A DNA stretch of 64,000 bases from Pachysolen tannophilus NRRL Y-2460 (Eukaryota), in the NCBI GenBank assembly GCA_001661245.1, contig KV454012.1:888848-952847 (forward strand). The letters run 5' to 3'. Positions 1 through 64,000 of the stretch are shown here, piece after piece (positions within the stretch are counted from its first letter, which is position 1; each line of letters begins with the position of its first letter). Under the pieces are notes generated by a model. It saw only the letters and a program-made list of their open reading frames with translations. It was not told where the DNA came from and made no database searches. A program made the translations under genes and the position numbers.

Positions 1-168
1 CTTGCAATCAACCAAGACAATTCCCATCTCGGAAAACCATCCAAAATTAACTATTTAAAAAAAAATTAATGCCCTAATTCCTTCTAACCTTACTATTTCT
101 TTATCTTTATCAGCTTGATCCGATTACATCAGCTTTAACATATCAAAAGAGTGGTTACAGGTTCGCGG

Positions 169-220
169 TTGGTGGATCGTTGGTGGATCGTTGGCGGTCA
201 CTTGGCGGTCACTTGGCGGA
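169..220. repeat. Degenerate 11-bp tandem repeat (TTGGTGGATCG x2, TTGGCGGTCAC x2, partial TTGGCGGA)
   Basis: Read directly upstream of GPI2; GC-rich island in AT-rich DNA. Confidence 0.85.
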
Positions 221-429
221 GCTGTTACTGAGCCCGAGAAAGGTCTCCAAGGCAAGTTGGCAAACACAGCCCCTGTAAGCTTGAATGTGTTGCAGCGCCC
301 CAATGTTTTTGACTGGTTCACGTTTTGACCCTATTTCAAGATCAGTGAGGAATTATTAGTATGTGTGAATAATGAAAGTATGCTTGATATATATATTGGT
401 GGTAGAGTATTCAACGATATGAATGGATA

Positions 430-1623
430 ATGAGAACCTCCTCATCTCCTCCTGTGCTAAGAAGGCCAAAAGATTTGAAGAATGTTGATATTCCTAAGAT
501 AGAGATTAATGATGTTGAAAATGATTTTGCATTAGATGGGTTAAAAGATTCTCCGTCGGTTAAAGTTAGAAAGGATTCCATAAGGTCTACATATTCTTCA
601 CGACAACAACAGTGGAAAAAATTGTTGTGGTTGAATCAAAATTATCCAGATAATTACACTGATGAGGAATTTTTATCGCAGTTAAAAAGAAATACCACAG
701 TCGTTAACTATTCATACTGGAAACTTATGAATGATTTTTCATTAATAGTACTACACTTGTCAACTATTATCTTGGTTATTTTGATCTTCTATGGTTATTA
801 CAACTTGAATTGGAATCCTTTAAAACCTGTTTGTATTAGTTCATCGGTGACTTTGATTTCATATTTTATTTATCATGTTAAGGATAATGAAATTAATAGT
901 AGGAAATTAGAAATTAGTAATGGTAATCATAATCATTATTCTGGTCATGATTTTTTAAGTACTTTGAAATCCACAGTGTTGTTGTTGCTTATATTGTTAA
1001 TTTTATCCCCAGTTTTTAAATCATTAACGAATTCGACTTCCTCTGATAGTATATGGGCATTGTCAACATGGTTATGTATTTTGAATATTTTATTCAATGA
1101 TTATAGTGTTGATTTAGAGGATAGTACTAATCGTACTACTAATAGTACGGGATCTAATAATGATATTACAAATAATGGAAATGGATTTGTTTCCACTCAT
1201 AATCACATCAATAGTATTCAAGAAAGTAATAATAATAACTCAAATTTATCAAAAAATTTATCTCTTTCAAATGCAATTGTGTTAGCATCAAGATTAAATT
1301 CAAATCTCTCAGTTTTCTGTTTTGTATTATTTTCCATTCAAATCAACGGATTATTTCCAATTTTCAATAACTTTACAAGAAAATATTATCATTTTAGAAA
1401 ATTCCATTATTTCCAATTTTTCTCCATAAATTGCATTGTTGATTACCTCTTAGTATTCAAATTTGGATGGATAAAAATTTTTTTGATTTGGTTTTCATTA
1501 AAAATTTTGATCATGTTTATCATGCCATACTATTTCATTTTTTTGCAAAAATATAAAGATGAATTACAAGGACCTTGGGATCCGGCTAAACCTGTTATTA
1601 AAAACGTTAATATTAACATATAG
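430..1623 (+). CDS. GPI2: GPI-GlcNAc transferase subunit (PIG-C family)
   Basis: WKKLLWLNQNYPDNYTD N-terminal motif, multiple TM segments, SLSNAIVLASRL, C-terminal LQGPWD. Confidence 0.93.
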   Translation: MRTSSSPPVLRRPKDLKNVDIPKIEINDVENDFALDGLKDSPSVKVRKDSIRSTYSSRQQQWKKLLWLNQNYPDNYTDEEFLSQLKRNTTVVNYSYWKLMNDFSLIVLHLSTIILVILIFYGYYNLNWNPLKPVCISSSVTLISYFIYHVKDNEINSRKLEISNGNHNHYSGHDFLSTLKSTVLLLLILLILSPVFKSLTNSTSSDSIWALSTWLCILNILFNDYSVDLEDSTNRTTNSTGSNNDITNNGNGFVSTHNHINSIQESNNNNSNLSKNLSLSNAIVLASRLNSNLSVFCFVLFSIQINGLFPIFNNFTRKYYHFRKFHYFQFFSINCIVDYLLVFKFGWIKIFLIWFSLKILIMFIMPYYFIFLQKYKDELQGPWDPAKPVIKNVNINI

Positions 1624-1772
1624 TATAAACAAATGATTTAATCTATTAAAATCATCACTTTGTATTATAATTGTTTAACTGAATTTTTTTTTTTTGTCCT
1701 TTTCTTTTCTATTTTGCTATACAAGTACATATTAAAAGCGTTGCATTAATACAAAAAACAAAATTTTTTTGG

Positions 1773-4074
1773 CTAATTATTAAACACACCACCAGCAAGA
1801 CATAAATTTCGTCTTGTGAAATGAACTTTATAAACAGGGGTTTTCTTTGTAAAATAAACGGCCATATGATCATTAGTAGCAACTACCTCTCTTCTTCTTC
1901 TTTGTTCTTCAGCTTTTGCTTCTTCCAGCTTTTGCAGCAGAACGTTGTTACCGTTGGCACCCGCACCCTCACCTGCACCTCCAGTGACAGAAATAGAAGA
2001 TGTATTAGCAAAAGGCTCAGGCTGCGGGCATGAATCGTTAGTTCCTCTTTTGATATCCCAAACTCTAACCGAATTATCAGCTCCAGCACTTACCAAGACA
2101 TTTCCTTCTTGGCTAAAACTTAGAGAATATATAGATGTTCTTCCATGACCTCTCATTGTTTTTAGTCTTCTTCCAGAGCTAATATCCCATACATTAATAA
2201 CACTATCTTCACCTGCACTTGCTAACCATCTACCGTCAGGAGATACAGCCATACAATTTATAGCTCCAGTATGACCAATAAATATTCTTACACTTTCACC
2301 TCTAGCAATGTCCCACATTCGAAGTGTCTTGTCACTTGATCCGGTGAATAAGTAAGTAGAATTAGGATGGAATTCTACACAGTCAACATCATTAAGATGG
2401 CCTGCAAATATTCTTAATGGATATATATGATCGCACGACCATAATCTCGCTGTTTGATCTTGTGAAGCTGTTGCAAAATAATGACCAAATGGAGAAAATT
2501 TCACATCCCAGACTGGTCCATTATGTCCCTTGTAGGACACCAATGACGTGTATGTATCCAATGACCAAAGTCTGACTGTCTTATCTTCAGAAGATGATAA
2601 CAAATATCGGTTATCAGGACTAAAATCAATTCCGTAAACAGAGCCAGAGTGGCCAATTAACCTTCTAGAATTTTGCTGCAGTTGATGGTTAAAAGGGTCG
2701 TTTTTCAAAGCAGACTTCAATGGTGTACCATCAATAGACCAAAGTGTGATAAATGAATCTTGAAAGCCTCCTGCAACTAATGTGGAGTCCTTGTTGAAAT
2801 TTATACAGGTCATGTCGTTGTTTGTATTGTGAAAGGTGTAAGCACAGACACTTGGTAAAGCCGCTTGAGTTGCATCCAATTTAATCTTTGATCTAGAATC
2901 CTGAACCAATTGTATTTCTCTTCTCAAATCAACAATTGTTTTCATTGGTAATGGTAATATTTCTTTCGATGGAGGCTCTAAATCTTCTGGATTTTTATTC
3001 AATGCATTAAATTCTTCTAATAAAGTTTTTTTCTCATGATCTTCTTCTTCTTCTTTTTCTTGTTTAACTTCATTTTTATCCTCTTTTCCATCTCCCTCAG
3101 CTTCCAGTTTTTCAGTTTCATCTTTTAATTTTAATTCAGCTTCTACTTCTTTTTGGAAATCAGGATCCATTGGTAATTTCCCCAACTTGACAGGTTTTGA
3201 ATTAAATTGACTTACATCTTGTGTAATAGCCTTTTTATCACCTTGATCTTTTTTCTCATTTATCATAACTGCTAATGCAGAAATTCCTTCCATAGGATTT
3301 GCCTCTCCTTCTTTATCAAAGTTGTTTATGGTTTCATTACTTATGATTGGTTGCAAATATTGATTAATAATTCTAATAATGATATTTCCACCAACTGCAT
3401 CATTTTCGTGTAAGAAATATAACAACAAATTTAAAGAAGTCTTAGAAATAACCAATTGATACTTGTTATTTCTGAAGATTTTAGCAATTTCGTTCTCTTC
3501 CAAATGTTGAGCTAATGAAATACCACTTAGCTTCGAAATCTCAAAATCATGTACAATCATATGGTCCTTAGAATATTTTTCAAAAAACCAACGAGCTTGA
3601 CTAATATAGTTTTTCGAAATTAAGTCTAAATAACAATGTATAAAGATTGGAAATAACACTCTTTCTAATTCTGTTCTATACAAGTCCAACGATGATTCAC
3701 ACCACGACCTTAACATTGAATATGCTCTAGAATACATTTCTGGTTCAGCATCATATTCGGATGACTTACCGACTAACGGCAGAGAAATCTTGGAGCTTTG
3801 AGGAGTAACCAGTGGTGATTGTGCACTCGGTATACGAGAACTCTCAATTCTCAACATTGATTCTGTCTTGTGATAACCTTTTTTGTTCAAATATTCCAAT
3901 ACAATTCTATTCAAATCTGCTTGTGAAAATTGAGAACTACGCAGTGGTTGCTGTGATACGGTCTGCTGAGCATTAATTGGTTGTCGTACTTGCAGTTGCT
4001 GCTGAGGTTGTTGCGGCTGCTGAGGGTGCAGTTGCTGCTGGCTTTGCTGAGCTTGCTGAACCTGCTGACTGCGC

Positions 4075-4105
<31 letters not shown>

Positions 4106-4169
4106 GCTGCTGCTGCTGCTGCTGCTGTGGAACCCCAGCAGCATCCTGCTCTTGTTTTATAGAAGACAT
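1773..4169 (-). CDS. TAF5: TFIID/SAGA subunit Taf5
   Basis: LisH-like DLNRIVLEYLNKKGYHKTE, NTD2 region, WD40 repeats, C-terminal YFTKKTPVYKVHFTRRNLCLAGG; N-terminal polyQ. Confidence 0.96.
4074..4127 (-). repeat. CAG/CAA trinucleotide repeat encoding ~18 Gln in TAF5
   Basis: (ctg/ttg)n on + strand. Confidence 0.95.
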
Positions 4170-4577
4170 TTTTCAAAAAGTCAAAATAAAAAAAGTCCAC
4201 CAAGACTTGATTGATATTTTCTTAATTTTTTTTATTTGATTTAAAATGAATAAATATAATTATAATTATTATTATTAACGTATTTATTGTATTTAATTAT
4301 CATTTATGTTTTATTTTTTTTTTTTTTTTCACTTTTCTTCGCTACTTTCTTCTAAAAGTGTTACGTAACCGTTTTTTTTAGGACCAAATACTCAAAGTAC
4401 TCACCGACAACGATAAAAGATTGGAAGTAGACAAAGAAGAGAATGATATGATGGCAGTCCTTTTTCGTAGAGATTAATCATAAGTAAAAGCACATGATAT
4501 TTAAGCAATAAAAAATTGAATAAAAAAAGAATGAAAAAATGAAAAAAAAAAAAGACAAAACTGAAAAATTACAAAAT

Positions 4578-6506
4578 CTAAATTAAGTTTATACTGTTTG
4601 GATCATGGACATATTCAACACCAATTTTAACTTTCCCGTTATGCTGTTTATTCATCTTTTTAATTTTTTTCTGTAAGCTTAAGATTCTTCCACGGACACT
4701 TGCGCTTGTTTTGATATCATCTGGAGACAATTCCACCATCACTTCCAAATATTTCTCGTCGGTTGCGTTGGTGTTGGTGTTTCTTATTTGAGGGTTTTCC
4801 TGTGTGTTTGAATTTCCATTGGAAGCAGAGGTGGTGGCAGTAATGGCAGTAGCAGTAGCATTAGCATTAGTAGTGGCATTAGTAGGAGGGGTAACGTTAA
4901 ATGCAGAACCAGCGGCAGTATCATTTTTCCCAAAATCATCATTTACAACTCTAAAATTAATTGCTCCTGGTCTAATATTACCTCCTGGATGCACACCACA
5001 TATTACATGCATTATCTTACCACAATATTTTGTCCAGTAAATTAATTTTGAACCCAAGATTTTACCTTCAGAAAGTATAACCAAATTTTCCAAATGTGAT
5101 GCGTAATTTTCTTCAGATTCTGGTAAATCAAATCCCCATCTATCACTACAAGCCAATCCAATCAAAGCACGTACCTTATGTGATAAACCATGTGAACCAG
5201 CTATTATACCTGTTGTGGCGACATGTAAAGCTGCAGTTGGTTGTAATTCTTTAGGATAAGAACAATGTACAAATGCTAAATCACACAATGCAGGGGCAAT
5301 GCTATAATAAACTTCATCTGGTACTTGAGATTTAGGTAAAGCATTGCGTAATAATTCTAAATATTTATTTGCCAATAATGGAGCATAAGGTTTAGATGCG
5401 GTAATTAAAGGATCTTCAGCTCTTACAGAGGATGGAGTCATTGCATATAATACACCTTCTCTAACTCCACCTTGGCTGAAATGAACAGTTTTAATTCTTG
5501 GTAAAGATTCCAGTGCTGCACTAATTAATAATCCAACCAGGGGTAATTGCAGTCTTCTTCTTTTTGAAACTCTAAAAATTTCATCTGATTGTTTTGAAGA
5601 GTTTGGTAATAATGGTATATCTTTTTTCAAGAAAAGATAATTTGCCATTGAAACAACTTCTGTAAATGAAGTTGAATAACCATTTATTATAGTTGGAATT
5701 GGATAAGTTGGATTTTCTGCTAATATCAAATGACCAAAACCTCTAAATCCACCACCACATGTATATAAATCAAATCCACCTTTCCTTTCAGCTTCTTCTA
5801 TTAATTCATTTGGAATTTCTATTTTTTTCATTGCTAATTTATAAGCTTGCTTTATTTCATTAAATATTATTTTTGGATCTTCATATTTTAATCTATAAGT
5901 TAAGGCAGCAGCACCATATGATAATGAAACCGGATGATCAGAAATTTTGACTTCCCCATTTTTAGAAACTATCCAACTAATCTGTGTAGATCCACCACCA
6001 ACATCCATGAAAAGACCACTAACTTCATTAAAAGATGAAGCAACACCGTACGCACCACATCTGCCTTCATCTTCTTTACTTAATAACTCAACATTCCAAC
6101 CAACACTTTTACTTATTGCCTCCCTAAATTCTTTTGAATTTGAAGCTTCCCTAGTTGCCTCTGTTGCAACAACTTTAACACCTTGTGGAGGAACTCCAAA
6201 ATCGTCACAAATTAATTTAAATCTTTTCATTGCAAAACAGACATCTTCGATTGTACTATCAGGAATAGGAAGTCTTAAAGACTGTCCTCCTTTTTGTTCA
6301 TTATTAGCAACATCATCTGGTGGAAGTTGAGCATCAAATAATGAAATACTAACTCGATCTTTGAAAACACAAGGCATAATTCTTAAATGATGTGGAGCCT
6401 TGGAAGATATGGAAAATCTAATACCATTTGAACCTATATCAACGATAGCAATCAAAGCTCTTCCAACAACTTCGGCCTCACTTTCATTCAACTCAACATC
6501 TGACAT
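4578..6506 (-). CDS. RTG2: Retrograde regulation protein 2 (Ppx/GppA-like ASKHA fold)
   Basis: VDIGSNGIRFSIS, VVATEATREA, MDVGGGSTQ, CGGGFRG, FSQGGVREG. Confidence 0.95.
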   Translation of the reverse strand: MSDVELNESEAEVVGRALIAIVDIGSNGIRFSISSKAPHHLRIMPCVFKDRVSISLFDAQLPPDDVANNEQKGGQSLRLPIPDSTIEDVCFAMKRFKLICDDFGVPPQGVKVVATEATREASNSKEFREAISKSVGWNVELLSKEDEGRCGAYGVASSFNEVSGLFMDVGGGSTQISWIVSKNGEVKISDHPVSLSYGAAALTYRLKYEDPKIIFNEIKQAYKLAMKKIEIPNELIEEAERKGGFDLYTCGGGFRGFGHLILAENPTYPIPTIINGYSTSFTEVVSMANYLFLKKDIPLLPNSSKQSDEIFRVSKRRRLQLPLVGLLISAALESLPRIKTVHFSQGGVREGVLYAMTPSSVRAEDPLITASKPYAPLLANKYLELLRNALPKSQVPDEVYYSIAPALCDLAFVHCSYPKELQPTAALHVATTGIIAGSHGLSHKVRALIGLACSDRWGFDLPESEENYASHLENLVILSEGKILGSKLIYWTKYCGKIMHVICGVHPGGNIRPGAINFRVVNDDFGKNDTAAGSAFNVTPPTNATTNANATATAITATTSASNGNSNTQENPQIRNTNTNATDEKYLEVMVELSPDDIKTSASVRGRILSLQKKIKKMNKQHNGKVKIGVEYVHDPNSINLI

Positions 6507-6869
6507 ACTATTTATTTATAACAACGATGGTGAATATATATGAAGAAAAAGAAGAAAATTAAAAAAAAAAAAAAATAAAAAAAATAAAGTTACCAAGGTT
6601 GACTCACCTCTCCGCACTCAATCGATAATATATTCAATATAGAAAAGAAAAAGAAAAAAAAAAAAAAATGAAAGTGAAAAGCCCTTGTTGTTGCTTTTGT
6701 TTTTTCGAGATTTCTCACACAAAACAAGGGCTGTTGAAGTTGTTTTTTACTTTTTTTTTTGCCTATGGTTTGATTGAAAAAGATCTTTTTCTTCTTTATT
6801 TGCACAAGGGCTTAATTTTCTTCCTTTATTATAAATTATATTAAAATAGATATTGATTGCATTTCAACA

Positions 6870-7271
6870 ATGTCTGCTCAGTTTAAGATACCACTGGATG
6901 AGATGGAAGACGAGCCTATGACGTTTCAAGAGGGCAATGATAATGAAAGTGATGGATACTTAGAAGATGATGAAAATACAAGTAGCAATAATAATAACAA
7001 TAATTCTGCTTCTTCATCGGATGAAACTGAATTATACGATTTAACTCCATCTTCTGTTTTTAAATTTATTACTTCATGTTCAATTAATTTGATTTTACCA
7101 TTTATCAATGGTATGATGTTAGGGTTTGGTGAAATTTTAGCACATGAAATTGGATTCAAGTACGGTTGGTTGGGCGCTAGAGTTTATCCTCAAAAAAGAA
7201 TGATATTTGCTCGTGAACGTGAACAAGAAAAACTGCAACAAGAACAACAAAGGAAAAGTCTGTTTTTATAA
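6870..7271 (+). CDS. MIM1: Mitochondrial outer membrane import protein Mim1/Tom13
   Basis: SINLILPFINGMMLGFGEILAHE signature with acidic N-terminus. Confidence 0.93.
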   Translation: MSAQFKIPLDEMEDEPMTFQEGNDNESDGYLEDDENTSSNNNNNNSASSSDETELYDLTPSSVFKFITSCSINLILPFINGMMLGFGEILAHEIGFKYGWLGARVYPQKRMIFAREREQEKLQQEQQRKSLFL

Positions 7272-7989
7272 TTAAGTTTGTTTCATTATATATATGTATA
7301 TGTATATATATATATTTTTTCTTTTTTATAGTTTGAAGATGATGTAATTCTTCCCTTTTTTTTTTTTTTGTTTTTTTTTGAAAACTCACGAACAATGCAT
7401 TTATCTTTTATATAAAGATACAAGAACGCTGTTGTTCTTATATATAAAAACTTGAAATTATGAATCTTATTTCAATTAAATTAAAAATATCATTCATCTT
7501 GAATTAGATATGGAAGAACGTCTATCTACTTACATCTTACAAAAAAAAAAAAAAATTAAACAATCAATTGAGGTACGGTACAGTACACTTTTTTCCCTTT
7601 TTCTTTTTTGTTGCAATGAATAAACCATTTTCCAAAATCAAGACTCAATATCATACGCCACCTTGAGTAGAGTTTTATTGCTGCTTTGTTACAAAAAAAT
7701 TATTTAAATTACTCTTTTGTCGTCTCTCTTTTTCTCTTTTTTTTTTTTTAATTGAGTATACCAAACTTCAAATGTCGTGTTTCCGAATTGGGAATGTTGG
7801 TTTGATACGCACTACTGTGTTTTTTTTTTTATTTTTTGTTTTTTGTTTTTGTTTTTGTTTTTGTTTTTCACTTTTTGGAGGCCTTGAAAAATGCTCTTTT
7901 CCCACTCAATGAGGTTTTGAAATATTGAAAGTTGAGCAAACAGTCAAATGAAATTGTTTTTTAAGAAATAAACTTTTTTTTTTTGCATT

Positions 7990-9225
7990 ATGGTGTTAGA
8001 AGAGATATCAGCAAACTTGATAAATGTTGCAGAACAGATCTTACAGGATTCTGAAAAATATGGCAATAACAAATTGCAATATACTAAAAATGGAAGGGTT
8101 TATAGACTTATAAACCATGAAGGTTTTGAGAGAATTAAAGAAGATCACAAGTTTCTTATAATAACCAGAGATTATAATTTTAAGGAAAATCTATCTTTAA
8201 TTTCTTCTTACTATATCTTGAAAAAGATAGATGAAAATAGTAAAAGTGAAGGAGATGATGATGATCTTTTTCTGAAACATCGAGATTTATGCCTATCCAT
8301 AGTAGGGGCAGCAAGAGAAATTGAATTAAATAGATGGTATGATCCTAATACTTGTGTAACAACTAAAGATGAAGCAAGTTATGATCCTGAAGGAATGGTG
8401 GAAGAAGCTTTAAAATTTTCTAAAGATATAACTAAAAATCATATAAATAATGGATTATTATTACTTTGTGCTTCAAAAATCAATTTTTTCCATACAGATC
8501 ATACTGCATCAAAGAAAATTGAAGGAATATGTTTAAGAAATTTGGTATTAAGCCTTTATGGAGAAAAAGCATTAAATTCTGAAAAAATTTATAATGCTAT
8601 TAGATGTTTTGCTCATTGGGGAAGTATTAGAGGAATTTTATACAAATTGGAATTGAAAAGTTTATATGTAGATTCAGATTTACAAAATAATTTTAGAAAT
8701 TTCCCAAATCCTCCAGAATATTTAAAACAACAATTATATATTAGATACCCTGCAGGAACATCAAAGTATTCGTTAGCAAAAAAAGCTATTGAAATGATTT
8801 CAAATAGTTTATATGGTAAATTAATCCCAATCCAAACTGATATGAAATGGCTATTCCAATTATGTAATGATATTGAAAAAGAACCTCTGAGATATCATTT
8901 AAGATCATCAACTAAAAATTTATCGAAAAATCCAGTTATATTATCAAAATTAGAAAAACCAGATCAAATTTTAAAAATTTGCCTGTGCATTATAAATGGA
9001 TCAAATGGATTTATTGGTAAAAAATTGATGACTTCTTCTAAATTACCAAAGAGACAAACAATCAAAAATGACAATATTTATATCAAGAGTAAGAATTTGA
9101 CAAGTCACATTTCCAAGTATTACGCTCAAGGTTTAGATGACGATAAGATCTTAGAAATCATGGGTGGGAAAGTCAACAATTGTATATACGATAAAGTGAA
9201 AGCAGCCACCCAATCAATTTTATAA
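7990..9225 (+). CDS. Orphan 411-aa protein; possible endogenous negative-strand RNA virus nucleocapsid-like protein
   Basis: Long intact intronless ORF, ATG to TAA; not a housekeeping family I recognise; motifs KINFFHTDH, HW, RYPAGT, PxRYH. The ORF is well supported, the product is tentative. Confidence 0.6.
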   Translation: MVLEEISANLINVAEQILQDSEKYGNNKLQYTKNGRVYRLINHEGFERIKEDHKFLIITRDYNFKENLSLISSYYILKKIDENSKSEGDDDDLFLKHRDLCLSIVGAAREIELNRWYDPNTCVTTKDEASYDPEGMVEEALKFSKDITKNHINNGLLLLCASKINFFHTDHTASKKIEGICLRNLVLSLYGEKALNSEKIYNAIRCFAHWGSIRGILYKLELKSLYVDSDLQNNFRNFPNPPEYLKQQLYIRYPAGTSKYSLAKKAIEMISNSLYGKLIPIQTDMKWLFQLCNDIEKEPLRYHLRSSTKNLSKNPVILSKLEKPDQILKICLCIINGSNGFIGKKLMTSSKLPKRQTIKNDNIYIKSKNLTSHISKYYAQGLDDDKILEIMGGKVNNCIYDKVKAATQSIL

Positions 9226-9285
9226 ATAAAACTTTAAAATGTAACGAATTAATTTTTTTTTTTTTTTTTNTTTTTTTTTTNTTTT

Positions 9286-9657
9286 NNNNNNNNNNNNNNN
9301 NNNNNNNNNNNNNNNNNNNNNNNNNNNNNNNNNNNNNNNNNNNNNNNNNNNNNNNNNNNNNNNNNNNNNNNNNNNNNNNNNNNNNNNNNNNNNNNNNNNN
9401 NNNNNNNNNNNNNNNNNNNNNNNNNNNNNNNNNNNNNNNNNNNNNNNNNNNNNNNNNNNNNNNNNNNNNNNNNNNNNNNNNNNNNNNNNNNNNNNNNNNN
9501 NNNNNNNNNNNNNNNNNNNNNNNNNNNNNNNNNNNNNNNNNNNNNNNNNNNNNNNNNNNNNNNNNNNNNNNNNNNNNNNNNNNNNNNNNNNNNNNNNNNN
9601 NNNNNNNNNNNNNNNNNNNNNNNNNNNNNNNNNNNNNNNNNNNNNNNNNNNNNNNNN
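9286..9657. other. Assembly gap (run of N) flanked by poly-T and poly-A
   Basis: 372 consecutive N. Confidence 0.99.
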
Positions 9658-9742
9658 GTTTTTTTTTTCAAAAAAAAAAAAAAAAAAAAAGTAAAAAAAG
9701 ATTTAAATATTTATATATAGAGATATATGAAACGCTATCCTT

Positions 9743-11191
9743 CTACTGTCCAGGTCCATCTAAGTTTTTTTCCTCATCAAGAGCCTCATCGTTAACTACT
9801 TTTTCCATTTGATCATTATCTTCTGCTTCTTCTTCTTTAGTCGCTTGATCTGTTTCTTCTACAGTACCCACCTCTTCTTGATGTTCATTTTTTTCTCCTT
9901 CTCCTTCTAGTTCTCCTTCTACTTCTTCATCAATTGAACCTTCTTCTTGTTGAACAAAATAGTTAATAGGATCAAAAACAGATCTAATAGTATCTCTTTG
10001 AATCGATTCATTAGTAGTTGGTTCCCTAACTTTCAAATTAATTTTATTAACATCATTTTGTTGAATATGTTGTTTCAAATTTTCATTTACTCTTCTTCTT
10101 TTCAAATCAATTTTACCATTAACTGGTAAAAAGAAACAAGTATTTGAATTATCAAAATTCAAAGCTAATTCTTCAAAATTTTTATCAAATCTTTTGAAAT
10201 TCATATCATAATCTTTTAATAAATTGAATTCATATTTTTCAGCTGTATTATCTGGTTCATCAATTGGTAAGTTACCTTTTGTATCATCTAATTTTCTTTT
10301 TAAGGATTTTGATTCTTCAGAATTTGTAGTAGTATAATATGACATCCATTCATCACTTTCTGTTATTATTGGTTTGAAGACCGATGTTTCTATTAATTCT
10401 TTATCTACTGGTTTCTTGCTATTTTTGATCAATTCCCTAGATAAAGAAGCACTACCATGAAATTTCACAGAAAGATATGTTTGGTCCATCATTGAAACAT
10501 CTGGTAAGAAATTCCAAACTTTTTTTGCTTTTAAATGAGGTTTCTTTGGATGAACCAACCCTGATAAATCGGATTTATTTTCATATTCAGCTGCTAATTC
10601 AAAAGTTCTTTCAACAGCTGTCAATTGTGAAGTTGGATCAGTGGCTTCTTCTACAAGAGTTCTATTTTGATGACCAATTTTTCTCTTTGTATCTCTCGAA
10701 ATAGATCTACTTGTTTTTTGTAATCCTTGTGATTGTTGTGATTGATCCAATAATGGAGCTGGTGATGACGATTTTTCAGCAATATATTGAGTCCTACGCA
10801 AGAAACTAACCGCTGGTTGTTTCTTTGATATTTTAGTTAATGAAGGATCCAACAATAATAATTGATCATCAGGGTGTAATGTCATTGTTCTATTACCTAA
10901 CAATTTTGTCTCATCATTTTGATCAATCAACCCTGGAACAGTCAACAAATCTATCGGCATACCTAATTGTTCACTAAAAGGTATTAAATTCTTAAAATTC
11001 TCCTTTCTAAAAAGTGATGAAAGTAATGATGGTGAATCCATAGAACCTTGAGAATCAAATGTAACATATTTTAATAATTTTGGTGGACATGGCGGCGCTG
11101 GTAAATCATTTTGGTACCTTATCTTACAAATATACTCCTGTCTTGAAGTCGCCGGAACTTTCGGTCTTTGAGATGAAGACATATTACTCAT
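9743..11191 (-). CDS. PAF1: RNA polymerase II-associated factor Paf1
   Basis: RQEYICKIRYQNDLPAPPCPPKLL, VSFLRRTQYI, HPKKPHLKAKKVWNFLPD, acidic tail; start moved to first in-frame ATG (11191). Confidence 0.95.
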   Translation of the reverse strand: MSNMSSSQRPKVPATSRQEYICKIRYQNDLPAPPCPPKLLKYVTFDSQGSMDSPSLLSSLFRKENFKNLIPFSEQLGMPIDLLTVPGLIDQNDETKLLGNRTMTLHPDDQLLLLDPSLTKISKKQPAVSFLRRTQYIAEKSSSPAPLLDQSQQSQGLQKTSRSISRDTKRKIGHQNRTLVEEATDPTSQLTAVERTFELAAEYENKSDLSGLVHPKKPHLKAKKVWNFLPDVSMMDQTYLSVKFHGSASLSRELIKNSKKPVDKELIETSVFKPIITESDEWMSYYTTTNSEESKSLKRKLDDTKGNLPIDEPDNTAEKYEFNLLKDYDMNFKRFDKNFEELALNFDNSNTCFFLPVNGKIDLKRRRVNENLKQHIQQNDVNKINLKVREPTTNESIQRDTIRSVFDPINYFVQQEEGSIDEEVEGELEGEGEKNEHQEEVGTVEETDQATKEEEAEDNDQMEKVVNDEALDEEKNLDGPGQ

Positions 11192-11442
11192 ATAGATATA
11201 CTTATGATTCAAACCCTGACTTCAATCTTTTTTAATTCTTTTTCTTAATTCATTTATTCATTCATTATTATTTTATTCTTGTTTTTTTTTTTTTTCTTTC
11301 AACAAATTGAAAACCTAAAAAAAAACGTTCTGTATATTTAGTGCACTACCTTTTTAAATTTATTTATTGATTATACCAAAGTAGTTTTCAATGAATATAT
11401 ATAATGAACAATCATTAATTAAATTATGCTATTTATTCCTAT

Positions 11443-13425
11443 TTATAATTCTTCCAGATCTCTTGCAGCACTTCTAGTGGTTCTCTTGTTTGCCAGTGGA
11501 TGAATGTTAATGGTATTTCCACCATGGGTGTCATTGTATGAGATCTGTGTCGAGATATTATTATTTTGGATTGTATCGTTTTCATTATTATTTTCTAGAG
11601 TCTCTTGTTGAGTTTGTAGTAATACAAGATTTTTTTTTTCTTGAAATTGTGATTCTTTTGCTCTTCCAATTATTCTTCCCCAATTTTTCCTATTTTTTTG
11701 CAATGGAGATGGTATTTTTATAACATTTAAGTTTTCATTTTCCAATTTTTGTTCAATTTGTTCATTTAAAAGATTTTCAGAAATATTATTATTCAATTTA
11801 TTATTGATGTTTCCAGTTATATTACGAGTTTTTTCATAAAATTTTGGTGCAAATATACACCATCTATAATCTAATAATTCTGGTAATTCTCCTTGATCTC
11901 CAATTTCCATTAAATATGCAACTGATACTATTGGTATATGCCAATTTTTACATGCATTAATTTTATTTTTTGTTGAAGTAATACCTGTCTTTATAGATTT
12001 ACAAGATATTATTTCAGGATACTTGTATGAAAATAATTTTGGTGAATTTTTCAGATTTAAACCAATTATTGATAAATTTATAATTAATAAATCTCTTGAA
12101 GAATTTAAAGTTTCACAATATTCACATCCTAATAATTTAATTAATTTCACTATATGTAATAATTCAATACCACTAAATCCACTAATGCATATTTTTAAAT
12201 TAAATTTTAAATTAATATTCTTTATTGGTAATATCCATTTATCATATTTAATTTCATTATAATGAAGACATCTTTCTATAAACCATTCAGTAATTAATTT
12301 AATATCATATTTATTAATAAATTCAAGAAATTTTTGTGGAAGTTTAGAAATTTCAAATGTTGATGGAATTAAAAAATGTGTAATTGTTTGATCATTTAAT
12401 AAAATTTTATCATCATTTTCTGGTGATACAGAAACTTCTCCACAATGAGATCTTATAACTTTTATTAAAGTTGAAATTTTTTTCCATTCATCATATCCAT
12501 AAATTGCAAAATTAAATCCTAAAAATAATTGTGATATTTGTTGATCTTGTTCTTCTTGTATTGGTCGATTTATATTAGACTTTGTTGTTAAATTTTCAAA
12601 TTTTTCCTCCTCCTCCTCATTATTATTATTAATATTTACTTCATCCCATATTTTATTTTCAATTATTTTCTTTGATGGTGGTCTAACATTCCCCATTATA
12701 TCTCCCCAAAGGTTATTTTCTCTTTTTTTGGGAATTTTTAAAGTTGTTATATCATTATTATCTTGATTTAATTTTCTTTTATTTGTCTTAATATCAATAT
12801 TATTAAAATTTTCCAATTTTTCCCATACTAAACATGATTCTTTACCAATTTCTGAAGTTTCTAATTTACTAATATCATAATATTTAAATTCTAATGCAGC
12901 TTTTCTTTTTATTGAATCATAAATCCATATAGGTCCTACTGTTGGAATTTGCCAAATTAAAGCTTTATCATACCTTTTACCTTTTTTTTCATTTGTTATT
13001 ACACAATGATTATTAACAGTTAAAGAATCTGTTATACTACCACCATTTTGTTCAACTAATTCAATAATTTTTTGTTTCATAGAATGATTATTTAAACGAG
13101 AAAGACAAATATTTAAATGATCAAAAATTGGTAATAAATAATCATCAATATTAATACTAGAATCATCACCACTTATCCATGCTTCATGTATCTTCAATAT
13201 AGCATTCGGCCTTATAAACTTAATGTCCGCTCTATTCCTAACACTATACCTATACTTTTCAGTATCTCTATCCCCAACAATAAGATAATTAACATCACTC
13301 ATCAAATGATTAAAATGTTCACCACCCATAGATTTAATCATCTTAGATATATCCAGCCTCAAATCACTGGGAACTGAAGTAGAACAAAACTTTAAAGAAG
13401 CAAAAGGTCTAGCCTTTGATAACAT
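11443..13425 (-). CDS. DPB11: BRCT-repeat replication initiation/checkpoint protein Dpb11 (TopBP1/Rad4 family)
   Basis: Four BRCT-like repeats (e.g. MGGEHFNHLMSDVNYLIVGDRDTEKYRY; GKRYDKALIWQIPTV; ICISGFSGIELLHI); first ATG at 13425. Confidence 0.9.
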   Translation of the reverse strand: MLSKARPFASLKFCSTSVPSDLRLDISKMIKSMGGEHFNHLMSDVNYLIVGDRDTEKYRYSVRNRADIKFIRPNAILKIHEAWISGDDSSINIDDYLLPIFDHLNICLSRLNNHSMKQKIIELVEQNGGSITDSLTVNNHCVITNEKKGKRYDKALIWQIPTVGPIWIYDSIKRKAALEFKYYDISKLETSEIGKESCLVWEKLENFNNIDIKTNKRKLNQDNNDITTLKIPKKRENNLWGDIMGNVRPPSKKIIENKIWDEVNINNNNEEEEEKFENLTTKSNINRPIQEEQDQQISQLFLGFNFAIYGYDEWKKISTLIKVIRSHCGEVSVSPENDDKILLNDQTITHFLIPSTFEISKLPQKFLEFINKYDIKLITEWFIERCLHYNEIKYDKWILPIKNINLKFNLKICISGFSGIELLHIVKLIKLLGCEYCETLNSSRDLLIINLSIIGLNLKNSPKLFSYKYPEIISCKSIKTGITSTKNKINACKNWHIPIVSVAYLMEIGDQGELPELLDYRWCIFAPKFYEKTRNITGNINNKLNNNISENLLNEQIEQKLENENLNVIKIPSPLQKNRKNWGRIIGRAKESQFQEKKNLVLLQTQQETLENNNENDTIQNNNISTQISYNDTHGGNTINIHPLANKRTTRSAARDLEEL

Positions 13426-13720
13426 ATCCCAACCTAAGTTTCCTACTTCACCCACCTTCTTACTTTTTCTTAATCTTAATATTTATCTCGTTAATTGTTA
13501 TTATCGTTGTCGTTATTAACCTTTTTGGCTACGCGCATCATCAATTTAGTAGTGTGCCAAATTCCAATCATCCCCAATTTGGTTCAAAAAATTTTTTTTA
13601 AAAAAAGATTATTTTCAACCAAAAAGAAAAAAAAAAAAAAAAAAAAAAGTGGTAATAAAAAATATATATATGTGATAACGTTGACAAGGAACAAAGAATA
13701 AAAAACAAAATTAGAAAATA

Positions 13721-14044
13721 ATGGTATTTGCATTGATTAAGTTTTCTATTTTACAGAAACCTATAGTAGGGATACTAGGGAAAAGAGGATTCAGTTCATC
13801 AAGTTTTTCGCAGCAGTCGATATGTAAAGCTGGCACACCATTAAATTTAAAAGTTAAAAAAACAGGTAAAGAACCAGTTGCTTTAGAAGATGATCAATAC
13901 CCAGAATGGTTATGGAAGCTATTAGATGAGGATCATCAGCGCCTGCAATTAGAAAAAGATCCGGTCAAGAAGGCTAAGAAATTGCTAAGAAAACAAAATA
14001 TTGAAAAAATCAAATTGCATAATTTTATGACAAAGATGGGTTAA
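13721..14044 (+). CDS. MRPL37: Mitochondrial large-subunit ribosomal protein mL54
   Basis: SICKAGTPLNLKVKKTGKEPVALEDDQYPEWLWKLLD; basic presequence. Confidence 0.92.
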   Translation: MVFALIKFSILQKPIVGILGKRGFSSSSFSQQSICKAGTPLNLKVKKTGKEPVALEDDQYPEWLWKLLDEDHQRLQLEKDPVKKAKKLLRKQNIEKIKLHNFMTKMG

Positions 14045-14379
14045 ATCTAAAAAATTTTATTTTATTTTCTTATTTTCTTTTCCTCCCCTTTTCTGTATAT
14101 ATTCAATTATAAGTAATTCTTATTCAATAATCAAAACTCATCATTTATTCAATCTATATTAAATCTTTTTTGTAACTATCTCATTACTATCTTAAAACTT
14201 TTTGTTTCTGCTGAAACTTTTTTGTTGACTGCTTGTTTGTTGGCGGCGGCCGTGTCACTAAAAGTTTTGTTACAAGGTAAAAACAGGACAAAACAAACAA
14301 GAAAACAAGTAGTAAATTATATATAAATATAAATATATCTATAGATTGGGGTTCTTGTTTATATATCATCCATATCAAG

Positions 14380-16824
14380 ATGAATTCTTTTGTCTCTTCT
14401 AAAGAAGGGTCACTGTTTTTGTCTCAATTATCAAATCATTCAATTTTTAAGAGGACCACTTCTGGATTACTGACTTTTAATGAAGATTCAAGTGATAATA
14501 ATATTAATAAAAAATTTTATAACAAGATAGTATCTAGAAATAATCATGAATTATTTATAGCTACTGAGAATACTATTAGATGTTGTGATATTAATAATGG
14601 CAATTCATACAAGATATTGGATATTCCAATTATAGATTTTGAAATTGAAAGATTATTATTGAATCAATCTGGTACTTTATTAGCTATATTTAATACTTTT
14701 AATTTAATTGTTTGTTCATTACCTTCACCTGGATTTATTAATTCAAATACAGATTCAAAAATTATTGAAGCTAATTTTTTCAAAATAGGTTCAATGTATT
14801 ATAAAGATACAAATGTTAAAATATTAAAATTTTTATGGAATCCATTATCAAAATATGATTCAAATTTAATAATTTTATCTTCTGATAATTTTATAAGATC
14901 TTTTGATTTAACTTTTTCATTTGAAACATCTCAATATGAATTAAATCTTTTAAATACTGGAAATCAATCTTCTTTTGGTTTGAATTTTGAAAAAAATAAT
15001 TTTATTGTTGATCCTATATCTATTTCATTTGGTTCAAATGATTTTAATAATCCTTCAGGATGTTTAACCTTGTATATATTTAATCAAGATGGTGATATTT
15101 ACAGCTTATACCCTTTTATGCCAACTTTTATAGCTGTTCCTAAAAAATTTGTGGAAATATTATTTAATGAAACTGCATTATTATTAGAAAATACAAAAAA
15201 TAATGATACTAAAAATTTATTAATAAGACAATTCAAATTCGTTTCATCATTATATAAACAATTGGATACAGCTCAATTAGAAATAAATAATAATTTACAA
15301 GAATTAGTCATAATTAAACCTCCTTTAGAATTTGAAAAAATAAATTTGATAATTCAAGGTTTTTATAAATTATCACCTTTCCCTGATATTTTATACAATT
15401 TTGAAGGTACTGACTTAATAAATGTTAGTTGTGGTGAAAATTTGGATTTACTTGTTGTAACTTGGTCAAATGGAGGTATATTATTATTATTACAAAATTC
15501 AAAATCAATAATGAGGTGGGAAAATGATGAAAGTGAAATTTCTAGTTATTCCAATTTTGATGATGACGAAGAAGATGAAACTAAATATGATCCAACACTT
15601 ATTTCACTTGAATACATAGAATTGGCTCAACAGAAATCATCTTCTTTTTCAAATATTTCATTGGTGCCTTTAAAAAACTCGAATTATAAATTTTATATAA
15701 ATATCAACAATTTAAAGTTGATACAATTAGAATTTTCTAAATGGGGTAAATTATTAAATGAGGCTATCTTAAGTAATAATACTGATTTATTTTTAAAGAT
15801 AACTTCGGCTCCATTAAATAGTGATTTGATGTTAATTTCTGGGGGAAATAATGATCAAAACCTTGACAAATTTGAAGGTTTAACTATTTTAATTGAAGAT
15901 GATAAGGAATTTATAATTGAATTCAGAAGTTCAAAAGTTAACATTATTGAAAAAGAATTAAATGAAAAACTGGAGAAAAATGAAAAGGATAAAATAAAAT
16001 TGAAAAGTGTGCCATCAATAGATAATTCAGATTCAAATAAATATTCCACTGATATCAAATATGAAAGTTTGTTATCAGGACCATTTGAAGAATTAAAACA
16101 ATTGTTAAGTTTGATTAATCATGAAAATCTTTCGAAAGGCACTAAATCTGGAGCAGATTTGAAATATCAATTATCTGCGACAGATGAAAAATCTTTACAA
16201 GTTTTAAATCAAATTTCTAAAAACTTGGTCCTTAAAAATATTATTAATTATCATAAATTTGGATTGAGTTTGTTGAACAGGTTATCATTACAACATGAGG
16301 AATTAACTTTGCAAATCAACAAGTTAAATGATCTTAATAAGAGTGGACATGATGCTCAAAGTCGAGCAAAATTAAGTGAGGCACAAGAAGAAAAATTAAA
16401 TAAATTAGTTTCAAAACAACAAGAATTAGATAAAAGAATTTCTAAATTATACGACCAATTAAACGAGTCTTTACAAAACTATAGTAAGACTAGAGGTAAA
16501 GATATACTGATTTCAAATGCTGAAAAAAAATGGTTTGAAGAACTAAACCAAATATCCAATCATGTTTCAGGACATTTAAACGCAAAAGTAGCTTCTTTAA
16601 CGAGCCAGCTGAGCTATATCAAAAGCTTCATATTAAGCAGTGGCTGGGCTGGTGATTATTTGAACAAAACTGAAAATTTGAAACAAAATTTTAACAGAGA
16701 ATATGATTGGAACACATTAATTAAAAAATTCAAAGAAAATGGGAAATTAATTGATTTTGTCGGTGAAACTTTGGACAATGAACTCGTTGACATTGAAGTT
16801 ATGATGAGGGATATGCATTTGTGA
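14380..16824 (+). CDS. NUP82: Nucleoporin Nup82
   Basis: N-terminal beta-propeller (LNQSGTLLA, WNPLS, LSSDNFIRSFDL, DGDIYSLYPFMP) plus C-terminal coiled coil with ISNAEKKWFEEL. Confidence 0.88.
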   Translation: MNSFVSSKEGSLFLSQLSNHSIFKRTTSGLLTFNEDSSDNNINKKFYNKIVSRNNHELFIATENTIRCCDINNGNSYKILDIPIIDFEIERLLLNQSGTLLAIFNTFNLIVCSLPSPGFINSNTDSKIIEANFFKIGSMYYKDTNVKILKFLWNPLSKYDSNLIILSSDNFIRSFDLTFSFETSQYELNLLNTGNQSSFGLNFEKNNFIVDPISISFGSNDFNNPSGCLTLYIFNQDGDIYSLYPFMPTFIAVPKKFVEILFNETALLLENTKNNDTKNLLIRQFKFVSSLYKQLDTAQLEINNNLQELVIIKPPLEFEKINLIIQGFYKLSPFPDILYNFEGTDLINVSCGENLDLLVVTWSNGGILLLLQNSKSIMRWENDESEISSYSNFDDDEEDETKYDPTLISLEYIELAQQKSSSFSNISLVPLKNSNYKFYININNLKLIQLEFSKWGKLLNEAILSNNTDLFLKITSAPLNSDLMLISGGNNDQNLDKFEGLTILIEDDKEFIIEFRSSKVNIIEKELNEKLEKNEKDKIKLKSVPSIDNSDSNKYSTDIKYESLLSGPFEELKQLLSLINHENLSKGTKSGADLKYQLSATDEKSLQVLNQISKNLVLKNIINYHKFGLSLLNRLSLQHEELTLQINKLNDLNKSGHDAQSRAKLSEAQEEKLNKLVSKQQELDKRISKLYDQLNESLQNYSKTRGKDILISNAEKKWFEELNQISNHVSGHLNAKVASLTSQLSYIKSFILSSGWAGDYLNKTENLKQNFNREYDWNTLIKKFKENGKLIDFVGETLDNELVDIEVMMRDMHL

Positions 16825-16956
16825 ATAAAATATAGTCATTTTCTACATACATTTTTATAATACCATGTTTAGCTTAAATCATTTACATTATTAACATCAA
16901 GAAAAAGAACAAATTTAAAAGAAAATAAAAAGACATAAAAAAAAAAATAAAAAAAA

Positions 16957-17418
16957 TTAAAAATCAGTGACTCTACCATTATATGCCCAATCTCCATGCC
17001 TTAAAGGTTCTTGCTTTGGACCACCAACTTCTCCCGTCAGAGGATTAGTTTCTCCTTGAAATTCTGGAATGGTTTTCAAATACTCTGGAGAAAATGCACC
17101 AATATCATTTTTCAAATTTGGTGTTGAATCATCTGAAGCTTGTTTACTAGAATTCGATTCCGCATTTGCCTGTGCATTATATTCTTCAATAGACAGCTGT
17201 GAATTTGCAATTTTCTGTAATCTTTCAAACTCTTCTTGTTCTTCTTCTGGTAATTTAGGAGGACCCACTGTATGTGTCATGAATGGGTTTTTCTTGGAAT
17301 TTTCAGATAAAAACGAAGGCTGAAACTTCTTGCTCGAATCATCTTTCAACTGCCTCAGCGACAAAGAAATGAATCTCTTTGAAATAAAATACTTCGAAAA
17401 CGTAGTTATTGATCTCAT
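16957..17418 (-). CDS. SDH8: Succinate dehydrogenase assembly factor 4
   Basis: GPPKLPEEEQEEFERLQK and C-terminal GEVGGPKQEPLRHGDWAYNGRVTDF. Confidence 0.95.
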   Translation of the reverse strand: MRSITTFSKYFISKRFISLSLRQLKDDSSKKFQPSFLSENSKKNPFMTHTVGPPKLPEEEQEEFERLQKIANSQLSIEEYNAQANAESNSSKQASDDSTPNLKNDIGAFSPEYLKTIPEFQGETNPLTGEVGGPKQEPLRHGDWAYNGRVTDF

Positions 17419-17757
17419 TCTTTTTGATTATAAATGATAAAATGATAACTAACACCTTTATATATATATATATATATATATATAATAGACGTTAAAAGGT
17501 TTTGAAATCATGGAAATATAAGGAAAAAACCAAAAAAAAATAAAAAGAAAAAAAAAGAAAAGATCGAAGCGGAGAAATTTTAATTTTCTCCGTTTTTCTT
17601 TTTTATTTCCTTTGTGGAGATTTTAGTTTTTGGAGAAGTTATTATTTTCTCCGAGGTAAACAAAAGAGAAGTCGCAGAAAACACATGTGTTTGCGAGTTA
17701 TATAAACTATTGACAATATAGCATATCGCAAAAGAGGAATAGGTAGATTGAGTTTTG

Positions 17758-20394
17758 ATGATGGTGTCCCGTTGGAGATGGAAAGCATTGGTGTTGGTAG
17801 TGATTGTTCAAATTCTTTCATTTTTTTTCTTTGTCAAAGGGTTTTTTCCAACAAAAGTTGTGCTACAAGGTAATGGTACTAATTATGTGGAACATTTGAA
17901 GAATGATGACCTGCTTTATGATAAACTTATATTCATGGTTGTTGATGCTATGAGAAGTGATTTTGTATTTTCTAATGATTCTAATATGCCTTTTGTTCAT
18001 AGTTTGATTAATGGGAACAAAGCAATTGGCTTCACGGCTTTTAGTAATCCACCAACTGTTACATTACCTAGATTGAAGGGTATCACTACAGGCTCTACAC
18101 CAAGTTTCTTGGACGCTATATTAAATATAGCTGAAGATGACACTTCTTCTACTTTGGGAGATCAAGATAGTTGGGTTAAAGAATTATATTTAAAAGGTAA
18201 AAATATAAATATGTATGGAGATGATACTTGGTTAAAATTATTTCCAAAATATTTTAGTAAAATTGATGGCACAAGTAGTTTTTATGTGTCTGATTTCACC
18301 GAGGTCGATAATAATGTAACCAGACATTTGGATGAAGAATTATCAAGTGGTGCTGATTGGGATGTCTTAATATTACACTATTTGGGCTTAGATCATATTG
18401 GTCATCAAGGTGGCCCGAAATCTTCAAATATGCCTATAAAACAATTGGAGATGGATGATATCATTAAAAGGATTTATGAAGAGCACCTTCTTAAAAATGA
18501 AAAAACATTGTTTGTGGTTTTAGGTGATCATGGAATGAATGAAATTGGGAATCATGGTGGTTCGTCAATAGGTGAAACAAGTGCAGCATTATTATTCATT
18601 TCTAATAATTTCCAAAAATTTGTTAAAAATGTTAAAGCTCCCTTATTGAATAATGAAAATTTTGAGTTTTACTCCAAAATTCAACAAATTGATATAGTAC
18701 CGACTTTAGCTTCTTTGTTGAATTTCCCAATTCCTAAAAATAATCTAGGTATATTAATAGAAAGTTTTAAACCAATTTTTGGAAACAACTTCATTAACCT
18801 GTTACTAGAAAATGCTTTCCAATTTAAAAACTTAATTGAAACATCGTTTGGTACGAAATTCGTCTCATTTGACGCGGATTCAGAATCTCCTAAGAATGAT
18901 TTTGAAAATTTTTCAAAACTTTGGTATGACATTGAAAATACACATAATGATGTGGTAAAAGCAGATCGTATTTATGAATTCATGAAAAAATGTCAACTGT
19001 ATTTGTCAAATTCTTCAACTAATTATAATTACTTTCAAATTTATACTGGGTTTGGAATATTTATTTTCACTTCGTTATTAATTGTAATTTATTACTTAAT
19101 ATCTTCATATAATACTGGTAATTTTTATTTGAGTATAGTTGGGATCTTATTTTCGTCCTTGTTGGCTTTATCGTCTGTTGGCTCATCTATGATCGAAGAA
19201 GAGTATCAAATCTGGTGGTGGTTTATAACTCTTTTTTTCACTGGGATCTTGTTCTATTTAAAGGCTTCAAACTTCACATCGCTGACCACTTTATTGGCTT
19301 TAAGATTGATTAGAGGTTGGAATAATTCTGGACAGAAGAACAACTTAGTTTCAAATTTAAAAATCTCCAAAATTTTAGGTGAAAATTTTTTAATAAACTG
19401 GGCTTTAGTTGGGATGGTGTACTGTTCTATTATTTATCTTGTTTGTAAAGGTGGACTTACGCACATTTTTAATTCTTCGGCACTATCATTTATATCGATT
19501 TTTTTGCTAGTTTCATTGAACTTTACAAATAAGTTGATACTTTCTTTTTTACAGGAGGAAAAGGATGTAAGTTATGAAAATTTTCCCAAAGTGTTCTTGA
19601 ATATAATACAGTGGACAGTTGATATTTTAGGTGTTGAAGATGTCAAAGATTGTTTAAACCCAATCTTTAAGCTATTTTACTTGACATTTTTTATTTTAAT
19701 AATTGGAAGAGTAGCATTTCAACTTATGACTAGAACCAAGATGGTGAACTTTCTTGGAAACGAAACTTCTATTTCTAAGGTAAGATCATTTTATTTCAAT
19801 GATTTGGCTAATATTTTAACATTACTTTTGTTAAATCAGACATCGCTAAAAAATATTCCATTATATTTACTCTTCATAATATTAAGACAAAACTACATTT
19901 CATTATTTAAAAGTTTGATTGTGGAAAAAAATATATTTAAAATTTCATTATTCTTAACGAGTCTTAACATATTTATGCAAAATTTTTCGTTCTTCAGTTT
20001 TGGTAACACAAATTCGCTTTCATCAATTGATTTAACTAATGCATTTAACGGTTTGTCAGAGTATAACTTACTTCTATGTGGAATCTTAACTTTTGTGGCA
20101 AATTGGTCAGGTCCCATATTCTGGTCCCTCAGCTTCTATTTGACTGTTTTATCTGAGTTTAACAAGGAGTTACAATTGTATAAATACGATTTATTATACT
20201 ATAAATTGTTAATTAGTTCAATGTTTTATTCCATTGTTGGATGTGGATTAATCGGTTCTTGCATTTTATTGAGATATCACTTGTTTATTTGGACCGTTTT
20301 TAGCCCAAAATTGTTATATTTCGGAAGTTGGTATGTCTTTATGAACTTTGGCGTTGATTTTATTTTATCTTTTGTCTTGATTTCTTTTTACTGA
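17758..20394 (+). CDS. GPI7: GPI ethanolamine phosphate transferase 2 (PIG-G)
   Basis: FMVVDAMRSDF, PPTVTLPRLKGITTG, LHYLGLDHIGH, GDHGM, C-terminal RYHLFIWTVFSPK; first ATG 17758 (S. cerevisiae name LAS21). Confidence 0.94.
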   Translation: MMVSRWRWKALVLVVIVQILSFFFFVKGFFPTKVVLQGNGTNYVEHLKNDDLLYDKLIFMVVDAMRSDFVFSNDSNMPFVHSLINGNKAIGFTAFSNPPTVTLPRLKGITTGSTPSFLDAILNIAEDDTSSTLGDQDSWVKELYLKGKNINMYGDDTWLKLFPKYFSKIDGTSSFYVSDFTEVDNNVTRHLDEELSSGADWDVLILHYLGLDHIGHQGGPKSSNMPIKQLEMDDIIKRIYEEHLLKNEKTLFVVLGDHGMNEIGNHGGSSIGETSAALLFISNNFQKFVKNVKAPLLNNENFEFYSKIQQIDIVPTLASLLNFPIPKNNLGILIESFKPIFGNNFINLLLENAFQFKNLIETSFGTKFVSFDADSESPKNDFENFSKLWYDIENTHNDVVKADRIYEFMKKCQLYLSNSSTNYNYFQIYTGFGIFIFTSLLIVIYYLISSYNTGNFYLSIVGILFSSLLALSSVGSSMIEEEYQIWWWFITLFFTGILFYLKASNFTSLTTLLALRLIRGWNNSGQKNNLVSNLKISKILGENFLINWALVGMVYCSIIYLVCKGGLTHIFNSSALSFISIFLLVSLNFTNKLILSFLQEEKDVSYENFPKVFLNIIQWTVDILGVEDVKDCLNPIFKLFYLTFFILIIGRVAFQLMTRTKMVNFLGNETSISKVRSFYFNDLANILTLLLLNQTSLKNIPLYLLFIILRQNYISLFKSLIVEKNIFKISLFLTSLNIFMQNFSFFSFGNTNSLSSIDLTNAFNGLSEYNLLLCGILTFVANWSGPIFWSLSFYLTVLSEFNKELQLYKYDLLYYKLLISSMFYSIVGCGLIGSCILLRYHLFIWTVFSPKLLYFGSWYVFMNFGVDFILSFVLISFY

Positions 20395-20524
20395 TGTTTT
20401 ATTAGACGAATGGAGTTTAACGAAGCTTATTTAATCAATTTCTCTACGAAAACTTTTACCCCAAAAAATATTAATAATTAATGCATGCATATATAGAATT
20501 AGCAGAAATAAATGGTGTATAACC

Positions 20525-21799
20525 CTACTGTAACAATTGATCTCTATAATGAGGTTGATTATTAATAAACTTAGCGGCTCTTCTGTCATTGGTATCATTA
20601 GCTTTACTTTGCCTTTTCCAAATTCTTTTCCTCTCAGCCAACAGTTTTTTGTCGTATAAGGAAGCCAAACGTCTAGTCTCAGCAGCAATGACAGTCCCTT
20701 GCCCTTCTGAAAGTACCAAATCTGGTCTCAAATTTTGACGGTAATAACGTTGAAGAGATCTATGACCAACAACTGCACCTGAAGGAAGGTGTAATTCATA
20801 TCCGTTATAATAGGAAAGCTCTTGAGGAACTTCGCCATCGGATAAATCACCTGTACTTTCTTCATCTTCTGAGTCAACATCTTCCCATTCATCATCTTCT
20901 TCACCTGTGCTTTCTTTTGCATCTTGAATAACAATTTTGCTTTTACTAGGAGAATTTGAATCTTGATATGTAGAACTAAAATCATAAAACTCTGATATTT
21001 CAAGTTTTTCGTCTTCAGTTTCATACGGTATTTTACAATGACTTTTTGATAACATATGAGCTCTAACAGCCTCTATTGATCTACCTTGGTAAGAACAAAC
21101 AATACAAATATTTCCCAACCCAATTTTTTCAGACAAATATTGAATTAGTCCTTCCTTGTCAACTAAATATTTTTGCTCTGGAATATAAAGACCATGATTC
21201 TTGAACATGTGATTTACAGATTCATCCAAGTTTGGATATTTCTTATTGCAAAACAAACAATGATTCTTTGGAATTTCAACCCGATTTTTCAATTTCTCTT
21301 CTAAAAGTTGCTCTTCTGTTAAATCTTCTTCCTGTAACGGTTCTTGCAGCAGAAGTACTTCAAAAGTTTGAGAATGATCATTTGCTATTTCTTCAATAGA
21401 ATTTAACTCCTTTTCTTCTAATATAGGTTTTTCAACTTTATCTGCTTTATTGTGAACCGATATTCCAGCCGACTCTAACAACTGATTTTTCTTTTTCAAT
21501 AGTTCTTCTTTTTCTCTCCTTCTTTGCTCCTTTTTTGTTATAGTTTTTTGAACCTCTTCTTTTGATTTACCACCCTTTCTGCTCCTTCCCTTCGTAGAAT
21601 CTTTATCTTCCGAGTTATTCTTTGTTTCATCATTAATTGATAAACTAGCTAACTTCGAATTGAACGCATCCTCTGTTACTGCAGGTAATTGTGCAACTCT
21701 TCTTTTTAAATTATAACGATGCCACTCAGACTTCATATGCAGTCTCTGGTCATCAGGCTCTGCAAACCCTAACCCACAACTATTACAAGTGTAATGCAT
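20525..21799 (-). CDS. REI1: Cytoplasmic pre-60S maturation zinc-finger factor Rei1
   Basis: YTCNSC...HMKSEWHRYNLKRRVAQLP, further C2H2 fingers, C-terminal NNQPHYRDQLLQ; ATG 21799. Confidence 0.95.
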   Translation of the reverse strand: MHYTCNSCGLGFAEPDDQRLHMKSEWHRYNLKRRVAQLPAVTEDAFNSKLASLSINDETKNNSEDKDSTKGRSRKGGKSKEEVQKTITKKEQRRREKEELLKKKNQLLESAGISVHNKADKVEKPILEEKELNSIEEIANDHSQTFEVLLLQEPLQEEDLTEEQLLEEKLKNRVEIPKNHCLFCNKKYPNLDESVNHMFKNHGLYIPEQKYLVDKEGLIQYLSEKIGLGNICIVCSYQGRSIEAVRAHMLSKSHCKIPYETEDEKLEISEFYDFSSTYQDSNSPSKSKIVIQDAKESTGEEDDEWEDVDSEDEESTGDLSDGEVPQELSYYNGYELHLPSGAVVGHRSLQRYYRQNLRPDLVLSEGQGTVIAAETRRLASLYDKKLLAERKRIWKRQSKANDTNDRRAAKFINNQPHYRDQLLQ

Positions 21800-21925
21800 C
21801 TTTCGTCTATTCAATTTCTACAAGTTCTTTATTTACTGTAGATAGATATTATATATAAAATATATACTAAAGTAAAAAAAAAAAAAAAAATAAAAAATTT
21901 TTTTTTTTTTACTTTATAAAAATTT

Positions 21926-21936
21926 TGAAAAATTTT
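21926..21936. promoter_or_regulatory. RRPE-like motif TGAAAAATTTT upstream of REI1
   Basis: Exact RRPE consensus ~130 bp upstream of a ribosome-biogenesis gene; AT-rich background lowers specificity. Confidence 0.55.
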
Positions 21937-21983
21937 CTTTCCTTTTTGGGTCATTTGATACATTATATACTACTTTTCCGAGT

Positions 21984-22019
21984 GATGGAGCAATTGATGG
22001 AGCAATTGATGGAGCAATT
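21984..22019. repeat. Perfect 12-bp tandem repeat GATGGAGCAATT x3
   Basis: Read directly; lies 8 bp beyond the RRP6 stop, upstream of REI1. Confidence 0.95.
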
Positions 22020-22027
22020 TCTGGTGA

Positions 22028-24346
22028 TTAACGTCTCTTATTCACAAACGAGACGTTTCTATTATTATTGACCCTGGAAACTTTCTTTGCCGGTTTAGGA
22101 CCCTCACTTTCCTTCGAATAAGGGTCAAATGATCTTTTCTTGTTTTTATCTTTATTTTTGTCCCTATATGATGATGATGGTTTGTCAGATAAGATTTTTT
22201 TTCCATCACGATAGTCAAAGACGTTTTGTTCAGTATCCTGTTGTTTTGAATTTGAATTATTCTTGCTATTATTGTTGTTTTTATTTTTTGACCGTAATAC
22301 GATGACCTCATTCGGATCAGTTTTATCTTCTTGCAAAAGAGGCTCCTTGATTTTCTCCTGTGATTCTTTTTTAAGTATTTTTTCTTCTTGGTCTTCATCC
22401 TCTTCTTCCTTGATTCCATTAACTTTTTCTGCAAGTAATTGTCTAATCAAAATTTCTTGCTTTTCAGATCCTTGTAATGCTTCACATACTTTGGAATGAC
22501 GTCCTGATATTTCAACCATCGAATTAATGATAACTTTATCATTATCATATTCAATTGACCAAGGAGACTTGAGATTATTTAAAAGCATATTTTGATGAAA
22601 AAGTTTAGAGTTCATAGACAATAAATTATTTTCGGTCTCTTTTAAAGAAAAATTTTTAGCTAATAGAACTTTGAAATCATTTTCTATTCTATTCACGAAA
22701 TTGAAATCGATTTTCTTATTTGGGTCTTCTTCCGTAAAATAACGATTTTGTTCAATACCTTTCATCAGTTCAATATCTTCCTCTTTTGCTTCCTCTAAAG
22801 CACGCTTAATAATTTGAGAAATTTCTCTAGCATTAATACGAACATAATCTGAAATGAAATTACTTGATGCTAAAACACCAGGAGCATCAGTTGGGCAAGA
22901 TGCTGCTAAAGAAACCAATAACTGATTTGGCATCACGTATCTTGTAGATTCATCATCTCTTCTTGCTAATTTGTCTCTCCATTCATATAATGCAACAACA
23001 ACAGGCTTTGTATTTAAAGGTAAATTGTATTGATACATCATTGATCCCCAAGGTTCAGTTTTTTCGTTTAAAGGACTCACCACCAAATTATTAGGTTTAT
23101 CCGGTCTATATTTAGTATACTCAAATCTTCTCCTAGCAACATTTCTTGAGTTAAACAAAACTTCTTTTAGTTTGTCTTCCTTTATTAAAACATTTTTCAA
23201 CTGGTCAAAAATGTACAACAAAAAATGTGTATCGGATCGAGCATAGGACATCATTGCGTCAGAGAGCGGTCTGACTCTCCAGTCAGCCAACTGATATTTT
23301 TTAGATGTTTTAAAATTAGCAAACTTTTCCAAAAGATAAGCCAAACTATGTTTGGGAAGACCTAGTAATCGAGAAGCATGGTAACTGTCAAATAAACTAA
23401 CAACGTAAAGACCTAAATCACGTTGTAACCATATAATATCCATAAATGCACCGTGAAAAACTTTAATTATAGCTGGATCAGTGAAAATTACATTCAATAC
23501 TTCTAAATCGTTTCGTAATGCTAAGGTATCGATTATCCAATCTTTTTCACGGTTACTAATCTGCATAAGACAAACTAAACCGTAATAGGTTCTATAGTCA
23601 TGATGCTCCAAATCTACAGCAATTTCCGTTGAACTTTTCAAACTTTCAATCATTTCATTCAATTTTTCAACAGTGTCGATCCATACTGGTCTGTTTTCTT
23701 CCCATGACTTTGAAGGAACAGGTTCCAGAATTTTCAATATGCTTTCAGGGTAATCTTGTTGCAAAATTTCTGTCTCGTAAGGATGTTTATAGTGTTCTGG
23801 TTCATTTTCTGTACCAGGTACCAAATTAAATACATCTTCAAACGGTACTATAGAGTTTGGTTTGGAAGTGAGAAGAGGTCTAAATGGATGGTTTTCAGAG
23901 TTATCAATCGGAACCTTGAATTCTAATTGAGGTTTCTGTATTCTTTTTCCTGTAGATTTATGAGTTGGATCTGTCATAGTTAAATCTTCTAAATAAGAAA
24001 ATTTTTCTTTTTCATTGCTGTTAAGTTTTGACGATTTATAGTCATCAAAGGCAATATCAGATTTTTCAAATAACGAGTCCAAAACATCACTAATATCTCT
24101 CCATGAATGCTCTATATTTTCTTTCCCGTATTTCACTGTATCAACATCTCCTTCCTCAACATTCTGCATTAACTCATTAATAAGATTTAATATTCTTTTA
24201 GATCCATTATCAATAGAACTAGAAAGATCAGTATCCAATGACTTATAGAATTTAACATCCTGAGCAGCAAGTGCTGAAGAAGCTCTCACCGTACTCAAGA
24301 GCTTCCGAAGCACATCTCCAACTAATTCGCTCTGTTCTTCGGACAT
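22028..24346 (-). CDS. RRP6: Nuclear exosome 3'-5' exoribonuclease Rrp6
   Basis: PMC2NT N-terminus, DEDDy exonuclease (IAVDLEHH, YQLADWRVRPL, YARSDTHFLL), HRDC (WRDKLARRDDESTRYVMPN); ATG 24346. Confidence 0.96.
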   Translation of the reverse strand: MSEEQSELVGDVLRKLLSTVRASSALAAQDVKFYKSLDTDLSSSIDNGSKRILNLINELMQNVEEGDVDTVKYGKENIEHSWRDISDVLDSLFEKSDIAFDDYKSSKLNSNEKEKFSYLEDLTMTDPTHKSTGKRIQKPQLEFKVPIDNSENHPFRPLLTSKPNSIVPFEDVFNLVPGTENEPEHYKHPYETEILQQDYPESILKILEPVPSKSWEENRPVWIDTVEKLNEMIESLKSSTEIAVDLEHHDYRTYYGLVCLMQISNREKDWIIDTLALRNDLEVLNVIFTDPAIIKVFHGAFMDIIWLQRDLGLYVVSLFDSYHASRLLGLPKHSLAYLLEKFANFKTSKKYQLADWRVRPLSDAMMSYARSDTHFLLYIFDQLKNVLIKEDKLKEVLFNSRNVARRRFEYTKYRPDKPNNLVVSPLNEKTEPWGSMMYQYNLPLNTKPVVVALYEWRDKLARRDDESTRYVMPNQLLVSLAASCPTDAPGVLASSNFISDYVRINAREISQIIKRALEEAKEEDIELMKGIEQNRYFTEEDPNKKIDFNFVNRIENDFKVLLAKNFSLKETENNLLSMNSKLFHQNMLLNNLKSPWSIEYDNDKVIINSMVEISGRHSKVCEALQGSEKQEILIRQLLAEKVNGIKEEEDEDQEEKILKKESQEKIKEPLLQEDKTDPNEVIVLRSKNKNNNNSKNNSNSKQQDTEQNVFDYRDGKKILSDKPSSSYRDKNKDKNKKRSFDPYSKESEGPKPAKKVSRVNNNRNVSFVNKRR

Positions 24347-24443
24347 TCTCTTTGACTCAGCTACCAAATTGCTAACGAAGTAATCAACTTCGCTTCAACT
24401 TTAGTTAAAATAAGTTATTAAGAAAAAAAACATTTAAAAAGTG

Positions 24444-24479
<36 letters not shown>

Positions 24480-24499
24480 AAAAAAACTAAAAAATAAAA

Positions 24500-27400
24500 A
24501 CCTTTTTGATATTTCATAAACTACTTTTATTATTTTTATATGCACTACTACTCCTAGATCAAAATTCAAATCCTCAGACAGTAAATAGCTGATGGCAAGT
24601 ACAATTCTCTAGACTGCCTCAAACTCTTTATCCTTCTCTGCTACTTGTATAAATTTTCCAGATACTAATTTCTTCCCATTCATATGGCTCAAATATCTTC
24701 TAGAAAATAAAATTTTACTTTACTGCACTTGACCTACTTGTCAGTTTTCTTGATATGATCATATATAAAAATTAATGATAATACAGCTTAAATTCTGCAT
24801 CTTTTTTCAGCTAATTTCTGCTGACTACATGCAGATATTTTATATCAAACTTGTAAAATATTACATCACTTCGAACAATTGCAATTGCACTTGCTGTTCT
24901 AAAATAAAAAGAAAAATCACTTTACTCATTTTTTATTTTTGAAGAATAATTTTCAAGACCAACAAACGCCCATAAAGCAGGTTTTAAATAAAAATTAATT
25001 TTCGCATATTCATAATCATTATAGTAAAAAGCTCTTTATTCTATACTTGACACAGCTCAAATCAGTTGCAGCTCGAAACTCATACTACCTTCTCAATTAA
25101 ATTCTTATATTAAAATAAAAAATCTAAAACTACTGTTAACGTCAGGCCTCAATTTATTGCATTCTTTTCATCTAATTAACTTTACAAATTACGGTTAGAA
25201 GCACCTGAACAAACTAGTGTAGATTTATTATTGAGAGAAGGGAAAAATATAGTGAAATATTGTTTGTTTAGCACAAATGCTTACGAGGTTGATTCTGACT
25301 TAACTAATTATAAGAGTTCAATAAGATCGTATTACTTTCTTCACTAAATCTTTTCAAAAAGAAGAAACCTCATCTGTACTACGGTAAACTGCTCTTATCT
25401 ACTCTAACTTGTCTTTAACTTGTATCATTTCCTCTCAGTACGATAATAGGTTAGGTTATCAAAATCCTAATCTCATTCCATCAAGAAACACCATCAGCTT
25501 TAATGTCAATTCCTATTACTCTCTCGATATTAAATGATTCAGGCACCTGTAAATCTAAATTTCTTTTTCTTAATTTTTTAATTATAATAAACAACTTTCT
25601 ATCTCAAATCCGCATCTAAATAAAGGCTGAACTCCTTAATGCATCAGCATTTCTTTCCGGGCTCGTTCTGCAGTATAGCTCTAGTAGTTGACCACAGGAT
25701 CCAAACTTTTAAGTCCAACACCAAAAATTCATCATTGCTTGTCTCTGATATCAATAATAATACACGAAACCTTATTCAACAAATATAACTCGAGAAGAAA
25801 AAAAAGCAATCAAATAAAAACAAAAGGCTAAATAGATGAATCATAATAAAAGGTTATCATTTTTATTCTGATTATGCGACGTAAATAAGAAAAGGAGTTG
25901 ATCACAATATTTCACAAAACAATGGTTAGTTTCTTCTCAATAATGTACGATCTAAGTATAGGCGAAATATGAAAACAAAATAAGTTAACTAACTATCTTC
26001 AAAAAACAAAATACGTTCAACATAGGGCTCCTAACCTCTGCGACAATTAATACAAATAGGATTCTAATATATGATAATTGTAAAGAGATTGTTTAACTTT
26101 TTAAGATTCTTTCAGTAAAATCAATAAAGGAATACCATAATATTGAAATTAGATCCTTCCCTTTAATTATGGAAATCTCTATTCGTTCGCATTTTCCTAC
26201 CTCAATCTAATTCACCGGGAGGGGAGAAATTCTACTACTGCTTCTTTGTTATGCTATTTTAAAAGTACTGCTATTACTAAGTTTCCATCTGTATTGTAAA
26301 GAGATACCATTGAAAGGTAACGATAAAATTTATTTCTTAAGGACAAATCGCTAGTATCGGTAGTCCCTTACTGAGTAATACTACGTGAATGTATTCGAAA
26401 CTTAGCGTTGGTTGTTCCTAACAAGATCTAAGATTGCAAGATTGCAAGCTGTGATAGGCAGTCATTATTTTCTAAATTGTTTCAACATCATCAAATCATC
26501 TACTATTTTTTTCAGTAAAAACATTTATGTTAAATGTAATCTAATACATCTTTACATTTTGTGATTGAATTTGTTGGAATAATTGATCAAGTTAAACTTT
26601 CAGTTACCTTGAAAAACATTAAATATGTTTAGAGAGAATATTTAATTTTTTAAATAACAATATTAGCAATATTGCGTTCAAAACAAAAGTCTTCCCAGAA
26701 CTATTCCGAAGATTATGCAAAATACAGGTTATTTTGATTTTCATCTTTAAAGCAAAAGAGAAAAAAAGGGAAATAGAATATTAGTCTAGTATTGAAAAAA
26801 AAAATTTAGATAGTTACTCGATAGTCACGAATTACTCGATAGTCACGATGTTATCATACAGCGAATTAATAGAACTTTTATCATTATCCGGATCATGTCC
26901 AGTTGACTGATCTGGAAAGAAAAAGCTGGAAATTTCATCGCTTAATCACCACTAATTATTGCTATGTTAAAATCAGGTTTATATTACAGCTTACGATAAA
27001 AGATAACAAAATCAATATTTTAGGAAGTGATTACTCATTTATATAAAGGAAGGGCTATTCGAGTAAACGATAATAGTATTTATTCTATTCCATTCATGGT
27101 CCTCGCCTCAGCAGTAATTTTTCAATTTTAAATAATCTTATGTTAGTAGTTCTCAGTTTCTTTTATTGAGGTAATACGAAATGGTAATACTTTTTCCATA
27201 TTTTTTTCATTGCAGAGAATAAATTCCAAAAGTTGTTTATAGAAAACATCTTTCTTTGTTAATGTAGGTAATACTAATGTAGATAAAGCCAAGTCGACTA
27301 AGAAGAGCCTTGGTCATTCTGTAAAAAAATTACTTTAGCGGTGCGCAGAGAAAGATTAACAAAGTTCGCCACATTACCTTTTTACATCAATCCACTTCCG

Positions 27401-30400
27401 AAATAGTCATTAATAAAAGATCACTTTAATCCGTTAGCCTCTCGTTGTTGTCCACTGCGGATTATTTGTGGTATATGAAAGCCTGATTCCGGAAATGTGT
27501 GTACACGAACAAGATATAGAGTAATTACATGTTGTGTTTAATACCTATTGTTCATTTTCTGGAATAGCGGCATCTCCGTGTGACCTCATCAATCAGAATA
27601 GCTATATATTCTACTGTCCTGTGAGCCTAAAACCAATTGGTATCTTGAACCCAAATCAAGCACTAAATGAATAATCAAGCGCCAACTTACAGCTCAGCAT
27701 AGCATATATTCTTTACTACTATCGCAAACAATGCAGATAATGTCAGATAAAGTTGTGTAAAGTAAATGCATACTAGTATGCTCGTTCTGCAGCATTGAGT
27801 ACGAGACTGTCTGACAAGGTGTTTCAGATTATCTCAATAAAATTAGTTAGTTATATGCTTTTAACTGAATAATGTTAACTAACATTTTTTCTTCTTAACT
27901 ACAAAAAATTTCTCCAACAATTGGATTTAGTTTCTACTGTTCTATTAACAATGTTTATCACTTTTTCATTTGTGTCTTTTACTTCAACTATTCATAAACT
28001 ATTCCTCCTTAAATTTGATTTTTACTTAAAGCCAAACGGGAATATTCAGAGAAAGATATTTCAATTCTTCATGGATTCCAAATATGGAGATTGATGTAAA
28101 TTTCTTTAGAGGTGAGAAGAAATTGTTTCGAAAGAACGTATTAATATTGTGTATCGCACCTTCCTTCCAAATAATTTGTTTTCCAATTTGGGTTAAGTCT
28201 ACATTTAGAAATATAAAAAGTTTAAAGGTTACAAAAAAAAAGAAAGAAAGGAAAAAAAAAAAAATGAGGAGGTTATTAATCAAATAGATAAATAAATCTT
28301 GGCTATTTAGAATGGAGGAAAAGAAATGAAAAGAAAAGAGAACAAAAGAAAAAAAAAATCAGTAGTACAGATCATTCTATTGCCAATGTCTTGCCAAATT
28401 TCAGATTGAAGTGAGGTCAGCGTTATTACTGGTCTTGAATTGTTAAAAGACTAATCTTCCAATCTAGTTAAATGATTGACTCGCTTACTTGCCTAATTGA
28501 AACTAGTTTTAATCCATTTACTCCAAACAAAAAAATTTTGTGCTTGCATTCAGGTCTAGAAATAATTCTTCCAAGAAAATTTCAAAGTTATTAGAGACTC
28601 ATGTCTTCTTTAGTATAATATTTGAAAAGTTTAAGGTATCTATAATTTTATTGTTTAGGCGTCATATTTGATTAATGCTTTAACACTGTGACTTTGTAAA
28701 CTCTGCAGCCTACAGATTGTTTAAGCTCTGTGATTTGATACCAGTGACAAGAGTAAAAGAAATCTTCCTATGTATGAGATGCTATTTACAGCGTAATTCT
28801 TTGACATTAACAAATAGAAGCGGTTAGGAGCACGGGCAAAACTTTAGATATAAAGGGAACTCTGTTTTTACATAATTTCTAGAAGTAAAGTGACAAGATA
28901 TGAGATAAACAGAATTAATGTATGTTGCCGAGGAATTTGATTATAATATATCAATGATACGAGCTATATCTAAAAACGAGCATTAGCGTCCACAAACACA
29001 TGATTGAATTAGAAAATTAACGGTCTTTTCTAGTATGCTAAATAGAAAAACTTACAAATGAAAGCACTTGACGTAATTAGTTTCAGAAACAGTTTTTTAG
29101 CAATTCACAAGTTCAGTCAGTAATGTGACAGCTTAGGGTGAATTGTTGCGTGGTTGAGTCTGTAGTTGTTTTCCTATGAGTTTCATGCATTCATTAGCAA
29201 TTGGTTTAAATAAAAATAATAACTTTATTCAATTAATCCGAAAGTTATTTTTCATTCTATGAAATAAAGCTTATTTCTCATTAATGTAGTTTTGGTGCAC
29301 TTGAAATGTTTGTCTAATTCAAGTGATACATTATTAAAAATAGTTTTCAACGGTTTTTTTCGCTCATTTTCTAGTAAAACATGTGTAATTCTTCGATAGA
29401 GTCAGGTTTTCCGATTTAATAGTAACTAGATGATGGTGTGTTACATATAAATGCTGGAAGATAAAATTTATAGCTCTTTTACTCAAAATTCATGTTTTTA
29501 GTAATATCAACGAACAGACGCTTAATAATGCCTCGATGTATTTTTAACACAAGAATATAGTGGAGTTTTCTTTTAACGAAATTCTAAAAATTTTTGTGGG
29601 TTCAAAGAGGCTAATAACCTTCAAAATTTTATAACAGCTTATTTATTTCACCAAGATACGACATAAAACAATAATCATTTGTAAATACATATTAATGCCG
29701 TAGCTACTGGTGACATTCCGCGAACATAAAGTATTTTAGTGTTTTTTATTTTGAAATCGTATTCCAAAAAGACTAATGTAAGTCTAATAAGTTTTAGATT
29801 TCGTGACAACATTCGTATTATGAAGTTTTCGGGGAGGGTTTTTTTTTTGTACTGATTTTAAGGCTTGATAATGCAGGAAGGTTTTGTTTTCACCCAGAAG
29901 TTAATGTAAGTATAATACAGCTTTTGGGGTAAAAGATTCTTCGAAGATGTCTGAAATTCATGTTTCAGAGGAAGATAATTTGCTTTTCCGTGAAAATAAG
30001 AGTATGGTGTTTTGAGTAAGATAGTTGTGATATACAGCAGCAAAACTTTGTAAAACAAGCTCTCAAGAAATAATCGCTAAGTCAAAAGTACTTATTAATT
30101 TAAGATGGGCTTTCAATAAATTTGATTCATCTTAATAAAATGAAAGATGACAAAAAGGATATTTGTGAGATTCAAATTATTTTTTGGTAAGCTGAGCTCT
30201 TACTGCATTTCAAACTCATTTATTATACATAAATACAATACGTATATACAAAGTTAAATAGGATATCAGTCACAATCTTTGAAAGCAACCATTATCGCTC
30301 CATGATGATATAATGAATTATGAGATTTTCAATTATTAGACAGAAAGAAACAAATAATAGTTGTGTGATGCTGACTCTTTTGAGCCCAAAAATTTTACCA

Positions 30401-31100
30401 TTGGAAATGATTTTTTTTTAACATAAAAGCAAACATAAAGCTGATGTTTAATGTTACCGAGTTCTTTTTCACTTGGACATCTAAAACCGTTTTAGGAGGA
30501 AGAATGCGTCTACGTGGAAATTTTGATTAATTTATAGATATATTTAAACTTTCAATACAGTAAATAAATCAAAACTATTCAGGAAAAGATGAATTGACGA
30601 TTAATCGTATTCATCTGTCGCTGCTGTAGTTGTTATTATTCTTTGCTTAAAACAGTTTCTGAATGAATTATGCAACCATTTCTCTACCCTTTAATCCATC
30701 ATTTGTTAAATCAAATATAATATCAAGGTTAGATTTCCTAAAAAAGCTTAACTAATATGCATAAAAAAGTTAAGTTGGTTGGGTATAAAAATCATTGAAA
30801 GAATTTTTAGCTGGCAGGAATTTTTCGCTGTTAAAACTAATCGAAAGTCATATTAAAATAGTAATTTATAAAATCACTTTTTTGTTAAACTTTTCAGAGA
30901 TCAGAGAATACAAGTTTTAAAATCAATAAAATATTAGATAGATTATATTTTTGATGAATCGAAAATGAACGAACGATGAAGTCAAATTAAAAAACAGCAA
31001 ATTAGAAATTAAACTGATAAAATTATACGTATTTTATATTATAAATTAAAAGCTTTTTTCCAGAATTCTTAAACTTTGCCTTAGGAAAAATTACAGTCTA
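24500..31100. other. Gene-free block; candidate regional centromere / replication origin
   Basis: No credible ORF over ~6.7 kb in a gene-dense window, few homopolymer tracts, GC-skew reversal, flanked by RRP6 and ADP1. Confidence 0.6.
26814..26848. repeat. Tandem duplication of TTACTCGATAGTCACGA (18-bp period)
   Basis: Read directly. Confidence 0.9.
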
Positions 31101-31142
31101 TAAATGTCAAAGTTTTTTTTCTTGCTTTTTGATTCTGTTTAC

Positions 31143-34100
31143 TTATCTTTTCTCGTAAACGAAATAGTGCAAACTTAGATATCCCAAAATCAAGAATGTT
31201 GCTAACATAGCTAATAACCAACAAATATCAAACCACAACGCACCAACGTCAAAACCAAAAGTACTCAAGATGACAGCACCTGGAACTTGGATATCCAAAC
31301 CGTATTTCCTTTCTTTTAAAATCAACGATTGAACCTCATTGACAATTAATGCTTCGTATCCGTAATGGAAAACAGAAAGTGTCTGTAGCCACTCAATTTG
31401 GATGGGTATTGTTTCCTGATTTACAAAAAGGCCAGCGAATAACAATGAGAATAATAATATCAATACACCAACAAGTGTGGCATTCCCTGGTTCCTTTATC
31501 AATATACCGACTATTAAAATCTCCACAGCTGTGGTCAAATTAAACAAGACTAGGATCAATAAACATTTAGTGAAGCTATCATCATTCATATTTAAACCAA
31601 CCAATGGATAAATAATTCCAGCTAAAATAATTGGCGGTAAAACCCTTAGCGGAAGAACATCACATATAATCTTACTCGTATAATAGCTTAATGGATTGTA
31701 ATAGTTATTTGACCTTTCTCTGATAAACACAATTCTTTCTATTGAGAAAGAATGTAATCCCGTTAATGTAGAAAACCCAAAATAGGTTAATAGAAAGAAA
31801 AATAATCCTAACCTATTTTGAAAGCCGCTGATATCATTCGTGACATTATAGTAGAGATAACCAACAAAGAGTGCAGCAGCAATGGATAATGCATAATGTG
31901 TCAATAATAATTTTGGATTACGATAAACATTTTTGAAAGTTCTTGAAGATAAAATGGCCAATTGACTTAAAAGTCCAGCTTTCTTATAATTGGGCTTTGA
32001 TTTGAATACAGAAACCGGTCCATTACCACGACCACCAGATTCAAATGATAGTTCTGAATTATTTTGAAATTGTTCAAAATCAGCATTTAATGCTTTAATT
32101 TCAGACAATACTTCTTCAGCCAAAAGAGAATTTTTAAAAGCAAGATTGACTTTCTTTTTCGCTGTAATTTCATTTGATACCACTGGTTTACCATTCCCAG
32201 CCAGTTGCTGCAGTTGACGCAGGACTTCTGGGTGGCTGTAGTCATCCCTGTGAACAGCGAAATGTGCCCATTCCCTTGTGTTATTATCATCTTCACTATT
32301 AGATGTAGGAATAACTCTATGTATATCTTGATCGTAATTAGCATTTTCCTCATCTACATGAGGCTCATCTTGTGATGTAATAGCAAAATCCTTTACTTCA
32401 GATTCCCACGAAGTTATATCAATAAGATAGTCTGCAATGTTATATCCAGGTGGACATTTGAAACCAATGTTAGAAAAAAATTCATTACACATTAGCATAT
32501 CACCAGAATAGACGGTTTCACCTTGACTTAACAAGATTAATTTATCAAACATTGCAACTATGTTACTTCTAGGTTGATGGATTGTAAAAATAATAGTTCT
32601 TTCATGGTCATGTGAAAGTCTCACAAGACAGTCAATAACATTTTTAGCATTGAAAGCATCTAATCCAGATGTTGGTTCATCTAAAAACAAAATTGAAGGG
32701 GATGTCACTAATTCACATGCAATTGCAACTCTTCTCTTTTCACCACCAGAAATTCCCCTTTCAAAGTCTGATCCTATAACTTTATCCTTGATATTATTAA
32801 TTCTCAACTCTTTTAAAATTTCTAAAACTTTCATTTTTTTAGAGTTGGTTGACATGTTTCTTGGTAACCTCAATAAAGCACTGTTCAAAACCGTTTCATA
32901 AACGGTCAAAGTAGGAATAAGATAATCTTCTTGATCCACAAACCCAATCATTTTTTGAAAACTTTGCAAATCCTGCTTCGATTTTATTTTTTCTCCATTG
33001 ACGTATAAGTTAGCAGTTTTTTCTCCACTCTTTACCTTTGCGGACAAAATATCCAATAACGTTGTCTTACCAGCACCAGAACCACCCATTATAGCTAAAC
33101 ATTCACCTGGTTTCACTATACCAAATGAATTATTTAAAATTAATCTACCATTAACAGTATAATTTACGCTATCAAAGGAGAATGTAACAGGAGCATGATT
33201 ATCAAAAAAGCCATCGTTATCATCATCACCGGGTAATGATATATAACCCACAGAGCTGAATAAAGGAGATCTCTTTATTCCTGAAATCGACAGCACAAGA
33301 ACCAACAATACTGAAATTAATGAACCAGCAATGACAAAAAGCTGTTTCCAAGAATATTTAGGTTTACCTGGAATATCAAACCCTGGAATTTCACTATAAT
33401 GCATACATTCACCAGAAGCACAATGTAAAGTAATATAGGGATCCCCAAAAACCGAAGTTATAAGATCATTCATACTTGGTTCTGAAAATTTACATTCTTT
33501 TTTGTCAACATCGCATGAAAAATCACCGGGACCTCTTATTGTTTCAGTTAAAAAATCAGAAATATCTATGGAACCTGCTTCACCACATAACATCTTGTCT
33601 GGAATACATTCACAACGAGCATCTTCACACTTATAATGTGTGTAATTTGTATCCAAATTATATTCGAATTTACATTTATCTAAATCACAATAAAAACTTT
33701 CATTTTCCAGAATCCAAAATTGGAAATTACAAGCTTCCAATGTCTTATTACATGAAAATGTAACTTGTGGTTTTTTACCATCCAATATTTCCACAATTTT
33801 TTTATTGGTGACATCACACATCTGATGAAATTCATTTACTATAATTCCTTGTTTATAACAGGTTCCTTTCAAACCACCTGGTAATAAAGCATCACATACA
33901 GAATCTTCCAAACACAAGTTACAATTTACACCTCCCCATCCATCTTTACACTTACATGATTTCTCATCAGAGCCTCTAACAGGTCTCCTGTTCTGTCCAT
34001 CCGACAAACCCCCACATAATGGCTCAGAGCAATCATTGCCACCAAAACCTTCACGGCATTCGCATAACCCTGTATACTCATTACACATTGAAAATTGTTT

Positions 34101-34310
34101 GCATTCAAAATTTGGTAATTTACAATCAAAACATGGTGGACAAGTTCCTGTGTTATCAGTTGCTTCCACAGATTCCGAAATATCCAATTCATTTAAATGA
34201 AAACTTGGAGTCCTATATTCGCTTCCAAATTGATCACAATTCAGTATCCGAATAAGATTCGCTATAAAGTATAATGATAATAATGCCAAACGGGAACGGT
34301 TAATCAACAT
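31143..34310 (-). CDS. ADP1: ABCG-type half transporter with Cys-rich EGF-like N-terminus
   Basis: Signal peptide, CPPCFDCKLPNFEC EGF-like region, Walker A GGSGAGKT, ISGGEKRR, LFLDEPTSGLD, ABC2 TM domain; ATG 34310. Confidence 0.95.
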   Translation of the reverse strand: MLINRSRLALLSLYFIANLIRILNCDQFGSEYRTPSFHLNELDISESVEATDNTGTCPPCFDCKLPNFECKQFSMCNEYTGLCECREGFGGNDCSEPLCGGLSDGQNRRPVRGSDEKSCKCKDGWGGVNCNLCLEDSVCDALLPGGLKGTCYKQGIIVNEFHQMCDVTNKKIVEILDGKKPQVTFSCNKTLEACNFQFWILENESFYCDLDKCKFEYNLDTNYTHYKCEDARCECIPDKMLCGEAGSIDISDFLTETIRGPGDFSCDVDKKECKFSEPSMNDLITSVFGDPYITLHCASGECMHYSEIPGFDIPGKPKYSWKQLFVIAGSLISVLLVLVLSISGIKRSPLFSSVGYISLPGDDDNDGFFDNHAPVTFSFDSVNYTVNGRLILNNSFGIVKPGECLAIMGGSGAGKTTLLDILSAKVKSGEKTANLYVNGEKIKSKQDLQSFQKMIGFVDQEDYLIPTLTVYETVLNSALLRLPRNMSTNSKKMKVLEILKELRINNIKDKVIGSDFERGISGGEKRRVAIACELVTSPSILFLDEPTSGLDAFNAKNVIDCLVRLSHDHERTIIFTIHQPRSNIVAMFDKLILLSQGETVYSGDMLMCNEFFSNIGFKCPPGYNIADYLIDITSWESEVKDFAITSQDEPHVDEENANYDQDIHRVIPTSNSEDDNNTREWAHFAVHRDDYSHPEVLRQLQQLAGNGKPVVSNEITAKKKVNLAFKNSLLAEEVLSEIKALNADFEQFQNNSELSFESGGRGNGPVSVFKSKPNYKKAGLLSQLAILSSRTFKNVYRNPKLLLTHYALSIAAALFVGYLYYNVTNDISGFQNRLGLFFFLLTYFGFSTLTGLHSFSIERIVFIRERSNNYYNPLSYYTSKIICDVLPLRVLPPIILAGIIYPLVGLNMNDDSFTKCLLILVLFNLTTAVEILIVGILIKEPGNATLVGVLILLFSLLFAGLFVNQETIPIQIEWLQTLSVFHYGYEALIVNEVQSLILKERKYGLDIQVPGAVILSTFGFDVGALWFDICWLLAMLATFLILGYLSLHYFVYEKR

Positions 34311-34485
34311 TATCAAAATTTACAGATAAAAAATTATACTGTAAAAACAATCCAAGTTGAATGAATTGTTATCAAATCTATAATGAAAGCAACCAGCAAC
34401 CAAAAATAAATTCTTATCTAATTAAGCCAAACTTCTTTAAAAAAATGTATTTATTATTTAAATAAATAATAATTACAATCAATAA

Positions 34486-34526
<41 letters not shown>

Positions 34527-35007
34527 CTAATAAAGCAAGATAGATAGATACTAGAAAATAACAAGAAACTGCTAAAAAATACTTCTGGGGAAAAAACCAA
34601 ATATGACGTCGTGTCACACTTTTTTTCGCAGAAACAAATAAGACACAGTCATGACGCCAATTTGGATATGTCACAGACGACAGCAGGTGACCGACAACAC
34701 GACCAGACGACACGACTAAATGGTACGACAAGACTCATAAACCATAAACCATAATCAATTGACTACACGAAATGGATTAGAAAACTAATAAATAATTCTT
34801 AAAACTGGATCAAACACAGGACAAAACAACTGAAAAATAAGAAATAATATAAATAAAACTTTAAATCAAAATGTATATATATATATAGATATATATATAT
34901 ATGTCAATTTGAAAAACTGTTTGAAAAACAAAAAACAAACGTAATGTATATGTCAAAAAAAAAAAAGGAAAAAAGAAAAGGAAATATTATCTATAAATTA
35001 AAAGAGA

Positions 35008-38000
35008 CTATTTGAGAATTTTGCAAATTAAATCAGAAGCGTCTACAGAATCACCTTCCTTAACGACAACTTCGCCAACCTTACCTGAAACAGGAGCAGA
35101 TATTACCATTTCCATCTTCATAGCCGACAAAACACATAACGGATCACCCTTCTTAACTTCTGTACCATGTTTGACTCTAACTTCAATAACAACACCAGCC
35201 ATTGGAGCACCAACTTCATTTGGATTATGTGCATCAGCCTTAGGTCTAGTAACGCTTTCAACAGCTGCTTTTCTATCTTCAACAGTGACTTTTCTCATTT
35301 CACCATTTAATTCGAAATAAACTTCCCTAGTACCTTTAGCAGATAAATCACCAATTGCCATACATTTGACAATTAAAGTCTTACCTTGTTGGATGGAAAC
35401 TGTAATTTCTTCATTTAATTTAGGTGGTGCTAACAAAAATCTTGTTGGCAAGACAGATAAATCACCATACTTGTCTTGAGTCTTTCTAAAAGCTTCATAA
35501 ACTTTTGGATACATGTTATAAGAAGCAACATCACATTCAGTGATTTTATCAAAACGAGAAGATAATTCCTTTTTAATAGCTTTCAAATCAAATGGTTCCA
35601 ATTCCAAACCTGGTCTACGGTTTAATTTTCTTCTCTTTCCATGCAAGACATTAGTTCTTAAAGGTTCTGGGAAACCACCGTATGGGATACCCATTAAACC
35701 TTCAAAGAAATCCAAGACCGAATCTGGGAAATCTAATTCAGAAGCTAATCTCTCAACATCTTCTTTACTCAATTTATTTGAGACCATAAATTGTGCCAAA
35801 TCACCAACAACTTTAGAAGTTGGAGTAACTTTAACGATATCTCCAAGTAAACTGTTAGCTTCTTCATATGTTTTCTTGGTTTCTAACCATTTTTCACCTA
35901 AACCAACTTGTTGTGCCTGGAATAACAAATTGGTCAATTGACCACCTGGAATTTCATGTTGGTAAACTTCTGGATCAGGACCTTTCAAATCAGCTTCAAA
36001 AGGAGAGTATAATAATCTCATTTCAGCCCAGTAAGCATCTAATTCTCTAACAAACGATGCAGTAATGTTGGTATCAATTTCACCTTCTAATGAAGAAAGT
36101 AAAGCAGAGATTGATGGTTGAGAAGTTAATCCAGAAACTGAGTTTGTAGCAACGTCAACAACATCGGCACCTGCTTTAGCAGCTGCAGCCATTGAAGCAA
36201 CACCAGTACCTGCTGAATCATGAGTATGTACATGAATTGGTAAATCTGGGTATTTAGCTCTGATAGAACCAATCAACTTAGTTGCTGCAGCTGGTTTCAA
36301 AGTACCAGCCATATCTTTAATACCCAAAAAGTGGGTACCCATCTCAACTATCTTATCGACAATCATTAAATAATAATCGAGATTATATTTCTTACCTGGT
36401 TGCAACATATCACCACTATAACAAACTGTGGATTCTACAACACCACCAGCCTTCTTAACGGCTTCAATACCAACTTTAAGTTGTTCTAAATCATTCAAAG
36501 CATCAAAGACTCTGAAGATATCGACACCATTGTCCTTTGCTTGTTTTACAAAATGGTCAATAGCATTATCTGGCAAAGAAGAATAAGCAACACCATTTGC
36601 ACCTCTCAATAACATTTGGAATGGAATGTTTGGTACTAATTTCTTCATCTTTCTTAATCTGACCCAAGGATCTTCATGTAAAAATCTCATCGCAACATCA
36701 AAAGTAGCACCACCCCAACATTCCAATGCAAAGGCTCCACTTAATGCATGAGCAGTAGTTGGAGCAATGTTCAATAAGTCAATAGTTCTAACTCTTGTGG
36801 CTAATAAAGATTGATGGGCATCTCTCCAAGTTGTATCCATGATCAAAGTACCTTTAAATTTACGAACTTCTTTAGCAAATTCAACTGGACCTTTTTCTAA
36901 TAAGACATCTCTCCAACCTTTTGGTGGTGCCTTTTCGATATCAATTGGTGCACCAGTCTTAGGATCATGAAGAATTGGAATACTTGCTTCTTTATCCAAT
37001 TTAGGTAAGCCAACTTGTCCTTTAATTGATGAACCATTGACAGCCAAATCACCCAAATATGCCAACAATTTCTGAGCTCTGTTTTGAGTGGTCATCATAT
37101 CGAATAATGAAGGAGTATCATCAATAAAAGTAGTCCAACAATCACCATTAACAAAAGTCTCATGGGTTAATAATGATAACAAGAATGGAATATTTGTTTT
37201 GACACCTCTGATTCTAAATTCAACCAATGATCTAATCATCTTTCTTCTTGCAATTTCATAGGTAGAACCAGAACAAGAACATTTAACCAACATAGAATCG
37301 TAATGAGGTGAAATAATGGCACCTGCAAAACCATTACCACCATCTAATCTAACACCGTTACCACCTGCAGATCTGTAAACTTCAATTTTACCAGTATCCG
37401 GCAGAAAATTCTTTGAAGGATCTTCTGTTGTGATACGACATTGAATAGCAAAGCCTCTTGTTGTGATTTTATCTTGTAACAAACCCAATTGTTCCAATGA
37501 AGCACCTGCAGTTATTTGGATTTGAGCAGCAACAATATCAACACCAGTAATTTCTTCTGTAATTGTATGTTCAACTTGTATTCTTGGATTAATTTCAATA
37601 AAGTAATGTCTATTTTGTTTATCAACCAAGAATTCTGCAGTACCAGCATTTCTATAATTTGCAGATTTTGCTAATTTAACAGCATCAGCCAATATAGCAT
37701 CTCTTACTTCAATTGGTAAAGTTTTTGCAGGAGCAATTTCAACAACTTTTTGATGTCTTCTTTGAACAGAACAATCTCTTTCGAAAAGATGAATAACATT
37801 ACCATAACCATCAGCCAATAATTGGACTTCGATATGCTTTGGTTTATCTAAAAATCTTTCAATAAAACATGTACCATTACCGAAAGCAGTTCTAGCTTCA
37901 GATGTGGCTCTACGGAAAGCATCTTCTATATCTTCACCTTCTCTAACAACTCTCATACCTCTACCACCACCACCAAAAGCGGCCTTAATAATGACTGGAT

Positions 38001-38535
38001 AACCATATTTAGCTACAAATTCGGAAGCTTCTTCAACGGTTTCAATTGGTCCTGGAGTACCTGGGACAACTGGAACATTATTTGCAATTGCCAAAGTTCT
38101 TGCACTGACTTTATCACCAACAGCGTCAATTACGTTATGAGGAGGACCAACCCATTTTATACCACTTGCTTCAACTTTTCTGGCAAATTCAGAATTTTCT
38201 GATAAAAACCCATAACCTGGATGAATCATATCAACATTATGTTTTTTGGCAATAGCAATAATCTCATCAATTGCAAGATAAGCTTGAACAGGAGAATATT
38301 GACCTCTTTTACCAATTGCATATGCTTCATCTGCTTTCAATCTATGCATTGACAATCTATCTTCATATGAATAAATTGCAACCGATTGCATAGATAATTC
38401 ATGAGCAGTTCTAAAAATTCTTATTGGAATCTCACCTCTATTGGCAACCAAGATTTTTTTCATGGATCCCAATAACGATGAGTTTTTCCTCAAATCATTG
38501 AGTGTATTAACTTCTAAATCTTCAAGATCACTCAT
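35008..38535 (-). CDS. PYC1: Pyruvate carboxylase
   Basis: Biotin carboxylase (KILVANRGEI, ERDCSVQRRHQK), carboxyltransferase (RDAHQSLLATR, HVHTHD), biotin site AMKM. Confidence 0.98.
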   Translation of the reverse strand: MSDLEDLEVNTLNDLRKNSSLLGSMKKILVANRGEIPIRIFRTAHELSMQSVAIYSYEDRLSMHRLKADEAYAIGKRGQYSPVQAYLAIDEIIAIAKKHNVDMIHPGYGFLSENSEFARKVEASGIKWVGPPHNVIDAVGDKVSARTLAIANNVPVVPGTPGPIETVEEASEFVAKYGYPVIIKAAFGGGGRGMRVVREGEDIEDAFRRATSEARTAFGNGTCFIERFLDKPKHIEVQLLADGYGNVIHLFERDCSVQRRHQKVVEIAPAKTLPIEVRDAILADAVKLAKSANYRNAGTAEFLVDKQNRHYFIEINPRIQVEHTITEEITGVDIVAAQIQITAGASLEQLGLLQDKITTRGFAIQCRITTEDPSKNFLPDTGKIEVYRSAGGNGVRLDGGNGFAGAIISPHYDSMLVKCSCSGSTYEIARRKMIRSLVEFRIRGVKTNIPFLLSLLTHETFVNGDCWTTFIDDTPSLFDMMTTQNRAQKLLAYLGDLAVNGSSIKGQVGLPKLDKEASIPILHDPKTGAPIDIEKAPPKGWRDVLLEKGPVEFAKEVRKFKGTLIMDTTWRDAHQSLLATRVRTIDLLNIAPTTAHALSGAFALECWGGATFDVAMRFLHEDPWVRLRKMKKLVPNIPFQMLLRGANGVAYSSLPDNAIDHFVKQAKDNGVDIFRVFDALNDLEQLKVGIEAVKKAGGVVESTVCYSGDMLQPGKKYNLDYYLMIVDKIVEMGTHFLGIKDMAGTLKPAAATKLIGSIRAKYPDLPIHVHTHDSAGTGVASMAAAAKAGADVVDVATNSVSGLTSQPSISALLSSLEGEIDTNITASFVRELDAYWAEMRLLYSPFEADLKGPDPEVYQHEIPGGQLTNLLFQAQQVGLGEKWLETKKTYEEANSLLGDIVKVTPTSKVVGDLAQFMVSNKLSKEDVERLASELDFPDSVLDFFEGLMGIPYGGFPEPLRTNVLHGKRRKLNRRPGLELEPFDLKAIKKELSSRFDKITECDVASYNMYPKVYEAFRKTQDKYGDLSVLPTRFLLAPPKLNEEITVSIQQGKTLIVKCMAIGDLSAKGTREVYFELNGEMRKVTVEDRKAAVESVTRPKADAHNPNEVGAPMAGVVIEVRVKHGTEVKKGDPLCVLSAMKMEMVISAPVSGKVGEVVVKEGDSVDASDLICKILK

Positions 38536-39082
38536 GCTGATAAATAATATAATACAATATATTAATTTTCTTCAATCCTCAAATTGATTAAGATATAACT
38601 GGGCGCTTAATTTCTAACAAAAAGAAAAAAAAAAAAAAAAAAAGTTTGGTTTTATTTCTTTTTTTTTTTCTTTCTTTTAAATTACGTTTACTCAGATATA
38701 TCTTTTCTCAAACCGAAAAAATAATTAAGATAACTAATTATTAAAATAGCAATAATTATAATATCTAAGAATTGATTACTTTTATATATATATATATTTA
38801 TCCCTTTAAACAAAACATAAAAGTGATCATGGGAAAGGAAAGAAAATTTTAACATGTATGAATCATAGTTTCTGCATACGATGGTTGGAAGAAACAATAA
38901 AAATAATAAGAGAAAAAAAGTAGTGCACAAGGCAGTTTATCTCAAATAATAAGAAATCTCCCGAAACTCATTGCAAAAGAATCCCTATTCTATTGGTCGG
39001 GGGCTATATTGTAGAGGTATATAATAGCTATATGTTGAGTTTCCGGTTTTAAGTCCCATTACCAAAATCACTCGAGTAGTTT

Positions 39083-39116
39083 AGTACAGTACAATACAGT
39101 ACAGTACAGTACAGTA
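39083..39116. repeat. Pentanucleotide microsatellite (AGTAC)n
   Basis: agtac agtac aatac agtac agtac agtac agta, upstream of PYC. Confidence 0.9.
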
Positions 39117-40275
39117 GTTGGTCATTTCGCAATTTCTGCATTCACTTACTCTACTCTTAATATTATTATTATACAGGTTAATTTTCTCTTACTTCTCATT
39201 AGATTTTTATTGGATGGGCGAAAAAAAAAAAAATTTTTAATATTGGTTCTCAATTACTAAGTACACTGTTGGTGTTAAGTTTTTAGTATTTTTTTTTCAA
39301 GTCTTTTACCAATTGAATTGATGGATTGCTATCTAGACTAGACTGATAAATAGATTATTATAAGAAAGCCATTACCCCAGGTTTTCTGGATTTCCCAGAT
39401 CGAATGGGTGTGTGTTTACTTTATTGTTAACTGGGATTATGCCCGGGGGACCCAATGAACTCAAATAGTTTATTTCTTTATTTTTTATAATAGATTTTTT
39501 AAGAGAAGAAAAAAAAAAAAATTTAAAGTACTGTCCTAGAAATTACGGGTTCCGTGTCACTGATTTCTGGGGTAATTTTTGGCAGAGTATAAGTAAGTAA
39601 GTTCAATTGCAGTACTCTATTGTATTCAAATAACCCAAGAAACAACAATAGATTGAACTAATTTAGTCCCTAAGAAAGTTACGTAACCAACTAAATTACG
39701 TATCGATTATTAAGTTTATTAAGTTTATTACGTTTACTACGTTGCCCTTTCCCGTTTTCCCACTCCTCTTAAAAAAAAAAATTCTTAGAGTGACCTTGAA
39801 GAATTTGAAACACCGGCATTCTTTAATAAGGGTTTCTTATCATAAGAGCCGCCGCGCTGAGTTGATTTAAACTTTTTTTTTTTTTTTTTTTTTCAAAATT
39901 TAAGCGCCCTATAACAAAGCCTGTATTTAATATATATATAGATATATAATAATCTTTAAGCCCATTGGAGCGGATTTAAATGATTTTCTTGTTGTTGAAA
40001 CCTGGGGAAACAAAGAAAGAACAAGTAAGTTATATGCGTGAATGTGCATTTATTTTAAAACCCCGGGCGAAATTTTGAATCGATAAATGAAAAATAAAAA
40101 CAAATACTTAAAACAGCAATTAAAATCGTATTATCAACTAACTAACTAAATAAATAGATTACGATTATCTGTTACGAGTGTACGTTTACTTATATTCATT
40201 CAGTCATACTACATATTATTATCTTTTCTTCGTTTTTTTTCTTTTTTTCTTTTTTCGCTATTGTTGCTGGATTTT

Positions 40276-42084
40276 TCAAAAAGTAGATTGACCCAATACA
40301 TGAGCAGCACTTTTAGCATCAACACTATTTACTTCTTCTTCATCTTCTAATCGCGCACTACCATCAGCTTCATTATTATTATTATTATTATTATTATTAG
40401 TTATATTATTAGCTGCGGTTAATTCATCAATAATATCTTCAACATTTTCAATATTTGAGATTTTATCGTCATCAATTACTCTTTTGGTTCTACCACTCCA
40501 ATCATCTCCTTTAAAAGATTGTGATTTTGTTCTCTTTGCAATTTTTCCATCTGGATAATTTTCTCGACCTAATCTTGCAAGTCCACCTTTTATTGAACTA
40601 ACATTTCTTAAATCATTACGTAAACTTTCTAATAATGATAATTTTTTCCTTTCATTTTCAATTGTCTTAATGGTTAATTTTTTAAAAACTTCTTTAACTT
40701 TTTTATCAAGAAATTCCAAATATTCTTTTTTTTCTAATAACATATTATACGTTGTTCTAACAAGTTGTTTATTTAATTTATTTTCAATTATTGTTGCAGC
40801 TTCTAATGCTCTTATTGCTTCATCAACTTTTAAAGGATCAATTATTGCTTTATTTTTTAATTTAGCAATTGTTGCATGTCTTTTCCTTGTTACTTCTTCT
40901 GCATTAATTAATTCTCTCATTAATAAATGACGATTTGTTAATGATTCTTTTATTATATAAGAATCATCAATCAATAAATTAAAAGTATCCAATAACATCG
41001 AATTAACCGTATGACTCTTAATTAAATCTAATTCATTAACTATACTTGAAGTTTTTGATAATTTTACCCACATTCGAGACATATCTTCACTTATCTCTAC
41101 AGATTGTAAATCTTGTAATTTAGAACTATATTCAGCTTTTAATTGACATAATTTTTTATCCAACCTATCAATATTTTCTAAATCTGTTTTAATTAATTGA
41201 GAATTAACATATACTGCTTTCATTAATGGTCGAAACTCAGCTAAATCTTGACATTCATCATATGGAGGTTGTAATTGTTTTAAAGTCTTTCTTCTTAACC
41301 CTGTAGCCATAACTATATTTGATGGTTTTGTCTTTGAAGGAGAATAATGGAAATCGTTATTTTCTAAAAATAATACAAATTCAGAATTATTAACCAAGAT
41401 TGGATTAGAAGTTATACGATCAAACCAACTTTGAATCGCACTACCTAACGTTATCTTAAATTCATCAGAACCAAAGTTATAAAGCGTTGGTACAATAGGC
41501 AAAGCAGGAACAAAAACTTCAAGATTATTTATCTTTAAAAATTTATTAAATAAATCCAACTCTTTATAACTTCTTCTAACATCTTTATAAATCAGCTTCC
41601 TAAACCCATTTAATCCTTTAACTGTTGCATTCAATTTGAAAATTGGATTTTTAAAAGCATTTGAAACATTACCATTTTTTTCAATCTCTGCAACTTTGAT
41701 TGTTAATGAAAACTTGGATTTATTATACCTTTCTGGAATATATTTTTTCAAATCAGCATCAGTAGGGAAACGATTCAATGGCGAGTCGTTATTTTCGTGA
41801 TGCTGTTGCTGCTGTTGCTGCTGCTGTTGCTGCTGCTTATTCAAAGGTTCTTCTTCTCCAAAAGGCTGCCTTGGCGGTTGTGTACTAATGATACTACTGC
41901 CCACCGTTCCATATGCACCTATAGTACCTATCGCTGGACCACTTGCCGCTACCACGTTATCATCAGAAACACCTCTATCCCCATATTGGTCCTGATTCTC
42001 TTGTGAAAGTATACCGGAAGCAGATTGTTCAGCAAATGGATTATTATCAAAATCATCTGGATCGTAAGGTATAGATGAAGTCAT
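40276..42084 (-). CDS. VPS17: Retromer SNX-BAR subunit Vps17
   Basis: DDFDNNPFAE N-terminus, PX domain, ATGLRRKTLKQLQPPYDE, IIKESLTNRHLLMREL. Confidence 0.93.
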   Translation of the reverse strand: MTSSIPYDPDDFDNNPFAEQSASGILSQENQDQYGDRGVSDDNVVAASGPAIGTIGAYGTVGSSIISTQPPRQPFGEEEPLNKQQQQQQQQQQQHHENNDSPLNRFPTDADLKKYIPERYNKSKFSLTIKVAEIEKNGNVSNAFKNPIFKLNATVKGLNGFRKLIYKDVRRSYKELDLFNKFLKINNLEVFVPALPIVPTLYNFGSDEFKITLGSAIQSWFDRITSNPILVNNSEFVLFLENNDFHYSPSKTKPSNIVMATGLRRKTLKQLQPPYDECQDLAEFRPLMKAVYVNSQLIKTDLENIDRLDKKLCQLKAEYSSKLQDLQSVEISEDMSRMWVKLSKTSSIVNELDLIKSHTVNSMLLDTFNLLIDDSYIIKESLTNRHLLMRELINAEEVTRKRHATIAKLKNKAIIDPLKVDEAIRALEAATIIENKLNKQLVRTTYNMLLEKKEYLEFLDKKVKEVFKKLTIKTIENERKKLSLLESLRNDLRNVSSIKGGLARLGRENYPDGKIAKRTKSQSFKGDDWSGRTKRVIDDDKISNIENVEDIIDELTAANNITNNNNNNNNNEADGSARLEDEEEVNSVDAKSAAHVLGQSTF

Positions 42085-42625
42085 AATTAAATTTTGTTTT
42101 CGTTTAATTATATATATTTAAATTTTTAAAAATTTATAAAAAAAAGAACAACAAATTTTTTTAATTTAATCAATCCAAAAAAATTCAAATTCAATGTTTG
42201 AAAAAAAAATTTATAAAATTTTTAATCAAACTTTTTTACTTCTTCCATCAATTAAAGAAGATAGATACAAAAAGTATAAGATAAAACTTTCCAAATCTAT
42301 TTAATCCATTTAAACCAATTAGTAAAAATTTCAACTGATACGTAGATTATAAAATAAAACTAAAAAAAAATCAAAAACGGAGAAGATGTTTTAAACAAAT
42401 CTCCTTAACGGAGGATCTTGGAAACCAAAATGGAGAAGTTTGGGTTTCCGGAAAAGAAATTTTATAATTTTTTTTTGTTTTTGTTTTTGTTTTTTTTTAC
42501 TTAAATTTATTTCTTCTAACAAAGGCTAAATAAACTAGGCTAAACTAGTTATTAGAAAACCAGTTACTGTGTTTATCTAATTAGAGCCATTTAGTTTTAG
42601 AGTTTGGGCCTGTTATTTGATCAAG

Positions 42626-43597
42626 ATGAGTGGGAAACGAATGGTTTTAAATCCAGAAAATAGCAATGAGGTAGCTATTAAAGGTGTGATATTTGATATG
42701 GATGGAACTTTGTGCTTACCTCAAGTAAGTAAATTATTTTTTAATTCTTATATATACTTATTTTTTGAAATTCAACTAACATTGTATTTTAATTTATATA
42801 TAGCCATGGATGTTTAGTATGTAAATATTTGCAAAATGATGATTGTTGAATATCTTGGAAAAAGCTTTCTAACACATTATACTTTTAATAAATATATAGA
42901 GATGATGAGACAAGCTCTCAAGATAGAAGGGTTACCAATTGATATTTTAGATTATATTGATTCATTGTCTGAAGATGAAAAGATCATTGCAAATAAAGCA
43001 TTACTGGATATTGAAGCAAAAGCAATGATTGAACAAGTTCCTCAACCTGGGCTTGAGGATTTGATGAAATTTTTACATGAAAATGATTTACCAAAGACAA
43101 TTTGTACAAGAAATTTAATTGAACCTGTGAATCACTTGGTATCTAAATTTTTACCTTCTGAGATTCAATTACAAGATCCAATTATAACAAGATCTTACTC
43201 TCCTCCAAAGCCATCGGCAAAACCATTATTACATATAATCGAATCTTGGGGTTTAAAACCAGAAAATGTAATAATGGTTGGTGATTCTAGTGATGATATG
43301 ATGGCTGGTTTAAATGCAGGTTGTAGTGTTATACTAATTGAACATGAAAACAATATTTATTTGAAAAAATCATTGAAAGAAATTGACGTTGCTGTAAATC
43401 GGTAAGTTTAAAAATTTTTTTTTGATTTTGTTGTTTCTGGTAGAAAGCAACTAAAAAAGAAAAAAAAAAAGAAATCTATATTAACTATTGATTATATATT
43501 TAGACTCGACGATATTATTGACTTGATTAAAAATGGATATGCATTAGCCGATAAATCCCAATACGACCCAGCTAAAATATTAAATCGGTATCATTAG
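42626..43597 (+). CDS. HAD-superfamily hydrolase (YOR131C-like), 4 exons: 42626-42724, 42804-42816, 42900-43401, 43504-43597
   Basis: Splicing restores FDMDGTLCLPQ|PWMF|KMMRQAL...MVGDSSDDM...VN|RLDDIIDLIK; GT..AG introns with branch-like motifs; adjacent to VPS17 as YOR131C/YOR132W are. Confidence 0.9.
42725..42803 (+). other. Spliceosomal intron 1 of HAD gene
   Basis: GTAAGT...AACTAAC...TAG, phase 0. Confidence 0.9.
42817..42899 (+). other. Spliceosomal intron 2 of HAD gene
   Basis: GTATGT...TTCTAAC...TAG, phase 1 keeps frame. Confidence 0.88.
43402..43503 (+). other. Spliceosomal intron 3 of HAD gene
   Basis: GTAAGT...TATTAAC...TAG, phase 2; exon 4 gives the expected terminal helix LDDIIDLI. 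Confidence 0.85.
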
Positions 43598-43690
43598 TTT
43601 CTCAAGATTGTAGATTATCTAGACTTCAGCTTATAGATGCTGATTATTTTTTTTTTTTTTTTATTCTTATAATCGATACAGACTCTATTA

Positions 43691-45726
43691 TTACCTCAAA
43701 ATAAAATCACCAGCCTTGGTTATATACTTAACACCTTTGTACGGTTTTACATTCTCACCTAAACCTTTGGCACTTAAAATTTGCAAAGAATTCACTTTCA
43801 TACCACTTGCTAAAGTACCTTTGTTTGAATAATTCAATTGAATATATTTTGGTGCAATAATATTAACTTTTTTTGACTTAGTATTTGTACTCCATGTATG
43901 TTCAGTTTCACCATTCTGTCTAGAGTTTCCTGATAAAGTTGAAGAGGAATCCGGAAATGAATCATTTTGGACATCCCCATTAGAGATAACTCCACGCAAT
44001 ATAGGAGAAACTCCAAATGAAAGATTTTTATCTAAAATCCATTTATAGTTATCATTAGAAACTTTCAATAAATCTCCATGTGTCAACTTTAATGATCTAA
44101 TGTTAAAATTTGTATCAGAATCTTGTTTTCCATCATTATCGGCTCCACAAAAAATATCAATTTTTAAATTATCTATAGCTTTGACTTGTTTGGACATTGA
44201 TATATTTAATCTAATTTCAAATTCATCTTGATTGTTTCCTAGCCCTGTCCTAAAATCAACACTAACCAAGCCCAAATATTTTAAAATTTCTCTAGTATTT
44301 CTACCATAAACTTCATTATTGAGAAGATCTATTTCATATTCCAGTAGAGTGGATTTACCATCTGGAGGAATAAATGACAATACCCCATTTTTATTTAACC
44401 ATTTATCGATTCTAATACAAGGATGGAAAGAAGGAACTCCCAAATCGTGTCTACCAACATCTAATACCAATTCCAAATCGGGTATTCCAGAAAGATGAGA
44501 AGTGAATTCAATCTTCCCGTTAATTCTAGCTACTATAGGTTTGGCTTCTGAATAAGAATAATCCACAGCAGTACTATAAAAAGCCGATGACCTGTTGTTT
44601 AATGTTTTTCGTGTAGTATTTTTATTTGAGCGTGATGGAGGTATAATAATATTTATAATTTCCACTAAATCGACAAACATTTCATTATTTGTATATTTAA
44701 CATTGGATTTCCTCCATGGAATCTTATTATTATTTTCAGACAAGGATGCATAAGATTGTCCTTGCTGATTGTAACCTCTTGACATGACTGAACTAACAGA
44801 AGTTGATGAGCTTGTAGTATTGGTGCCTTGAGATAATTTTTTTGTTGAAGTTAATAATTTATCCAATAATGATTTATTCGGCATTAATTCTCTTATCTGA
44901 TTTAAATCAGTAATATAAGGATATTCATAATCAACCATATTCTGTAATATTAAATTCAAAACTTCAAAGTTAGATTTGAGCTTATTAGCAGATAAAGGAT
45001 TGGAAATACAACTGCCCATAACAGTGATCAATTGCTTGAAAAAATCATGATAAATTAATGGGTTATATGCAACAAATGGTTTATCATCTTTCAATTCATC
45101 TTTTGTTAAATCACTTGCATTTTTAGATTCTTGCTCATCATGTGAACTATTATTAGCCTTGGTATTTTCTATAGAATCCTCATCGACTTTTTCAGTTTCA
45201 TTATCTCTGAATTGTTCGTAATCATTTCCATCAATTTCATCAATTTCATCGTCCTCTTCCTCCTCATCTACTTCTTCATCATCTTCCCCCTCAGTTTCAG
45301 TTTCATTCTCACTCTCAGTCTCAGTTTCTGTATCGCTTCCATCTTCGGAGCTAGTATAAATATAAATATTTTCCTTCTTTAAATAATTTTCACCAACAAT
45401 GTAAAAAGTCATATCGTGATAAGGATATGTTGTCAGTATAGTCTTTGAATCAATTTCCACAATTGGTTCCAAACCATCATCATTACCACTCTGTGATATC
45501 AATTTTTCTGAAACTCTTTGAAACCTTACCGAATCCAATTTCGAAATGATGTAATCGAAATTGGGTGTCGCAGGCGATAATAAATACTGGAAAATCAAAT
45601 TACTAAAATACAAAAAAAAAATTTATAAAAGGTTAATAACAATTAATTTTAATTTTTAAAATTATCAACAAACTAAAATACAAACCTTTTATCATCAGTA
45701 ATATATATTGCTTCAATAAAACCCAT
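43691..45726 (-). CDS. APM3: AP-3 adaptor complex mu subunit; exons 45726-45686 and 45602-43691
   Basis: Spliced N-terminus MGFIEAIYITDDKSNLIFQYLL; IPWRKSNVKYTNNEMFVDLVE, PSFHPCI, SFIPPDGK, VKPYKGVKYITKAG. Confidence 0.93.
45603..45685 (-). other. APM3 intron with GTTTGT donor
   Basis: AG|GTTTGT...TATTAAC...TAG|T; joins in frame and supplies the missing ATG. Confidence 0.85.
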
Positions 45727-46512
45727 CTCATCAGTCCATCTATAATCTATAACAACTTTTCCTCTAAAATTGAATTCATAAACTAAATTACATAATATAT
45801 ATATCAACAAGTTTAATACTTCTTCTTCTTCACAATACAAAACGTCGTTGAGTTCAATTAAAAGCAAAAGTGCACGACCAACCAAGTTTTTGAACTATTC
45901 TTTTTGAAAAGATGAAGAAGATGAAGAAGAAGAAGAAGATATCTTTTAACAAAAGGTTAACCCAACAATGATCAACCAAAGTTAGACTAGTTCTACTAAT
46001 TGCTACAATAATTGATTTTGAAACTAAAAGACCATTCATTATTATGTTTTATTATATAGTTTTTATAAAATTAAGTTGAGCATCCCAAGAGTTGTTAAAT
46101 ATGAAAAAGAAATAGAAAAAAGAAGAAAAAAAAGTGTAAGAAAACATTAAATATAATTAACATTGTAAAAACCTTTTTAAATGATTGGATAATCTTTGTA
46201 AAGCTCAAATTATCACCTTTTAACAATAAATTCATGAATTGCTAGAAACTGCTGACACACACACACACACACTTTAATTTTTTTTTTTTTTGTAAGAAAA
46301 CAGTAACTAGTATTTATGAATTTTTTGTTAAAAAAAATGTTAAATTGAACTCTTGCAAAAAACCATCCAAACATCCAAGAAGACCAAACAATGATATAAA
46401 TCAGAATTAAGTGTATGTATTAAATTGTTGTTATTTTTTTGTTTTTCTTTTGAACCAAAAATATGAAAAAGCAAGCTGAAGAGTGAAAAAAAACAAACTA
46501 AAAGAAATAATT

Positions 46513-48429
46513 TTAAACCTTTCTCAGAGAAGATGAATTTCCACTTGCACTGCCTGTTTCTCCATCAACGTCCCCAGTATGAGCAACTTCTACATCGTAT
46601 ACGCTTTGGCTTCCAGTATCTTCATTGTCATCATTATCATTGACACTGACATTAAGATCTTCAACAACAAGTTTTTCAATACCATGAACTTCAGCCATAC
46701 CGTAAATACCAATGACTACACAACCAACAATACCTGTTATACAAGAAAAGACCAATGCAACAATACCTCTAGCAGTGAAACCAGCTGGTAAATCTTTACA
46801 TTGAACATTTTGACCAGTCAAATCCAAATAGTCCTCTGTGTTACCAGCGGCATTACCAGCAGTTGGAACACCAGCAGCTTCACAAGCTGACAAGTAACTA
46901 TCTGACAAAGATTGGTTAGCTTGAATACTTAATGGATCTTCAATCAAGGTGATTGCCAAACCTTGAATTAAATGCCATTCAATGTGACAATGGAAGAACC
47001 AAACACCTGGGTTATCAGCCTTAAATCTAATGACAAAGTAAGATTGAGGTTTAACGTAAAAAGTATCACGTCTCATTGGGTATTGTGGCCATTCTGCATG
47101 ATCTGATTCATTATATCCAACTGGAGAATCATCATCAGAAATAGATTCATGTCTTTCTAAAACTTGGAAAACATGACCATGTAAATGGAAAGGATGTTTA
47201 CCAGTATCTTGGTTATTAACAACAATTTGAACAATTTCATCTTTTTGTAAAACATAAGCATGAGTATTTGTACCATAAACAATTTGATTAGTAGCTTCTT
47301 CACCTGCAGTGAAAACGGTAGTTAATGTTGGAACTTTTGGAGAAGTATAAGTAATATTATTGAAAAAAGCATAGTTAATACCATTATCCAAGTTAGTCAT
47401 AATAACATCAATGGTAATCAAGTAATCATAATCATCATAAATTTCAATTGCATCAACTGGTTCCAAATAGAAATCATCCATCATAGAGTCATAAGAATCA
47501 ATATAAGATTGTTCAACAGCGCCATTGGAGCTATCATAAGACATTGTACTTGTATTATTCAAACTAATAACTGTATCTTCATTATCCAACATATCTTCAT
47601 CCATCTTTTGCATGATGGCATAATTTTGAGATGTATCATCTTTAGTTGTGATCAATACGGTATAACGTTGAGCAGCAGTAATATAAAGTAAATCAGTAGT
47701 ATTTGGTGTAACGTTAATACCATCAATTTGAACAACAGTCATATTATGATCTTCAATCCAGAAATATTGAGAAACAAAGAAACCAGTACTAATAATATTA
47801 AGTTTATATGTAGTATTAGGTTGAACATCCCAAGTACAATTATAAGAATCATTGAATAATAAAGTTTGAGGAATTGGTTCTGCACCTGTTGGATTATAAA
47901 GATTCAAGAAAGTAGCAATCAATGGGTCTGAAAGATCATGATACCATTCTGCAATAGTAACAGAAACTTCTTCATCATAAGTAAAAGGTTCTTCATCAGT
48001 ATCATGAATGATAAATGCACCTCTAAATCCATCTGCATATTGACCTCTAGTATGTGAATGGTACCAATAAGCACCGGCTTGATCAGTAATAGTAAAATTA
48101 TACAACATAGTTTCACCATCTGGAATTGGACATTGATTAACCATTTCTGGACCATCCATTTCATTCGAATTATGTTGGAAAATACCATGGAAATGTACTG
48201 TAGTATTATGATCACCCAATCCATTTGTCAAATAAAGTAAAACAGTATCTCCCTTATTGATATGAACTTGTGGCCATGGGAAAGTACCGTTACATGATAC
48301 TACTGGTCTTTCAAAATACCCATCTGGATTAGCATCTGCCCAAGTAGCATTCCAATAAAGAGTATGAGTCTCTGCAGCTGCAAATCCCACAGCAGCACCT
48401 AAAACGGTCAATAATCTTTTAAAAAGCAT
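46513..48429 (-). CDS. FET3: Multicopper ferroxidase (Fet3 family)
   Basis: Signal peptide, Cu ligands HFHG, WYHSH, HPFHLHGH, HCHIEWH; C-terminal TM GFTARGIVALVFSC; ATG 48429. Confidence 0.93.
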   Translation of the reverse strand: MLFKRLLTVLGAAVGFAAAETHTLYWNATWADANPDGYFERPVVSCNGTFPWPQVHINKGDTVLLYLTNGLGDHNTTVHFHGIFQHNSNEMDGPEMVNQCPIPDGETMLYNFTITDQAGAYWYHSHTRGQYADGFRGAFIIHDTDEEPFTYDEEVSVTIAEWYHDLSDPLIATFLNLYNPTGAEPIPQTLLFNDSYNCTWDVQPNTTYKLNIISTGFFVSQYFWIEDHNMTVVQIDGINVTPNTTDLLYITAAQRYTVLITTKDDTSQNYAIMQKMDEDMLDNEDTVISLNNTSTMSYDSSNGAVEQSYIDSYDSMMDDFYLEPVDAIEIYDDYDYLITIDVIMTNLDNGINYAFFNNITYTSPKVPTLTTVFTAGEEATNQIVYGTNTHAYVLQKDEIVQIVVNNQDTGKHPFHLHGHVFQVLERHESISDDDSPVGYNESDHAEWPQYPMRRDTFYVKPQSYFVIRFKADNPGVWFFHCHIEWHLIQGLAITLIEDPLSIQANQSLSDSYLSACEAAGVPTAGNAAGNTEDYLDLTGQNVQCKDLPAGFTARGIVALVFSCITGIVGCVVIGIYGMAEVHGIEKLVVEDLNVSVNDNDDNEDTGSQSVYDVEVAHTGDVDGETGSASGNSSSLRKV

Positions 48430-48936
48430 TTTCAAATCAGGTTATTCAGAAAAGATTGAAAAGAAAAAAAAAAGAAAAGAAAAGAATTTGATAATAATAT
48501 CAATAATACCCCTTTTCTTAAATTTTAGCTTCTTTTTTTTTTTTTTCTTTTTTCACCAACTTCCTGAAATGAGGATAAAATGCTCAAAGAAAAAGATACA
48601 AATGGTTTAAAAAAAAAAATGAGCAAAATAAAAAAAAAAAAAGAGAGATTATCTTTATTATATACAAACTTACTGGGATTATACCATATATATATATAGC
48701 AGGACTTTCTTGATGGATTAGATTAGCAGAAAAATTGGTACTTCAAAGACAAAATGAAAATTTTTTGAACTTTCCAAGTTTATATTCCGAGGGTAATTTA
48801 TTCTAGTTTGTATTTATGCACAATGCAAACTTATGCATTTCGATTGGGCTTTATCTCTTTGATCAGGCCGAAAATAAATAATACTCTTTAAATTAATGGA
48901 TGGTCAAATAGAAATTTACTAATACCGTTTGTTAGG

Positions 48937-48944
48937 TGGGTGCA
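48937..48944 (-). promoter_or_regulatory. Aft-type iron-response element TGCACCCA
   Basis: Exact motif ~510 bp upstream of the FET3 ATG; single copy. Confidence 0.45.
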
Positions 48945-50530
48945 TTAAAAAGATTAAATAGATAGATAGATATAAACAATATAAAAAATAAGATGCTCAA
49001 AATTGGCAAAAAAAAAAATTCGATCTAATTAATGGTAAAAAAATGTTGATATATCAAAGCATTCTTAAGTTTCTTTTTTTATTTTTTTTTTTTTTTGTTT
49101 TTGGCCCACCTTCGCTAAAGTACGTAAAATGTTTTCCACATATCCATCCATCTCTCTCTGCTTTTTTTTTTTTTATTCATCGGCAGGCATGAACTAAAAG
49201 ATATCGGCTAAAACATTTTTTGCTGAAGAATGAAAATTACACACAGTGGGAGTAGAGTAGAAGAATAAGAAGAATAAGAAAAATTTTTTTTTTTCTTTCT
49301 GTTTTTTTTTCTGTTTTCATTGTTTCTTTTCCTCTTGTTCTTCTTTCTTGCTCTGCTTTTAATGCTGTGATCATGTAGAAAACTAAGCATTTTTACATTT
49401 TAAAGCAAAAATAACGTCAAAATTTTTTTTTTTTTTCTTTTCATTGTATATATGCTAAGTAGTTTCCATCCAGAAAACCCGACCACAAGAATTTTTCAAA
49501 GTAGAACAATCTGTGTGTATGCCGCTTAAAAATCGTTTTGCTTAAGAATATGTAATTTAAAAAGAAAAAAAAATGTTAATTTTGAAATCTATTGTTTTAC
49601 TTTTATACGGACGTCTACAAGCAAAAAAATCTGATTGGTTTCAAGCAAGAAAACCGCTGAAAAAATTTTTTTTTTCTAGGAATTATGTCCGTATTTATTA
49701 TAGTAATTAATATTTTGGTATAAAACCTTAAAATGAAAAGAAAGAAAAAAATAATGCAGGGTAAGAAAATACAAAGAAATACTAGGATTTGATAATTTAA
49801 AAAAAATGGCCTTTTTTTTTTAAACCTATAATAAAAAAAAAAAAAAAAGAAACAACTACTTTAACGAGATTAGATCAATCAATTGAATGATAGTGTGATA
49901 TTTTTTTTTTTAAATGGATTGATTATTTATTTAAAGAAAAATTTGTCTCAAGTATTGGATAATATAAATGTATAATAAACCATAAACCATAGACTACAGA
50001 CCGAGGTCAGCTCGGATTCTACATAGCATATTTATATATATATATATATATATGTATGACAAAACCGAGGGTGTATACATAGTAACCTTCTTTGCTTTAA
50101 CCGACCTTGGTCGGAAACTCCAACTTCGACGCCGATGCTCTGTTTCCTCTTTAAGAATTTTTTTTTTTTTTCATAAAAAAAGAAAAAAAAAAGAAAGAAA
50201 AAACTTTGTAGAAAAGCGCACGACAAATGTGTTTTTTTTTGTTTCTATTTTTGTAAAATTGAGCGTACGTGAACGACTGTTTATTTTTTTTTCCTTTTAT
50301 TAAAAAATTGCTTGCGATCATGTTTTAGATGGAAGAAACGTTTAAATAAAAATGAATAAATGAGTAAAAAGTACTACTGATTTAGTATATACTTAATAAG
50401 AAGTGATACTTAAAAAAGGTAAAGATCAAATATATCATATATATTATGATTTTTTTTTGGAATAGACCTTAGACCTTAATTAGAGATCTTTTTTTTTTTT
50501 TTTTTTTTGTTTTGTTTGTTTAACAAAGAG

Positions 50531-52222
50531 ATGTCATTGTTGGTGCGTGGCAGCAGACAAAGAAGTAAAAAATTGTTTTTGATCAAGAGACTCTATTGGC
50601 TTGTTAAAAATCAACAAACGGGTCAGGATAATATGGCGGTTTCTTTTTCTTTTTCCAATACTAGAATGCTGTTATTGACATCATCGGTGTCGTTGGTCCC
50701 GATACTGAGGAGGTGGGCTTCTTCCTCATCTACAAGACAAGAAGATATAGTGAAGTCAGTGGTAGCGGGCGCGTCACGTGATCGAGGAAATGAATTTAAT
50801 AGAAATGAATCTACTAATACTACAAATAATATTATTACTTCTAAATCAAAATCTTCTTCATTGGTTACATCAACAACTAAAACTACTAGTACTAGTACTA
50901 GTATTACTACACATACAACCACAACTACAAAGACTACTGCTACTCATCATTCATATAGAAGATCAACAGCTCCAAGTGGTGTTCCCTTGACAAAAATTTT
51001 ATCCAATTCATTTCCATTGTCGTTAAAGGAAAGTTTTAAAGATTATTTGGATCGTAAAAATCTTGAAGAATTTCAAAAAAATTTATTATCTTCTTTATCA
51101 TTTTATCCACAACTGGATCAATATCGTTATTCTAAAATTTTAAAAATTAAAATAGATAATAATGGTAATTATTTAAACGAATTTTGTATATATCCAAGAG
51201 GAAAATCTGAAAAAGATTTTAAAAATATTAAACATTTGATTTTAATTCATGGTTATGGTGCAGGTTTAGGTTTTTTCATTAATAACTTGACAGAAATTAG
51301 TAAATATGGTTCTTTAAATGATTGGTGTATCCATGCGATAGATTTGTTGGGATATGGTACATCTTCAAGACCAAAATTTCCTCATCATTTACAATATAGT
51401 GAATTGGAAACAGCTGAATCCTGGTTTACCAAATCTTTAAAAGCTTGGTTTGAAAAAAGAGGTTTAGATAATTTGAATTCAAATCAGATATTAGTATGTT
51501 CTCATTCTCTAGGAGCATATATTTCATGTGTCACAAATATGGAATATCCTCAACTTTTTAAAAAATTGATTTTAGTTTCTCCAGCAGGAATTTCTAAACC
51601 TGCTTCTCCACCAGTGATACCACAATGGTTCCATTACCTTTGGAATAAAAACGTTTCTCCTTTTGCTTTGGTCCGTTATACAGGTGCTCTTGGATCACTC
51701 TTTGTTAGTGGTTGGACTTCTAGAAGATTTGGTAAATTGAAAAATGCTAAACAAAGAGAATTGTTACATAAGTATTCATATGGGATATTTAACGCACCAG
51801 GTTCAGGAGAATATTTTTTAAACTATGTCTTGGCCCCAGGTGGTGTGCCTCGTAAACCTTTGATTGACAAGATTCATAAAATCCAATGCAACTTGACATG
51901 GTGTTATGGAGAAGATGATTGGATGGATTTAGTTGGTGGTAAAAGAGCAAGTGACATTGTCAATGAACGTACTAATTTTAAAAGTGAATATCATATTATC
52001 CCAGATTCTGGACATCATGTATATTTAGATAATATAAAAGCATTTAATTCACTAGTCATTGAGGAAATGAAATATTTTGAAAAAGATTTTGTTCCAAATT
52101 TGATTAAATCACGAGAAAAAGAAAAAGAAAAAGAAAAATTGGAAGCTGCAAATAGAATAGCTGAAAAGGCGAAAAACAATAACGATACATTAATCAGAGA
52201 ACAGAAAAATGCGTATGCTTAG
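50531..52222 (+). CDS. CLD1: Cardiolipin-specific deacylase (alpha/beta hydrolase, CGI-58 family)
   Basis: IHGYGAGLGFF, WCIHAIDLLGYGTSSRPKFP, SHSLG nucleophile elbow, GHHVYLD; start uncertain (in-frame ATGs at 50531, 50633, 50666). Confidence 0.88.
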   Translation: MSLLVRGSRQRSKKLFLIKRLYWLVKNQQTGQDNMAVSFSFSNTRMLLLTSSVSLVPILRRWASSSSTRQEDIVKSVVAGASRDRGNEFNRNESTNTTNNIITSKSKSSSLVTSTTKTTSTSTSITTHTTTTTKTTATHHSYRRSTAPSGVPLTKILSNSFPLSLKESFKDYLDRKNLEEFQKNLLSSLSFYPQLDQYRYSKILKIKIDNNGNYLNEFCIYPRGKSEKDFKNIKHLILIHGYGAGLGFFINNLTEISKYGSLNDWCIHAIDLLGYGTSSRPKFPHHLQYSELETAESWFTKSLKAWFEKRGLDNLNSNQILVCSHSLGAYISCVTNMEYPQLFKKLILVSPAGISKPASPPVIPQWFHYLWNKNVSPFALVRYTGALGSLFVSGWTSRRFGKLKNAKQRELLHKYSYGIFNAPGSGEYFLNYVLAPGGVPRKPLIDKIHKIQCNLTWCYGEDDWMDLVGGKRASDIVNERTNFKSEYHIIPDSGHHVYLDNIKAFNSLVIEEMKYFEKDFVPNLIKSREKEKEKEKLEAANRIAEKAKNNNDTLIREQKNAYA

Positions 52223-52819
52223 ATAGATAGATTTATTTTAATATATATTTTTAGAGTTGATTAACTGTACTTTTTTTTTTTCAATAAATTTATTTGTAAA
52301 TTACAATTACATTTTCAAAGCTTGATAAGACCGAGCTAAATGTTTGAATAGAAAAAAAATAATATATTTATTATATATATATATATATATTACTAGTGCA
52401 TCATTCAACCTATATAAAAATAAAATAAAAAATGCTCCAAAATTAGTTTAAATTAACATTATAAAACAATAACTATACATCAAGAAGAAATAGCAAACAA
52501 ACAACAGATCACATAATGGGCCTTAGATATAAAATCAATGCAGCGAGCGATAAATAAAAGNAAAAAAAAAAAAAACTAAGTATATAATATAATAATAACA
52601 ATTCATCAAAAATAAATCAAACATTAAGCGATAAGTTAAGATAGAACTTAACCAAAATAACAAGGGTCAAAATTAATGTGGCACTTCAAGTTACAACAAC
52701 AGAAAAAAACAGCCTTTAACCCCACAGAGATGACAAAACAGCTCAACAATTGGAATTTTTGATGTCTAATGTTCAGTGCTTGAATGCTCGAATGATTGAA
52801 TGCTTAAATGCTTAAATGC

Positions 52820-54922
52820 CTATTGATTATGAGAGTAAAGAAGATCAACACGTTCTTTGCAGCTTTCCAAAATCTTTTTTCTTTGTAATTTTTGTGCACT
52901 GGAAACAAATCCATTTTGGGTGGTCCATTCTTCATCCAAGAGAACAACACCCAATAACAATTCAATACCTGTTAGACCTTGCTGTTTACCAGTTTCAACT
53001 AATGATTTATTGACAGCGCTCTCCAATTTTTCATTTACGACAGCAGTTGTCAATTCAAATTCACTTTCAGATTTACATATTCCCAATTGAACAGCCAACA
53101 GTTTTAAATTCAGTTCATGTGGAACCACAATACCAATTGGTTTAACTTTTGTTTGATCAGCATAACAACAAATATTTTGAACATACTTGTTTGAACGATA
53201 AACTGATTCTAATTTTTCTAATGCAATATATTCACCATTTAAAGTTTTAACCAAATTTTTCTTACGATCAATAACTTTTAACTGACCAGTTGAAGTCCAT
53301 TCAGCAATATCACCTGTAGTGAACCAACCTTCATCATTAAATGCATTCTTTGTCTCTTCTTCATTTAAATAATATTCAGGTGTAACACATTTACCTCTAA
53401 TCAGTACTTCACCTTGGTTATTTTTAGCAAAATAACCTGCATCAGGAACATCTAACAATTTAACGGTTATAGCACCTGTTAATGCACCTTGAACATCATA
53501 TTCAAAATGTTCTGGAGGAGTGATTGTTGTATTAGCTGTAGTTTCAGTTAATCCATAACCCAATAACATTGGTGCAATTAAAGTACTAACAAATCTTTGG
53601 GTATCACCTGAAATTGGAGAACCACCATTCATTATAACATGTAAATGTCCACCAGTTGCTTGTTTTACTTTTTTAAAAATTAATGAATCTAATATAAATG
53701 TACCTGGAATTTTATAATTTTTCATTGCAATTTTTGATTTATAAGCAGCCCAAAAAATTTTTTGAGTTAATGGAGGTTGTTTTTCAATTTGAGCAATAAT
53801 ACCCTTTTTAACAGTTTCCCAAACTGCAGCAACACCAACCATTGCATGAGGTTTAAATTCTTTCATATCACCTAAACAATTTTTACAAGATGCTTCAGAT
53901 AATGTTTTAACATTTGCGTAACCCAATGTAGCACCCCACCATAATGTAATTAATTCAACAGCCAATTCAAAAATATGAGCTAATGGTAAGAAAGCAATAA
54001 CTCTTTCACCAGGTTTAACTAAATTTCTATCAGCAATTAAAGAAAGACCTCCAACACCTGCTAAAATATTTTCATGATTTAATACAACACCTTTTGGTGT
54101 TCCTGTTGAACCAGAAGTATACATAATACATGATAAATCTGAAGGTTTTGGAGGATGAACATCAATTTCAGCAAAATTTTCTTCACCTAATTTAATGACA
54201 TCATCAAAAGATACTATAGTAATATCTGGTCTTAATTTTTGAATTTTTTCAATTGCTAATTTAGCATTTTTATAAATTTTACCACCATACCTAGTATCTG
54301 ATTCTATAACAGGTTCATTATGAATAATAAATTTCACATTTTTTGCTTCTTTTAAAGGATTAACTAATTTAGTTAATAAATCATTATCAACAAATATAGC
54401 AGCAGATTCTGTTTGTACTAATGAATGAGTTAAACCTTTTTCACCTAAAGTATCATAAGCAGTAACTACTGGAATTGCTTGTGATTGAGCTGCTAAAAAA
54501 GATTGCATCCATTTTGCAGATGTTGAAGCAAAAATATGTAATTTTTCAACATTATTTGGTTTTAAACCTAATTTAATTAAACCTTTACCATAAGTTATAA
54601 TTAAATTTTTTAATTTTTTATAATTAATATAATTATAATGACCATATTCATAAAAAACCCAATTTTTTTCAACTTCAACCATTTTTCCTTCAACCATTTT
54701 ATTAACCATTTTAACTTCTTCATGTAATTCAATTAAAGATCTTGTACCCATCAGTTTTTGTTCAGGATATCTATCAGCACATTCCAAGAAAAAATCATAA
54801 ATAGTAGTAGCTTTAGAATCAATAGGTTTTTCTATAGCACCATCTTTAGCCTTATAATATCTTCTTGGTGCAGTTTCACCTTCTCTAGCTTCACCAACTG
54901 GAACATTGATTAAAAACACCAT
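52820..54922 (-). CDS. FAA1: Long-chain fatty acyl-CoA synthetase (Faa1/Faa4 family)
   Basis: IMYTSGSTGTPKGV, GYGLTET, GWFTTGDI, IDRKKNLVKTLNGEYIALEKLE; ATG 54922. Confidence 0.95.
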   Translation of the reverse strand: MVFLINVPVGEAREGETAPRRYYKAKDGAIEKPIDSKATTIYDFFLECADRYPEQKLMGTRSLIELHEEVKMVNKMVEGKMVEVEKNWVFYEYGHYNYINYKKLKNLIITYGKGLIKLGLKPNNVEKLHIFASTSAKWMQSFLAAQSQAIPVVTAYDTLGEKGLTHSLVQTESAAIFVDNDLLTKLVNPLKEAKNVKFIIHNEPVIESDTRYGGKIYKNAKLAIEKIQKLRPDITIVSFDDVIKLGEENFAEIDVHPPKPSDLSCIMYTSGSTGTPKGVVLNHENILAGVGGLSLIADRNLVKPGERVIAFLPLAHIFELAVELITLWWGATLGYANVKTLSEASCKNCLGDMKEFKPHAMVGVAAVWETVKKGIIAQIEKQPPLTQKIFWAAYKSKIAMKNYKIPGTFILDSLIFKKVKQATGGHLHVIMNGGSPISGDTQRFVSTLIAPMLLGYGLTETTANTTITPPEHFEYDVQGALTGAITVKLLDVPDAGYFAKNNQGEVLIRGKCVTPEYYLNEEETKNAFNDEGWFTTGDIAEWTSTGQLKVIDRKKNLVKTLNGEYIALEKLESVYRSNKYVQNICCYADQTKVKPIGIVVPHELNLKLLAVQLGICKSESEFELTTAVVNEKLESAVNKSLVETGKQQGLTGIELLLGVVLLDEEWTTQNGFVSSAQKLQRKKILESCKERVDLLYSHNQ

Positions 54923-56030
54923 TTCCAATATATATTTTGATTAAAAAATTACAAAAACTTAAAAACAAAAAAAACCTTTTTCCAATTAAATCTTAAGTTA
55001 ATAATAAAATTGTCCAAATGCAAAAAAAAGAAAAAGAAAATTTAAAAAGAGATTTCTTATTTTTTATATTATATATATTTATATATATTTTTTCTTTTGT
55101 TATAAAATTAAATATTAATAATAATAATAATTATTTGAATAAAAAAATTGATTCAAATTTTAAAAAGGAACATTTGCCTCCAGAATTAATTAATTTAATT
55201 ATTAATTAATTAATAAAATATATTTATTTATTTCTTTATTTATTTCCCTCTTTTCCTTTCTTTCCATTGAGCAAGTCTTCAATTTTACCAACAAATTTTT
55301 TTCTTTTTTTTTTTTTTTTTTTTTTTCTTTTTTTTTTGTTTTTTTGCTCAATGGTTACATGAAAATGTACATCTTTGAATAGGTATTGGATATTGGTGTT
55401 GTTATTGTCTTATCTTGTACATTTTCCTTTTAAGAAAACTCAGACATTTTATTAAGATTAAGAGTAAAATATAACCTAAGCGAGAGACTAAAAGAATCAA
55501 TTAAGAAATCTTTTTAGTTACAAATAATTATTAACGGGTATCACTTAATTTATTATTTATTATTGTTTATTACCCCCATTTACTGTTATATCTAAAATTT
55601 GTTTTTCATTTATTATACTATACACACACAGATACTTGTAAAACACGCATATTTTTTTCTATTTTTTCTATTTTAGCGCCAATACAACCATTTTTCATAA
55701 AAGTTTATAATTACTCTAGTTTTACAGGTAGAACTTAAGCGCTATTAATACTAATATTAAAAAATTTTATTTTTCATTTTTATGTTGTTAAAAAACGGGT
55801 TTTAAAACCTCATCGAGTGTTCCTTAAGCTAGTTTGTTCTGGTCATTTTTCAAATTTTTTTATTTTTTTTAGTACTTTAACTCCTGCAGTGTTAAAAATT
55901 TAAAATTTAATTTGAAATTGTTTTTTTTTTTGTTGGGTAAAAATGGTAGTTACGTAATTGTATCACGTAAGATGGTTAGGGGCTGTGGGAGGAAAATAGT
56001 ACTAGTGGTAGTAGTGTGTAAGTGTAAATG

Positions 56031-56064
56031 TTTTAGTATAGGGGCTACAGCCCCTATACTAAAA
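56031..56064. repeat. Perfect inverted repeat, 16-bp arms with 2-nt spacer
   Basis: TTTTAGTATAGGGGCT-AC-AGCCCCTATACTAAAA. Confidence 0.95.
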
Positions 56065-56289
56065 ATAGTAATTTTTTTTGGTTTTAGGGGCTGAAGGCAA
56101 AAGTGACAAAAAAATAAAGTTGACACAAGTGACATCAGAGAGAGACAGTGACATTTCTGGTGTGGGAAGTTGGTATTAAATATTTCTCGGATTAATCATA
56201 CATAATACTGAAAAAGGAGTATTAATTATATATTAATTAACTTTTTTAATTTTTTTAATTTATTTTTTCCATATTATTGGCTGGTGAAG

Positions 56290-56613
56290 ATGGGATTTTT
56301 TGGGTTAAGTAAATCTGAAGATTCAAGTTCGCAAATTCCTATGCGTTCTAAAAGAGAAAAATGTTGGGAATCAAGAGATTTATTTAACAAGTGTTTGGAT
56401 AAATATAATATTGATAATCTGTTGGATAAAAATTCAATAAAAATAATTAATCAAAATTGTCTGGAAGAAGATAAACAATTTAATAAAGATTGTGCTGCCA
56501 GTTGGGTAGAGTATTTTAAAGGGAAAAGGTATGTGGAAATTAAAAAACTGAAAATGTTGGAGCAAGTAGAAATTGATAATGCTAAATTAAGAAATGATAA
56601 TAATGAAAAATAA
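56290..56613 (+). CDS. COA6: Cytochrome c oxidase assembly factor 6
   Basis: RSKREKCWESRDLFNKCLD...C...FNKDCAASWVEYFKGKR (CX9C/CX10C); adjacent to FAA like COA6/FAA4 in S. cerevisiae. Confidence 0.92.
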   Translation: MGFFGLSKSEDSSSQIPMRSKREKCWESRDLFNKCLDKYNIDNLLDKNSIKIINQNCLEEDKQFNKDCAASWVEYFKGKRYVEIKKLKMLEQVEIDNAKLRNDNNEK

Positions 56614-56825
56614 ATAAAAGAAACACAACATAATTAAACCCATTTTACCTTTCATTTTTTTTTTTTTTTTTTTTTTCCCACTCTAATTACTAGACCCTAT
56701 GCTTTCATTTATTTAAATCGACTAATTTCTTGTATATCCCGGTATAGAGCAATTAATAAAAAATTGCTTAATTTATATTTATTCTGTAATTAATTAAAAT
56801 ATAAAGAATTTTTTTTTTTTTTCAT

Positions 56826-57416
56826 TTAATTTTTTTTACTTCCATATTCGAAATTCTTTTCATACCATCGTATCATTTGTATAGGTTTACTTCCAAAAAC
56901 ATGTTCATATTCACAAATTTCACATAAAGGTTTATTAATATTTTTTTCGGTAATTAAAGAAATTATTGATAAGGGAACGATTGATTTCAATTTTTTTTTC
57001 TTTTTCTGTTTCTTATCTTTATTTTGATCTAATTTAAATTTAACTTCATTTGAATCTTGTAATTCACAAAATTTAGAAAAATTTAAATCATTAATTTCTT
57101 CATCATAATTTCGTACTCCCAGTTCTAAATGATTTTCTGTCTTAATCATATATTTTTCTATATCTGATTTCAACAATCGTGGTATGGAACCTTCTTCTGA
57201 ATCATCAACAACCCCTGGGAAGGGAGAAAACCCGTTAAATTCATCCGTACTTGCTCCATTTGAAACAATTATATTTCCAATCTCTTGTTCAGTCTCTTGT
57301 TCAACATTTGGTGTAAACCCACTAGCCAATCTAGCTATCAAATCAGCATTATTATCACTCAAATTCATGCTCTCTTTTATATCATTACAAGAAGCATATA
57401 TAACTCTTCGATTCAT
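56826..57416 (-). CDS. Ibd2-like protein
   Basis: C-terminal CEICEYEHVFGSKPIQMIRWY resembles the conserved Ibd2 C-terminus; start uncertain (57416 or 57368). Confidence 0.65.
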   Translation of the reverse strand: MNRRVIYASCNDIKESMNLSDNNADLIARLASGFTPNVEQETEQEIGNIIVSNGASTDEFNGFSPFPGVVDDSEEGSIPRLLKSDIEKYMIKTENHLELGVRNYDEEINDLNFSKFCELQDSNEVKFKLDQNKDKKQKKKKKLKSIVPLSIISLITEKNINKPLCEICEYEHVFGSKPIQMIRWYEKNFEYGSKKN

Positions 57417-57704
57417 CACAAACAATACTCATAAATCTACTATACTTCTATCCATTAAAAAAAAGAAAAAACTTATAGATTTTGTTTGTTATTTTAAAAA
57501 AATTTTGTTTTTTTGTTTTTTTTTTTTTCCTTCTTCTACTTATTTTTGGCCTCTTATATGCAGATAAGATCTAATTTTATATATTAATTATTAAAACAAA
57601 AGAAAAAAGGTAAAGGTATTAGGTATTTTTAAAAAATAAAGAAATGAAAAAAAAAAAACAAACAAATCAAATCAAAACAAAACAAGAGCTACTATATATT
57701 ACTT

Positions 57705-59741
57705 CTAATCCAAATTTTCAGCCATCAAGTCTTCAGAAATGGCTTCACATCTATCACTAGTTACTTTTAATGCACATCCAATTGCCTTTTTGCTATCTTC
57801 AAAAATTACATCTGACATATCGAAATTACCCTTTTTTTTCCTAAGAACTGTAACAATATGATCAAATATTCCAGAAATGTGTACTATTACATTTGTCTTA
57901 TCAGCTTCTGACAACATTACTGTCATGAAATCTTCTAACAGTTCGTCATTAGAAGCCAAGTTTTTAACACTTGATTTTTCAACATTTTTAATTGGAACCT
58001 TGGTTTTAGTTTCTTTCTTTTCCAGAGGTTCTTCTTCTACTTTTTCTACTTTTGGCTTCTCCTGTTTTTCTGGGAGAGGAGTTTCATCTTCTTCATATGC
58101 GTAGTCATCAACTTCTGATCTTTTTTCTTCTTTCTTTTCTTCTATCTTCTCTTCTGGTTTTTCTTCCACCTTTTCTTCTTTCTTTTCTTCCACCTTTTCT
58201 TCTATTTTCTTTTCTTCAGGTTTTTCTTCTATCTTCTTTTCTTTCTTTTCATCTTTCTTTTCTTCTGACTTTTCTGCTTTCTTTTCCTCTTCTTTTTCTT
58301 GTAATACTGACTGTAGTGTTTGAGCTTCATTTTCAAAATCACTCTTCAACTTACCAGCACTATTTAAAAATCCCCATTGAGATATACTATTAGGAATTAA
58401 TATACTCATTGACAGATCACATTCATTATATTTTTCATCACCAGCATAAGATAAAACTTTAATATTTAAATCTGTTGATGCACTAATATATTCTATATTA
58501 TAAGTTTCTGATTTTAAATCTTTTGCTAATACCATTAAATGTGGTCTATACATTCTATTACCACATGAACAATCTTGAACATTTGTTCTTGGAAATGCAA
58601 CATATAAATCTTGAGTCTTATAATATTCTGGTAAATGTTTTTTAACTAATAATCTTGGAATACGAACTAAATTAGTACCACCTCTTAATGAAGAACCTTC
58701 ATTTCCTGAAATTGGGGATTTAAATACATATTTACAAATTCCAGAATCCATATCACATTCTAAAATTTCAAGTGGATCTAAACCATAAATAAAATGAATA
58801 TTATTATCTTTACTAATTTCTTCAGTGAAAAATGGTACCCAATTTTTTTCTCTTTCTTTTGGTTCTGAATCTTCAATTTGTAATACAGTCATTTCACCTG
58901 TAAATGGTTTATAAATATGCATTCCTCTTTTACCATCTAATATACTACTAATTTGATTAAAAACAATTATAGGTTCTTCATCAACATGACCTTCATTGTT
59001 CATAAATTTTCTTACAATTACTCTTGGATCTTCAGGACCCATATTTTTTGGAGCTTCTTCAAAAGGTATCATTAATACATTTGGAAATTTTAAAATATAA
59101 CCATTTGATTCAACATCAATTTTAAAATCTTTTAATTCATTCCAATTTTTATCAAAAATTTGAACATTACAATAACTAACAGTTGGAGATTCTCTTTTTT
59201 GACCAGGTTTTGCATAAATAACTCTACTAACAACAAAATGAACTTTATATTTTGAAAGCCAAACACTTGAACCTGCAAAACGATCCCATCTACGATCAAT
59301 TATAAATTCTTTAGATTCTTGACTATAATCAGAAAAAGCATATTTAGCTCCAGGATAATTCATTTTTTTCAATCTATCTCTAATTGAATTTAAATCATCT
59401 TGAATTTTTTCCTTTTTTGAAACTTTAATATCACCATAACTTTTTAAACGACGACAATCATTTTTTGAATCTTGTTGACTAAAAGATGTAAACAGTGTCA
59501 ATTGATGTGTTGAATAATCCAGATTTATCATTGAAAGAGAAAGAGCAGATTCAGATAAATTTGAAAAATCTCTTAAAAAATATAATGAATTTGAAATAAG
59601 AGATTTATATTGAACATAAAGTAAAATATTCAGTATTGCAAATAAAAAAGTTGTCAGGGCAAGTCTTTTATGTTTACTAGACTTCCTAACTAACCTTAAA
59701 CTTAACCGACTTAAGGTCTTCATTGATAATAAATTTACCAT
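57705..59741 (-). CDS. Beta-1,2-mannosyltransferase (BMT, GT91 family)
   Basis: Type II membrane anchor; RFAGSSVWL, GPEDPR, EKNWVPFF, LRGGT, CSCG..MYRPHL. Confidence 0.88.
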   Translation of the reverse strand: MVNLLSMKTLSRLSLRLVRKSSKHKRLALTTFLFAILNILLYVQYKSLISNSLYFLRDFSNLSESALSLSMINLDYSTHQLTLFTSFSQQDSKNDCRRLKSYGDIKVSKKEKIQDDLNSIRDRLKKMNYPGAKYAFSDYSQESKEFIIDRRWDRFAGSSVWLSKYKVHFVVSRVIYAKPGQKRESPTVSYCNVQIFDKNWNELKDFKIDVESNGYILKFPNVLMIPFEEAPKNMGPEDPRVIVRKFMNNEGHVDEEPIIVFNQISSILDGKRGMHIYKPFTGEMTVLQIEDSEPKEREKNWVPFFTEEISKDNNIHFIYGLDPLEILECDMDSGICKYVFKSPISGNEGSSLRGGTNLVRIPRLLVKKHLPEYYKTQDLYVAFPRTNVQDCSCGNRMYRPHLMVLAKDLKSETYNIEYISASTDLNIKVLSYAGDEKYNECDLSMSILIPNSISQWGFLNSAGKLKSDFENEAQTLQSVLQEKEEEKKAEKSEEKKDEKKEKKIEEKPEEKKIEEKVEEKKEEKVEEKPEEKIEEKKEEKRSEVDDYAYEEDETPLPEKQEKPKVEKVEEEPLEKKETKTKVPIKNVEKSSVKNLASNDELLEDFMTVMLSEADKTNVIVHISGIFDHIVTVLRKKKGNFDMSDVIFEDSKKAIGCALKVTSDRCEAISEDLMAENLD

Positions 59742-60806
59742 AACAATATAGTATAATTAACAAAAAAGAGAAAAAAAATATTAAAAAAAAAAAAAAAAAA
59801 AGATTTTATATATATATATATATATATAAATAAATATGTATTATGAAATTCAGTTTATTTAAATTATCAGGGTTTATTTATTAAAAGATAATAATTTTTA
59901 ACAAGCGGCAGGCAAAAGAAATAATAAAAAGAAAAAAAAAAGAAAATTTTACAAAGCCTTTTTCTTATTCAATAAGAGGAAGAGATAAAAAAAAAAAAAA
60001 AAAAAAAGAAAAAAGAATTTGGCGAGATCTTAAAAATTCCATTTCAATCAATTTTACTTAATACATGTAACTGCTGCTGCAACTGTTTCTGTTTTACTGT
60101 ATGTAAAAAAAGTCAAAAAAAGTCAAAAAAAAAAAAAAAAAAATTTCTTTTTTTTATAAGTGAAAAATTTAAGAGAAAAAAAAAAAATTTACAGTTCAAA
60201 TCTACAAAGTTTAAAATCAATCTATCTTCTTTATTGTCATTTGCGTGAAGTTAAAAGGGGAATGATGAAACGGAGAATGTATATTAGAAAAAAAAAAAAA
60301 TAAAAATCAATTTTTATCATCAAGTCCACCTATTTTTCTTTTTCTATTTCTTTTGTTTTTAGTTAGTCTCGATGAGGTACTAATGATTATCAACTATAAT
60401 TAAAACTTCTCGCTAATTAATGATAAAATAATATAATGGTATTGTGACCTTTTACCCAAGTAGTATATCTATTACTAAACTTGTGTTGATTGATTATACT
60501 ACTAAATCTATGAATTTCATTAGTATTTTCACAACTTTTTTTCTTTTTTTTTCTTTTTTTCTTTTTTTTCTTTTTTGTTAGTTTCATATGCACACGTAGT
60601 TTATGCACAAGTAGTGTTGCTGGACTATAATTTGGAATCTAAATTTCTCTTTTTAAAGATAAAAGTGGAGCTACAATGCATTAATAGAAATTTTGCCAAG
60701 AATAAAGTTAAGAGTTACTAGTTTTTAAATAATTACTAGGATTTTTTTAAATAAATTATCAGTGTTTAACAATAATAAATATGTTTAAGAAAAAAAAAAA
60801 GTTTAA

Positions 60807-60834
<28 letters not shown>
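60807..60834. repeat. (TTAG)7 microsatellite
   Basis: Read directly. Confidence 0.95.
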
Positions 60835-60837
<3 letters not shown>

Positions 60838-61141
60838 TATTATAGTTGAGATAAGCAGGAGTACAGTTATCAAATTGTTATTATTAATTTTTAATAGATG
60901 AATAGATTGTATATTTTATCATTTATGAATTTTCCATAAAGAAAAAAGAAAAAAAAAAAGAAACAACCTTTCTTTCAGATTGAATAAATGGGGTATTATG
61001 ATTAGAGTTTAGTAGTGGAAAGGCTCCCCAAAGATATAAAAAAAATAAAGGAATTTTTTTTTAAAAAAAAATATAAAAAAAAAAATTAGCCCACCATTTT
61101 TATTTCAATTTTATTATCAAATCTTTTTTTTTTTTTTTTTT

Positions 61142-62803
61142 TCACGATTTATTCGTACCAAAAGAGTAATCACCAGATATCCAAGTATTAACTAAAGCTA
61201 ATGAACTTTCTGGTTGATCATATGGAACCATGTGTCCACCACCATAAACTCTCATAAAGGTGAAAATATCGGAATTTTTAACTTTACCAGCTTCTTTACC
61301 ATCAACCAGCCATGATTTAACTTTAGATGCTTGGAAAGAATCTGCTCCAGACCATGGTAAACTATTTGTCCAAGCTTGATTACCAAGCCAGTTACAAATA
61401 AAATCTTTATCACCTGCATAAATTAAAACTGGTAATCCACCATCTAATAATTCTGTAACTTTCTTAAAATAAGGTTTCATCCAATCACCTGCAAATACAA
61501 AATTTCTATTAACATCAAAATTACAAGATTCATAAGTATCAACTTCAACACCTAATTTTTCTTTTACATCCAGTTGATTTAAATAAGTATCAATATATTC
61601 TAAACCTTTATAACATAATGAAGAACCTTCACACATTTTTCTGATGTCATAAACATTTCTACCAGTTTTTTGATAAGGACCAATTTGTCCATTATTACAA
61701 TAAATTGTTGCTGGAACACAGGCAAATGCTGAACCACTCTCATAACAACTTTCAATTAAAGATAAACATCTTGGTAAAGTATCCAACATACCTTCACATT
61801 CAGCAGGTTCTAAAACTGAATCAGCACCTGAACCTTCACCACATGCCATTGGTTCATAATAGTTATATTGAGTTAATGGATCAGTTAAACCATTACCAAT
61901 CATTACTGATGATAAATTAAAATTTCTTTCAGTATGTTCTAAGATTTCTGCAGCAAATTGAGGAATATAATGACCAGCATAAGATTCACCAGCAATATGA
62001 AATGGTAATTCAGAATATTGTGGGAATTGTTTGAAAAATAATTGTAAAAAAGCATAAACATCCTTACCTGCAGCAACAGTATTACTGATGGAACTAGAAC
62101 TATAAGAATAACCAACATTAACAGGCTGATCTAAAAAGATAACTGAAGCATTAGAATTCCATGAAGTAGGATTACGGATTGGTTTAATCTTGGAATCAAT
62201 TGAAGAAGGACCCAATTCAAAAAATAATCCAGTCAATGAAGAACATCCTGGTCCACCATTTAACCACAAGATAATTGGATCATTTTTAGGATCATTTCTA
62301 GATTCAAAAAACCAAAAGAAAAAATGTTTATCTTCATCTTCAACATCTAAATAACCAGAATATTGAGTAACATCATCAACACCTAAATCTTTTGGAGTAT
62401 TCTTAGCCCTCAATTGATAATTTGGTAATTCATTGTCTTGAATCTTATAATTCCAATTGTCATGCCTCTTTATATTGAACCTTGGTCTTGAAGCAAAATT
62501 TAATTGAGAAACTGCATCTGGGAAAAATAAAGTCATTTCAGACCAAACTTTTTTAAGTTCATCAGAGACAGAATCAACTGATTGACCCAAAGCATTAGCA
62601 GCATGGTCTAACAAACTCATATAGTCCGGATTCAGTTGCAGATGACCACCAACTTTATCGGCAACTTGATCGGCGTTTGATTTTTCAGCCTCGAGTTTCA
62701 AAGGTTGCTGCTGAATATCATTGATAAGATTCTCAATAGATATCCCATTGGCCAAAGCAGCAGCAGCTACCACGGTAGAAATAACAGTCGTAGATAATTT
62801 CAT
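61142..62803 (-). CDS. PRC1: Vacuolar carboxypeptidase Y
   Basis: Signal/propeptide, [34 protein letters not shown] 62803 (the upstream extension is a (GATT)n repeat). Confidence 0.96.
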
Positions 62804-63251
62804 TTTCCTAATGATTGATTGATTGATTGATTGATTGAACTGTTGTATCTTTATCACCTTGTCTTTTTATTTCTTTGTCTCTATTATCAGTAATTTAATT
62901 GCCTGACACAAATACGATAATAACGGCGCTAATAACAGAGTAATAAAAACTTAGCAATTAATTAATTAACAAAAAAATTCAAATAATTTCTTTCCATATA
63001 TATTATACAGATATCCTGATAGAATTTATCAAGTGTATCTAAATAAATATATATTGAATTTATTTGTTAAATATATATATAAATACAAATATATATATAT
63101 AAATAAATTGTACGATGTAATTTAATATGTAAATAATTAAAAGATAACCATTTCGATAATAATAGTAGAAAAAAGCGACAAAAAGGGAAATGGCTCTAGC
63201 CTCCTGCCTATTCGGGGAAGCCAAAAGATTCCTAAAACGAAACTAACCAAT

Positions 63252-63259
63252 TTACCCGG
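63252..63259 (+). promoter_or_regulatory. Reb1-like site TTACCCGG in the PRC1/CHS7 divergent promoter
   Basis: Exact match to the Reb1 consensus TTACCCG. Confidence 0.4.
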
Positions 63260-63539
63260 AGAAAAACATAGCAAGCAGCACAGAACAAGAACAGGAAGAA
63301 GAAACAAAAATAGAAAAACAAATTTCCGGATTGGGGAGAAAAAACAATTTCAAGGACGTGCACCAAGCTACTTAAAAGTACCAAAACGGAAAACAACATT
63401 TAAGAATGTTGTATCTCAATTAGTAAAACAAAACAAATATATATATATGTGGATATAAGTATGGATATGGATATATTTAGATATATATATATATGTGTGT
63501 GTGGATATATGCTTTGAGGCCTAGGCGCTAAGGTCGACA

Positions 63540-64000
63540 ATGCATTTTGGTGATTTTCAGTCTATATGTTTGAGGACGCTGCTTCCATTATGTTCGGTGG
63601 TGAGTTCAGAAACGAGATTAGATGAGTACTTTGTCACCGGTACTCTTCCAGAGTGTTATGCGAGAGCAGTGGAATTATCGAATACGATGATTTATGAAGT
63701 TGGTAATGCGTTTATACATATACTGGGGATATTTGTTTGTTTTATTATTCTTTTCAATGTTAAGCGTAAATATACCGCTATAGCGCGTTCTGAGATGTTA
63801 ATTTTTTTCTATCTTTTTGCTGCTTTGACAATTGCATCTTTATTGGTTGATTGTGGAGTATCTCCTCCTGGAACTTCAAGTTATGCTTACTTTGTGGCAG
63901 TACAAATTGGCTTGGTAGGAAGCTGTTGTTGGGCATTGATGGTAAATGGGTTCATATATTTTCAAATATGGGAAGATGGTACAACAAAATCACTTTTATT
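63540..64000 (+). CDS. CHS7: Chitin synthase export chaperone, 5' part (runs off the window; absent from the ORF track)
   Basis: My translation: MHFGDFQSIC..LPLCSVV..PECYARAVELSNTMIYEVGNAFIHI..KRKYTAIARSEM..VDCGVSPPG..FQIWEDGT. Confidence 0.93.
   Translation, partial: MHFGDFQSICLRTLLPLCSVVSSETRLDEYFVTGTLPECYARAVELSNTMIYEVGNAFIHILGIFVCFIILFNVKRKYTAIARSEMLIFFYLFAALTIASLLVDCGVSPPGTSSYAYFVAVQIGLVGSCCWALMVNGFIYFQIWEDGTTKSLL

What the first reader, a model, noticed from the sequence alone, without database searches (positions are those of the whole stretch)
24500..31100. ~6.7 kb gene desert: candidate regional centromere
Seen: every other spacer in the window is about 2 kb or less and full of poly(dA:dT) runs, while this block has no credible ORF and few long homopolymers apart from a central cluster at 28233-28360. 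No CDEI-II-III, long inverted repeat or LTR was visible by eye. Known: in S. cerevisiae RRP6 (YOR001W) is the gene next to CEN15 and ADP1 (YCR011C) lies close to CEN3; several non-Saccharomycetaceae yeasts have unique-sequence regional centromeres of a few kb. Inference: a repeat-free regional centromere with ancient centromere linkage on both flanks.
Basis: partly seen in the sequence, partly recalled or inferred. Interest (0 to 1): 0.8.

Follow-up and report, generated by a model that had tools for sequence, protein, structure and literature searches.

The report
Candidate unique-sequence centromere, unproven
A 6.8-kb stretch with no genes, no repeats and an odd base composition lies between the RRP6 and ADP1 genes of an AT-rich budding yeast; it is most likely that chromosome's centromere, but this rests on sequence features and gene neighbourhood alone.

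Summary
Window 24347-31142 (6796 bp) has no credible ORF, and the next largest spacer is 2101 bp. No Pfam relic, coding signal, tRNA, Rfam RNA, inverted repeat, LTR or tandem array was found. Assemblies from two studies hold the stretch as single-copy DNA.

Its composition differs from ordinary spacers. GC is 0.290 against 0.249, with a third as much poly(dA:dT). GC skew flips from negative to positive (0 of 2000 shuffles reach it). Long intergenic region, skew flip and raised GC together are what Koren et al. 2010 reported for Candida albicans centromeres. However, a divergent gene pair in this window gives an equally large flip.

RRP6 is the first gene beside the centromere in Saccharomyces and Eremothecium. 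Two recent papers report that centromere neighbourhoods persist across yeast orders.

The organism appears to belong to the CUG-Ala clade, and I found no described centromere for that clade.

Best reading: a featureless, epigenetic regional centromere (about 0.55). No Cse4, Hi-C, RNA or whole-genome data could be consulted. The rivals are a non-centromeric non-coding region and fully decayed genes.

The parts
22028..24346 (-). RRP6 (nuclear exosome 3'-5' exonuclease), left flank; its 5' end faces the desert
   Evidence: Pfam PMC2NT, DNA_pol_A_exo1 and HRDC. Homologues are named RRP6/YOR001W, and the Eremothecium names are ACL001C and HCL001C.
24420..24501 (.). Poly(dA) tract directly upstream of RRP6; likely the RRP6 promoter's nucleosome-free element (inferred) and not part of the unexplained core
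   Evidence: A-runs of 8, 29 and 12 bases. TRF period-1 and period-14 arrays. Logan contigs break here.
24347..31142 (.). ORF-free, single-copy, repeat-free interval: the candidate regional centromere
   Evidence: no ORF; none of the 64 stop-to-stop frames of at least 35 aa has a Pfam hit below E 0.01; no coding signal; no repeats; no tRNA or Rfam RNA; single copy in 4 runs of 2 studies; GC 0.290 against 0.249.
24347..26200 (.). C-rich arm (GC skew -0.20 to -0.34 on the plus strand)
   Evidence: 250 G against 377 C over 24347-26500.
26200..28040 (.). Centre with roughly neutral skew; the cumulative GC skew reaches its minimum at 28037. Inferred site of the strand switch (origin) and the likeliest Cse4 core
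28228..28361 (+). Homopurine (A/G) low-complexity tract about 190 bp right of the skew minimum; possibly a nucleosome-excluding or origin element (inferred)
   Evidence: eight GAAAA repeats. Contigs break here.
28362..30500 (.). G-rich arm (GC skew +0.04 to +0.23)
   Evidence: 439 G against 359 C over 28361-31142.
31143..34310 (-). ADP1 (ABCG-type permease with a Cys-rich N-terminal domain), right flank; its 3' end faces the desert
   Evidence: Pfam ABC_tran and ABC2_membrane. Homologues are named ADP1; the nearest named are Kuraishia, Ogataea and Komagataella at 63-65% identity.

Best explanation
The interval is the centromere of its chromosome. It would be a small regional centromere of unique sequence, of the 'featureless' kind known from Candida albicans.

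Proposed mechanism (inferred, not shown): a few kb of Cse4 (CENP-A) nucleosomes are kept epigenetically somewhere within 24.5-30.9 kb, most likely around the skew-neutral centre at about 26.2-28.0 kb. No defined motif, inverted repeat or retroelement is involved. A constitutively early-firing replication origin near the skew switch and the homopurine tract would have imprinted opposite G/C asymmetry on the two arms.

The flanks would reflect ancient centromere neighbourhoods. RRP6 comes from ancestral CEN6 and ADP1 from the CEN1 region. An exchange of chromosome arms at centromeres would have brought them together.

Shown here: the region is ORF-free, single-copy and repeat-free; it has distinct composition and a skew flip; and the flanking genes are RRP6 and ADP1. 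Inferred: Cse4 binding, origin activity and the arm exchange.
For: 1. Size and emptiness. The 6796-bp gap compares with at most 2101 bp for the 22 other spacers. This lies within the 4-18 kb of C. albicans centromeres and the 3.7-7.9 kb intergenic regions at W. anomalus Hi-C peaks (passages of PMC12711049).

2. It is not a hidden or recently dead gene.
- None of the 64 frames of at least 35 aa has a Pfam hit below E 0.01.
- All 217 windows of 300 nt score at most -0.041 in coding potential. The 5th percentile of genes is 0.086, and the desert mean equals that of the other spacers.
- tblastx against 71 fungal ADP1 loci gave 0 hits.
- No long ORF appears with TGA=W.

3. It is unique sequence. 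There are no internal repeats or inverted repeats. Contigs from 4 runs of 2 studies cover 24503-28227 and 28362-34474 with 0 mismatches at the same depth as the flanks. The only listed extra piece over the desert is 47 nt long.

4. Composition.
- GC is 0.290 against 0.249 for the pooled other spacers (Mann-Whitney p = 1.3e-4).
- GC exceeds the GC3 of all 23 genes, which range 0.107-0.281.
- The genes next to the desert have higher GC3 (0.24-0.28) than most distal ones.
- The GC skew flips from negative to positive by 0.337, which 0 of 2000 block shuffles reach.
- Koren et al. 2010 (PMC2924309, passages) report exactly this for all C. albicans centromeres: a long intergenic region, a negative-to-positive GC skew and elevated non-coding GC.

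5. Neighbourhood.
- RRP6 homologues carry the names YOR001W, ACL001C and HCL001C, meaning the first ORF from the centromere (the nomenclature rule is recalled).
- Anc_CEN6 corresponds to S. cerevisiae CEN13/15 and A. gossypii chromosome 3 (Table 1 of PMC3141009).
- Centromere-linked genes stay linked across orders, including Pichiales, and arm exchanges at centromeres are common (PMC12711049; PMC13017519; PMC7263194).
Against: There is no functional or genome-wide evidence. Cse4, Hi-C and RNA data were unavailable, and the rule of one such region per chromosome could not be tested.

The skew flip is not specific. A 6796-bp window starting at 12001, which spans a divergent gene pair, gives 0.396, more than the desert. 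Transcription or relics of divergent genes could therefore produce it.

The composition is intermediate between genes and spacers, which is also what old decayed coding DNA would look like.

The structures known in the neighbouring order Pichiales are all absent: inverted repeats, Ty5 clusters and GC-poor troughs with a motif.

The two flanks map to different ancestral centromeres. ADP1 is only loosely centromere-linked in S. cerevisiae. In 71 fungal ADP1 loci, none has RRP6 within 10 kb, and none of the 13 yeast-like loci has an ORF-free gap above 2.4 kb.

No other gene among the window's 23 ORFs is one I recognise as centromere-adjacent. That judgement rests on recalled gene names.
Confidence: 0.55

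Rival explanations
1. A non-centromeric non-coding region. One version is two long non-coding transcripts (or an unusually long regulatory region) running divergently from the homopurine tract near 28.2-28.4 kb. Another is a strong isolated replication origin without kinetochore function.
For: In this window coding strands are G-rich. A divergent gene pair gives a skew flip (0.396 for the window starting at 12001) at least as large as the desert's 0.337. The cumulative skew minimum (28037) lies next to a promoter-like A/G tract. Koren et al. also found two internal non-centromeric origins and telomeric sites with similar skews in C. albicans.
Against: The skew is strongest at 24.3-26 kb and near zero at 26.2-28 kb, which is not what a single transcript starting at 28.2 kb predicts. 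No Rfam family matches even at E up to 1. The flanking genes are a housekeeping exonuclease and the 3' end of a transporter, neither of which should need kilobases of control DNA (inference). This reading does not explain the RRP6 coincidence.
Confidence: 0.25
2. A graveyard of one or more lost genes, for example a divergent pair, decayed beyond recognition but not yet deleted.
For: GC (0.290) and the poly(dA:dT) share (4.0%) lie nearer to genes (0.314; 2.0%) than to spacers (0.249; 11.8%). The skew flip has the sign and size of a divergent gene pair.
Against: None of the 64 frames has a credible Pfam hit. No 300-nt window reaches even the 5th percentile of genic coding potential. The longest open frame is what shuffles give. 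tblastx against 71 ADP1 loci gave nothing. Compact yeast genomes usually delete dead DNA, which is general knowledge.
Confidence: 0.12
3. An ancient, fully degraded retrotransposon or LTR cluster. Such a cluster might or might not itself mark a Ty5-type centromere.
For: Ty5-like clusters mark centromeres in many Pichiomycetes and Saccharomycetes and are inferred to be ancestral (PMC13017519).
Against: There is no RT, integrase, gag or protease signal and no direct repeats of LTR type. No other copy at 80% likeness or more appears among the genome's contigs, apart from a 47-nt low-complexity piece (that table was cut, with 39 short pieces not shown).
Confidence: 0.05
4. An assembly artefact: a chimeric join or a collapsed region.
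For: The window has N gaps elsewhere (9286-9657). Logan contigs do not bridge the two low-complexity tracts.
Against: Contigs from two studies reproduce 24503-28227 and 28362-34474 exactly. The second contig runs from inside the desert through the whole of ADP1, and depth is uniform. One of the two studies may be the source of the window, so the independence is partial.
Confidence: 0.02

Closest known systems
Candida albicans / C. dubliniensis small regional centromeres (Sanyal 2004; Koren 2010, PMC2924309)
   Same: A gene-free region of 4-18 kb with unique sequence and no motif, inverted repeat or retroelement. GC skew switches from negative to positive, and GC is raised relative to other non-coding DNA.
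   Different: It is in a different class-level lineage (CUG-Ala clade, not Serinales). Cse4 occupancy and early replication are unknown here. The AT-skew reversal is weak (+0.037 on the left half, +0.006 on the right).
Wickerhamomyces anomalus and Hanseniaspora menglaensis centromeres (Hession 2025, PMC12711049)
   Same: A large intergenic region sits at the centromere (3.7-7.9 kb in W. anomalus). The H. menglaensis centromeres are described as 'featureless'. Location is inferred from conserved flanking genes.
   Different: W. anomalus carries arrays of a 21-bp motif. No tandem array is present here, and motifs shared between chromosomes could not be tested.
Kuraishia capsulata centromeres (Morales 2013, PMC3879985), in the nearest order with mapped centromeres
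   Same: A gene-free region of 2-6 kb, one per chromosome, without inverted repeats or retroelements.
   Different: Those are GC-poor troughs (36-39% against 45.7%), and five of them carry a 200-bp motif. Here GC is higher than in the other spacers.
Komagataella phaffii / Pichia kudriavzevii inverted-repeat centromeres and Ogataea polymorpha Ty5-cluster centromeres
   Same: Total size of a few kb to about 10 kb and absence of genes.
   Different: No inverted repeat and no LTR or retroelement trace is present.

Membership tests
Small regional unique-sequence (C. albicans-type) centromere | Cse4/CENP-A enrichment over a few kb | not testable with these tools
   No ChIP data. Only DNA assemblies were listed for this sequence.
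Small regional unique-sequence (C. albicans-type) centromere | Exactly one such locus per chromosome; Hi-C clustering with the other centromeres | not testable with these tools
   No whole genome is held for the window.
Small regional unique-sequence (C. albicans-type) centromere | Gene-free region of several kb | tested here: met
   6796 bp without an ORF, Pfam relic or coding signal.
Small regional unique-sequence (C. albicans-type) centromere | Unique sequence without repeats or a shared motif | tested here: met
   no repeats; single copy among the genome's contigs at 80% likeness or more; the table was cut.
Small regional unique-sequence (C. albicans-type) centromere | GC skew switching from negative to positive, with raised non-coding GC (Koren 2010) | tested here: met
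   Flip of 0.337, reached by 0 of 2000 shuffles. GC 0.290 against 0.249. This is not specific, because a divergent gene pair gives 0.396.
Small regional unique-sequence (C. albicans-type) centromere | Little or no transcription | not testable with these tools
   No RNA run was available.
Centromere at a conserved ancestral location | Flanking genes are centromere-proximal in other orders | tested here: inconclusive
   RRP6 is the first ORF from the centromere in S. cerevisiae and two Eremothecium species (names; Table 1). ADP1 shows only loose linkage. None of 71 ADP1 loci holds RRP6, and none of the 13 yeast-like loci has a desert. Positions relative to the mapped centromeres of Pichiales could not be looked up.
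Inverted-repeat centromere (K. phaffii, C. tropicalis, P. kudriavzevii) | A pair of kb-scale inverted repeats around a central core | tested here: not met
   The longest inverted pairs are 20-41 nt poly(A)/poly(T) or chance matches. blastn with word size 7 finds only poly(A).
Ty5-cluster centromere (O. polymorpha, S. stipitis, D. hansenii) | Retroelement ORF relics and LTRs | tested here: not met
   None of the 64 frames has retroelement domains. No LTR-like direct repeats. Single copy.
Point centromere (CDEI-CDEII-CDEIII) | CDEI, an AT-rich spacer and a CDEIII core | tested here: not met
   0 matches to TCACRTG-N70-100-CCGAA in the window. The motifs were recalled from memory.
GC-poor-trough centromere (K. 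capsulata, C. lusitaniae, Y. lipolytica) | GC content locally lower than the surroundings | tested here: not met
   The desert's GC is above the other spacers and above the GC3 of all 23 genes. The neighbouring genes have the higher GC3 values.

The most novel reading that the evidence does not exclude
This would be the first centromere recognised in the CUG-Ala clade (order Alaninales). It would be a featureless, epigenetically specified centromere of the C. albicans type that arose or persisted outside the Candida lineage. It would sit where neighbourhoods of two ancestral centromeres (Anc_CEN6 through RRP6, Anc_CEN1 region through ADP1) were joined by an arm exchange. [quoted passage not shown] It would also show that the GC-skew and early-origin signature is not peculiar to Candida.
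Probability: 0.35. Interest if true: 0.65.

Novelty: new member of a known kind. Interest (0 to 1): 0.5.

Why it matters
Centromere structure changes quickly among budding yeasts, while centromere location seems to be kept. Both 2025-26 studies that argue this (PMC12711049, PMC13017519) give no centromere coordinates for the CUG-Ala order in the parts I could read. My three literature searches on this point found no description of one.

A mapped centromere here would add a missing order to that picture. It would test whether 'featureless' centromeres with a replication-skew signature evolved more than once. It would also give a candidate stabilising element for plasmids in a xylose- and glycerol-fermenting yeast group; that application is my own inference.

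As it stands this is one in-silico candidate at one locus. It is suggestive and cheap to test, but not a discovery.

Tried and rejected
Whole genome: none is held. The largest-desert-per-chromosome test, motifs shared between chromosomes and the kinetochore gene repertoire could therefore not be examined.

Expression: no RNA holder was listed among 7 runs, so nothing can be said about transcription.

Laid contigs: stretches 24432-24502 and 28228-28361 are not covered (repeats skipped), and three of the four runs have no cover beyond about 34.9 kb. These are limits of the contigs, not findings.

Hidden RNA genes: no tRNA. Rfam at gathering threshold gave 0 over the window, and Rfam at E up to 1 gave 0 over 24000-31500.

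I kept to the ORF-wise scan.

Mitochondrial insert: reading TGA as Trp gives no frame above 116 aa inside the desert.

Bacterial-type promoter and terminator scan: 42 sites against 39 expected; irrelevant to a yeast.

Comparative loci: one metagenome scan with an ADP1 alignment gave 71 loci. None holds RRP6 or any other window gene except WD40 look-alikes. The 13 yeast-like loci I mapped (chosen from the 71 by identity of 52-63%) have no gap above 2.4 kb.

Literature: supplements of PMC12711049 (3 files) and PMC13017519 (8 files) do not place RRP6 or ADP1 relative to centromeres; the only hits are RNA-seq rows. Figures, which carry the gene maps, are not held. Riley 2016 (PMC5024638) is not held. 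Lynch 2010 gave no RRP6 information.

Earlier findings of this scan: three look-ups, nothing returned.

GC3 trough test: there is no trough. The opposite trend was seen.

One script failed on a division by zero and was corrected.
Full report
**What is there**

The window is AT-rich yeast DNA, about 30% GC, carrying 23 ORFs of at least 150 aa. Pfam names most of them:
- Left of the finding: GPI2, TAF5, RTG2, PAF1, a BRCT protein, NUP82, a DUF1674 (SDH8-like) protein, a GPI ethanolamine-phosphate transferase, a REI1-like zinc finger and RRP6.
- Right of it: ADP1, pyruvate carboxylase, an AP-complex mu subunit, a multicopper oxidase, an acyl-CoA synthetase, a beta-mannosyltransferase, carboxypeptidase Y and CHS7.

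Between RRP6 (22028-24346, minus) and ADP1 (31143-34310, minus) lie 6796 bp with no ORF. The other 22 spacers measure 130-2101 bp.

**The organism**

The database's own translations of RRP6 and ADP1 carry Ala at all 8 CTG codons of the two genes. In alignments of 80 homologues each, Leu is the commonest residue at only 1 of those 8 columns. The nearest named ADP1 relatives are Kuraishia, Candida boidinii, Ogataea and Komagataella at 63-65% identity. The nearest RRP6 relative is only 53% identical.

This places the organism in or near the CUG-Ala clade (order Alaninales: Pachysolen, Nakazawaea, Peterozyma), sister to Pichiales. That placement is an inference. The gene lies on a contig of 2,193,613 bp.

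**Is the desert empty?**

- Stop-to-stop frames of at least 35 aa number 64. None has a Pfam hit below E 0.01, and the weak hits are unrelated bacterial or phage families.
- I trained a codon-usage log-likelihood on the window's genes against its other spacers. It gives genes a mean of 0.283 (5th percentile 0.086), other spacers -0.190, and the desert -0.192. The maximum over the desert's 217 windows is -0.041.
- The longest open frame, 110 aa of poly-Phe/Leu-type low complexity on the strand opposite the homopurine tract, is what shuffled sequence gives (89.8 ± 16.0).
- Reading TGA as Trp opens nothing.
- There are no tRNAs. No Rfam family matches at gathering score over the window or at E up to 1 over the desert.
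- There are no inverted or direct repeats beyond poly(A), no tandem arrays and no point-centromere-like pattern.

**Is it real and single-copy?**

Five runs from two studies hold 0.99 of the sampled words. One of the studies may be the source of the window. When laid, their contigs cover 24503-28227 and 28362-34474 with 0 mismatches. The one difference is a 1-base longer A-run at 26794. Depth is like that of the flanks.

At 80% likeness or more, the only other listed piece over the desert is 47 nt at 28362-28408 (that table omits 39 shorter pieces). So the DNA is unique in the genome as far as these contigs show. That argues against LTRs, transposons or a long motif shared among chromosomes.

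**Composition**

The desert is not like the other spacers.
- GC is 0.290 (0.296 for 24550-30900) against 0.249 pooled. For 500-bp windows the means are 0.293 and 0.257, with Mann-Whitney p = 1.3e-4.
- A/T runs of at least 6 take 4.0% of it, against 11.8% in spacers and 2.0% in genes.
- Its GC exceeds the GC3 of every gene in the window (0.107-0.281). The genes nearest to it (GPI7-like 0.276, REI1 0.242, RRP6 0.259, ADP1 0.248) have higher GC3 than most distal genes. The region is therefore a local GC rise, not a GC-poor trough.

GC skew on the plus strand changes along the interval:
- -0.20 to -0.34 over 24.3-26.0 kb
- about 0 over 26.2-28.0 kb
- +0.04 to +0.23 over 28.0-30.5 kb

The best split gives a right-minus-left difference of 0.337, which 0 of 2000 shuffles of 100-bp blocks reach. 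The cumulative skew is lowest at 28037, about 190 bp left of the homopurine tract at 28228-28361.

**How this compares with known centromeres**

Koren et al. 2010 (PMC2924309; I read passages) report a common pattern for all eight C. albicans centromeres. They lie in long intergenic regions with a GC skew that changes from negative to positive, an opposite and weaker AT skew, and elevated GC relative to other non-coding sequence. The authors attribute this to a constitutive, earliest-firing origin. A genome scan on these criteria recovered the eight centromeres plus telomeric sites and two internal origins.

The desert shows the length, the skew flip and the raised GC. The AT-skew reversal is weak.

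The caveat is important. In this window coding strands are G-rich, and a 6796-bp window starting at 12001, which spans a minus-strand gene followed by a plus-strand gene, gives a flip of 0.396. Transcription-linked asymmetry, or relics of a divergent gene pair, could give the same picture.

**Neighbourhood**

Homologues of the left-flank gene are named RRP6/YOR001W. In Eremothecium they are ACL001C and HCL001C. In those naming systems the number counts ORFs outward from the centromere; this rule is recalled.

Table 1 of Gordon et al. 2011 (PMC3141009) equates ancestral CEN6 with S. cerevisiae CEN13/CEN15 and A. gossypii chromosome 3. It equates ancestral CEN1 with CEN3/CEN14. ADP1 is YCR011C (recalled), roughly the eleventh ORF from CEN3. 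The two flanks therefore belong to different ancestral centromere neighbourhoods.

Three papers bear on this:
- Hession et al. 2025 (PMC12711049; abstract, sections 11 and 15, and passages) show that centromere locations are conserved among Saccharomycetales, Saccharomycodales and Phaffomycetales while structures change. Exchanges of arms between centromeres recur, and W. anomalus has a 3.7-7.9 kb intergenic region at each Hi-C peak.
- Haase et al. 2026 (PMC13017519; passages and Supplementary Data 3) report that centromere-linked genes of Saccharomycetales remain centromere-linked in Pichiomycetes and Saccharomycetes with Ty5-cluster centromeres.
- Ola et al. 2020 (PMC7263194, passages) find inter-chromosomal breaks enriched at centromeres.

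A centromere flanked by genes from two ancestral centromere regions is thus a known outcome. Krassowski et al. 2019 (PMC6692504) used the same heuristic in Pichiaceae: a gene-free region together with S. cerevisiae centromere-adjacent genes. They also note that it is unclear how one MAT orientation is silenced in Pachysolen tannophilus.

**Evidence against, or neutral**

- I could not place RRP6 or ADP1 relative to mapped centromeres of Pichiales. The maps are in figures, which are not held, and the supplements do not mention the two genes in that context.
- In 71 fungal ADP1 loci from metagenomes, none has RRP6 within 10 kb. The 13 yeast-like loci I mapped have no ORF-free gap above 2.4 kb. 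tblastx of the desert against all 71 loci gave 0 hits. The ADP1 side of the linkage is therefore not general.
- The centromere structures known in the neighbouring order are not present: inverted repeats, Ty5 clusters, or a GC-poor trough with a 200-bp motif.
- No expression, ChIP, Hi-C or whole-genome information was available.

**Verdict**

The most likely explanation is a small, unique-sequence, epigenetically specified centromere with an associated origin (confidence about 0.55). The rivals are:
- a non-centromeric non-coding or origin region (0.25)
- fully decayed genes (0.12)
- a degraded retroelement cluster (0.05)
- an assembly artefact (0.02)

If it is a centromere, it is a new member of a known kind, the featureless C. 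albicans type, in an order for which I found no described centromere. The searches were 'Pachysolen + centromere' (11 papers), 'Alaninales + centromere' (2 papers), and 'Pachysolen tannophilus' with Hi-C, Cse4, gene desert or ORF-free (none of the 12 papers listed out of 483 holds the species name).

Noticed in passing
window 22028-24346 and 31143-34310 (CTG codons at RRP6 residues 207 and 527; ADP1 residues 23, 201, 340, 697, 700 and 703): The database's own translations give Ala at all 8 CTG codons. Homologues have Leu as the commonest residue at only 1 of the 8 columns. This points to the CUG-Ala genetic code (NCBI table 26). The window has 70 CTG codons among 13,528 codons.
   Followed up: partly
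window 9286-9657 (also single Ns at 9270, 9281 and 52561): A 372-N gap lies in the spacer between the ORF at 7990-9225 and PAF1. It is either an assembly gap or a withheld stretch. That spacer has the lowest GC in the window (0.112).
   Followed up: no
window 7990-9225 (+), 40276-42084 (-), 56826-57416 (-): Three ORFs of 411, 602 and 196 aa have no Pfam family at E up to 1e-5.
   Followed up: no
window 14380-20394: NUP82 and a GPI7/LAS21-like transferase lie close together, as YJL061W and YJL062W do in S. cerevisiae (recalled). A REI1-like and a DUF1674/SDH8-like gene are also near each other, as YBR267W and YBR269C are (recalled). These look like small conserved microsyntenies unrelated to centromeres.
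   Followed up: no
window 48430-50530 and 59742-61141: These are the spacers richest in poly(dA:dT): 22 and 16 runs of at least 8 bases, about 10-11 per kb. The first lies between the divergent multicopper oxidase and hydrolase genes.
   Followed up: no
window 26794: All four laid runs carry one more A in the A-run than the window does. This is a homopolymer length difference or an assembly error.
   Followed up: no
window 57705-59741: A beta-mannosyltransferase (BMT family, Pfam E 8e-87). As far as I recall, this family has a patchy distribution among yeasts.
   Followed up: no
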